From Microcystis aeruginosa NIES-2549 (GTDB lineage: Bacteria; Cyanobacteriota; Cyanobacteriia; Cyanobacteriales; Microcystaceae): a DNA stretch of 32,000 bases. A program made the translations under genes and the position numbers. Positions 1 through 32,000 of this stretch are shown here, one piece after another (the stretch's first letter is position 1; every line of letters starts with the position of its first letter). The stretch covers positions 3,540,001 to 3,572,000 of the forward strand of contig NZ_CP011304.1 of assembly GCF_000981785.2 (NCBI RefSeq), written 5' to 3'. The notes below the pieces were generated by a model. That model was not told the origin of the DNA. It did not search any database and saw only the letters and a program-made list of their open reading frames with translations.

Positions 1-1
1 T

Positions 2-589
2 ATCAACAGTGGTGGTGGTCTGATTCGCGGATTCAATCAGGTGTTGGGTTTGCCGTCGGGAGCGATCGAGACGGTGAACGAGGATGCTTCCCGTTATCTG
101 TTGCGAGTTAGGGTTCAAGGGAGAAATGCCATTACCGAACAGCCGGTGGATGCCACCTACGAGGTAATCGAACCGTTGACCGTTAGCGATCTGCTGGTCA
201 AGGACGAAGGGGGAACGTTGTACCGACTGGGTTCGAGTCAGGAATCTCAGATCATCGCGTCCCGCATTCGGGTGGAACGGGTCGCACCAGTCCAAGTAAA
301 GATCGAAAATATTGTCTTGGAAGATGAGTATTTAGATAGGCTCGCTAATTTAACGGAACCCTTCGGCGTAGCTCAGGGTAACAGGGTATATTTAACGGGA
401 ACGCTGACCATTGCCGATGGTTCGGGTCTAAGTTTGCCCAGTCATGCCGACCGTTTCGATACTATTACCCTACAACCGGGTCACGTCGCCTACGCCCGAC
501 TTACCGCCGCTAGTCCCCAGTATGTGATCGACAAGTTGGGAGAATACAGCGTTTCAGGTCATCTCATCGCTAGGATCATAAATGTTTAA
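2..589 (+). CDS. Hypothetical protein, probably 5'-partial
   Basis: The listed ORF starts at GTG 41, but the same frame has no stop back to base 2, so the gene may continue upstream of the window. Its stop overlaps the next gene's start (ATGTTTAA at 582-589), which suggests translational coupling. I saw no recognisable motif. Confidence 0.45.
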   Translation: MNSGGGLIRGFNQVLGLPSGAIETVNEDASRYLLRVRVQGRNAITEQPVDATYEVIEPLTVSDLLVKDEGGTLYRLGSSQESQIIASRIRVERVAPVQVKIENIVLEDEYLDRLANLTEPFGVAQGNRVYLTGTLTIADGSGLSLPSHADRFDTITLQPGHVAYARLTAASPQYVIDKLGEYSVSGHLIARIINV

Positions 590-1676
590 TAAACAGCAGA
601 AACCATTACCCACCGCCGTTTTACGGGCCACCAATTCCCCATCGGACGAATCATCGCCACCGTCTGGCATTCTCTTGGGGGATAACTGTTATTGGAATCC
701 TGGTCATCTCCCCAACGGTCACATCGTCGCCATCGGTGCATCCGGTAGTGGCAAAACCCAGACCCTCAAAGCGATCGCTTATTCCCTCAGACAGACCTAT
801 CCCGATATTCAGTTATTTATCATCGATTTCCACGGTGATCAAGAGATTATCGGCGAAACTTGTTATCCCCTGCACATGGCCAGTTCTCACGGCATCAATC
901 CCCTGATTGTCAACCTCGATGCTGAAGGGGGTGGTCCCCATCTACAGGCCATCGCCGTTACCACCACTCTAAAACGTTCTTTGCAGTTGGGACCAAATCA
1001 GGAGGGTTTACTGTTAGAAATATTGCAATTTTGTTATGACCGGCGGGGTATCAGCCAAGAACAACCGACAAGTTGGACAAGGGAAGCGCCCAATTTTACC
1101 GATTTGCAGCAGGAGATCGAGTCGCGGGTGGAGAGCGGCTGTAAGGAATCGCAAAAACTGAAACTGAAACTGATAGCCACCTTCACCTACGGTGTCTTCT
1201 GCCGTCCTCAACCCAACTTCACCGAGAAACATATCCGCATCGACCTCTCGAAATTACCGCCGGAGATCGGGGCGATCGCCGCCGAATCCTTGGCCTGGCA
1301 ATTGATGAACCAACACCGGTTAACCGGCGAAATCGAAGGGAAACTACCCCGTACCTACCTATTCATCGATGAGGCTAAAGAATTGCGGAAAAGTCGGGCC
1401 TGTGACCGCATCATCGCTGACGGTCGTAAATACGGGCTGGGTTTGGTGTTGGCATCCCAATCGGAACGACATCTCAGCGACGACGTGATCGGTAACTCCT
1501 CTACCAAAATCGTTTTGCCAGTGGACCAATCGGAAGTGAAACGGGTGGCCGCCAAATTCCGGTTTGCCGAGAAGAAAGTAGCCGAGTTAGTACCCTTGAC
1601 CGCCCTATGTCGTTTCGGCAAACAGGCAGAAGTGACCAGTATCTTTCCCTATCACCGGAGGGTAGAAGATGGTTAG
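582..1676 (+). CDS. HerA/FtsK-like (DUF87-type) P-loop ATPase
   Basis: Walker A motif 'IGASGSGKTQT'. Walker B-like 'YLFIDEAKEL' followed by 'GRKYGLGLVLASQSERHL...NSSTKIVLPV', the pattern typical of HerA/DUF87 ATPases. Both its start and its stop overlap the neighbouring genes. Confidence 0.7.
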   Translation: MFNKQQKPLPTAVLRATNSPSDESSPPSGILLGDNCYWNPGHLPNGHIVAIGASGSGKTQTLKAIAYSLRQTYPDIQLFIIDFHGDQEIIGETCYPLHMASSHGINPLIVNLDAEGGGPHLQAIAVTTTLKRSLQLGPNQEGLLLEILQFCYDRRGISQEQPTSWTREAPNFTDLQQEIESRVESGCKESQKLKLKLIATFTYGVFCRPQPNFTEKHIRIDLSKLPPEIGAIAAESLAWQLMNQHRLTGEIEGKLPRTYLFIDEAKELRKSRACDRIIADGRKYGLGLVLASQSERHLSDDVIGNSSTKIVLPVDQSEVKRVAAKFRFAEKKVAELVPLTALCRFGKQAEVTSIFPYHRRVEDG

Positions 1677-3291
1677 CACTCTTTCTAAGTCAAAACCCCA
1701 CCAGCGACGCACCGAGAAGGTTTTTACTATCCTCGACGGCGCACCCCCTGGTACGACCTACGAAGGTCTGATCTCGTTGGTACGGGAGAAAACGGGTAAG
1801 GGTTGTTCCCGCAAGCTGATTAGTCGCTGGAAACGGGAACGCACGGGAGAAACCGTCTCAGAAATTCCAACTGTCTTGGAAATTCCAACTGTCTTAGAAA
1901 TTCCAACTGTCTTAGAAACGATCGCTTCTCAAAAAACACTCAGACAAAGTTCAGTGCCTGGCCTGAGCCACGTCGAAGGGCTTGCCCTGAGAGAAGCCGA
2001 AGGGTTTACCCTGAGAGAAGCCGATACTTCCCCCATTGTCCCCAGAATCGAGAAACACAGCGAGAAAACAAGCGAGAGTGTTGCCCTGAGAGAAGCCGAT
2101 ATTTCCCCCATTGTCCCAGAACCTTTCTATTCCCCCCGTCCTGATTTCTTTCGTTACCTGACCGTTGCCGCCGCCGCCATCATCGCCCTAGTCGGTTGCA
2201 GTTACACCACCGCCCAAAAAACCCCCAGCACACCCGTTACACCCGTTACCACCTCTTACCCCCCTTATCAAGGGGGGATTAAGGGGGGATCCTCTCCGAA
2301 AAAAACCTACTCCACCGTACCGAGGGAGATCAAAATCCGATTGACCCTTACCACCCCCGCAGATCTGCGGGTCAAACAAGGTTCTCGGATCGTTGCGGGT
2401 CAGATACTAAGCGATCGCATTACCGAGAGACAACGACTCCAAACCCAACGTCAACAGTTGGAACTCTCCCTAAAAAAGTTACAGATTCCCCTCCCCGAAC
2501 TCACCTTACCTTCACCACCCCCAACATTAAATAAACTTCCCCCCGTTTCCTACAGGCAAGAAACCGCCCAAATTACTCTGAAAACAGGAGAATTACAAGA
2601 GATAGAAGCTAAAATAGCTCAACAACAACAAAAAATCACCCAATTACTTAGCTTGAGTCAAGTTGAAGGTCTGGCCATGAAACCTACGGACGTTCGGGTA
2701 GCTTCCGTTCCCACCCGAACGTTCCCTACTTTTGTCAGCATTGATGGGCAAGCCCTGAAACAAGTTGATGGGCAAGCCCTGAGCCAAGCCGAAGGGCAGA
2801 AAATATCCGTGGAGAAGATCATCGAGCATGAACGGGCGAAACTCTCCCAAATGGAAACGGAGCGAGAAAAAGCAAAAATACAACTGGAAATCGCCCGTGC
2901 CGCTTTATCAACCGCCAAGGAAAAGCGTCTTCAGGAAGAATACCAATTGGCTCTAGAAGAAAACCGACGGGCGATCACCCTTCAGAACCAACAACTGGAA
3001 GTGGAGAAACAGAGGGCAGTTCGCGCCGCACAACTTCAGGAACGGGAATACAACCAAGCGGTGATCAGGACGAGAATACAGGAGATCGACAATGCACTGG
3101 TTCAATTGGCTACGGTTAAGGCTCCCTACCCCGGAACGGTCAAACGGCTTAAATGGCAGGGTCAGGATGATCGCCTTCTCACTGTCGAGCTTACTGTTGA
3201 TGTTGACCCTGAGCGAAGCCAAAGGGTTAACCCTGAGCGAAGCCGAAGGGTTGACTCCCCTACAGGCCGCTCCCCTTCCCTGTCTCGATAG
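1669..3291 (+). CDS. HlyD-like (membrane-fusion-like) coiled-coil protein carrying multiple in-frame repeat insertions
   Basis: One internal hydrophobic segment, 'YLTVAAAAIIALVGCS'. Two lipoyl-like half motifs ('LRVKQGSRIVAGQILSD' and 'TVKAPYPGTVKRLKW') flank a long Q/E/R/K-rich coiled coil, as in HlyD/MFP proteins. The 3' end overlaps the next ORF by 200 nt across a tandem repeat, so the true stop is uncertain. Confidence 0.55.
   Translation: MVSTLSKSKPHQRRTEKVFTILDGAPPGTTYEGLISLVREKTGKGCSRKLISRWKRERTGETVSEIPTVLEIPTVLEIPTVLETIASQKTLRQSSVPGLSHVEGLALREAEGFTLREADTSPIVPRIEKHSEKTSESVALREADISPIVPEPFYSPRPDFFRYLTVAAAAIIALVGCSYTTAQKTPSTPVTPVTTSYPPYQGGIKGGSSPKKTYSTVPREIKIRLTLTTPADLRVKQGSRIVAGQILSDRITERQRLQTQRQQLELSLKKLQIPLPELTLPSPPPTLNKLPPVSYRQETAQITLKTGELQEIEAKIAQQQQKITQLLSLSQVEGLAMKPTDVRVASVPTRTFPTFVSIDGQALKQVDGQALSQAEGQKISVEKIIEHERAKLSQMETEREKAKIQLEIARAALSTAKEKRLQEEYQLALEENRRAITLQNQQLEVEKQRAVRAAQLQEREYNQAVIRTRIQEIDNALVQLATVKAPYPGTVKRLKWQGQDDRLLTVELTVDVDPERSQRVNPERSRRVDSPTGRSPSLSR
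1861..1914 (+). repeat. 18-bp tandem repeat x3 inside a CDS (encodes EIPTVL x3)
   Basis: gaaattccaactgtcttg/a is repeated at 1861-1878, 1879-1896 and 1897-1914, with a partial fourth unit following. Confidence 0.9.
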
Positions 3292-3889
3292 TGGTAACGA
3301 TTGTCTCCGTACCCTCACCGACGCGGCGATCGAATGTTCCCCTGAATTGCAGACCCTCGACGAACGCATCGCCCTGATCGATCGCCGGTTACAGTTGGCT
3401 GGACAACGTATCGACCAAGCCAACGCCCGACAATGGACGGGTTATCTCACCACCGACCCGATCGCCATTCTGCAAAATCTGTTTGGGGGTGGTCAGGTAC
3501 AACAACAGAGGATGGCCATCACCGACCTCGAAATCAGGGCGGCCGACCTAGAGGCGGCCAGGGCTGAATTGGAACGTCAACGGGCTGCCAAACGCTCCCA
3601 ACTCGGAGAACAGGTCTTAACGCTGGTGATCGCCTACGAAACCGCAGGCGATCGAGAACGGGCGATATTAGCCCAACTGTCAAACCACGACCTCTTGACC
3701 AGGATTACCGAGATCGATTACCGTCTGGGCGGTTCATCCACCGAAACCTATCTAACAAGAATCGCCCAACGAGAACAGTTAGAGATTCAGTGGAACCGTT
3801 ACCGTCTCGAACGGGAAACCGCTAAACGACAACTTCTATCCCTGACGGGGTTTTCTACTCCTGAAACCACTGGGGAAACTACTGGGTAA
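3167..3889 (+). CDS. Alpha-helical/coiled-coil protein with an N-terminal hydrophobic leader (TolC-like appearance)
   Basis: The ORF frame is open from 3092. I prefer the in-frame ATG at 3167, which gives 'MIAFSLSSLLLMLTL...'. The rest is long helical heptad-like sequence ('LEIRAADLEAARAELERQRAAKRSQL'). The functional call is weak. Confidence 0.4.
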   Translation: MIAFSLSSLLLMLTLSEAKGLTLSEAEGLTPLQAAPLPCLDSGNDCLRTLTDAAIECSPELQTLDERIALIDRRLQLAGQRIDQANARQWTGYLTTDPIAILQNLFGGGQVQQQRMAITDLEIRAADLEAARAELERQRAAKRSQLGEQVLTLVIAYETAGDRERAILAQLSNHDLLTRITEIDYRLGGSSTETYLTRIAQREQLEIQWNRYRLERETAKRQLLSLTGFSTPETTGETTG

Positions 3890-3996
3890 TGGGTTGATAT
3901 TGTCATGTACATATCCAGCGACTCCACACTTGACGAGGCAATGCACTTGCATTACCATCAAGATGTTTTTACAGGCGTTGCATAATAGAGATATGA

Positions 3997-4398
3997 ATGG
4001 AGGAAATCAAAATGCAATGCCCTGAATGTAAATCTACCCATATCCGTAAAAATGGCATCAATAAACAAGGTAAACAAAATCATATTTGTGTAACCTGTGG
4101 CCGTCAATTTATTAATAACTATGAAAAACAGAAAGGCTATGACGAAAAAACGAAGCGAGAATGCCTAACTGCCTATGTTAATGGGATGGGATTTAGAGGA
4201 ATAGAAAGGCTAAAGGGAGTTCATCATACGACCGTAATTAATTGGGTAAAATCTGTGGGAGAATTATTGCCAGTCGCCTATGACCCAGAAACAATTCCTG
4301 AAGTAGGGGAACTGGATGAATTGGAAACCTTTGTTGGCTCAAAAAAAACAAAATCTGGGTGTGGACAGCCGTTGACCACTTTAAAAAAGGAATTTTAG
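3997..4398 (+). CDS. insA: IS1-family InsA-like protein (Zn-finger + HTH), upstream frame of the transposase
   Basis: 'CPECKSTHIRKNG...HICVTCGRQF' is the zinc-finger signature of IS1 InsA. An HTH-like 'GMGFRGIERLKGVHHTTVINWVK' follows. Confidence 0.8.
   Translation: MEEIKMQCPECKSTHIRKNGINKQGKQNHICVTCGRQFINNYEKQKGYDEKTKRECLTAYVNGMGFRGIERLKGVHHTTVINWVKSVGELLPVAYDPETIPEVGELDELETFVGSKKTKSGCGQPLTTLKKEF
4341..4349 (+). promoter_or_regulatory. Programmed -1 ribosomal frameshift site (A8C) of the IS1 transposase
   Basis: In the InsA frame the run reads ..GGC TCA AAA AAA ACA... Sliding back one base gives ...KKNKIWVWTAVDHF..., which continues seamlessly into the InsB frame. This mirrors the A6C site of IS1. 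Confidence 0.7.
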
Positions 4399-4706
4399 GT
4401 TGGGTAATCGGAGACCATAGTAGCGAAACGTTTCGCCCATTATGGGAATTAGTTAAGTCTTGGGGATGCTATTTTTATGTGAGTGATGGATGGTCAGTTT
4501 ATCCATGTTTTATAGCAGAGGGCGACCATATAATTAGTAAGACTTATATGACCAGAGTAGAGGGTGAGAACACACGTTTAAGACATTATCTAGCCCGATT
4601 GCATCGCAAAACACTCTGCTATTCTAAGTCTACAGAAATGTTAGGATACTCTATTCGTTTATTAATTCATTATCTGAAGTTTCAAGAAGTGCCTATTCCT
4701 TACTGA
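4359..4706 (+). CDS. insB: IS1-family InsB-frame (DDE catalytic part; expressed as an InsAB' fusion by -1 frameshift)
   Basis: The frame is -1 relative to InsA and is open from the A-run. 'VWTAVDHFKKGILGWVIGDHS' matches the conserved IS1 'W.W.A.D...' block. Confidence 0.75.
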   Translation: MWTAVDHFKKGILGWVIGDHSSETFRPLWELVKSWGCYFYVSDGWSVYPCFIAEGDHIISKTYMTRVEGENTRLRHYLARLHRKTLCYSKSTEMLGYSIRLLIHYLKFQEVPIPY

Positions 4707-4757
4707 TTCATAGCTTAATTCAGCAACGCCTTTTTACAAACAGGCTGAGAGGTTCCA

Positions 4758-5093
4758 ATGGATGCAACTATGGCTCTATGGCCAGAATCCACTCTTACCG
4801 ATCGCTATCAGACTACAATTCCCGATTCCGTTCGCAAAGCCCTTGGCTTGAATAAGCGCGATAAAATCTGCTACAACATACAGCCCGACGGCAAAGTATG
4901 GATTTCCAGGGCTGACGGGACAGAAGAAAATGATCCGGTGCTTGGGAAATTTCTGAATTTTCTTGCCCAAGATATGGAACAGAACCCTCAACACATACAG
5001 CCAATTAGTTCTAACCTAGTCAATCATGTTCAATACTTGGTCTCTGGCGTTGCTCTGGATCTTGATGCACCACTTCTGGATGAGGACGAATAA
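4758..5093 (+). CDS. prlF: PrlF(SohA)-family AbrB/SpoVT-type antitoxin
   Basis: 'ESTLTDRYQTTIPDSVRKALGL' is the SpoVT/AbrB-like N-terminus characteristic of PrlF. The C-terminus is acidic ('LLDEDE'). It lies directly upstream of a YhaV-like ORF, separated by 2 nt. Confidence 0.7.
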   Translation: MDATMALWPESTLTDRYQTTIPDSVRKALGLNKRDKICYNIQPDGKVWISRADGTEENDPVLGKFLNFLAQDMEQNPQHIQPISSNLVNHVQYLVSGVALDLDAPLLDEDE

Positions 5094-5095
5094 GG

Positions 5096-5347
5096 TTGTC
5101 TATAGATCAGCCCCTAGTAAATGTATGGAGCATATTTGCTCAACCTCTGTTCCTTGAACAGTTTGAAGAACTTGTGACGCAGATTGAAGAGCTGCACCAC
5201 AAGTTTCCTCAAGATTACAAAAGGAAAAATGCGACAAAGCGTCTAGCTGCCATAGCAAAGTTAGCCTTTGATACTAAGTACCTAAGCAAAATTAATTACA
5301 CATATCTAACCCCCCCTTGCCTCTTGCCTTTTGCCTTTCTTCACTAG
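5096..5347 (+). pseudogene. yhaV: YhaV-family toxin, 3'-truncated by MITE insertion
   Basis: The N-terminal 60 aa ('VWSIFAQPLFLEQFEELVTQIEELHHKFPQDYKRKNATKRLAAIAKLAFDT') resemble the YhaV N-terminus ('GW.LYAHP.F...KNATK.LA'). From nt 5276 onward the frame reads into the 94-bp MITE and stops at 83 aa, whereas YhaV is ~150 aa. The start is TTG. Confidence 0.6.
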
Positions 5348-5370
5348 GAAATTTATTTTGCACGACTACT
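5277..5370 (-). mobile_element. 94-bp MITE, copy L (flanked by TA/TA)
   Basis: This is the reverse complement of 20573-20666. Perfect blocks of 27 bp (taagtacctaagcaaaattaattacaca, including the flanking TA) and 36 bp (tcttcactaggaaatttattttgcacgactacttag) surround a diverged T/C-rich centre. Termini are AGTA..../....TACT with TA on both sides. Confidence 0.65.
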
Positions 5371-5373
5371 TAG

Positions 5374-7053
5374 GGTTTGCTGAATAATGGTAAAAACCTT
5401 ACAGGAAAGGGCTTTTAGCTTGATTGAGAGCTTCCCAAATGCACTTAAATCTGCTAGAATCTCTTAAAACCCTTGCATCACCCTTGCATCTTCTCTAATT
5501 AGTGCTAATGTACCGTAAAAGCGAGTTACCCTCAACCCCACCAGAAAACTTCGAGCTGCCCTTTGAGGGGAAATTATCCCAAGACAATCGTTGGGTAATT
5601 ATGGCCAACCTCATTCCCTGGTCAGAATTTGAAGCGGAATACGCATCACTTTTTTCAGAAGAAATGGGCACACCCGCCAAAACATTCAGGACAGCACTCG
5701 GAGCATTAATTATTAAAGAAAAATTAGGAACAAGCGATAGAGAAACGGTAGAACAAATCAAAGAAAATCCTTATTTACAATACTTCTTGGGGTTTTCATC
5801 CTACAGCAATGAACCCCGGTTTGAAGCGTCAATGTTGGTTCACTTTCGAGAAAGAATCACTCTGGAACTAATTAATAAAGTGAATCGCTTTATGGTCAAA
5901 AATTCGAGAGAAATAAAAGAAGAAGAAAACACCGAAAAAAAGTTAGAGAGCGAAACCCAAAGTCAACCAGAAAATCGAGGTAAATTAATTTTAGATGCCA
6001 GTTGTGCGCCCGCAGATATTAGTTATCCTACGGATTTAAACCTGTTAAATCAAGGAAGAAAACAAACCGAAAAAATTATTGATATTCTCTATGAAACTTT
6101 AAAAGGAAAACTTGTTCAAAAACCGAGAACCTATCGTCTTCTAGCCAGAAAAAGTTATTTAGAAGTAGCGAAAAAAAGAAAACCTACCGTCAAACAAAGA
6201 CGAAAAGCTCTGAAAAGACAACTGCAATATCTGAAAAGAAATCTCGACCATATTGAACAACTTTTAGCAGAAGGAGCCTCTCTACAAAGCTTGAAAAAAA
6301 GAGACTATAAACTGTTGTTAGTAGTCACAGAAGTTTATCGTCAACAACTCTGGATGTACCAAAATAACAAACAGAGTATTGAAGACAGAATTGTCAGCTT
6401 AACTCAACCCCACATCCGTCCGATAGTCAGAGGAAAAGCTGGAAAACCCGTAGAATTTGGGGCTAAATTCTCAGCAAGCTGTATAGATGGTTACATATTT
6501 TTAGACCGAATTAGTTGGGATAACTTTAATGAATCAGGAGATTTAAAAGCACAAATAGAAGCTTATTATGACTATACAGGATACTATCCAGAATCAGTTC
6601 ATGTGGACAAAATTTATCGAACCAGAGAAAACCGAGCTTGGTGTAAAGAAAGGGGAATCAGAATCAGTGGTCCCCCATTAGGAAGACCAGCCAAAAATGT
6701 TAGTAAAGAACAAAAGAAACAAGCTACCGATGATGAGAGGATTCGGAATTGTATAGAGGGCAAATTTGGACAGGGGAAAAGAAGATTTAGCTTAGGTAAA
6801 GTGATGGCTAAACTTCCTCATACTTCCTTTTCAGCGATTGCTATTACTTTTTTAGTCATGAATCTTTCTAACCTGTTGAGGCAGGTTTTTTGGGCTTTTT
6901 TATGTCTGAAATGGAAAAACAGCACTTTTTCTCGGTCAATGATTAGGATAAGTTATAACTTAAAAATTAATCAACAACTAAAGCTTATGCTTGTAGCTAA
7001 GTGAAATCATTGATTAAGAGACCTGTACTTTTCAATGACTTTTTCAGCAAACC
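5374..7053 (+). mobile_element. IS5/IS1182-like insertion sequence (~1.68 kb) with 8-bp target duplication
   Basis: Terminal inverted repeats GGTTTGCTGAA (5374-) and TTCAGCAAACC (-7053), with further partial matches inward. The direct repeat CTACTTAG occurs at 5366-5373 and 7054-7061. A single transposase ORF lies inside. Confidence 0.75.
5502..7004 (+). CDS. DDE transposase with InsH/DUF772-type N-terminal domain (IS5/IS1182 group)
   Basis: The N-terminus ('FRTALGALIIKEKLGTSDRETVEQIKENPYLQYFLGF') is the conserved transposase N-domain of IS5/IS1182-type elements. The C-terminal part ('VHVDKIYRTRENRAWCKERGIRISG...RNCIEGKFGQGKRRF') fits a DDE_Tnp_1-like end. An alternative start is ATG 5508. 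Confidence 0.8.
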   Translation: MLMYRKSELPSTPPENFELPFEGKLSQDNRWVIMANLIPWSEFEAEYASLFSEEMGTPAKTFRTALGALIIKEKLGTSDRETVEQIKENPYLQYFLGFSSYSNEPRFEASMLVHFRERITLELINKVNRFMVKNSREIKEEENTEKKLESETQSQPENRGKLILDASCAPADISYPTDLNLLNQGRKQTEKIIDILYETLKGKLVQKPRTYRLLARKSYLEVAKKRKPTVKQRRKALKRQLQYLKRNLDHIEQLLAEGASLQSLKKRDYKLLLVVTEVYRQQLWMYQNNKQSIEDRIVSLTQPHIRPIVRGKAGKPVEFGAKFSASCIDGYIFLDRISWDNFNESGDLKAQIEAYYDYTGYYPESVHVDKIYRTRENRAWCKERGIRISGPPLGRPAKNVSKEQKKQATDDERIRNCIEGKFGQGKRRFSLGKVMAKLPHTSFSAIAITFLVMNLSNLLRQVFWAFLCLKWKNSTFSRSMIRISYNLKINQQLKLMLVAK

Positions 7054-7357
7054 CTACTTAGATATACATTACAGCCATCGAACTGCTTGTTTAGTACATA
7101 GACCAAAGGCAAGCTGTGACTGGGTTATAATTTTTGGAGATGTCTAATTCACAAGAGATATATTTCCGATCCTGAACAGCTTAATCAGCAAAGGTTTAAC
7201 TGTGCCACACAGGTGTGAGAAACGCTATAGTTTCTACAATGAAGGTTTTTCACAATCTTTCGTGTATTTTTTTATTGCTGGAAGTGTCGTAAATAGATCT
7301 ATCAAAAGGCTCTTACCTAATATAATTGGGAGAAAATTACCGATCAACATTTCCCCG

Positions 7358-10246
7358 ATGCTTGCCTCATCACGTCTTCAAGCCAGTAGGAGTAACCCCA
7401 CTGGACTCACTTCACCTCCCACGGTCGGTTCAATCGTGCGGTGCAGAAATCGTCAGTGGGTTGTTCTACCGAGTGAGCGAGAGGAGGTAATCATTCTACG
7501 TCCTTTATCGGGGAGTGAGGAACAAATCTGTGGAATTTACACCGTTTTAGGTGAAAAAATCGAATCCGCCACTTTCTCACCCCCAGAACCGCAAACTTTA
7601 CGCGACCACGAAGCTGGGCGATTACTCCTTGATGCGGCCAGATTAAGCCTTCGTAGCGGCGCGGGGCCGTTTCGGTGTCTGGGTCGCCTGTCAGTACGTC
7701 CCCGTCCGTACCAGATCGTTCCCTTGTTGATGGCACTCCGTCAGGAAACCGTAAGATTGTTAATCGCGGACGATGTGGGGATCGGTAAGACCGTAGAAAC
7801 CGCGTTAATCGCCCGCGAACTGCTCGATCGAGGGGATATCCAACGTATCGGAGTATTATGTCCCCCTCAATTATGCGATCAGTGGCAGAGGGAACTAAAG
7901 CAGAAATTTAATATTGACGCGGTAGTTATTCGATCGGGAACGGTAGCGAAACTGGAAAGAGAATTACCTTCAGGAAATAGCCATATTTTCAGTTATTACC
8001 GCCATATTATCGTTAGTCTCGATTATGCGAAATCCGATCGCCGTCGGGCTAGTTTTCTGGCGCATCGTCCCGATCTTGTGATCGTAGATGAAGCGCATAC
8101 CGCCACACAGAGTAAGGAAGGAGCGAATCAACAGCGACATCAATTGGTGAGTAAACTGGCGGAAAACCCCGATCAGCACCTGATCCTGTTAACCGCGACC
8201 CCTCACAACGGGATTGAAACTTCTTTTTTGTCCCTCCTGGGCTTTTTAAAGCCAGAGTTCAGCACTTTTCAATTAGACGCTCTTAGCGAGAAACAACGCG
8301 CCGAATTGGCCAAGCATTTCATCCAGCGTAGGCGTGCCGATGTTCAAGACTGGATGGCAGAAAATACGCCTTTTTCCATCCGAAAATCGATCGAGTACCC
8401 CTATCAACTATCCAACGAGTATCGAGAGTTATTCGATCGGGTTTTTGATTTCGTCCGTGGCCTAGTTCGTTCGGTCGATGAAAGTCTCAGCCACGCCCAA
8501 AAAAGGGGAAGGTATTGGGCGGCCTTGGCGATTATCCGATGCGTGATGTCCTCTCCTGCCGCCGCTATCGCTACCCTATCCAGACAGGCGGATAAAAACG
8601 CTAATCTCGACGATCTAGCCGAAAAAACCAGAGATGAATCGGTGGAAGATATCGATCGAGTTGCCTCTCCCTACGTCTATGACGTGACAGAAGAAGAATT
8701 GTCGGTGGACAGTACCCCGACCGCATTAGTCGAACAGAGTATCCGCACCTATCCGGACTCGGCGAGAAAAAGGCTGAGAGATTTCGCGAGAGCGGCGGAA
8801 CAATTAACGAGCAAAAAAGACCAAAAACTTCAATACACACTAAAAATCGTCAAAGAACTACTGACAGAAGGCTATAATCCCATTCTCTGGTGTCGCTATA
8901 TCGCTACCGCCAATTATTACGCCCAAGCTCTTAAAGCGGAGTTTGTGGGAAAAAGGGGCGTTCAACCGAGGGTTATCGCAATTACCGGCGAACTATCGGA
9001 AGACGAGCGGGAGATTCGCTTGGACGAATTAAAATCCTGTCCGCAAAGGGTTCTAGTGGCTACGGACTGCCTGAGTGAGGGGATTAATCTACAGGAACAC
9101 TTCAACGCTTGTTGCCATATAGATTTGCCGTTTAATCCCAACCGTTTAGAACAACGGGAAGGAAGGATTGATCGCTACGGACAGACGACCCCGCAACTCA
9201 AGTGTATTCTTCTCTACGGACAGGATAACCCTGTTGATGGTGTAGTGTTGGATGTTCTCTTGAGAAAAGCGGTGACGATCCATCGTAATCTAGGGATCAC
9301 CGTACCGATCCCGATGGACAGTGCAACGGTACAGGAGGCGATCTTTCAATCCCTGTTCGAGCGATCGACAACGGTACGTCAATTAAGCCTTTTTGACAGT
9401 AACCCAGCCCTGGCCTCACTTCATCAGGACTGGGAGAAAGCGAAGGAAAAAGAAATTCAAAACCGTACCCGTTTCGCCCAACGCTCGATCAAACCGGAAG
9501 AAGTTCAACAGGAATTGAATGAGTCCGATGAAATTCTTGGAAATGAAGCGGATGTGGAGCGATTTGTGCGGAACGCGCTCGATCGATGGGAAATATCGCT
9601 GGTTAAAAAGAAAGTTGGCTGGCAACTCTCCAGAATTCCCGATTGTTTGGAGATCGAAAATCGACCCCGAACGATCGCTTTTACTACCCCCGTTGCTGAG
9701 GGAGTGGAGTATGTGGGGCGGAATCATCCCCTTGTGGAGGGTTTAGCCCGTTATCTATTCGAGGAGGCACTAGAATCCTCCCACTCGATCGCCGAGAGTT
9801 CATCTCCCCCGTTCGCCTCCCGTTGTGGCGTTACCGTTACCAATGCGATCGCTAAACCGACTTTTATTCTGTTACTGCGCTCACGTCTCCTATTAACGGG
9901 ACGGAACACGCGTCCGCTTCTAGCGGAAGAATGTTTGGCAAGAGGTTTTACGGGAACTCCCGATCGACCGTGTTGGTTATCGGGAACGGAAACCCTCGCC
10001 CTGTTCGATACCGTTGTTCCCACCACAGATATATCTCAGGAGGAAAAACGAGAGTGGATCGAGATGGTGATTGATCGTCTGGAAGATTTAACGCCCAGTC
10101 TGACGGAGATCGCAACCGAAAGAGCCGAGACATTACTCGCCTCTCACCGACGGGTAAGACGGTTTACTGGCGAGGGAATGTTACAAAAAGTCGAGCCACA
10201 ATTACCGATGGATATTTTGGGCGTTTATATTCTCTTGCCGCCATAA
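7358..10246 (+). CDS. drmD: SNF2-family helicase (DISARM DrmD-like)
   Basis: Motif I 'DDVGIGKTVE', motif II 'VIVDEAHTA', motif III 'LLTATPHNG', helicase-C 'VATDCLSEGINLQ' and 'DLPFNPNRLEQREGRIDRYGQ'. The ORF is open from GTG 7202, but the first ATG (7358) precedes the conserved 'GSIVRCRNRQWVVLP' N-terminal block. The DrmD assignment comes from gene context. Confidence 0.75.
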   Translation: MLASSRLQASRSNPTGLTSPPTVGSIVRCRNRQWVVLPSEREEVIILRPLSGSEEQICGIYTVLGEKIESATFSPPEPQTLRDHEAGRLLLDAARLSLRSGAGPFRCLGRLSVRPRPYQIVPLLMALRQETVRLLIADDVGIGKTVETALIARELLDRGDIQRIGVLCPPQLCDQWQRELKQKFNIDAVVIRSGTVAKLERELPSGNSHIFSYYRHIIVSLDYAKSDRRRASFLAHRPDLVIVDEAHTATQSKEGANQQRHQLVSKLAENPDQHLILLTATPHNGIETSFLSLLGFLKPEFSTFQLDALSEKQRAELAKHFIQRRRADVQDWMAENTPFSIRKSIEYPYQLSNEYRELFDRVFDFVRGLVRSVDESLSHAQKRGRYWAALAIIRCVMSSPAAAIATLSRQADKNANLDDLAEKTRDESVEDIDRVASPYVYDVTEEELSVDSTPTALVEQSIRTYPDSARKRLRDFARAAEQLTSKKDQKLQYTLKIVKELLTEGYNPILWCRYIATANYYAQALKAEFVGKRGVQPRVIAITGELSEDEREIRLDELKSCPQRVLVATDCLSEGINLQEHFNACCHIDLPFNPNRLEQREGRIDRYGQTTPQLKCILLYGQDNPVDGVVLDVLLRKAVTIHRNLGITVPIPMDSATVQEAIFQSLFERSTTVRQLSLFDSNPALASLHQDWEKAKEKEIQNRTRFAQRSIKPEEVQQELNESDEILGNEADVERFVRNALDRWEISLVKKKVGWQLSRIPDCLEIENRPRTIAFTTPVAEGVEYVGRNHPLVEGLARYLFEEALESSHSIAESSSPPFASRCGVTVTNAIAKPTFILLLRSRLLLTGRNTRPLLAEECLARGFTGTPDRPCWLSGTETLALFDTVVPTTDISQEEKREWIEMVIDRLEDLTPSLTEIATERAETLLASHRRVRRFTGEGMLQKVEPQLPMDILGVYILLPP

Positions 10247-10283
10247 AAATTCCCGAATTTCAACTCTTCACGCTATTTTCGCC

Positions 10284-13200
10284 ATGAATAACGCCGCCGC
10301 CTACCGTATCGCCGGAAATCTACTCGCGTCTGACATGACCACCGAAATCGCTTCGGGAGAAAAGGATGGTCAGAGCAATATTCATTTCGGTCTGGAGCGA
10401 TCGATCAAGTTGGAGGACGAGATCGCTTTCGTTTGGGGCGAGGCCAAGGATCAGTGGCAGATTTTCCAACGTCGTTTAAAACGACTGGGGGAAAGCGATA
10501 CGGGAACGTCAACAACGCGGGAATTTTGGGTGATTCCCCTGCTTAAACTGCTCGGCTATCAACCCGTCTTACAAGAGAGAGCGGAGACGGTAGATGGTCA
10601 AACTTTCGCCATCTCCCATCGGGCTGGTTTTGGAGACGGGACGGGCGATCTTTCCCCTCTCGAATCGCCCCCGGTTCATATCGTCAGTTGTAAGCAATCC
10701 CTAGAGCAACGTCCGCCCTCCGGTCGTCCCCGACTTTCCGCTCACGCTCTAGTACAGGAATACCTGAACCGTACCGAGCATTTATGGGGAGTCGTTACCA
10801 ACGGGTTACGATGGCGACTCCTGCGGGATTGCTCTTTGATGACCCGATTGACCTTTATCGAGTTCGATCTAGAGCAGATCGTCCAGAATGAGAATTACGC
10901 GGAATTCTGCCTGTTTTATCGGCTTTTCCACCGTACCCGTTTACCGTGGGGAGTCGAGGATGTGGATAGCTGTTTTCTGGAAGTCTATCACCAAGATGCG
11001 TTAGAACAGGGGGGACGGGTACGGGAGCGGCTACGCGACGGGGTTGAACAGGCTTTACTACTATTGGGAACCGGTTTCTTACAACACCGCCAAAATCAGC
11101 GTTTAAGAGAGGCGATCAACTCCAGGGAGTTGTCGGAACGGGATTATTACCGGTCCCTGTTGTTGTTGATTTACCGCTTGTTATTTCTAATGGTGGCGGA
11201 GTCCCGTAATCTACTGTTAGCAGGGGAAGACGAGGGAAAAGCTCGAATTTACAGCGAGTATTATAGTGTCTTCCGGTTGCGAGCCTTGGCCGAGCGGAAA
11301 AGTTACCTTCGGGAGGGTTTTCAGGACAATTGGCAGGGGTTGAGGGTCACGTTTAGTCTATTCGACGAGAGTTGGCGCGGGGAATTATTGGGGTTATCGC
11401 CCTTGAACGGTGATCTGTTCGGCTCGAATTCCTTGAAATTGCTAGAAGATTTGGCGATCGATAATCACGATCTACTTCTGGCTATCCGTCATCTCTCTCT
11501 GTACGAGAATCGCGGTCAATTACGCCGCGTGAATTACGCCGCGCTCGACGTGGAGGAGTTGGGAAGTGTTTACGAGAGTTTATTGGATTTCACACCGAGA
11601 ATTGTCAATGAATCCGTATCTTACCGTTTTCTCTTGGTAATCGGGAGCGATCGTAAAACCACCGGATCCTATTACACCCCCCCCGCGTTAGTCGGACAGT
11701 TAATCAAATCGGCTTTAGAACCGGTTATCGCCGACAAGCTGAAAGGGAAGGAATCGCCTGAAGACAAGGAAAAAGCTTTATTATCCCTGACCGTATGCGA
11801 TCCCGCTTGTGGGAGCGGTCATTTTCTACTCGCGGCGGCGCGGCGTATCGGCAAGGAATTAGCCCGCGTCCGTAGCGGGGAAGATCAACCCTCTCCCGAA
11901 GAGATCGGGAAAGCCACCCGCGACGTGATCCAAAATTGTATCTACGGGGTGGATTTAAACCCTCTCGCGGTGGATCTGTGTAAGGTCGCCCTGTGGATCG
12001 AGGGTTTTTGCAAGGGATTCCCGCTTAATTTCCTCGATCACCGGATTAAATGCGGGAATTCTCTAGTGGGGGTGATGGATCTCGATGTGCTGAAAGAGGG
12101 GATTCCCGACGAAGCTTATAAAGCGGTCACGGGCGATGATAAATCTCTCGCTACCAAGCTGAAAAAATCTAACAAGGAACAGTGCAAGGTTCCGAAAGGT
12201 CAGTTGTCGCTATTCCAGGATATAGATTTCGAGGTTCGGCAGGGGAACTATGCGGAAGGCTCGCGGCATCTCAACCGCATCACCGATTCGACTCCCGCGG
12301 AATATCACCGCAAACAGGAACGCTACGAGGAATTACGCGCTGATTCTCAATGGTGGCAGGATTTTTCCGCCTGTAATCTCTGGACGGCGGCATTTTTTAT
12401 GCCTTTAACCGAGGCGAATTTACAGCTTATCCCCACTACGGAAGCCCTCCGTCGTCTCCTACGGGAAGCGGAACAGCGTCAGCAACGGAACCCCCTTCAA
12501 GGTTCTCTCTTCGCTGACGGGGAAACCTCTTCCTCGACTCCTTTTAGCGTGACGCGAATTGTCGAGGCGGCGAATAATCTCGCGAGAGAACAGCGATTTT
12601 TTCACTGGTGTCTGGAATTTCCCGAAGTGTTCGCCGAAGGGGGATTTAGCTGTGTTTTAGGAAATCCACCGTGGGAACTATTACAAATAGCGGAGAAGGA
12701 GTTTTTTGCTTCTAAAGATGAAAGTATCGCTAATGAAAAAGATAGTTCTAAAAGAAAAAAACAAATCCAGCAATTGGCAAAAACAAATCCTCAGTTATTA
12801 CAAATGTTTGAAAATACAAAGCATGATGCAGACGCACAAAATAAATTTATTCGAGAGTCAGGAAGATTTTTATTAACACTAAGAGGGAAAATTAATACTT
12901 ATTCTGTCTTTGCTGAACTAGTTAAAAACCTAATGTCTTCTCAAGGAAAAAGTGCAGTAATTATTAAATCTGGTATTGCAACAGATGATTCTAATAAAGA
13001 TTTCATTCAAAACGTTGTTAGTAATTGTTTACTAACTAGCTTTTTTGACTTTAACAATGAAGATTATATTTTTAAAGACATAGAACATACAGTTTCATTC
13101 GCTATTCTGACTTTATCCAACATTCCATGTAGTCAGGTATATTTTGCTTCACAGCTAAGAAATTTAAATCAACTTAAAAATCCTCTAAAGCTTTATGGAT

Positions 13201-14279
13201 TGAGTAGTGACGAAATAAGACTTTTTAATCCTAATACTCTAAATCTTCCTATTTTTCAGTCTATAGAAGATCTGAAATTGGTCAGAAAAATTTATCAAAA
13301 AGTTCCTGTTTTAAGCAATCTTAAAAAGAAAGAAAACCATTGGAAAGCTTTCTTTAGACAAGGATTGTTTAATATGACATCTGAACGAGAAATATTTTGG
13401 ATAGAAAGTGAGTTAATCACCAATAATTTTAATTTAAAACGAAATGTATATTTTAAAGAAAATATTATTTATTTGCCTCTTTATGAATCTAAAAACACAG
13501 ATCAATATAATCATCGGTTTGCAGGTTTTGAAGGAATTAAAGAAGAAGAAAGATACCGTAATAGACCTCCCATTAATGAGGCTAATCAACAGCAGTTGGC
13601 TAATGTTACTTGGCAAATTACACCGAGATACTGGGTACAGAATCAATCTGTTGATTTAAAAATCCCCGAACAGTGGAAATATAACTGGTTAATAGGTTTT
13701 CGGAATGCTATTAATGCTTTTGCCGATTCAAGAAGCGTAAGATTTACACTTATTCCTAAGTGTGGTGTTGGCAATTCTATGCCTTTAATCTTTTCGGAAG
13801 AAAAGCCTAAAATGTTATGCTGTTTAGTAGCTAATTTTAATTCATTGATTCTTGATTATGTTGCAAAACAAAAAGCAAGTGGTGGAAATTTAAACTTTTA
13901 TGTTGTCAAACAACTCCCTATCATTCCCCCAAACTGGTACACATCAGAAGACATCGAATACATTAGCGATCGAGTCCTTGAATTAGTATACACCGCTTAC
14001 GACATAAGACCCTTCGCTGAAGATATGGGATACTACGGCGAACCCTTCATCTGGGATGAAGACCGACGGGCGAAACTGCGCGCCGAACTCGATGCGAAAT
14101 ACGCCAAACTCTACGGCTTGACCCGTGACGAGCTAAGGTATATCCTAGATCCCGCCGATGTTTACGGCGAGGATTTCCCCTCGGAAACCTTCCGAGTCCT
14201 CAAGAATAACGAGATGAAGAAGTACGGCGAATACCGCACCCGTCGCCTAGTTCTAGAGGCTTGGGATTCAATGAAATAA
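10284..14279 (+). CDS. drmMI: Large Eco57I/type IIG-like N6-adenine DNA methyltransferase (DISARM DrmMI-like)
   Basis: SAM motif I 'VCDPACGSGHFLLAAA' (~11808-11834). Catalytic motif IV 'GNPPWE' (NPPW = 12663-12674). The size is 1331 aa. It lies 37 nt downstream of the SNF2 gene. Confidence 0.8.
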   Translation: MNNAAAYRIAGNLLASDMTTEIASGEKDGQSNIHFGLERSIKLEDEIAFVWGEAKDQWQIFQRRLKRLGESDTGTSTTREFWVIPLLKLLGYQPVLQERAETVDGQTFAISHRAGFGDGTGDLSPLESPPVHIVSCKQSLEQRPPSGRPRLSAHALVQEYLNRTEHLWGVVTNGLRWRLLRDCSLMTRLTFIEFDLEQIVQNENYAEFCLFYRLFHRTRLPWGVEDVDSCFLEVYHQDALEQGGRVRERLRDGVEQALLLLGTGFLQHRQNQRLREAINSRELSERDYYRSLLLLIYRLLFLMVAESRNLLLAGEDEGKARIYSEYYSVFRLRALAERKSYLREGFQDNWQGLRVTFSLFDESWRGELLGLSPLNGDLFGSNSLKLLEDLAIDNHDLLLAIRHLSLYENRGQLRRVNYAALDVEELGSVYESLLDFTPRIVNESVSYRFLLVIGSDRKTTGSYYTPPALVGQLIKSALEPVIADKLKGKESPEDKEKALLSLTVCDPACGSGHFLLAAARRIGKELARVRSGEDQPSPEEIGKATRDVIQNCIYGVDLNPLAVDLCKVALWIEGFCKGFPLNFLDHRIKCGNSLVGVMDLDVLKEGIPDEAYKAVTGDDKSLATKLKKSNKEQCKVPKGQLSLFQDIDFEVRQGNYAEGSRHLNRITDSTPAEYHRKQERYEELRADSQWWQDFSACNLWTAAFFMPLTEANLQLIPTTEALRRLLREAEQRQQRNPLQGSLFADGETSSSTPFSVTRIVEAANNLAREQRFFHWCLEFPEVFAEGGFSCVLGNPPWELLQIAEKEFFASKDESIANEKDSSKRKKQIQQLAKTNPQLLQMFENTKHDADAQNKFIRESGRFLLTLRGKINTYSVFAELVKNLMSSQGKSAVIIKSGIATDDSNKDFIQNVVSNCLLTSFFDFNNEDYIFKDIEHTVSFAILTLSNIPCSQVYFASQLRNLNQLKNPLKLYGLSSDEIRLFNPNTLNLPIFQSIEDLKLVRKIYQKVPVLSNLKKKENHWKAFFRQGLFNMTSEREIFWIESELITNNFNLKRNVYFKENIIYLPLYESKNTDQYNHRFAGFEGIKEEERYRNRPPINEANQQQLANVTWQITPRYWVQNQSVDLKIPEQWKYNWLIGFRNAINAFADSRSVRFTLIPKCGVGNSMPLIFSEEKPKMLCCLVANFNSLILDYVAKQKASGGNLNFYVVKQLPIIPPNWYTSEDIEYISDRVLELVYTAYDIRPFAEDMGYYGEPFIWDEDRRAKLRAELDAKYAKLYGLTRDELRYILDPADVYGEDFPSETFRVLKNNEMKKYGEYRTRRLVLEAWDSMK

Positions 14280-14314
14280 TCGAACAATTTTTTATCTTTC
14301 TGAAACATTATGTA

Positions 14315-14621
14315 GGGTCTGCTGAATAAATCTAAAAACCTTGTTGGGTAAGACTTTTAGACTTTTTGTCAATCAAAAAGTACCAGGCATGGGAGTGATC
14401 AGGGGGAAAATTGAGGTACTTTTTCCCTGAAAATTAGGTAGTTGACCACGGCGGTTCGACAAGCTCACCGTCCTACTCGACTGAGCTTCGCCGAACGTCC
14501 TGAAAATGGATAAAACCCCACACCCGTTCGGACTTCGGCGTGAGCTCAGTCGAACGCTGAGCTCACGGCCGAAGCCCACACCCCACACCCTGCCCCCACG
14601 AAAAACTTTTTCAGCAGCCCC
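14315..14621 (+). mobile_element. ~307-bp non-autonomous element (MITE) derived from the IS5/IS1182-like IS
   Basis: The left end 'gggtctgctgaataaatctaaaaaccttgttgggtaagacttttag' closely matches the IS left end 'gggtttgctgaataatggtaaaaaccttacaggaaagggcttttag'. The right end 'ctttttcagcagcccc' matches the IS right end 'ctttttcagcaaaccc'. There is no transposase inside. The interior is a GC-rich palindromic module (14440-14580). The target duplication is ambiguous (ATTATG at 14307-14312 and 14624-14629 if the ends are extended by TA). Confidence 0.65.
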
Positions 14622-14687
14622 TAATTATGATAAATCTCTTTATCGAGCCGGGCATTTTAAGAGAAAGGACTCATCCACGAAATACCC

Positions 14688-17600
14688 ATGATTCTCAAAG
14701 ACCTCCTCGCCGGTGGAATTCCCGCCATAACCGCTACCAGCACTTTTATCGGAATGGGAATGCTTCCCCAAAAGCTCAATGCAAACGGGGTGGATACCCT
14801 CACTGACGAACAAATCGAAGCCCTTTTCTCCAATATTCCCGCGGATTGGAGTTTCTCCGACCTAGCCGAGAGAGTCTTTGACGAGTCAACCGTAAGTGAG
14901 TCTCTAGCCGATCGACTGATCGCCTATATCGATCAAAAACACGGCGGGGAATCTCTTACCCCCGAACCGCGGGAATCATCCGAACCCGAAGGGGATAGCC
15001 CCCGAAAATTCGATATTTTTACCCTCCGAGATGAAATTGTCGAGGATTACCGGGGATACATCGAGAGCTTTCTGAGTATTAAGGACAAACGGATAAAAGA
15101 GTTCGTCAATAGGGAATTAGACCGGGGACAACTCTGGAAAGATCCCCTCGTCCAACTCAATCCCCCTTACAAACGTGGCGCGACCGTCGGCCAGCTGATC
15201 GGACGCGGGATACTCCATCAGGACTGCGATCGCTACTTCCCGAACTTCACCTTTTTCGAGCATCAAGAAACCGCCTTTCAACTAGCCCGCCAGAATTTAC
15301 CCTACGTCGTCACCACGGGAACCGGGTCGGGAAAAAGCTTGACCTATGTAGTCCCGATCATTAACGACATCCTCGAAAACCCGACATTACAGGGAGTTAG
15401 AGCTATTTTGGTCTATCCGATGAACGCGCTCATAAACTCTCAAGAGGAAGAATTCAAGAAATTTCTAGAGAATATCCCCGATAGCCCGATTAAAGTAGCT
15501 AAATATACGGGACAAGAATCTTTAACGGAAAAAGCCGAGATACAGAACAATCCGCCCCATATCCTCCTGACGAACTATGTGATGTTGGAGTTGATGCTTA
15601 CCCGCGTCCACGAGGATAAACTGGTAGCTTCGCCCGACCTGAAATTCTTGGTACTCGACGAACTGCATACCTATCGCGGTCGTCAGGGCGCGGATGTAGC
15701 CCTAGTAATCCGAAAACTCAAAAGGCGATGCGATAAGTCCTTAGTCTGTATCGGCACATCGGCCACCATGTCCACCGAGGGCGATCGGGCCGATCGGAAG
15801 CGAACCGTCGCCGAAGTCGCCAGTAAACTTTTCGGTGTCGAGATCTCCCCCGATCGAGTGATCGATGAAACCCTGGAACGCGCTATTTCCCGCCCCGATC
15901 CAACGGTAGCCGAACTACAACAGTCTCTACAGCAAGAAGTCTCCCCCGAAGAAGAACAAACCGACGAAGCTTTCCAACAGCATCCGCTCGTCGCATGGAT
16001 CGAGATGAATTTGGGATTAGAGGAGGAAGATGGCTATTTAAAACGCCGTACCCCCATATCTCTTAAGGAAGCAGCTGACCAGTTAGCCAAGTTAACCAAG
16101 ATCGATACCGGTGTCTGTCTCGATCGATTACGGGAGATGTTACTCTGGAGCGGTCGGTTAAACGCTAGTAAAACGAAGAATTCCAGAGAGGTCAGAGGTC
16201 TTCCCTTCCGCCTACATCAGTTTATTTCCCAAGGTGGCAGTGTCTATGCGACCATCGAACCCCACGAACGACGGGAATTAACCCTAGAAGGGCAGTATCG
16301 AACTACTCGTGATCGATTGCTCTTTCCGATCGTGTTCTGCCGAGAATGCGGTCACGACTATTATGTGGTTCGCTACGATTCCGAAAAGTACCAGATTACG
16401 CCTCTAATTCCCACGGCGATCGACGAGGAAAACGACGAGGATATTACCGAGGGATATTTAACTCTCGACGAACCCGATCTATGGGACATCAATGACGAGG
16501 AACGCTTACCAGATACTTGGTTTAACTTAAATAAAAGCGGACGGAAAGTCAAAAAAGATTTCGCTAAGTTTATCCCGCGAGAACTGTATGTTTATCCGGA
16601 TGGCAGGATCGTCACGGGAGCGTTTAGCACCGACGATCCGATTCAACCCGTTCGTTGTTGGTTTATTCCTAAACCCTTTTTAACTTGCTTGAACTGCGGT
16701 GTTGTGTATGATCGCAAGACTACCGAATACCGCAAACTATCCCGTCTTAGTAGTGAGGGGCGTAGTACCGCCACCACTCTACTCTGTCTCTCCACCGTCA
16801 ACCGCTTAAAGCTGAATCTGAATATTCAAGAAACTGCGGCGAAAATCCTTAGCTTCACCGATAATCGTCAGGACGCTTCCTTACAAGCAGGTCATTTTAA
16901 CGATTTCGTGCAAACTTCCTTTTTACGGGGCAGTTTAAATAGAGCTTTGCAAAACCACGGATATCTAACCCACGCGGAATTAGCGGCAAAAGTAGTGAAC
17001 GCGATGGGGCTAACTCAAGAACAATACGCTGAACAACCTGTCACCTTCGGTACCGGCAAAACTCGCAACGAGAAGGCTTTTGAGGATCTGATTCAGTATC
17101 GCCTCTACGACGATTTAAAACGGGGCTGGCGCATTGTCCAACCGAATTTAGAACAATCCGGTTTACTGGCGATCGAGTACCCGGATTTAGAAAACAACTG
17201 TCAAAATCTCGCTCCCTGGCAAAAATACCCTCATCCCGTTCTCGTCTCGGCAACTCCAGAGCAACGTTTAAAAGCGGCCAGCTTTTTACTGGATCATTTA
17301 CGGAAAAATTTAGCCCTAGACGCAGACTTACTTCAGTCAAATCGTCTCAACGAGTTACAGAGACGAGTAAATCAAGCTCTTAACCAGGCTTGGAAATTCG
17401 ATGATCATGAATACCTTCCTCCCGCAACAAAAGCTTCTCACCTTAACAATCCTCGATCGGGAGCCACGGTGAAGTTAACCGCGAAAAGTAAAGTCGGGAA
17501 GTATTTGCGATCGGAGCAATTATGGGGACACAAGGTTACGGAAGCCGAATATGAAAGCTTAATTGTATCTTTAATCAATGCTCTAGCGGATTCCGGGTAT

Positions 17601-20033
17601 CTCAAGCGAGAGGGAACGGAAATTCAGCTACGGGTGGATTCGATGGTATGGAAAGCGCAGAAAGTCGATCGGGTAAAACTCGATCCCACCGTTCGGAAAC
17701 TCCGGGATAGCCTTCTCGAAGAGCGGGAAGTGAACGCTTACTTTCAGAACTTTTATGATCGACAGGCCACGACGATCCGCAAAATGGAAGGGCGGGAACA
17801 TACTGGACAGGTTGCCAACGACAAACGCCAAGAACGAGAGGAGAAGTTTCGGAAAGGGGAACTAGCGGCTTTATTTTGCTCACCAACAATGGAGTTAGGG
17901 ATCGACATTTCCGATTTAAGTATCGTCCATCTACGCAACGTCCCTCCCTCGCCCGCAAATTACGCTCAAAGAAGTGGACGGGCCGGTCGGGGCGGACAGG
18001 AAGCCCTCGTTATCACTTATGCGGCCTACGGAAACGGTCACGATCAATATTTTTATAATCGACAGGCACAAATGGTGTCGGGGGTTGTTGTTCCCCCGAA
18101 ATTGGAACTAGCTAACCCCGATCTGGTTAAATCCCATCTTTATTCGCTCTGGCTTTCCTACACGGGGGTCGATCTAGGTAACTCGATGAATCAAATCCTC
18201 GACTTAGAGAAAGACGGATACCCGATTAAAGACGGTATCTGGCAACAGTTAAAGTTATCTTCCAATAAACTCAACCTGTGTTGGGATGATGCTCGCACGA
18301 TTCTCGGTGATGTTTATTGTCAGGGGGATCTCGCTCAAACAAACTGGTACAGTGCAGACTGGCTGAAACAGACTCTAGAAAATGCCTCTGACGAGTTCCA
18401 CAATACTTGCAATCGCTGGCGTAGGTTGTACCGAGAAGCGACCGAGCAGTTACAAAAAGCCCGCGAGACTATCGATCGAGCCGTTAGAGGTGGAGTGACC
18501 GACGAGGAGAAAAAGAAAGCGAATGTTTCAGAAGAAGATGCCAAGCGTCAACGGGACTTATTGGTAGGATCGGACAGGAAAGGGCGTTCTCAAAGCGAGT
18601 TTGAATTTTATCCCTACCGTTATTTTGCCAGCGAGGGATTTTTACCTGGATTTAATTTCCCCCGTCTCCCCGTGCGTGGTTTTATTCCCGCAGGGAACAA
18701 GGGAGAATTTATCTCCCGCCCTCGTGCCGTCGCTATTCGAGAACTAGCTCCCAGAAATATCATTTATTACGAGGGCAGTAAATTCCAGATCGCGAGAACG
18801 AGAATTTCGCCTCAAGGAGAACAGCAGTTCCGCCGAATTTCGGCTTGTTCTCGATGCGGTTATTTCCATGCCGATACGGAAGCGAATCGAGATACCTGTG
18901 AAAACTGCGGTGCTAGGCTCCAAGATCGGCTCTACCATGTTCTCGTACTCGATACGATGATTACCCGTAGAAGGGAACGGATCACCTGTGACGAGGAAGA
19001 CAGACTCAAGTACGGCTATATTCTGACCACCCATTTTCGCTACGACTCCCATAAACGTCGTAAAGCTCTAGTAACCGCGGCGGACAGTACGGAACTTCTA
19101 AAAATTTCCTACGGGGAAACCGCCAGTATCCGACGAATTAATCGAGGTTTACGATTTAATCAAGAGCGAGGATTTAGATTGGATACCGCGAAGGGAGAAT
19201 GGTTAGATGCGAAACAAGATAACCCATCCAGTAACTCGCAAGCGGGCATTAGCCTGATGGTAGAAGATACCCGTAATATTCTCGTCGTCGAACCCTGTTG
19301 GGGTAAGGCCGATCTCGCTCCGGAATTCCTAATCACCTTTCAACACGCTTTAGCGAGAGCGATACAAGCTCATTACAAATTGGAGGCCGAAGAATTAGCC
19401 TCGGAAAAATTGGGCGAGGGAGGATACATTCTCTTTTGGGAGTCTGCCGAGGGAGGAGCGGGAGTCTTAGCTCAAATTCTCGATAATCCCACATCTTTCC
19501 AGAATTTAGCCCAACAAGCCCTTGATATATGCCATTTTAAGCAGGATAAGCCCGATTGCGCTCAAGCCTGTTACGAGTGCTTGTTATCCTATCAAAATCA
19601 GTTTGACCATCCCTATCTAAATCGACATTTGATTAAAGATTTTCTAGAACAGCTTGCCGGAAGTCGGTTATCCTTCTCCCAAGAGGGCGATCGGGAACAA
19701 TCCTATCAAATCCTTCTCCAACAAAGCGATCCCAATTCGGAATACGAGAAAGTCGTGTTAAAGGCTATTTATGAGCAGGGCCTGCCACTGCCAGATCGGG
19801 CGGGAGTATATATCCCCGATGCGGACTGCAAACCTGATTTCATCTACGAGAATCTTAAAATTGCAATTTTCTGCGATGGCTCGGTTCACGATCATCGCGA
19901 TCAACAGGAACAAGATCGCGTCAAACGAGAGAATCTAAAATGGCACGCCCGTTATAAAGTTTTTAGTTTTAATTACCAATCAGACTTACAGGAGCAAATA
20001 GATAAACTACAAGCCATGTTAAGTCCAACATAA
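14688..20033 (+). CDS. drmA: DEAD/DEAH helicase fused to DUF1998 (MrfA-type Zn-binding) and a C-terminal Vsr/DUF559-like PD-(D/E)xK domain (DISARM DrmA+DrmB-like fusion; DruE-like is the alternative)
   Basis: Helicase motif I 'TTGTGSGKS', motif II 'VLDELHTY', 'GTSATM', motif VI 'YAQRSGRAGRGG'. DUF1998 hallmarks are 'CSRCGYFH...CENCGA' (~18844-18912) and 'CAQACYECLLSYQNQ' (~19558-19602). The C-terminus 'CKPDFIYENLKIAIFCDGSVHDH' resembles the Vsr/DUF559 core 'PD....A+F.DG..WH'. Confidence 0.8.
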   Translation: MILKDLLAGGIPAITATSTFIGMGMLPQKLNANGVDTLTDEQIEALFSNIPADWSFSDLAERVFDESTVSESLADRLIAYIDQKHGGESLTPEPRESSEPEGDSPRKFDIFTLRDEIVEDYRGYIESFLSIKDKRIKEFVNRELDRGQLWKDPLVQLNPPYKRGATVGQLIGRGILHQDCDRYFPNFTFFEHQETAFQLARQNLPYVVTTGTGSGKSLTYVVPIINDILENPTLQGVRAILVYPMNALINSQEEEFKKFLENIPDSPIKVAKYTGQESLTEKAEIQNNPPHILLTNYVMLELMLTRVHEDKLVASPDLKFLVLDELHTYRGRQGADVALVIRKLKRRCDKSLVCIGTSATMSTEGDRADRKRTVAEVASKLFGVEISPDRVIDETLERAISRPDPTVAELQQSLQQEVSPEEEQTDEAFQQHPLVAWIEMNLGLEEEDGYLKRRTPISLKEAADQLAKLTKIDTGVCLDRLREMLLWSGRLNASKTKNSREVRGLPFRLHQFISQGGSVYATIEPHERRELTLEGQYRTTRDRLLFPIVFCRECGHDYYVVRYDSEKYQITPLIPTAIDEENDEDITEGYLTLDEPDLWDINDEERLPDTWFNLNKSGRKVKKDFAKFIPRELYVYPDGRIVTGAFSTDDPIQPVRCWFIPKPFLTCLNCGVVYDRKTTEYRKLSRLSSEGRSTATTLLCLSTVNRLKLNLNIQETAAKILSFTDNRQDASLQAGHFNDFVQTSFLRGSLNRALQNHGYLTHAELAAKVVNAMGLTQEQYAEQPVTFGTGKTRNEKAFEDLIQYRLYDDLKRGWRIVQPNLEQSGLLAIEYPDLENNCQNLAPWQKYPHPVLVSATPEQRLKAASFLLDHLRKNLALDADLLQSNRLNELQRRVNQALNQAWKFDDHEYLPPATKASHLNNPRSGATVKLTAKSKVGKYLRSEQLWGHKVTEAEYESLIVSLINALADSGYLKREGTEIQLRVDSMVWKAQKVDRVKLDPTVRKLRDSLLEEREVNAYFQNFYDRQATTIRKMEGREHTGQVANDKRQEREEKFRKGELAALFCSPTMELGIDISDLSIVHLRNVPPSPANYAQRSGRAGRGGQEALVITYAAYGNGHDQYFYNRQAQMVSGVVVPPKLELANPDLVKSHLYSLWLSYTGVDLGNSMNQILDLEKDGYPIKDGIWQQLKLSSNKLNLCWDDARTILGDVYCQGDLAQTNWYSADWLKQTLENASDEFHNTCNRWRRLYREATEQLQKARETIDRAVRGGVTDEEKKKANVSEEDAKRQRDLLVGSDRKGRSQSEFEFYPYRYFASEGFLPGFNFPRLPVRGFIPAGNKGEFISRPRAVAIRELAPRNIIYYEGSKFQIARTRISPQGEQQFRRISACSRCGYFHADTEANRDTCENCGARLQDRLYHVLVLDTMITRRRERITCDEEDRLKYGYILTTHFRYDSHKRRKALVTAADSTELLKISYGETASIRRINRGLRFNQERGFRLDTAKGEWLDAKQDNPSSNSQAGISLMVEDTRNILVVEPCWGKADLAPEFLITFQHALARAIQAHYKLEAEELASEKLGEGGYILFWESAEGGAGVLAQILDNPTSFQNLAQQALDICHFKQDKPDCAQACYECLLSYQNQFDHPYLNRHLIKDFLEQLAGSRLSFSQEGDREQSYQILLQQSDPNSEYEKVVLKAIYEQGLPLPDRAGVYIPDADCKPDFIYENLKIAIFCDGSVHDHRDQQEQDRVKRENLKWHARYKVFSFNYQSDLQEQIDKLQAMLSPT

Positions 20034-20572
20034 GACCCTTTTTCGTCCGATTGTGGTTTAACGCCAGTTCGGTTTAAGGGAATTTTGCCATAGCTTCCAC
20101 GAAAGAATAGGAGTTTCAGGCTACGGTAGTATCAGGGTTTTAGCTTATCCCGAACTGAGGTTAAAAAATTAACAAAACCCTTACTGCATGCAGCTTCTCA
20201 GAAAAAATTGACAAGCCGTCACTGGGTACATTTTTCGCTTGAACATGGCTGTATCTGGAGTAGAGCGATTCCCTAAAGTTCGCTGTATAGCGATCGCTAA
20301 CCTGATGGCAATTAATCTTTAGAGTAAGGGATACCTCTGTAGCCATGTTTTTACTGGTTTTCTGACCCGAAACAAGCTATAATGGTCTAAAGGTCAAATT
20401 TGAAAAATTTTGCCTCAAACCCTATCAGCGTAAAGACTTCAGGATTTTGTGTCTAATAGTTCATCAGTATTATATCGCTTTAACTCAGGCTCTCTAAGAC
20501 TTTTAGCGATAGCTAGTATGTTTATACAGGGGAAGTCAAGTAATGAGATGCTTCCCATAACTTTTCTCTCTA

Positions 20573-20666
20573 AGTAGTCGTGCAAAATAAATTTCCTAGT
20601 GAAGATAGGCAAGAAGCAAGAAGCAAAAGCTTTATCGCAATGTGTAATTAATTTTGCTTAGGTACT
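20573..20666 (+). mobile_element. 94-bp MITE, copy R (flanked by TA/TA)
   Basis: Inverted copy of 5277-5370. The surrounding sequence (20556-20572 plus 20667-20715) is contiguous as an unfilled paralogous site at 27912-27975, which defines the insertion to the base, with a TA (or TAA) duplication. Confidence 0.7.
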
Positions 20667-20668
20667 TA

Positions 20669-20715
20669 AAATCTCCAACCTTGGTTGGCAAATATTTAGA
20701 GTAGCCAACATTAAA
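20669..20715 (+). promoter_or_regulatory. Conserved 5' element with inverted repeat CCAACC-TT-GGTTGG (copy 1, ~220 nt upstream of CDS 20936)
   Basis: 'aaatctccaaccttggttggcaaatatttagag' is near-identical to 27929-27961. Its function as an operator or promoter is inferred only. Confidence 0.35.
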
Positions 20716-20935
20716 CTGTTTTACAAGTAAACTTAAGTTTTTTTCATAATAGGTTTGGTATGGACGATAATTTCACGCTAAAAAATCTTTGCAGAAAAAT
20801 AAGATTGACACTTACGTCGCTAAAAAATAGGTCAGAAATCATTCGAGATTTTATTCTGGACTTAGAGACTTATTTATAGTCGTATGAGCGGCACATAACA
20901 ACATTAACTACTTTCAATTAAAATCAATAATCAAA

Positions 20936-22585
20936 ATGAGCAATGTCAAGATAAGACTAAATTTTACAACTAATTTATTTACAGGTATTTTAATTACCTT
21001 TGGAATTGCTATATCTGGAATTATTAGTCAAAACAGTGCAGTAATGGCTACTAATATCGACAATCGAATAACTCCAAATTTATCAAAAACAACTAAAAAG
21101 ACCGTGGCAATTTGCATCTTTGGTTTTTGTGTAGATACTCCTTCTCTTCCAACGCAAATACAAAATACTATAGAACAAGGTGCTTCTTCAATTATATTGC
21201 AACAATTCCGTTCTTTTCTCAGTAACGAAATTCCTATATCAGGAACAGAACATAAACTGTATCCTGTTACATATTCTCTCTTTGGCGAAGCATTTTTACC
21301 ATCTAAATTATATTTAAATCACTTTAAAGACTCTCATTTTATTCAGTCTGGAGACTATCAAATTCCTGCACATTTTTATTGTACTCATGTTTATACTTTC
21401 AATGGCTCTGGAAATCGTTATCGCCTTGCAAAAATTAATGGCAAAATGTCACAAGCACTAAGTGCATTGTATAAGCGTGCCAGTTTAAGCGAAGTGCCAG
21501 TTCAAGATATTCAGAAATTATCTTGGAGCATTCAAACAGGAGTTTCTTACCATAAATTACCTGAATCTTCTCAAATATTAGTCGATCAGTTAATTCCTGA
21601 ATATCGCCAAAATATGAATGATAGTTTTATGACTAATACAATAAATTTTTATGATAATCTTTCTCGTCAATTCTCTTTACCATCTTTGGATAAGTTTCTA
21701 AGTAATTTGGGAGAGATAGGAACTCTTGTGAAGGCTTTACTCCGCGCACGAGAGCAGGTTATCAATACAAGACTAGATTATTCCACACTTGCTAATTCTT
21801 TTGTTATTCAACAAAATCTTAATTTAATGGGAGGCATTGAAAGTACACCTTGGAGCCAAGTAAATGAGCAACTGTACCTACGGTTAATTGCTCCACAAGG
21901 AGCGATGAATGATGGAATTATACAAGTTAGAATTCTTAGGACAAACAAACAATCTAAAAAGGTTACTTCCCATCGTCTATTTGCAATGAATACCGATATA
22001 AATTCATTTAAACTGCTGACCGTAAATGATAATTCTGTTTCTTCATTACCTACGGCAGGAGAATTAAGGAATATAATATCTCAATTAATTGGTATTCCTG
22101 AAGCAAACGGTCATCAAGCAATTACTGCAAGTATTTTATCTCCCCCTGAAATAATGTCAAGGACTGATAGATTGGGAGCGCTTCAAGCAACTAAAGAGTT
22201 TAAACCTGGTACTGTTGGCTACGGTGTATATAAGGCAATTGAAGCTCTGTACTATGGAAACGAATTTTTAGGTGGATATGGAGCATTTGCAAATAAATAT
22301 AGCGCAGAAATTGGTGCTTTTTTTCAGCGTTCAGATATTCAAGAATTAATGAAACAACCAATTAATAGTCAAGCAAATTTATTAGTTGCTAAGGCAGAAT
22401 TTGACTATTGGACTTTCGTACAAAATAACCCACGATCTACAGCAGAAGATAAAGAAGGGGCAAGAATAGCTCTTAAGTTTTCACCAGAGGTCAGAGCCAA
22501 ACTACAAGTGTATTATGCGAATGGAGACTATACACGCGCTAATTTGTTAATTATCAAAAATTATCCTGGAATTATTTTTCACTAA
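20936..22585 (+). CDS. Secreted/membrane-anchored hypothetical protein (549 aa)
   Basis: Long ORF with an N-terminal hydrophobic segment, 'LFTGILITFGIAISGIISQNSAVMA'. I recognised no catalytic motif. Confidence 0.6.
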   Translation: MSNVKIRLNFTTNLFTGILITFGIAISGIISQNSAVMATNIDNRITPNLSKTTKKTVAICIFGFCVDTPSLPTQIQNTIEQGASSIILQQFRSFLSNEIPISGTEHKLYPVTYSLFGEAFLPSKLYLNHFKDSHFIQSGDYQIPAHFYCTHVYTFNGSGNRYRLAKINGKMSQALSALYKRASLSEVPVQDIQKLSWSIQTGVSYHKLPESSQILVDQLIPEYRQNMNDSFMTNTINFYDNLSRQFSLPSLDKFLSNLGEIGTLVKALLRAREQVINTRLDYSTLANSFVIQQNLNLMGGIESTPWSQVNEQLYLRLIAPQGAMNDGIIQVRILRTNKQSKKVTSHRLFAMNTDINSFKLLTVNDNSVSSLPTAGELRNIISQLIGIPEANGHQAITASILSPPEIMSRTDRLGALQATKEFKPGTVGYGVYKAIEALYYGNEFLGGYGAFANKYSAEIGAFFQRSDIQELMKQPINSQANLLVAKAEFDYWTFVQNNPRSTAEDKEGARIALKFSPEVRAKLQVYYANGDYTRANLLIIKNYPGIIFH

Positions 22586-22803
22586 AGTATGAACAAAGAC
22601 TACTTATTAACTAGCACAAATATCTCGAATTCTTACCGAACAACGGTTTTATACAAAATCAGTGTGACCAAATCTCAAACGCTATTGACAATAGGTCAAT
22701 TTTGTAATCCGTTGAAATGTTTACACTGATATCCGCTAGGTGCTTCTTATTTATAGCGTTTATGCTATCATACCCTTGACCCTTCTGAACCGTTATAAAA
22801 GCT

Positions 22804-23346
22804 ATGACATCTCTTAAAAAGATAGTAAATTTACTTAACTGTTTTCTTTGTTTAAATTTATTAAATTTAATTGCTTACAAACCAATGTTAGGACAATTAT
22901 TTATTGCCAGTCCTATTTTGAAGAATAGTGATGATAAGCAAATCTTAGAAGAACCTAAATTAGTGTTAACTAGAAACAAAAAATATGCAGAATACGAAGG
23001 TCAACTTGTCGCACCAGGACATGGTAATCAAAATTATAAAATTATTCGCATAGATACAACTAATTTTATTACAGGTGGAACTTTAAGAATAGATATTCAG
23101 GTTGGCTCTGGTCAAAGCCAAGCCTCTTTTGATTTATTTGCAGAGGATGCAGTCATTCCTATTGCGGGCAGACCACAACAAAGTTTAGCTGGTGCTTATG
23201 ATATTTCACCTGATTCGGGGACATCTCTTACTTATAAATTTGATAAGGGAGAAGTCTTCCAATTTGGTGCAACTGGCAATTGGTTTAGTCCAAAAGGAAG
23301 TCGTAATAGCTATAGAATTAAAGCTTATGTAATTCCCAAAATTTAG
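22804..23346 (+). CDS. Small exported hypothetical protein (180 aa), beta-rich
   Basis: N-terminal hydrophobic leader. The C-terminal ~100 aa looks like a beta-sandwich ('GGTLRIDIQVGSGQSQASFDLFAED...'). No family was recognised. Confidence 0.5.
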   Translation: MTSLKKIVNLLNCFLCLNLLNLIAYKPMLGQLFIASPILKNSDDKQILEEPKLVLTRNKKYAEYEGQLVAPGHGNQNYKIIRIDTTNFITGGTLRIDIQVGSGQSQASFDLFAEDAVIPIAGRPQQSLAGAYDISPDSGTSLTYKFDKGEVFQFGATGNWFSPKGSRNSYRIKAYVIPKI

Positions 23347-23445
23347 TCTTTATAATTGCCTTTTAACAAATAGATGAGGAAAATCTATGGTCAATCTTTT
23401 AACTTATAGTATGGCTAGTGTTTTTATATTGCATGAGTAATTCGG

Positions 23446-24051
23446 TTATACACTGCCTGTAAGAATTGCGATAATACCAAGAATTGTATGGCTAAGAGTA
23501 ATACTATAAAAATTCTTAAAGCGATTATAGTGATATGCCCAATATAAACCGATAATTAAACTTAATAAAACTGTTAGCAGGTCTTGATAAATGCTATGAG
23601 CAAAACTATAAAGAATAGCAGTGATGATAATGATAGAACCTTGATTAAGTTGAATTTGAGCAAGTCGATTAAAAAGGTAGGAACGGTATAAAAATTCTTG
23701 TAGTGGAGATGAAAGTGAAATGTAAAATACATAGAAATACCAAGGAATACCAGTGTTATCAATTCGCATTCCATGATTAAGATAAAAAACAATCATTAAA
23801 ACGGAAGATATTATGGTTACGGGTAAAATATCTTTAATCGCTGGTAATAAATTTTGATGATTAAAGCCTAAATCTGCTGGAGCAATCTCGTTGAGCATCG
23901 CTAGACCGATAATCAAAGCTCCTGTGATGGTTAATACTAAAAAGCGATCACTAAAGGAAATAACCTTTGTTAGAATTAAAACAACAGGTAGGATATAGAG
24001 AAAAGAGATCACTACAGAAGTTGTTATTTGTGATGATGATAAGAGTTTCAT
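23446..24051 (-). CDS. CPBP-family (CAAX/Abi-type) intramembrane protease
   Basis: Polytopic 201-aa protein with 'LQEFLYRSYLF' (EExxxR-type motif 1), 'LYSFAHSIY' (FxxxH motif 2) and 'TLSHTILGI' (motif 3 His). Its start overlaps the stop of the upstream CHAT gene (ATGA at 24048-24051). Confidence 0.7.
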   Translation of the reverse strand: MKLLSSSQITTSVVISFLYILPVVLILTKVISFSDRFLVLTITGALIIGLAMLNEIAPADLGFNHQNLLPAIKDILPVTIISSVLMIVFYLNHGMRIDNTGIPWYFYVFYISLSSPLQEFLYRSYLFNRLAQIQLNQGSIIIITAILYSFAHSIYQDLLTVLLSLIIGLYWAYHYNRFKNFYSITLSHTILGIIAILTGSV

Positions 24052-26381
24052 GAGCGTAAGAAATTAATAAGTTTTTTAAAGCTTACAAGTTTTTTTTCTA
24101 ATTGTTTCCCTTCAATCAAGAAAATGATAATAGGATATATGACGAGCATCAAAAAGAAAAACCCACCTGTCCAAGTAACAAAGAGACTTTTACTAGCAAT
24201 ACCGAAGGATTGGTTTATTTTTGACAAAATAAATTGATTTATTGAAATTGAGAAAACGAAAATGGAAATAAAAAGAAAAGCTAAACTTGCTTTGTGATTC
24301 CATATTTTAATTCTAGGATTTTTGATTATAAAAACAATAGTCATTAATAGAAGAAAAGCAATAAATAAATAAACAAAAATTCTGAGATTGGTTTCTAAGT
24401 TATCTGTTTGAAATAATAAACTTTTAACTTGTTTGGTATAATAATTATCAAAAGGTATCCAGAGAAGTAATCCGATATCACACAACAAAATATATTTGAG
24501 ATACTTATCAATGTTAAATACAGAGTTGTCATTAAAAATATTTTCCGACAAAAAAGCTGTCAATTCAAAAGCACAGAAAAAAATTGCCCAGTAATTGAAC
24601 AAATAAAAAAAGCGACTTATAGAGTAATGCTTTGACCAAAGTTGATGACTATGGGCAATACTCAAAAAAATTCCATTAGCTTCATTATTTTTTTCAGGAC
24701 GCTGAATAATTCCCTTAATAAAAGCTTCGATATATTGTTTATCAAGATTAACTTTCTCTTTTAAATTAATTTCATTTAACCATTGAGGAGGAAGTTGATA
24801 CTTATTAATATTTTTACTGATTAGAATTGCATTTAATTCCTGTATTTCAAGAATAATACTGCTATCGGGTTTAATTTCAAATAAGAATAAAGGATCAGAA
24901 TTTAATTCCGTAAAAATAGCGATTACAGATGTAAATGCAATAAGAGTAGTAATTATCAAAATTATGCCTGTTTTTTTTAGTATTAAGCTAAAAGCTCTAT
25001 AAAGAGAGAATAGTGACAAAGGCAAAAATAATGAGGGATAAACAATGATATGAGGATAAAGCTGTGCATAAAACTGCAAAGTATTAAGACTGCCAAATTC
25101 TCCTAAAATACTTAATGGTAATCCAACTACTATAACCATTAAAATAACTAATAAAATTAATTCAATTTTGGAACTAAAGCGACGTTCTATAAACAAACTA
25201 TCCCAAGTTAAATCAAAGGCTTCTGGATTAGCGACAATAACGGGTAGCCAACTTTTTCCTGATGGTTTAGCTCCCTTATCATATTCCAATAAGAGTTGTT
25301 CACGAGCATAACGCATGGATGCAAATATAGATTTTTCCTTTTCAACAAAAGCCTTTAGCAAATGATTAAGTAATGTACCTGCAAAGAAAGAATCAACTCT
25401 TTCCCGCATTACGATACAGTAAGGAAGATTCAGAGAAGTTAATTGATTGGCTAATCCTAAACCGTCACAGGAGTTAAAAATTGCCAGTTGTAGTTTGTCA
25501 TTAATCAATTTTTGCATCCATTTGGTTAATTCATTAATCTCAATTTCTTTTGTTTGAAGTTTTTGATTATCATCTAGCCAACTAATTTGTAGCCAGCCAA
25601 TTCTACCGTCTGGATTACTATGACTATGACCCGCAAAAAAGAAGATATGCCAACCGGCTGGTTCTTCTAGTGCTTCAATTAATTTTGAGTAATTCGGCTG
25701 GTAAAGTGTCTGAATAAAAGCACCATATTTTTTTAATCGATCAAGAGATTCTTTTTCTTGCTTATATTCATTATTTTCATCTAATTCGTTATCTGCGAAA
25801 ATAGCTAAAATCCGAACTCTTGTATCTAAGCGGTTAATGGTTTGTTTTTGTTCGGGACGTGCGAAATCCGTTGCGCTCACAGATAACTCTGTATTTTTGT
25901 GCAGACGAAATAAAGGATACAAAAATTCCCATTCTTGCCAAGGAAATCCTCTTAATATTCGATCTTCAGTTTGTATAAAAAGTTGAATTTCTTCTTGTGA
26001 ATTTGCGTATTTTTCTAAGGTATTTTGAATTTTTGAGTCAACTTCACCCCTTTCGTTAATCCAACTTTGAGTATCTGTTAACCATTGATTCATTTCTGTT
26101 TTTAAATTTTCAGCCAGTTTCTGTAAACTAATATTACCATCGGTACTTAATAGTTGCTCAGAAAGAGATTTTATTTTAGGTCGTCGGGGAGAGTCTGGAA
26201 TGATGTAATTTTTCCAGATATTAAATGTCTGACTAAGTTGCTCTGGCATAATTGAAAGATAGGAGCTTCTTTCTTCCAAACGTCCTTTAGAGTCAGAGAT
26301 AGTCAAAGTGACGGGTAGAACTGCCATTCGGTTTGGCAATTGAAGACAGGAACCAATTTTAAAATAAATTTTTTTTGACAT
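24048..26381 (-). CDS. CHAT-domain (caspase-like His/Cys) protease fused to a C-terminal ~8-TM membrane domain
   Basis: 'WHIFFFAGHSHSNPDG' places the catalytic His252 codon at 25626-25628. 'LQLAIFNSCDGLGLA' places the Cys305 codon at 25467-25469. The spacing and flanking pattern are typical of CHAT domains. Residues ~400-777 contain about 8 long hydrophobic helices. Confidence 0.7.
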   Translation of the reverse strand: MSKKIYFKIGSCLQLPNRMAVLPVTLTISDSKGRLEERSSYLSIMPEQLSQTFNIWKNYIIPDSPRRPKIKSLSEQLLSTDGNISLQKLAENLKTEMNQWLTDTQSWINERGEVDSKIQNTLEKYANSQEEIQLFIQTEDRILRGFPWQEWEFLYPLFRLHKNTELSVSATDFARPEQKQTINRLDTRVRILAIFADNELDENNEYKQEKESLDRLKKYGAFIQTLYQPNYSKLIEALEEPAGWHIFFFAGHSHSNPDGRIGWLQISWLDDNQKLQTKEIEINELTKWMQKLINDKLQLAIFNSCDGLGLANQLTSLNLPYCIVMRERVDSFFAGTLLNHLLKAFVEKEKSIFASMRYAREQLLLEYDKGAKPSGKSWLPVIVANPEAFDLTWDSLFIERRFSSKIELILLVILMVIVVGLPLSILGEFGSLNTLQFYAQLYPHIIVYPSLFLPLSLFSLYRAFSLILKKTGIILIITTLIAFTSVIAIFTELNSDPLFLFEIKPDSSIILEIQELNAILISKNINKYQLPPQWLNEINLKEKVNLDKQYIEAFIKGIIQRPEKNNEANGIFLSIAHSHQLWSKHYSISRFFYLFNYWAIFFCAFELTAFLSENIFNDNSVFNIDKYLKYILLCDIGLLLWIPFDNYYTKQVKSLLFQTDNLETNLRIFVYLFIAFLLLMTIVFIIKNPRIKIWNHKASLAFLFISIFVFSISINQFILSKINQSFGIASKSLFVTWTGGFFFLMLVIYPIIIFLIEGKQLEKKLVSFKKLINFLRS

Positions 26382-26394
26382 AGCAATCTCTTTT

Positions 26395-27066
26395 CTATCC
26401 TGGAAAGCTTTCTACTATCGTAATTTCATTGAGAGTAAAACTAATTTTAAAAGAATCATTGCTTTTACAAACAAAACTATGTGCTATCGTAAGATCAAGA
26501 ATATTAGTTTGATCATTAGTTCTTTGAGGGGGAAAAAATTCTCCTTCTTCATCGAAAACAGAAACAATTAGGTTTTCAGGCAAATAACCTTTACCATTTT
26601 GAGGTCTAACTTTCAAATAGATGCGAATTTCTTTGTTATTAATTTCGTCAATCGTTAAAATTAATTCGAGTAGATGTTGGTCTAATTCAATTACTTTTTT
26701 TCGACTAATTGATTTCCCAAGTGTTGCCGTTTTAAATCCTTGATTCTCAAGACAATTTTGCCAGAAACTCAATAGGGAAACTATATCACTTTTTATAGAT
26801 TCAATAGTGGTTGATGTTTCTCTAACAGCAGATTCTTGAATCGTTATTGTATTTTTAGATATATCTAAAATTTTAGCGTTTGATTTAGCTTCTTCTAACA
26901 CTATAATTTTTTTTAGACTAAAGGCTTCTAATTCTAAAATAGAAATACCGAGTGCTTTTTCTAATTCTCCAGACTCAAATAGTTCGCATAACCGATCAAA
27001 TATTTGATAATTACCCTTCAGTTGAATTATAGTATTTTGATTTTGTGTGCCAGTCTGATCAGTCAT
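26395..27066 (-). CDS. DUF1822-like protein (short form)
   Basis: The C-terminal block 'IRIYLKVRPQNGKGYLPENLIVSVFDEEGEFFPPQ...FKISFTLNEITIVESF' resembles, from memory, the conserved C-terminal module of cyanobacterial DUF1822 proteins ('..YLP.NL.L.+LDE.GE....V.....+..F.I.+.L.....E.F'). It ends 13 nt upstream of the CHAT gene. Confidence 0.45.
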   Translation of the reverse strand: MTDQTGTQNQNTIIQLKGNYQIFDRLCELFESGELEKALGISILELEAFSLKKIIVLEEAKSNAKILDISKNTITIQESAVRETSTTIESIKSDIVSLLSFWQNCLENQGFKTATLGKSISRKKVIELDQHLLELILTIDEINNKEIRIYLKVRPQNGKGYLPENLIVSVFDEEGEFFPPQRTNDQTNILDLTIAHSFVCKSNDSFKISFTLNEITIVESFPG

Positions 27067-27182
27067 GATTTGCTCCTCAATTTTACCTGTTGAATATTTG
27101 TGAATTTAATGATTTTCAGAAATCATTTATTACTTAGTCTTGAGAAAATAATCCCAATAAATTTAACTAAGATATTATTATC

Positions 27183-27758
27183 TTACCCTATTATTTGTAT
27201 ATTTTCCTCCTTAATATCAACTTTAAGAAGCCTGAATGCTTCAACTATTATGGAATGATTGATTGAATTTTTATCTGTCTTACTCAGCTTAATATTAATC
27301 CCTATCTCTTCATTTTTAACTGAGGGATAAGTATTTTTTCTATAATTCCAAGTGTAGGCTGAGTTAACATGATGCTCAAGGTAGATAGGAACTCGCGCCC
27401 AATCACCTATTTGTTTGCCAGAAGCCAGAAAACTTGTCCATTTGTAAATACTTTTAGACAGGTCTCCTTTAATATTAGTTAAACATAAATAGCTTTCTAT
27501 CTGTTTTACATCATAGCCTTGTAATAGTAAACATAACCAACATTTTTCCTTTGGTTTTAGTGTTTTATTTCCTCTTTGAGCGGACTTCCAGGCTTCATTA
27601 GGAACCTTATCAATAGATTCATACTTATCTTGAAGAATAAGTACACATTTCAGATCCTCAAATAATCTATCTAAATCCCAATCTTTTTTAGTCTGGGGAC
27701 AAAGAGTACAAAACCCCCCTCGACAAAGATCACATTTTTGCGTCTCCATTTTGTTCAT
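27183..27758 (-). CDS. Zn-ribbon plus LuxR/sigma70-region-4-like HTH protein
   Basis: N-terminal 'CDLCRGGFCTLCP' (4 Cys). 'LKPKEKCWLCLLLQGYDVKQIESYL...LSKSIYKW' follows the LuxR/GerE pattern ('LT.RE.EVL.LL.QG.S.KEIA..L.....V..H...IY.KL'). It is the first gene of the minus-strand operon and is divergent from CDS 28037. Confidence 0.45.
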   Translation of the reverse strand: MNKMETQKCDLCRGGFCTLCPQTKKDWDLDRLFEDLKCVLILQDKYESIDKVPNEAWKSAQRGNKTLKPKEKCWLCLLLQGYDVKQIESYLCLTNIKGDLSKSIYKWTSFLASGKQIGDWARVPIYLEHHVNSAYTWNYRKNTYPSVKNEEIGINIKLSKTDKNSINHSIIVEAFRLLKVDIKEENIQIIG

Positions 27759-27928
27759 AAGCTAATTAAGAATTTATCGCAAAGGCTCTCCTGAATATAT
27801 GGTCAAAAACACACTTAGGTCTTTTAACAAGGCTTTAAGCATTAACGAACCATATTCTGCTATACATTTTCGCTACTGAAGTCAGAAAAGCCGTCACAGA
27901 ATCAAATATAACATAACTTTTCTCTCTA

Positions 27929-27975
27929 AAATCTCCAACCTTGGTTGGCAAATACTTAGAGCAGCAGATATTAAA
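27929..27975 (+). promoter_or_regulatory. Conserved 5' element with inverted repeat CCAACC-TT-GGTTGG (copy 2, ~60 nt upstream of CDS 28037, in the divergent intergenic region)
   Basis: 'aaatctccaaccttggttggcaaatacttagag' is near-identical to 20669-20701. Including flanks, similarity extends over 27912-27990. Confidence 0.35.
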
Positions 27976-28036
27976 GTTTTATTAGATTCCTTAATCTAGC
28001 CATAAAGTCTTGCACAACAGTAGCTTAGGAGATAAA

Positions 28037-29350
28037 ATGGGTAGTTCAACACAGACTCTTCTCGTTGGTAGTAGCGTTGTTGCGATTACTGTCACCGCTT
28101 CGACTTTTGCCATCAACAAAGCTCAAGAAACCTTAGCCTATCGCCATGAATATTTTGAAAAGGGACAAATGGCTTATCAATCCGTTAATTGTCCAGAGGC
28201 AACAGCTGATTTTACTCGGGTAGAGGAAACAGCCTCGTTTCCTTTCAATAACTTTGATGGTCTGACAGACCTCGCTCAACGAAAGATGGCAACTTGTTCT
28301 TCGTTTATGACCGCCAATCAGCAAGCAAAACAGGCAGAGCAACAGAAAAATTTATCAAAAGCCTTGTTTAGCCGGTATCTTTTTAATGAGCAACATGATA
28401 AAGATGAGTTAACGCAAGCAATGAGTCGCTCAATCACTGGGTTATTTTCAACCTACGGTGTGGCCAAATTGGCTGGGAGCGAATCTTGTGACGGCTTGGA
28501 CAAATTAATAAATGGTGGAGCAATACCTAATATTCAGGTAAATTTACCTTACTTTCATGATTCTTGTGCAAAATTCTACGATAAACAAGGCCAATCTCCA
28601 CAAGCACTAGCCCAACGTCGCCGTTTCCTTGCTGTTGCACCGAGGCATCCTTTATCTCGAAATGTCCAGATAGCGCTGGTCAAAAACTCGAACATTTGTT
28701 CTCATGCTTCAACATTTCAAGATATTCCTAATATTGCGAAATTGCCAGCTTTGATGCCTGTAGTTTACATAAATTGTTCACAGGCTTACTACAACACAAT
28801 TTCTTATCCTGAATCTAAGTCATTTCTTCAGACTTTACGACAGAATTATCCCAACCATTCTTTTGCAAAAGTCGCCAATAACTGGCTTTTCTCAATTAAC
28901 CAAGAAATTAAAATGGTTAAGTCCGAAATTTACCAGTCTGCCGAAACCATCAAAGCTAAACTCGCATTATGTACAACTACAGGGGTTGTTGGTTTGGGCT
29001 GGGTAATTGATATTTGGGAGTTTACCACTGGAAGGAGCTGCGGTCTCGAAGAACGCCTTGAGGATTGGGAACGTTACGGTGGATTGATTCCTTGGTTTGG
29101 GGAAGCAAAAGGACTTGGTAAGGGAAAAAGGGTGTACGATTTTATTCAGGTTGCCTCCCGTTGGCAAGGTATTGACAAAACGCAATCCGCAGCACAGGAC
29201 GACCAATCTCTCGTTGAATTGCTTAAGGACAAACAAATGATCCTATTATTTGCTCACCATAATCCGAAACTTGCTAAATTGGTAGTACCTCGACTTAATC
29301 AGACCGTTGATACCAGCAAAAAAACTCTATTTTTAGAGTATCTTAAGTAA
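28037..29350 (+). CDS. Membrane-anchored protein with a pre-toxin TG (PT-TG)-like motif and a short C-terminal module
   Basis: The ORF is open from TTG 28010. I prefer ATG 28037 because of the upstream 'taggaga' Shine-Dalgarno. N-terminal TM segment 'LLVGSSVVAITVTASTFAI'. 'VIDIWEFTTGRSCGLEERLEDWERYGGLIPWFGEAKGLGKG' fits the PT-TG pattern (D..E..TG....E.L..WER...liP..G). The PT-TG call was made by eye. Confidence 0.5.
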   Translation: MGSSTQTLLVGSSVVAITVTASTFAINKAQETLAYRHEYFEKGQMAYQSVNCPEATADFTRVEETASFPFNNFDGLTDLAQRKMATCSSFMTANQQAKQAEQQKNLSKALFSRYLFNEQHDKDELTQAMSRSITGLFSTYGVAKLAGSESCDGLDKLINGGAIPNIQVNLPYFHDSCAKFYDKQGQSPQALAQRRRFLAVAPRHPLSRNVQIALVKNSNICSHASTFQDIPNIAKLPALMPVVYINCSQAYYNTISYPESKSFLQTLRQNYPNHSFAKVANNWLFSINQEIKMVKSEIYQSAETIKAKLALCTTTGVVGLGWVIDIWEFTTGRSCGLEERLEDWERYGGLIPWFGEAKGLGKGKRVYDFIQVASRWQGIDKTQSAAQDDQSLVELLKDKQMILLFAHHNPKLAKLVVPRLNQTVDTSKKTLFLEYLK

Positions 29351-29373
29351 CCTATCTCTTTTTTCTCTGACCT

Positions 29374-29949
29374 ATGCTATATACAAAATTGACTTACCCT
29401 TTATTGGCTACTTTTTTACTTTGGGTTTCTATTATCCCAGCAGATATTGTACGCTCTGAAATTCCTGCTCATTTAGAGCGATTGAGAAAGACTAACAAAT
29501 GTCCTAAATGCGATTTACGCGGGGCGGATTTAACTGGCGCAAAGTTAAGTGGGGCTGATCTGTCAGGGGCAAACTTGAGTAATGCTATACTTACGGTAGC
29601 CTCACTGAGTGCGGCAAATTTATCAGGGGCAAATTTGACTAATGCGGACTTAGCAGGGGCAAAACTCGTAACGGCAAACTTATCCGGGGCAAATCTATCA
29701 GGAATGACAAGGGGCCATAAGGGTTCGGGATCTAATGGGGTAAACTTTAGCTATGCTAATTTGACTAATGCCAAATTTGTAGATGCCGACGTAAGTACGT
29801 GTGATTTCCGAGAAGCAAATTTAACTAATACTGATTTTAGAGGTGCAAATTTATGGAGGGCAAATTTAAGTGGTTCTAATACCACAGGTGCCGACTTCCG
29901 AGGAGCCAAATTTGATGATACAATTATGCCTGATGGTAGCCGGAGGTGA
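29374..29949 (+). CDS. Exported pentapeptide-repeat protein, paralog 1
   Basis: Hydrophobic leader, conserved '[21 protein letters not shown]', then A(D/N)LxG pentapeptide runs ('[21 protein letters not shown]...'). It starts 23 nt after the upstream stop. Confidence 0.85.
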   Translation: MLYTKLTYPLLATFLLWVSIIPADIVRSEIPAHLERLRKTNKCPKCDLRGADLTGAKLSGADLSGANLSNAILTVASLSAANLSGANLTNADLAGAKLVTANLSGANLSGMTRGHKGSGSNGVNFSYANLTNAKFVDADVSTCDFREANLTNTDFRGANLWRANLSGSNTTGADFRGAKFDDTIMPDGSRR

Positions 29950-30032
29950 TATCTATAAAATGAAATTCCGTAAAATATGGATTTGAAATCTAAACCCCTA
30001 ACCGATTTCCCGCTTAGTCGAATAGACGAAAA

Positions 30033-30060
30033 TTGTCAACAGTGCTTGGCTTCTTATATA
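30033..30060 (+). promoter_or_regulatory. Putative sigma70-type promoter in the conserved spacer (TTGTCA-16 nt-TATATA)
   Basis: -35 TTGTCA at 30033-30038 and -10 TATATA at 30055-30060, about 45 nt upstream of ATG 30103. An identical copy lies at 30768-30795. Confidence 0.3.
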
Positions 30061-30102
30061 GTTTGAGTTCTCTTTTATCCGAGTTTATTGTTTTTTTGAC
30101 CT

Positions 30103-30684
30103 ATGTTACTTACGAAATTAATTTATCCGTTATTGGCTACTTGTGTAGTGGTCATTGCTATTGCCCCCAACAGCTTGGTCAATGCTGAAATTCCCGCTCA
30201 TTTGGAGCGATTGAAAAAGACCAACAAATGTCCTAAATGCGATTTGCGCGGGGCGGATTTAACTGGCGCAAAGTTAAGTGGGGCTGATCTTTCAGATGCA
30301 AACTTGAGTAATGCCTCACTTAAGGGAGCTTCACTTAGTGGGGCAAATTTATCAGGAGCAAATTTGACTAATGCTGACTTAGGAGGGGCAAAACTGGTAA
30401 CTGCAAACCTATCAGGGGCAAATCTATCAGGAATTAAAAAAAGTCAAAGGGGATGGGAACCGTTCTCCAGTTCGGTAAACTTTAGCTCGGCTAATTTGAC
30501 TAATGCCAAATTTGTAGATGCCGACGTAAGTATGTGTGATTTTCGAGGAGCAAATTTGACTAATGCTGATTTTAGAGGTGCAAATTTATGGAGGGCAAAT
30601 TTAAGTGGTTCTGACACTACAGGTGCCGACTTCCGAGGAGCAAACTTTGATGATACAATTATGCCCGACGGTAGCCGTAAATGA
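30103..30684 (+). CDS. Exported pentapeptide-repeat protein, paralog 2
   Basis: Same architecture as paralog 1 and highly similar in sequence. Confidence 0.85.
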
Positions 30685-30767
30685 GATTAAAACAACGACA
30701 TTCCGTAAAATATGGATTTGAAATCTAAACCCCTAACCGATTTCCCGCTTAGTCGAATAGACGAAAA

Positions 30768-30795
30768 TTGTCAACAGTGCTTGGCTTCTTATATA
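30768..30795 (+). promoter_or_regulatory. Putative sigma70-type promoter in the conserved spacer (second copy)
   Basis: TTGTCA at 30768-30773, a 16-nt spacer, then TATATA at 30790-30795. It precedes ATG 30838. Confidence 0.3.
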
Positions 30796-30837
30796 GTTTG
30801 AGTTCTTTTTTATCCGAGTTTATTGTTTTTTTGACCT

Positions 30838-31518
30838 ATGTTACTCACGAAATTAATTTATCCGTTATTGGCTACTTGTGTAGTAATCGTTGCTACTGCC
30901 CCCAACAGCTTGGTCAATGCTGCAAATCCTGCTCATTTGGAGCGATTGATAAAGACCAACAAATGCCCCAAATGCGATTTGCGCGGGGCCAAATTATCTT
31001 ATGCTAAGTTGGGCTGGGCTGATCTTTCAGGAGCGAATTTAACTAATGCTTACTTGGGTGGGGCAAACTTAGTCGGTGCGAAGTTAGTCAATGCCGATTT
31101 GCGCGGGGCAGATTTAAGGCATGCAACATCATCTAGAGCTAACTTTTCGGGGGCAAATTTAAGTGATGCACAACTTTCGGACGTAAAACTAAGTTTAGCA
31201 AATCTAACAGGCACAAACTTGAGTAATTCTAATTTGCGTGATGCAACATTAGTCAGTACGAAATTAGTTAATGCTGATTTAAGAGGGGCAGATGTACGGG
31301 ATGCAAATTTCAATTCGGCAGATTTGTCAGGAGCCAAGTTTATAGATGCTGATCTACTGCTTTGTGATTTTCGAGGAGCCAATTTAACCAATGTTGACTT
31401 TCGAGGTGCAAATTTAACTGCTGCAAATTTAAGTGGTTCTGACACTACAGGTGCAGATTTCCGAGGTGCAAAATTTAGAAATACTATCATGCCTGATGGC
31501 AGTCGTAGAGGAGATTGA
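30838..31518 (+). CDS. Exported pentapeptide-repeat protein, paralog 3 (longer repeat core)
   Basis: Same leader and same 'CPKCDLRGA' and C-terminal 'TIMPDGSRR' blocks. About 30 extra residues of pentapeptide repeats. Confidence 0.85.
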   Translation: MLLTKLIYPLLATCVVIVATAPNSLVNAANPAHLERLIKTNKCPKCDLRGAKLSYAKLGWADLSGANLTNAYLGGANLVGAKLVNADLRGADLRHATSSRANFSGANLSDAQLSDVKLSLANLTGTNLSNSNLRDATLVSTKLVNADLRGADVRDANFNSADLSGAKFIDADLLLCDFRGANLTNVDFRGANLTAANLSGSDTTGADFRGAKFRNTIMPDGSRRGD

Positions 31519-31658
31519 AAGGCCGAAATTCCGTAAAATCTGGATTTGGAAATCAAATACCTACCCAATTTTCTGATTAGTCGAATAGACAAAGCAAAGT
31601 CAACAATGCTTCGCTTTTTACATAGTTTGAGTTAGATATTATTGGAGTTTTTTGACCT

Positions 31659-32000
31659 ATGTTATCCACGAAATTAATTTATCCATTATTGGCTGCTTGT
31701 GTAGTGACCGTTGCTATTGTCCAAAACGGTGCTGTAAATTCCGCAAATCCTTCTCATGTGGAACGATTGAAAAAAACCGGAAACTGTCCCAGATGCGATT
31801 TACGTGGGGCAAATTTAAGTAATATTTTCCTCCAGGATGCAGACCTGAGTATGGCAAATCTCACAGGCGCAATCTTAATCAATGCTAATTTTGCCAGCGT
31901 AAAATTAGTCGGCGCAAAGTTAGTCAATGCCGATTTTACGGGAGTCAAAATTCGGGATGCCCTAAATTTTAGTTCGGCAGATTTGACAGGAGCTAAGTTT
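31659..32000 (+). CDS. Exported pentapeptide-repeat protein, paralog 4 (3'-partial, runs off the window)
   Basis: Not in the ORF track because no stop occurs before the window end. My translation from ATG 31659 is [78 protein letters not shown]..., in frame to 32000. Confidence 0.8.
   Translation, partial: MLSTKLIYPLLAACVVTVAIVQNGAVNSANPSHVERLKKTGNCPRCDLRGANLSNIFLQDADLSMANLTGAILINANFASVKLVGAKLVNADFTGVKIRDALNFSSADLTGAKF

What the first reader, a model, noticed from the sequence alone, without database searches (positions are those of the whole stretch)
12680..13930. Abrupt ~1.25-kb AT-rich cassette inside the methyltransferase ORF, starting right after the NPPW catalytic motif (possible swapped target-recognition module)
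Seen in the sequence:
- Composition changes sharply within one uninterrupted ORF. Hand counts on 60-nt lines give 11821-11880 = 39/60 G+C, 12721-12780 = 17/60 G+C, and 14041-14100 = 34/60 G+C.
- The shift begins within ~20 nt after NPPW (12663-12674) and reverts near 13930.
- The cassette composition resembles the AT-rich right half of the window rather than the rest of the defence locus.

Established knowledge: in gamma-class/type IIG-like methyltransferases, the region C-terminal to motif IV usually carries target recognition. Specificity changes by domain exchange are well documented for R-M systems.

Inference: the gene is a mosaic whose specificity-determining segment was replaced by recombination with a low-GC donor or a resident paralog.
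Basis: partly seen in the sequence, partly recalled or inferred. Interest (0 to 1): 0.7.

Follow-up and report, generated by a model that had tools for sequence, protein, structure and literature searches.

The report
Swapped DNA-reading module in defence methyltransferase
A Microcystis anti-phage methyltransferase gene carries a 1.2-kb AT-rich middle section that has been replaced by recombination while the rest of the gene stayed 99% identical between strains; this is a real but familiar way for such enzymes to change which DNA sequence they mark.

Summary
In ORF 10284-14279, G+C falls from 0.52 (GC3 0.56) to 0.30 (GC3 0.20) between about 12677 and 13895, then returns to 0.49 (Fisher p = 9e-37).

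The gene is a PglX-like N6-adenine methyltransferase. It lies between an SNF2 helicase and a YprA/DUF1998 helicase. This is an ARMADA type I-like system of Microcystis aeruginosa, not canonical DISARM.

Two other alleles are 99% identical in DNA from 7200 up to the NPPW codons. They show no detectable DNA similarity across the cassette (37-41% aa identity) and become similar again from about 13895. Strains NIES-2481 and NIES-44 carry smaller replaced tracts inside the same cassette.

The structure model suggests the cassette holds the post-motif-IV part of the catalytic domain plus the target-recognition domain. The mosaic, specificity-swap reading is therefore supported.

The "one low-GC donor or resident paralog" idea is not supported:
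- No close donor was found (best 55-61% aa identity).
- The AT-rich dip is family-wide: 63 of 64 orthologs show it.
- Backbone and cassette identities are uncoupled (r = 0.18).

No silent cassettes were found, so this is allelic replacement rather than programmed switching. I rate it a new member of a known kind, of moderate interest.

The parts
7202..10246 (+). armA-like SNF2/RapA (BrxHII/DrmD-like) helicase gene. It is part of the conserved backbone of the defence module.
   Evidence: Pfam SNF2-rel_dom and Helicase_C. PADLOC DpdE/DrmD. NCBIfam DrmD scores 361 bits, below the 610 cut-off. It is 99% identical in the alleles L001 and L003.
10284..14279 (+). armB-like PglX-type N6-adenine DNA methyltransferase gene (1331 aa). 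This is the mosaic gene.
   Evidence: Pfam Eco57I, N6_Mtase and MmeI_Mtase. It is 100% identical to M. aeruginosa WP_159297382. Its fold resembles CamA, M.BseCI, BrxX/PglX, BpuSI and M.TaqI.
11799..11819 (+). SAM-binding motif I (DPACGSG, aa 506-512).
   Evidence: Translation. These columns are invariant in a 20-sequence alignment.
12150..12676 (+). Left shoulder: a conserved homology arm with a raised density of differences between alleles. It ends in the NPPW codons (12663-12674).
   Evidence: About 20 differences fall in the last ~500 nt, against roughly 1 per 400 nt upstream. Identity collapses at 12668-12677.
12677..13895 (+). AT-rich replaceable cassette (aa 799-1204).
   Evidence: G+C 0.298 and GC3 0.197. 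No blastn similarity to L001 or L003, and 37-41% aa identity. Its nearest relatives anywhere are 55-61% identical.
12678..13163 (+). Cassette sub-module 1: a helical insert after motif IV (aa ~804-858), plus methyltransferase motifs V-VIII and strands beta5-7 (aa ~867-960).
   Evidence: DSSP on the AF2 model. The end of the Pfam Eco57I model maps to cassette residues 69-132. TIGR02987 aligns to aa 785-1018. In NIES-2481 the tract 12746-13178 was replaced separately, at about 14% divergence.
13164..13895 (+). Cassette sub-module 2: predicted target-recognition domain (aa ~961-1204).
   Evidence: An alpha/beta region with pLDDT mostly 80-98, placed as in related methyltransferases whose target-recognition domain is C-terminal. 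It is the least conserved part of the family. In NIES-44 the tract 13198-14069 was replaced separately, at about 12.6% divergence.
13896..14276 (+). Conserved C-terminal helical domain (aa 1205-1331). Its first ~175 nt (13896-14070) form the right shoulder, where recombination junctions scatter.
   Evidence: G+C returns to 0.49. Identity to L001 and L003 is 92% at first and about 99% after ~14070. Family identity is 75-88%.
14688..20033 (+). armC-like YprA-family DEAD/DEAH helicase, fused to DUF1998 (MZB) and to a weak Vsr-like C-terminal nuclease signature.
   Evidence: Pfam DEAD, Helicase_C and MZB. The best PADLOC match is DruE. The C-terminal 181 aa match MTES_1575, Vsr and DUF559 below threshold.

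Best explanation
The AT-rich block (about 12677-13895) is the exchangeable DNA-reading module of a PglX-like N6-adenine methyltransferase (ArmB). This enzyme belongs to an ARMADA type I-like anti-phage system of Microcystis aeruginosa.

The module was replaced by homologous recombination. Crossovers fell in the two conserved arms that flank it: the catalytic NPPW region on the left and the start of the conserved C-terminal domain on the right. A third junction lies at the hinge between the methyltransferase domain and the target-recognition domain, which allows half-module exchanges.

The module holds the post-motif-IV part of the catalytic domain and the target-recognition domain. Replacing it is therefore expected to change the sequence that is methylated. 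In systems where the same protein guides defence, it would also change the sequence that is policed. One event would reset self-marking and phage targeting together.

Shown here: the mosaic, its breakpoints, family-wide cassette shuffling, and the lack of local silent copies.

Inferred: the change of specificity, its defence benefit, and the cause of the low G+C. For the last point I favour a long separate history of the cassettes as a highly mobile, weakly host-adapted pool.
For: - Composition: a sharp change at synonymous sites.
- Whole-cassette replacement: alleles L001/L002 and L003 are 99% identical over 5.5 kb up to NPPW, unrelated in DNA across the cassette, and similar again afterwards.
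- Partial replacement: NIES-2481 has a replaced tract at 12746-13178 and NIES-44 one at 13198-14069. Both differ by 12-14%, mostly at synonymous sites, in loci that are otherwise 98-99.75% identical.
- Family-wide uncoupling: across 180 proteins, backbone versus cassette identity gives r = 0.18, while the two flanks give r = 0.72. Dozens of pairs have at least 96% backbone identity and only 33-50% cassette identity.
- Reciprocal case: L015 and L074 are 84% identical in the backbone and 97.6% in the cassette.
- Structure: the fold and motif layout place motifs V-VIII and the target-recognition domain inside the cassette.
- Precedent: in BrxX, every base-specific contact lies between NPPY and the end of the target-recognition domain, and that domain is the most variable part.
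- ArmB role: ArmB and its NPPW motif are needed for ARMADA II defence, and armB is the variable gene of the E. coli island.
- Mobility: the family is often plasmid-borne, and the three-gene module sits in a different context in NIES-44.
Against: - No methylome or biochemical data are available, so the specificity change is only inferred.
- The donor of this cassette is unknown; the best match is 55-61% identical.
- The ARMADA assignment rests on architecture. The Vsr-like nuclease is sub-threshold and no BrxA-like insert was detected by sequence.
- The cause of the AT-richness is unresolved.
Confidence: 0.85

Rival explanations
1. One reading: a single import from a low-GC donor genome, or from a resident low-GC paralog, explains both the mosaic and the AT-richness.
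For: The cassette's G+C (0.30, GC3 0.20) matches the AT-rich genes at 20.9-27.8 kb in the window. The gene is clearly recombinant.
Against: - The other Microcystis alleles also carry AT-rich cassettes, with G+C 0.32-0.34.
- Sixty-three of 64 orthologs show the dip.
- Cassette GC3 follows backbone GC3 with a slope of only 0.42.
- There is no second copy in the window.
- No relative above 61% identity turned up in three large searches.
- A resident paralog elsewhere in the genome could not be strictly excluded. The word-index search missed long proteins, including the query's own protein.
Confidence: 0.12
2. The low G+C comes from an evolutionary process, not from donor composition. Cassettes too divergent to pair escape GC-biased gene conversion and codon selection, so they drift toward the AT-rich mutational equilibrium. 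The frequently recombining conserved arms stay GC-richer. This is compatible with the mosaic and concerns only the cause of the dip.
For: The dip is family-wide. The backbone is on average 0.022 above the neighbouring DNA and the cassette 0.06 below it. GC1 and GC2 are also shifted, and the cassette is enriched in N, K, I and F, which points to long exposure to AT pressure.
Against: - The dip is block-like rather than tracking local conservation. Poorly conserved aa 631-690 show no dip, while well-conserved aa 841-900 do.
- Two WOR-3 orthologs with G+C 0.63 show almost no dip.
- No direct test of gene conversion was possible.
Confidence: 0.3
3. In-place rapid divergence: diversifying selection, hypermutation or DGR-type mutagenesis of one ancestral cassette, with amino-acid bias producing the composition.
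For: The target-recognition region is the least conserved part of the family.
Against: - The flanks are 99% identical, including synonymous sites, while the cassette has no detectable DNA similarity and abrupt edges.
- GC3 carries the strongest signal.
- Within-type tracts show ordinary substitutions, with 51 synonymous against 24 nonsynonymous codons and no adenine bias.
- The Pfam scans of the window's large ORFs found no reverse transcriptase, and no template repeat (second copy of the cassette) is present in the window.
Confidence: 0.03
4. Programmed intragenomic switching: a shufflon or inversion system that exchanges the expressed cassette with silent partial copies, as described for DISARM-like methyltransferases in other phyla.
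For: Programmed inversions target DrmMI-like genes in loci with fused YprA-DUF1998 helicases (PMC9881135).
Against: - There is no second cassette or C-terminal fragment in the 32-kb window.
- None lies within 6 kb on either side in 64 orthologous loci.
- No invertase was found next to the gene, only an IS5-family transposase.
- The short cassette-only proteins seen in databases are contig-end fragments or split genes.
Confidence: 0.03
5. Assembly artefact: a chimeric contig that joins reads from two organisms.
For: None specific. Metagenomic contigs of relatives often break near the cassette.
Against: The same allele, intact and in frame, occurs in independent assemblies. These include the complete genomes of NIES-2549 and NIES-2481 and the NIES-44 draft.
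Confidence: 0.01

Closest known systems
ARMADA type I/II (DISARM-related Antiviral Defense Array) ArmB methyltransferase (bioRxiv 10.1101/2025.09.15.676423; mBio PMC13463889)
   Same: The three-gene core is the same: an SNF2/BrxHII-like helicase, a PglX-like NPPW methyltransferase, and a YprA helicase fused to DUF1998. The gene order is the one reported for cyanobacteria. In E. coli ARMADA II, armB is the one variable gene of an otherwise conserved island.
   Different: The text I searched in those papers does not describe where armB varies, its breakpoints or its composition. The Vsr-type nuclease is only a sub-threshold match here, and the BrxA-like insert was not detected by sequence. There is no ArmD.
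BREX BrxX/PglX (PDB 9ewz, 8q56, 8c45; PMC11842806)
   Same: It is a large gamma-class N6-adenine methyltransferase with the layout N-terminal domain, methyltransferase domain, target-recognition domain, C-terminal domain. The target-recognition domain is the most variable part. Base contacts come from a loop after motif IV plus the target-recognition domain. Changing that domain changes the site and the defence.
   Different: Sequence similarity is limited to the SAM-binding region, and NCBIfam scores lie far below the cut-offs. The partner proteins differ. The C-terminal domain is much shorter (127 aa against about 370).
Type I HsdS and Type IIG/IIL (MmeI family) target-recognition-domain exchange, including 'domain movement' in Helicobacter (my own knowledge plus review PMC12707154)
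   Same: Conserved arms flank unrelated recognition modules. Recombination in the arms creates new specificities. One protein sets both modification and restriction specificity.
   Different: Here the exchanged unit starts directly at catalytic motif IV and carries about a third of the catalytic fold. No endonuclease domain was detected in the same polypeptide. Exchange is between genomes, not between repeats in one gene.
Class 1 DISARM DrmMI
   Same: PADLOC DrmMI models match the catalytic core at aa 449-798 (1e-85). The neighbouring SNF2 helicase resembles DrmD.
   Different: DrmA and DrmB are fused into one 1781-aa protein whose best match is DruE, not DrmA. There is no DrmC/PLD gene. DrmD scores below the curated cut-off.

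Membership tests
ARMADA type I | YprA-family DEAD/DEAH helicase carrying DUF1998 (MZB) in one polypeptide | tested here: met
   ORF 14688-20033 has DEAD, Helicase_C and MZB. Its best PADLOC matches are DruE, in line with ARMADA YprA homologs being closest to Druantia.
ARMADA type I | Adjacent BrxHII/RapA-like SNF2 helicase and PglX-like methyltransferase, in the order helicase, methyltransferase, YprA, as reported for cyanobacteria | tested here: met
   Genes at 7202-10246, 10284-14279 and 14688-20033 are all on the + strand.
ARMADA type I | Active Vsr-type (PD-(D/E)xK) nuclease at the C-terminus of the YprA homolog | tested here: inconclusive
   The C-terminal 181 aa match MTES_1575 (E = 0.0012), Vsr (0.0075) and DUF559 (0.02). 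All are below the Pfam cut-offs.
ARMADA type I | BrxA-like helical insert after RecA1 | tested here: inconclusive
   A relaxed Pfam scan of aa 370-1030 found no BrxA/DUF1819 hit. The original claim rests on structure, which I did not model.
ARMADA type I | Placement of the YprA homolog inside the ARMADA clade of the published tree | not tested
Class 1 DISARM | Separate DrmA helicase and DrmB (DUF1998) proteins, plus a DrmC PLD nuclease | tested here: not met
   The helicase and DUF1998 are fused. No PLD domain occurs in the 18 larger ORFs of the window that were scanned.
Class 1 DISARM | DrmD equivalog score | tested here: not met
   NCBIfam NF038317 scores 361.6 bits against a cut-off of 610.
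Gamma-class N6-adenine DNA methyltransferase with C-terminal target-recognition domain (PglX / Type IIG-IIL-like) | Motif I (DPACGSG) upstream of motif IV (NPPW), followed by motifs V-VIII and then a target-recognition domain | tested here: met
   Translation and invariant columns. Pfam Eco57I and N6_Mtase. AF2 model and Foldseek hits to CamA, M.BseCI, BrxX, BpuSI and M.TaqI at E = 1e-9 to 1e-5.
Type IIG restriction-modification enzyme | Endonuclease domain in the same polypeptide | tested here: inconclusive
   The N-terminal 439 aa have no Pfam match at E <= 1. I did not model their structure.
Allelic specificity-module exchange by recombination (Type I HsdS, MmeI or PglX style) | Near-identical flanks with an unrelated middle, and the reciprocal case of the same module on diverged backbones | tested here: met
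   Window against L001 and L003: 99%, no similarity, then 92-99%. L015 against L074: 84%, 97.6% and 90%. Family r = 0.18.
Allelic specificity-module exchange by recombination (Type I HsdS, MmeI or PglX style) | Different cassettes give different methylated motifs | not testable with these tools
   This needs SMRT or ONT methylomes, or REBASE records, for NIES-2549, NIES-2481, NIES-44 and strains carrying types B and C.
Programmed-inversion (shufflon-type) phase-variable methyltransferase | Silent partial gene copies nearby, plus a site-specific recombinase | tested here: not met
   There is no extra copy in the window or within 6 kb on either side in 64 ortholog loci. Pfam found only an IS5-family DDE transposase.

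The most novel reading that the evidence does not exclude
In this methyltransferase family, the segment from just after NPPW to the start of the C-terminal domain may be a distinct evolutionary unit. It would be a horizontally circulating pool of 'read-head' modules that are systematically AT-rich and plug into any backbone through three fixed junctions: after NPPW, at the hinge between the methyltransferase and target-recognition domains, and at the boundary with the C-terminal domain. Their composition would record a separate history or a different recombination and mutation regime from the backbones. If so, G+C dips alone could locate the specificity modules of PglX-like defence methyltransferases, and the junctions would give natural design rules for re-targeting ARMADA- or BREX-type systems.
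Probability: 0.35. Interest if true: 0.55.

Novelty: new member of a known kind. Interest (0 to 1): 0.4.

Why it matters
It provides a cleanly mapped natural case of how a recently named defence system (ARMADA) changes its target. One recombination event replaces every sequence-reading part of the methyltransferase, while the parts that presumably contact the helicase partners stay fixed.

The three junctions, and the finding that half-modules can be exchanged, are directly usable for engineering specificity. They also help interpret strain-level differences in phage susceptibility within bloom-forming Microcystis.

The family-wide AT-rich signature is a cheap marker for locating specificity modules. 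It also raises a question about composition evolution in recombining defence genes.

It does not reveal a new kind of mechanism.

Tried and rejected
- Silent cassettes or a local shufflon: tblastn and blastn of the gene against the window found only itself. No extra C-terminal copies lie within 6 kb on either side in 64 ortholog loci.
- Donor search: the word-index search with the cassette alone gave at best 55-61% identity. It oddly omitted long proteins, including the query's own, so it cannot exclude a long paralog. An exact 23-mer from the backbone found nothing in JGI metagenomes. A cassette-based scan of JGI metagenomes gave at best 42%. A full HMMER scan of 1.84 billion representatives gave at best 55%.
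- The short cassette-only proteins (P0121, P0130) turned out to be a contig-end fragment and a split gene, not reservoirs.
- A scan of viral contigs found no family member.
- A sequence-only PDB search gave just a weak MmeI match at the SAM-binding region.
- DGR-like mutagenesis: there is no adenine bias in the substitutions.
- Rfam found nothing in 4-21 kb, and the repeat search in the armB-armC spacer found nothing notable.
- Literature searches found no explicit statement that target-recognition domains are systematically AT-rich.
- I could not retrieve E. coli armB DNA to test whether the dip extends to ARMADA II.
- No Microcystis methylome for these strains turned up in the held library.

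Full report
**1. Observation**

The window holds one uninterrupted ORF at 10284-14279 (+ strand, 1331 aa). NPPW is encoded at 12663-12674.

| Segment | G+C | GC3 |
|---|---|---|
| 10284-12677 | 0.518 | 0.561 |
| 12678-13895 | 0.298 | 0.197 |
| 13896-14276 | 0.491 | 0.567 |

In the middle segment GC1 is 0.39 and GC2 is 0.30.

The change is largest at third codon positions. GC3 counts are 80/406 in the cassette against 520/925 in the flanks (Fisher p = 9e-37). The block lies 13 SD below all equal-sized windows of the surrounding 7.2-20 kb island. An unsupervised two-breakpoint fit to GC3 returns 12642-13913.

**2. What the gene and locus are**

The protein carries motif I (DPACGSG, aa 506-512) and motif IV (NPPW, aa 794-797). 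It matches Pfam Eco57I, N6_Mtase and MmeI_Mtase. It is 100% identical to a Microcystis aeruginosa protein (WP_159297382). The same allele type occurs in strains NIES-2549, NIES-2481 and NIES-44.

Upstream lies an SNF2/RapA-like helicase gene (7202-10246). Downstream lies a 1781-aa DEAD/DEAH helicase fused to DUF1998/MZB (14688-20033). The C-terminus of that helicase has sub-threshold Vsr, MTES_1575 and DUF559 matches.

This is the architecture recently named ARMADA: ArmA, ArmB and ArmC. The gene order is the one reported for cyanobacteria (bioRxiv 10.1101/2025.09.15.676423).

It is not canonical class 1 DISARM, for three reasons:
- The helicase and DUF1998 are fused.
- No PLD gene is present.
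- The DrmD model scores 361 bits against a cut-off of 610.

I file it as ARMADA type I-like. Two defining features remain unconfirmed.

**3. Evidence for a recombinational mosaic**

A search with the full protein found a large cyanobacterial family, plus two very close alleles, P0002 and P0003. Identity to the window by region is as follows:

| Region (aa) | P0002 | P0003 |
|---|---|---|
| 1-450 | 100% | 100% |
| 451-799 | 99% | 99% |
| 800-1216 | 41% | 37% |
| 1217-1331 | 94% | 94% |

At the DNA level, their contigs (L001/L002 and L003) are 99% identical to window 7200-12730. They show no blastn similarity across the cassette and are 92-93% identical from 13869-13877 onward.

Base-level alignment places the left edge at 12668-12677, directly after the NPPW-E codons. 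The right edge is at about 13890-13900. On both sides there are shoulders (12150-12676 and 13896-14070) where differences are denser than further out. This is what junctions resolved at varying points would leave.

L001 and L003 stay identical to each other for about 200 nt beyond NPPW before they diverge. Different allele pairs therefore have different junctions.

**4. Smaller exchanges inside the same cassette type**

- NIES-2481 shares the window's 24-kb context at 98.9-99.75% identity. Of its 81 differences in armB, 60 fall in 12746-13178, about 14% divergence.
- NIES-44 has about 110 differences in 13198-14069, about 12.6% divergence.

The changes are mostly synonymous (51 synonymous against 24 nonsynonymous codons for NIES-2481). 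They are ordinary transitions in both directions, not adenine-directed.

The two tracts meet at about 13180-13198 (aa 966-972). This coincides with the predicted boundary between the catalytic fold and the target-recognition domain. The gene therefore has three junction hot-spots.

**5. Anatomy of the cassette**

An AlphaFold2 model of aa 440-1331, built from 111 aligned sequences, has mean pLDDT 78. Most 10-residue blocks of the cassette score 80-98; the first blocks just after NPPW and one short loop score lower.

After NPPW the model shows:
- a helical insert (aa ~804-858);
- the motif V helix and strands beta5-7 (aa ~870-960);
- an alpha/beta domain (aa ~960-1204);
- a helical C-terminal domain (aa 1205-1331).

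The Pfam Eco57I model ends at about aa 930, and TIGR02987 aligns to aa 785-1018. Foldseek matches CamA, M.BseCI, BrxX/PglX, BpuSI and M.TaqI. All of these are gamma-class adenine methyltransferases with a C-terminal target-recognition domain.

In BrxX, NPPY is at residues 508-511. A methyltransferase-domain loop at 587-601 reads one base pair, and the target-recognition domain (651-837) reads the others. That domain is the most variable part of BrxX (PMC11842806).

The window's cassette thus corresponds to the segment that holds all base-specific contacts in the closest solved relative. This supports, but does not prove, that cassette exchange changes the methylated motif.

**6. Family-wide picture**

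I retrieved 80 orthologous loci. Sixty-four had intact genes that could be split into left part, cassette and right part.

- In 63 of the 64, the cassette is AT-richer than the left part. The mean differences are -0.083 in G+C and -0.13 in GC3 (Wilcoxon p = 4e-12).
- The largest drops occur on GC-rich backbones, for example 0.586 to 0.382.
- Among cyanobacteria, cassette GC3 follows backbone GC3 with slope 0.42. The C-terminal tail follows it with slope 0.81.
- The dip is block-like. Poorly conserved aa 631-690 show none, while well-conserved aa 841-900 do.
- Across 180 family proteins, backbone and cassette identities are nearly uncorrelated (r = 0.18). The two flanks correlate at r = 0.72.
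- Dozens of pairs have at least 96% backbone identity but only 33-50% cassette identity.
- The reciprocal signature also exists. L015 and L074 are 84% identical in the left part, 97.6% in the cassette and 90% in the right part.
- Sub-blocks of the window's cassette have different nearest relatives.

The family is common on cyanobacterial plasmids. In NIES-44 the three-gene module (window 7038-20537) sits in a different genomic context.

**7. Interpretations tested and not supported**

- Amino-acid-driven bias and in-place hypermutation are contradicted by the GC3 signal, the abrupt edges and the substitution spectrum.
- Programmed switching with silent copies is known for DISARM-like methyltransferases in other phyla (PMC9881135). 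It is not supported here. There is no extra copy in the window or within 6 kb on either side in 64 loci, and no invertase.
- An assembly chimera is excluded by independent complete genomes.
All alleles and nearly all orthologs share the dip, and no relative closer than 55-61% exists in three large searches.
- A paralog elsewhere in the Microcystis genome could not be strictly excluded.

**8. Mechanism**

Shown:
- Homologous recombination in conserved arms has repeatedly replaced the whole module or one of its halves.
- Cassettes move between backbones.

Inferred:
- Each replacement resets the m6A motif that marks self DNA.
- ArmB and its NPPW motif are required for ARMADA II defence, so the replacement would also reset the sequence the system polices. 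This is the logic of Type I HsdS, MmeI-type and BREX enzymes.
- The constant N-terminal part and C-terminal domain presumably keep contacts with ArmA and ArmC.

The cause of the low G+C is open. I favour a long separate history of cassettes as a highly mobile, weakly host-adapted pool. The alternative, or an addition, is AT-biased drift of segments that cannot pair and so escape GC-biased conversion.

**9. Novelty and score**

Specificity-module exchange is well established for Type I, Type IIG/IIL and BREX methyltransferases. armB has already been noted as the variable gene of E. coli ARMADA II islands (PMC13463889). I therefore rate this a new member of a known kind.

Three points may be new, because I found no statement of them in the papers searched:
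- the exact swap unit, which starts at motif IV and includes part of the catalytic fold;
- the three junctions;
- the family-wide synonymous-site AT-richness of the cassette.

Interest is 0.4. The finding is a clear, well-mapped example with practical value for engineering and strain typing, but it would not surprise a specialist.

Noticed in passing
window 7038-20537; L091 6755-20186: The armA-armB-armC module occurs as a discrete ~13.5-kb unit in a different genomic context in M. aeruginosa NIES-44. There it lies next to CRISPR-Cas genes (DevR/DevT, Cas5d, Cas1, Cas2), and the downstream genes differ. The module itself therefore appears to be mobile within Microcystis.
   Followed up: partly
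window 1-7004: The module's left flank looks like a mobile element. ORF 582-1676 resembles a TrwB/TraG-like coupling protein, and G+C is 0.51-0.55, well above the 0.39-0.43 of the ordinary-looking genes at 28-32 kb in this window. An IS5-family DDE transposase (DUF772 + DDE_Tnp_1_2) lies at 5502-7004 with G+C 0.37. The NIES-2481 annotation also shows a PrlF/YhaV toxin-antitoxin pair just upstream of the transposase.
   Followed up: no
window 20500-27800: This is a 7-kb block with G+C about 0.30 and GC3 0.17-0.27. It has ORFs of 549 aa and 777 aa with no Pfam, PADLOC or NCBIfam match, plus a DUF1822 protein and an Rce1-like CAAX protease. It may be another accessory or defence island. It matches the cassette in composition but not in sequence.
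   Followed up: partly
window 29374-31518: Three consecutive pentapeptide-repeat protein genes (191, 193 and 226 aa).
   Followed up: no
window 14313-14449 and 5335-5421; L091 6521-6693: A short repeated element (86-90% identity) lies in the armB-armC spacer. It recurs near the transposase and also upstream of armA in NIES-44. The spacer also has a ~50-nt indel relative to NIES-2481, at about 14525-14575. It may be a MITE-like repeat. Rfam gave no hit and no strong inverted repeat was found.
   Followed up: partly
P0047, P0056, P0065 (homologs of the window methyltransferase): Some cyanobacterial family members (1474-1479 aa) carry added DUF559 and MTES_1575 (Vsr-like nuclease) domains. The same weak signature appears at the C-terminus of the window's ArmC.
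   Followed up: no
L088 (P0121) and L089 (P0130): Database proteins consisting of the cassette plus the C-terminal domain are not independent genes. One is cut off by a contig end just upstream of the cassette. The other is the second half of a split methyltransferase gene (642 + 660 aa). Contig breaks at this point may reflect cassette heterogeneity within populations.
   Followed up: partly
(tool behaviour): The word-index homolog search with the 383-aa cassette returned only proteins of 669 aa or less. It missed the query's own 1331-aa protein, so negative results from that search are unreliable for long targets.
   Followed up: yes

Follow-up and report, generated by a model that had tools for sequence, protein, structure and literature searches.

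A four-gene operon of Microcystis aeruginosa NIES-2549 that very probably belongs to the TRADD-N/EACC2-caspase systems

Gene content of the operon

The window analysed here is the whole stretch of 32,000 nucleotides of M. aeruginosa NIES-2549 (contig NZ_CP011304.1, positions 3,540,001 to 3,572,000), and positions below are those of the window. It contains a cluster of four genes, all of which lie, with the features described for them, on the minus strand. Gene 1 (27183..27758, 191 aa) encodes a small putative DNA-binding regulator whose C-terminus corresponds to the first half of TRADD-N, and gene 2 (26395..27066, 223 aa) encodes the second TRADD-N half followed by a beta-rich DUF1822 C-terminal domain. 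Gene 3 (24048..26381, 777 aa) begins with a constant N-terminal domain, continues into a caspase-like CHAT protease and ends in a polytopic membrane domain, and gene 4 (23446..24051, 201 aa) encodes a CPBP/Abi-family membrane protein. The ORF coordinates exactly match those of an earlier note made from the DNA letters, and so does the spacing read directly from the sequence, which is 116 nt, 13 nt and then a 4-nt ATGA overlap. Judged from this overlap, gene 4 is translationally coupled to gene 3. No terminator-like site was found within the four-gene cluster.

Homologs and a structure model together show gene 3 as a predicted CHAT protease of caspase fold that is embedded in the membrane and keeps its His/Cys dyad intact. 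The Pfam search gave no direct CHAT match for gene 3 itself; 707 homologs were found, and about 100 full-length ones carry PF12770. The AlphaFold model (pLDDT 81, pTM 0.73) resembled Csx29 (8eey_B, E 1e-6), separases and caspases in Foldseek, placing the CHAT/caspase-fold domain at residues ~130-390 (25212..25994). The codons of the catalytic His252 (25626-25628) and Cys305 (25467-25469) had been placed correctly, and G251-H252-S253 and N303-S304-C305-D306-G307 are invariant across 46 homologs. Residues 1-125 (26007..26381) form an alpha+beta, EACC2-like domain according to the AlphaFold secondary structure. A disordered linker of low pLDDT occupies residues 63-83 and contains the nearly invariant Arg66. 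This N-terminal module is common to 85 proteins with other C-termini.

The membrane domain of gene 3 (residues 401-777, 24051..25181) measures 377 aa, close to the polytopic region of roughly 380 aa described before. From the AlphaFold structure and hydropathy it is a large polytopic fold of ~8-10 helices, in which polar residues are conserved and a soluble insert of ~90 aa is present. Among 1.84 billion representative proteins only 32 relatives were found, as part of CHAT proteins or as separate proteins; one of them is fused to the effector-associated Pfam domain EAD8, and a structure search of the PDB gave no analogue at E < 0.2. This orphan family, once fused to EAD8, is newly described here.

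Gene 4 matched Pfam PF02517 (Rce1-like/CPBP) at E 1.6e-10, over the curated cut-off, and is 100% identical to M. aeruginosa proteins. The family proposed for it earlier was thereby confirmed. Two of the four canonical CPBP catalytic positions are replaced across the subfamily. The invariant motifs of the subfamily are QEFxYR, YSxxH and SHxxLG; the resulting QExxxR and HxxxG are non-canonical, and both substitutions are invariant in 10 orthologs. Gene 4 may therefore not be an active protease.

In hhalign, genes 1 and 2 match complementary parts of fused HTH+TRADD-N+DUF1822C proteins, which shows them, at the level of predicted domains, to be the products of fission of one such protein, split inside TRADD-N. 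Gene 1 is collinear with the N-terminal part of the fused proteins (hhalign probability 97%, E 1e-10), and gene 2 spans fused residues 156-348 (probability 100%, E 2e-41). In gene 2, residues 13-47 (26926..27030) were assigned by HMM and hhalign (probability 97%) to the C-terminal TRADD-N half, beta3-alpha2-beta4 with the 'ESGEL' motif; this segment gave an 18-bit match to positions 47-81 of an HMM made from the TRADD-N alignment of Kaur et al., with E 0.002 among 6861 ORFs. Residues 113-221 (26404..26730) matched PF08852 at E 3.4e-11 over profile positions 260-369 of 370, that is, the C-terminal third of DUF1822; a DUF1822-like protein had been suspected from the letters. In gene 1, residues ~150-191 (27186..27311) form a beta-alpha-beta unit (AlphaFold strand 156-159, helix 168-177, strand 187-190) which ends at the beta2/beta3 hairpin and aligns to the N-terminal TRADD-N half of the fused homologs. 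An HMM of this half by itself failed to detect the segment.

The Pfam search matched no family to gene 1, and only 8 close homologs were found. Its ortholog was labelled 'HTH' by Kaur et al. 2021 (eLife e70394). A candidate LuxR/GerE-like helix-turn-helix lies at residues ~65-111 (27426..27566), with AlphaFold helices at 69-79, 84-90 and 99-111. The LuxR-type HTH proposed in the earlier note is weakly indicated by hhalign to GerE (P 0.002, in the expected register) and by NCBIfam BglJ (E 0.083), and the structure comparison for an HTH gave no fold match. The Zn-ribbon also proposed was not supported, because only one CxxC is conserved in gene 1.

Distribution and genomic neighbourhood

The same order of small regulator, DUF1822 protein, CHAT-membrane protein and CPBP was found in Crocosphaera, Calothrix, Nostoc, Anabaena, Trichormus, Myxacorys, Symploca and Microcystis, and the comparison supports the four genes as a genuine conserved functional unit. 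DUF1822 lies upstream of the protease module in 13/16 membrane variants and in 48/76 non-membrane variants; the regulator and DUF1822 pair comes before the constant protease module irrespective of the C-terminus that the module carries. A sister variant has, as its gene 1, a divergent ECF sigma factor (RpoE 2q1z, E 1e-3; Sigma70_r2) paired with a full-length DUF1822. The protease module has been shuffled among many different C-termini, including sensor domains of the CHASE2, STAND NTPase, WD/beta-propeller and kinase types. A CPBP gene comes after 12 of 14 membrane-domain variants but after none of 71 relatives with other C-termini, and reciprocally a CHAT-membrane gene adjoins all three sampled CPBP relatives. 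In these genomes the gene 4 CPBP accompanies no form of the protease other than the one with the membrane domain. A distant clade has a stand-alone membrane-domain copy in place of the CPBP gene.

From gene content and order, the locus is very probably the M. aeruginosa copy of a cyanobacterial cassette within the TRADD-N/EACC2-caspase systems, a class which Kaur et al. 2021 (eLife e70394) established by computational analysis. The earlier note had regarded the system as a candidate undescribed one, which no longer holds because Figure 3-source data 1 of that paper gives the four-gene architecture gene for gene, in an orthologous Calothrix locus. Its reading as a conflict or regulated-proteolysis module agrees with the published computational interpretation of the class. 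The published account of the cassette consists of the table row and general text; it mentions neither the fission within TRADD-N nor the tie of Abi/CPBP to the membrane variant nor the altered motifs. The fission and the CPBP subfamily with non-canonical catalytic motifs are new here.

The restriction-like locus which the earlier note had seen beside the operon is real. It encodes an SNF2 helicase resembling DpdE/DrmD, a methylase resembling DrmMI and a DruE-like helicase that carries DUF1998, and two genes and 3.4 kb separate it from the operon. Its adjacency carries no weight because other Microcystis genomes have in common only window positions 22671-29364, a block which is 97% identical; by this comparison the DISARM-like island is strain-specific. 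In nine other genomes the cassette lies among unrelated, mostly housekeeping genes, and no defence neighbours recurred. Its position varies among genomes and among Microcystis strains. PADLOC models matched none of the operon genes, and a search for a phage-borne copy of the system found none.

Two further genes, both on the plus strand, flank the operon. The convergent one (22804..23346) encodes a 180-aa protein with a signal-peptide-like N-terminus, which matched no family in the Pfam, NCBIfam and PADLOC searches, and the divergent one (28010..29350), inside the 97%-identical block, encodes a 446-aa membrane-anchored protein whose sole family match is weak and YfiO/BamD-like. Both being exported or membrane proteins within the conserved Microcystis block, they could be substrates of a maturation or sorting pair in which CHAT and CPBP process an exported protein, in the manner of CPBP sorting enzymes such as MrtJ. 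We consider this very improbable. Gene 4 matched NCBIfam JDVT-CTERM protease MrtJ at E 2.7e-4, but with 21.6 bits against a cut-off of 75, and its canonical catalytic residues are partly absent. The 180-aa gene is kept next to the operon only within Microcystis, and the 446-aa gene only in Microcystis and Crocosphaera (a 438-aa homolog at the same position), and neither protein has a C-terminal sorting signal visible in its sequence. A functional link of the 446-aa neighbour to the operon is possible.

A proteolytic switch and its alternatives

The best explanation overall would be that this TRADD-N/EACC2-caspase cassette acts as a proteolytic switch, a reading that is quite plausible and somewhat short of probable. 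The mechanism in the form given here, membrane-controlled and releasing a regulator, is more tentative. The membrane domain and its CPBP partner would be the input or gate, and the proteins of genes 1 and 2 would form an adaptor complex held together by the reconstituted TRADD-N fold. Once triggered by phage infection, envelope damage or another stress, the cytoplasmic CHAT domain would cleave this complex and possibly also the linker that follows the N-terminal domain of its own protein. The gene 1 regulator, freed by cleavage, would alter transcription, and the N-terminal constant domain may be released as an effector. Such logic would be similar to that of a protease-operated sigma/anti-sigma switch.

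The position of the regulator and DUF1822 pair ahead of the protease module and the ECF sigma factor of the sister variant are consistent with the switch, and the sensor domains typical of the C-terminal slot in relatives suggest that this slot is an input. There are also precedents by analogy. Csx30, a binding partner of the sigma factor RpoE, is cleaved by the CHAT protease Csx29 (PMC9825189), and Abi/CPBP proteins are described as non-proteolytic membrane partners of sensors, namely Abx1 with CovS (PMC3578759) and SpdC with WalK (PMC5854430), a role which the non-canonical motifs of gene 4 would fit. Against the switch, DNA binding by gene 1 is weakly indicated, and no similarity was detectable between gene 1 and its ECF-type counterpart in the sister variant; the TRADD-N profile alone misses the N-terminal half in gene 1; and the single EAD8 fusion suggests an effector role for the membrane domain and not that of a sensor.

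This last point leads to the main rival, which is close to the view of the earlier note. The 377-aa membrane domain would be a latent pore or membrane disruptor unleashed by CHAT on infection, with the CPBP/Abi protein as immunity or restraining partner. Abi proteins give immunity or restraint against membrane-active bacteriocins. The strict tie of CPBP to the membrane variant and the EAD8 fusion argue for such a suicide effector, as does the distant clade, where the stand-alone membrane-domain copy replacing CPBP suggests oligomerisation. The superfamily is common on cyanobacterial plasmids, EACC1-caspase modules were experimentally shown to be cleavage-activated pore formers, and Kaur et al. 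2021 (eLife e70394) propose that multi-TM regions 'might form membrane pores', which likewise counts against the switch. However, the same slot in homologs holds sensor-type domains and not toxins, and a polytopic domain of this size, in which polar residues are conserved and a soluble insert is present, is unlike known pore-forming hairpins. The cassette lies in a conserved block of several Microcystis and in housekeeping surroundings elsewhere, with no recurrent defence neighbours, PADLOC match or phage-borne copy. The suicide effector would also have no obvious sensor and would leave the regulator and DUF1822 pair without a role. We regard it as rather unlikely.

That the operon instead controls an envelope or cell-division process through a HetF-like housekeeping or developmental protease, with no conflict role, is improbable. 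HetF, a CHAT protease of cyanobacteria whose cellular substrate is defined (PMC9457339, PMC8406250), is the sole NCBIfam match of the 777-aa protein (E 0.002), but it scored 16 bits against a cut-off of 1200 and is limited to the catalytic-His region. Sequence conservation of 95-100% over many Microcystis assemblies and housekeeping flanks in Anabaena, Myxacorys and Crocosphaera would suit this alternative. The shifting position, the two copies in Nostoc TCL26-01, the plasmid copies and the shuffling of C-termini, however, are hallmarks of accessory, diversifying systems.

Comparison with known systems

Type III-E CRISPR Craspase provides Csx29, the best structural match of the gene 3 protease domain, and there too a CHAT protease is encoded together with a small regulator and adaptor pair, Csx30 binding an ECF sigma factor and being cleaved by the protease (PMC9825189). 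In contrast, gene 3 has no TPR arm, genes 1 and 2 have no sequence relationship to Csx30/Csx31, and the activator, target RNA in Craspase, would be the membrane domain in Microcystis. No CRISPR effector was found in the window by Pfam or PADLOC scans (18 of 26 ORFs of at least 100 aa).

EACC1-caspase modules (Kaur et al. 2020; Evans et al. 2025 preprint, 10.1101/2025.11.14.688446) likewise have a constant small domain linked to a caspase-like protease and fused to interchangeable third domains, and are activated by site-specific proteolysis. EACC1 is a different, experimentally pore-forming domain (10.1101/2025.11.14.688446), whereas the EACC2-like domain of gene 3 is predicted only and is fused in cis on the N-terminal side of the protease. 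HetF of Anabaena/Nostoc, a divisome component which degrades PatU3 in Anabaena, is also a membrane-associated cyanobacterial CHAT protease of ~800 aa, but its domain order and membrane region differ from those of gene 3, and the accessible parts of the HetF papers (PMC9457339, PMC8406250) describe no partner genes like genes 1, 2 and 4.

Gene 4 shares with the CPBP/Abi family (Rce1, bacteriocin-immunity Abi, Abx1, SpdC) its polytopic character, its length of ~200 aa and three motif regions in order. Since motif 1 is QExxxR instead of EExxxR and motif 3 is HxxxG instead of HxxxN/D, it is nearer in spirit to the non-proteolytic Abx1/SpdC than to Rce1.

The closest system is the locus of Calothrix NIES-2100 (WP_096606018.1) listed by Kaur et al. 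2021, which has the same four genes in the same order, including the DUF1822 family, the half TRADD-N match and the CPBP/Abi partner. Its proteins are orthologs of those of the Microcystis operon, and the CHAT-membrane protein shows 47% identity to gene 3 over 98% of the length. The two loci show no architectural difference, and the Calothrix locus is another species' copy of the Microcystis operon.

Layout and surroundings of the cassette

The four minus-strand ORFs were located exactly where the earlier note had placed them: gene 1, a candidate regulator (27183-27758, 191 aa), gene 2, a DUF1822 protein (26395-27066, 223 aa), gene 3, a CHAT-membrane protein (24048-26381, 777 aa) and gene 4, a CPBP-family protein (23446-24051, 201 aa). 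The spacing was read straight off the sequence as described there, with gaps of 116 nt and 13 nt followed by a TCATGAAA stop/start overlap. No terminator-like hairpin was found within the four-gene cluster, and a promoter scan gave hexamers resembling promoters only at chance frequency. The GC content of the cluster stretch is low (0.26-0.34) compared with the left region (0.5) and the right (~0.40). Three base compositions make the window a mosaic: the island (0.50), a markedly AT-rich stretch at 20000-28000 that holds the operon and its left neighbours (0.26-0.34, lowest at 0.263 where the membrane domain is encoded) and the right flank (~0.40).

Proteins of Microcystis aeruginosa match the gene 4 product at 100% identity, and those of many Microcystis assemblies at 95-99%. 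In blastn against three other Microcystis genomes, 22671-29364 was the one part of the window in common (97% identity), and this block contains a 180-aa gene, the operon and a divergent 446-aa gene. Since synteny is lost on both sides of the block, the left region is strain-specific. The expected co-occurrence of the four genes was borne out by the neighbourhood conservation check, as the same order is kept in many cyanobacterial genomes, including Crocosphaera XPORK-15E, Trichormus variabilis (plasmid C), Calothrix NIES-2100, Nostoc TCL26-01, Anabaena PCC 7108, Myxacorys, Symploca SIO1C2, another MAG, Anabaena subtropica, Rhizonema and Fischerella. The flanks of the cassette are different in every genome and mostly housekeeping or miscellaneous. 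A genome scan yielded no fewer than 597 relatives, almost all of them from cyanobacteria; for most of them the common part is residues ~24-396 of gene 3 only, with a differing C-terminus. The full-length family was found in 3 plasmid records and the N-terminal protease module on 40 cyanobacterial plasmids, while no phage record contained either. Symploca sp. SIO1C2 has two systems in tandem (3766-9249 of the locus L093): directly downstream of the cassette comes another protease gene of this superfamily, whose C-terminus is CHASE2.

Adjacency to a defence locus had been part of the argument for a conflict system. That locus is real, but the adjacency is not conserved. The composite locus at 7202-20033 (GC ~0.5, against ~0.40 in the right flank at 28-32 kb) holds a DpdE/DrmD-like SNF2 helicase (7202-10246; DpdE model E 9e-201), a DrmMI/type IIG-like methylase (10284-14279) and a DruE-like helicase of 1781 aa with a DUF1998/MZB domain (14688-20033), and thus combines Dpd, DISARM and Druantia parts without a clean fit to one named system. 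It is missing at the same site in the three other Microcystis genomes, where the operon site lacks the DISARM-like island. In the small sample of nine non-Microcystis cassette contexts that were inspected, no recurrent defence neighbour was seen, and helicase or toxin-antitoxin genes occurred occasionally. A functional link between the operon and the DISARM-like genes was rejected on the basis of the shared block, which comprises 22671-29364 only, and the two are separate loci. The four operon proteins gave no match in PADLOC-DB 2.0 at E up to 0.1; its DpdE/DrmD, DrmMI and DruE models were matched by genes of the neighbouring locus.

The strain-specific left region also holds IS elements. A mobile-element cluster at 3997-7004 includes an InsA-like Zn-ribbon ORF (3997-4398), a PrlF antitoxin (4758-5093; E 2.5e-41) and a DDE transposase (5502-7004), and the ORF listing, which covers ORFs from 100 aa upwards, had no YhaV toxin beside the antitoxin. 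Further to the left are a Mad8/DndH/HerA-like ATPase with a TrwB/FtsK-type domain (582-1676), a 540-aa protein without family (1669-3291) and an OEP-like fragment (3092-3889); the stretch 41-3889 is perhaps what remains of a further defence or conjugation locus within the high-GC island. A low-GC ORF of 549 aa (20936-22585) separates the defence island from the conserved block; it has no family in Pfam, NCBIfam or PADLOC and is absent from the compared Microcystis loci. Short dispersed repeats at 5275-5356 and 20667-20723 match intergenic sequence of Microcystis sp. LEGE 00066 with 88-89% identity (L095, 12881-12955 and 6065-6119), and one of the matching sites is just upstream of the operon in that strain; these repeats may be MITE-like elements marking rearrangement points. 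The 446-aa membrane-anchored protein (28010-29350) has a weak BamD/YfiO-like TPR match. In Microcystis and Crocosphaera XPORK-15E (L001, 7093-8409), but not in Nostocales, its gene and the operon are transcribed divergently, and it is a candidate for a fifth component restricted to certain lineages. Just outside the conserved block, a 191-aa pentapeptide-repeat protein with a signal/TM-like N-terminus is encoded at 29374-29949 (Pfam E 3e-38).

The CHAT protease and the upstream gene pair

Genes 1 and 3 had no match in Pfam, and the Pfam CHAT model (PF12770) did not match the gene 3 protein itself at E up to 0.1. The gene 3 family consists of cyanobacterial proteins of ~750 aa (707 matches), most of which contain PF12770, and the same domain is carried by most gene 3 homologs at 31-48% identity. 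An AlphaFold model of gene 3 built on a 46-homolog alignment (pLDDT 81, pTM 0.73) has four parts: an N-terminal beta-rich domain (residues 1-60 beta-rich plus a helix, with further helices to ~125), a disordered linker (63-83), an alpha/beta domain (~130-390) and a helical membrane region (404-776) with a small soluble insert. In a Foldseek search with the model, the alpha/beta domain matched Csx29 (8eey_B, E 1e-6), separases and caspases. The predicted caspase/CHAT fold of the 777-aa protein was therefore confirmed, with membership in the CHAT proteases assigned through fold and transitive homology and not by a direct profile match. The His252/Cys305 dyad, whose codons had been named correctly, lies in G251-H252-S253 and N303-S304-C305-D306-G307, which are invariant in 46 full-length homologs. 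In the gene 3 product, a caspase-fold protease with its dyad intact is thus joined to a polytopic membrane domain of orphan type. Orthology with HetF was considered and rejected (NCBIfam NF045509, 16.3 bits against a cut-off of 1200, only residues 222-311 matching), and a HetF-like housekeeping role of the operon is improbable.

Two-gene TRADD-N systems were described by Kaur, Iyer, Burroughs and Aravind (2021, eLife 10:e70394), and the second gene of these systems comprises a constant alpha+beta EACC2 domain, a caspase domain and a highly variable C-terminus. Residues 1/24-396 of gene 3 are common to 85 proteins with differing C-termini. The Figure 3-source data of that paper contain WP_096606018.1, a 196-aa 'DUF1822 family protein' of Calothrix sp. 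NIES-2100, and the Calothrix ortholog of gene 3 was labelled only 'CASPASE+TM_region' by the same authors. The Calothrix locus (L006) encodes proteins of 179, 196, 766 and 200 aa, the second having the listed length of WP_096606018.1. Since these are orthologous to all four window genes, the architecture, which the earlier note had regarded as undescribed, was already catalogued computationally in the Calothrix NIES-2100 row of 2021; no experimental paper on it was found in a literature search. The class features found here are the caspase/CHAT fold with its dyad, DUF1822, the upstream regulator gene, the listed ortholog, and the adjacent TRADD-N gene, of which the C-terminal half is recognized in gene 2 by profile and the N-half is placed in gene 1 by collinearity. 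The locus is a Microcystis ortholog within the known TRADD-N/EACC2-caspase class. The supplement 'domain1.aln', tried as an EACC2 alignment, turned out to be a metazoan TRADD-N-like set.

Gene 2 corresponds to the last third of DUF1822 (Pfam E 3.4e-11), in line with its earlier description as DUF1822-like. A TRADD-N HMM, made from the bacterial rows of the Kaur et al. 2021 alignment, matches residues 13-47 of gene 2 at profile positions 47-81 of 84 only, which is the beta3-alpha2-beta4 half of TRADD-N with the ESGEL motif. The same half was matched in the Calothrix, Crocosphaera and Nostoc orthologs and in three loci with other protease C-termini. Fused HTH+TRADD-N+DUF1822C proteins exist in related loci (L053, L014 and L017), and by profile-profile alignment (hhalign) the gene 1 family falls on fused residues 6-176 (probability 97%, E 1e-10) and the gene 2 family on 156-348 (probability 100%, E 2e-41). 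Gene 1 proteins stop exactly where the fusions go on into a conserved Gly-Ser hairpin and beta3. In a structure model from a shallow 7-sequence alignment, the gene 1 C-terminus has a strand (156-159), a helix (168-177) and a strand (187-190). Gene 1 C-termini were undetected when an HMM of the TRADD-N N-half alone was run against all ORFs, and joining genes 1 and 2 made the TRADD-N HMM match no longer than before; against the full Kaur et al. TRADD-N alignment, gene 1 gave P 0.002-0.007 in the right register. The assignment of the N-half to gene 1 thus follows from collinearity with the fused homologs, not from the profile. On this basis, genes 1 and 2 probably arose by fission of one protein inside TRADD-N, a well-supported proposal that is new here, and the two halves would reassemble across the two products.

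For the LuxR-like HTH proposed in gene 1, helices at 69-111 of the model together with GerE (P 0.002) and BglJ (E 0.08) matches point to a candidate domain, but these matches are weak; the Zn-ribbon proposed alongside it was not upheld, as just one CxxC is conserved. The gene 1 profile gave spurious channel matches only against PDB sequences, and Foldseek with the gene 1 model gave nothing (best E 2.9). A sister variant (Trichormus, Anabaena, Myxacorys and others) has a divergent ECF sigma factor as its gene 1 and a full-length DUF1822 that lacks TRADD-N; the window-type and ECF-type gene 1 profiles showed no similarity to each other (probability 0.5%). DUF1822-C was found upstream in 13 of the 16 membrane variants and in 48 of the 76 others, and the upstream regulator and adaptor pair goes with the protease module whatever its C-terminus.

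The membrane domain and its CPBP partner

Among 1.84 billion representative proteins, the membrane domain (gene 3 residues ~401-777) had only 32 relatives, which lie within CHAT proteins or stand alone (340-430 aa). Its conserved polar residues are E428, E502, S587, R590 and Y593, and no credible PDB analogue was found by Foldseek with the whole gene 3 model. One relative, P0137, is joined to the effector-associated domain EAD8 of Pfam; it comes from a cyanobacterial MAG (L092, 804-1980) on a contig of just 1980 nt.

Modules and pairings were counted by profile searches over the six-frame ORFs of 100 loci. The constant N-terminal module was present in 102 genes of these loci, 16 of which also carry the membrane domain of the window type. 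The window-type CPBP lies directly downstream in 12 of the 14 membrane variants with enough sequence, against 0 of 71 other variants, and a thirteenth downstream copy is cut by a contig end. In the two exceptions (L091 and L010), a stand-alone membrane-domain paralog occupies the place of the CPBP. In a reverse test, consisting of a protein search and three context look-ups, 3 divergent members of the CPBP subfamily and the Microcystis copies were all directly after a CHAT-membrane gene. These counts and the reverse test tie the CPBP to the membrane domain, of which it is the specific and obligatory partner, and not to the protease. The exceptional loci (L091, 5605-11277; L010, 4195-7702) belong to a distant CHAT-membrane clade with a replacing paralog of 345-360 aa, and the L091 operon starts with an additional 191-aa CHAT-only gene.

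The strict pairing speaks for the main rival explanation, in which a latent pore effector is formed by the membrane domain and the CPBP serves as antidote. This view is also favoured by the fusion to EAD8 and by the suggestion of Kaur et al. (2021) themselves. The C-terminal slot of the relatives is of sensor type (CHASE2, STAND, WD, kinase), which favours an input role of the membrane domain, and we consider the pore effector somewhat unlikely.

Gene 4 matches Pfam PF02517 (CPBP/Rce1-like; E 1.6e-10, 41.6 bits against a cut-off of 22.4). Its proposed identity as a CPBP protease therefore stands as to family, but the canonical catalytic motifs are incomplete. Canonical CPBP proteins have EExxxR, FxxxH and HxxxN/D, whereas P-x-QEFxYR, YSxxH and SHxxLG are invariant in ten gene 4 orthologs, with Gln in place of the first Glu and Gly in place of Asn. 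Since gene 4 had no match against PDB sequences, the motifs were taken from an alignment of the subfamily and not from one with Rce1. The invariant N180 nearby might compensate for the altered motif, and gene 4 could encode either an altered enzyme or a partner without catalytic activity. For the latter, the Abi-domain proteins Abx1 and SpdC are precedents, as regulators of membrane histidine kinases (PMC3578759, PMC5854430). A maturation or sorting role of the operon is very improbable.

A candidate switch and its relation to known systems

Of the interpretation in the earlier note, the unit itself is real and the conflict or signalling reading is plausible, but the undescribed status and the defence-island argument did not hold. 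Caspase-like proteases have repeatedly been put forward as agents of programmed cell death and of bloom collapse in Microcystis and other cyanobacteria, and to our knowledge a trigger, substrate or output is known for almost none of the cyanobacterial ones. Because the cassette is compact, occurs in many genera (Microcystis, Crocosphaera, several Nostocales) and brings together a candidate regulator, adaptor, protease and membrane partner, it is a tractable entry point to the coupling of a membrane signal with caspase-like proteolysis in bacteria. The features worth testing are the split TRADD-N, the CPBP with its altered motifs and its specificity for the membrane domain, and this orphan domain itself. 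The split TRADD-N and the strict pairing of membrane domain and CPBP lead to concrete, falsifiable interaction predictions, and such work would for the first time put the TRADD-N/EACC2 systems, a prediction of 2021, to the test by experiment. If the operon is merely a stress-sigma switch, it will be of specialist interest.

Tentatively, the most likely reading of the operon is a protease-operated switch. The membrane domain and the CPBP would provide the input, the CHAT domain would cut either the gene 1-gene 2 complex or its own linker, close to Arg66, which is almost invariant, and the gene 1 regulator would be set free. In an elaborated form, which is unlikely, the gene 1 and gene 2 products would make one TRADD-N fold from two polypeptides, a split death-fold-like adaptor acting as substrate or docking site of the CHAT protease, and the orphan 377-aa domain, as a polytopic membrane sensor of a kind not known before and gated by the altered CPBP, would turn a membrane or envelope signal into proteolytic regulator release in bloom-forming Microcystis; this signal could be phage adsorption or injection. 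If true, prokaryotic caspase-like signalling would gain a new type of input, and the split TRADD-N adaptor would be the first of its kind. For the protease-operated switch in general, the release of the regulator has a parallel in Csx29-Csx30-RpoE (PMC9825189), and the proposed switch resembles the sensor-protease-effector logic of EACC1 modules, which has now been shown (bioRxiv 10.1101/2025.11.14.688446).
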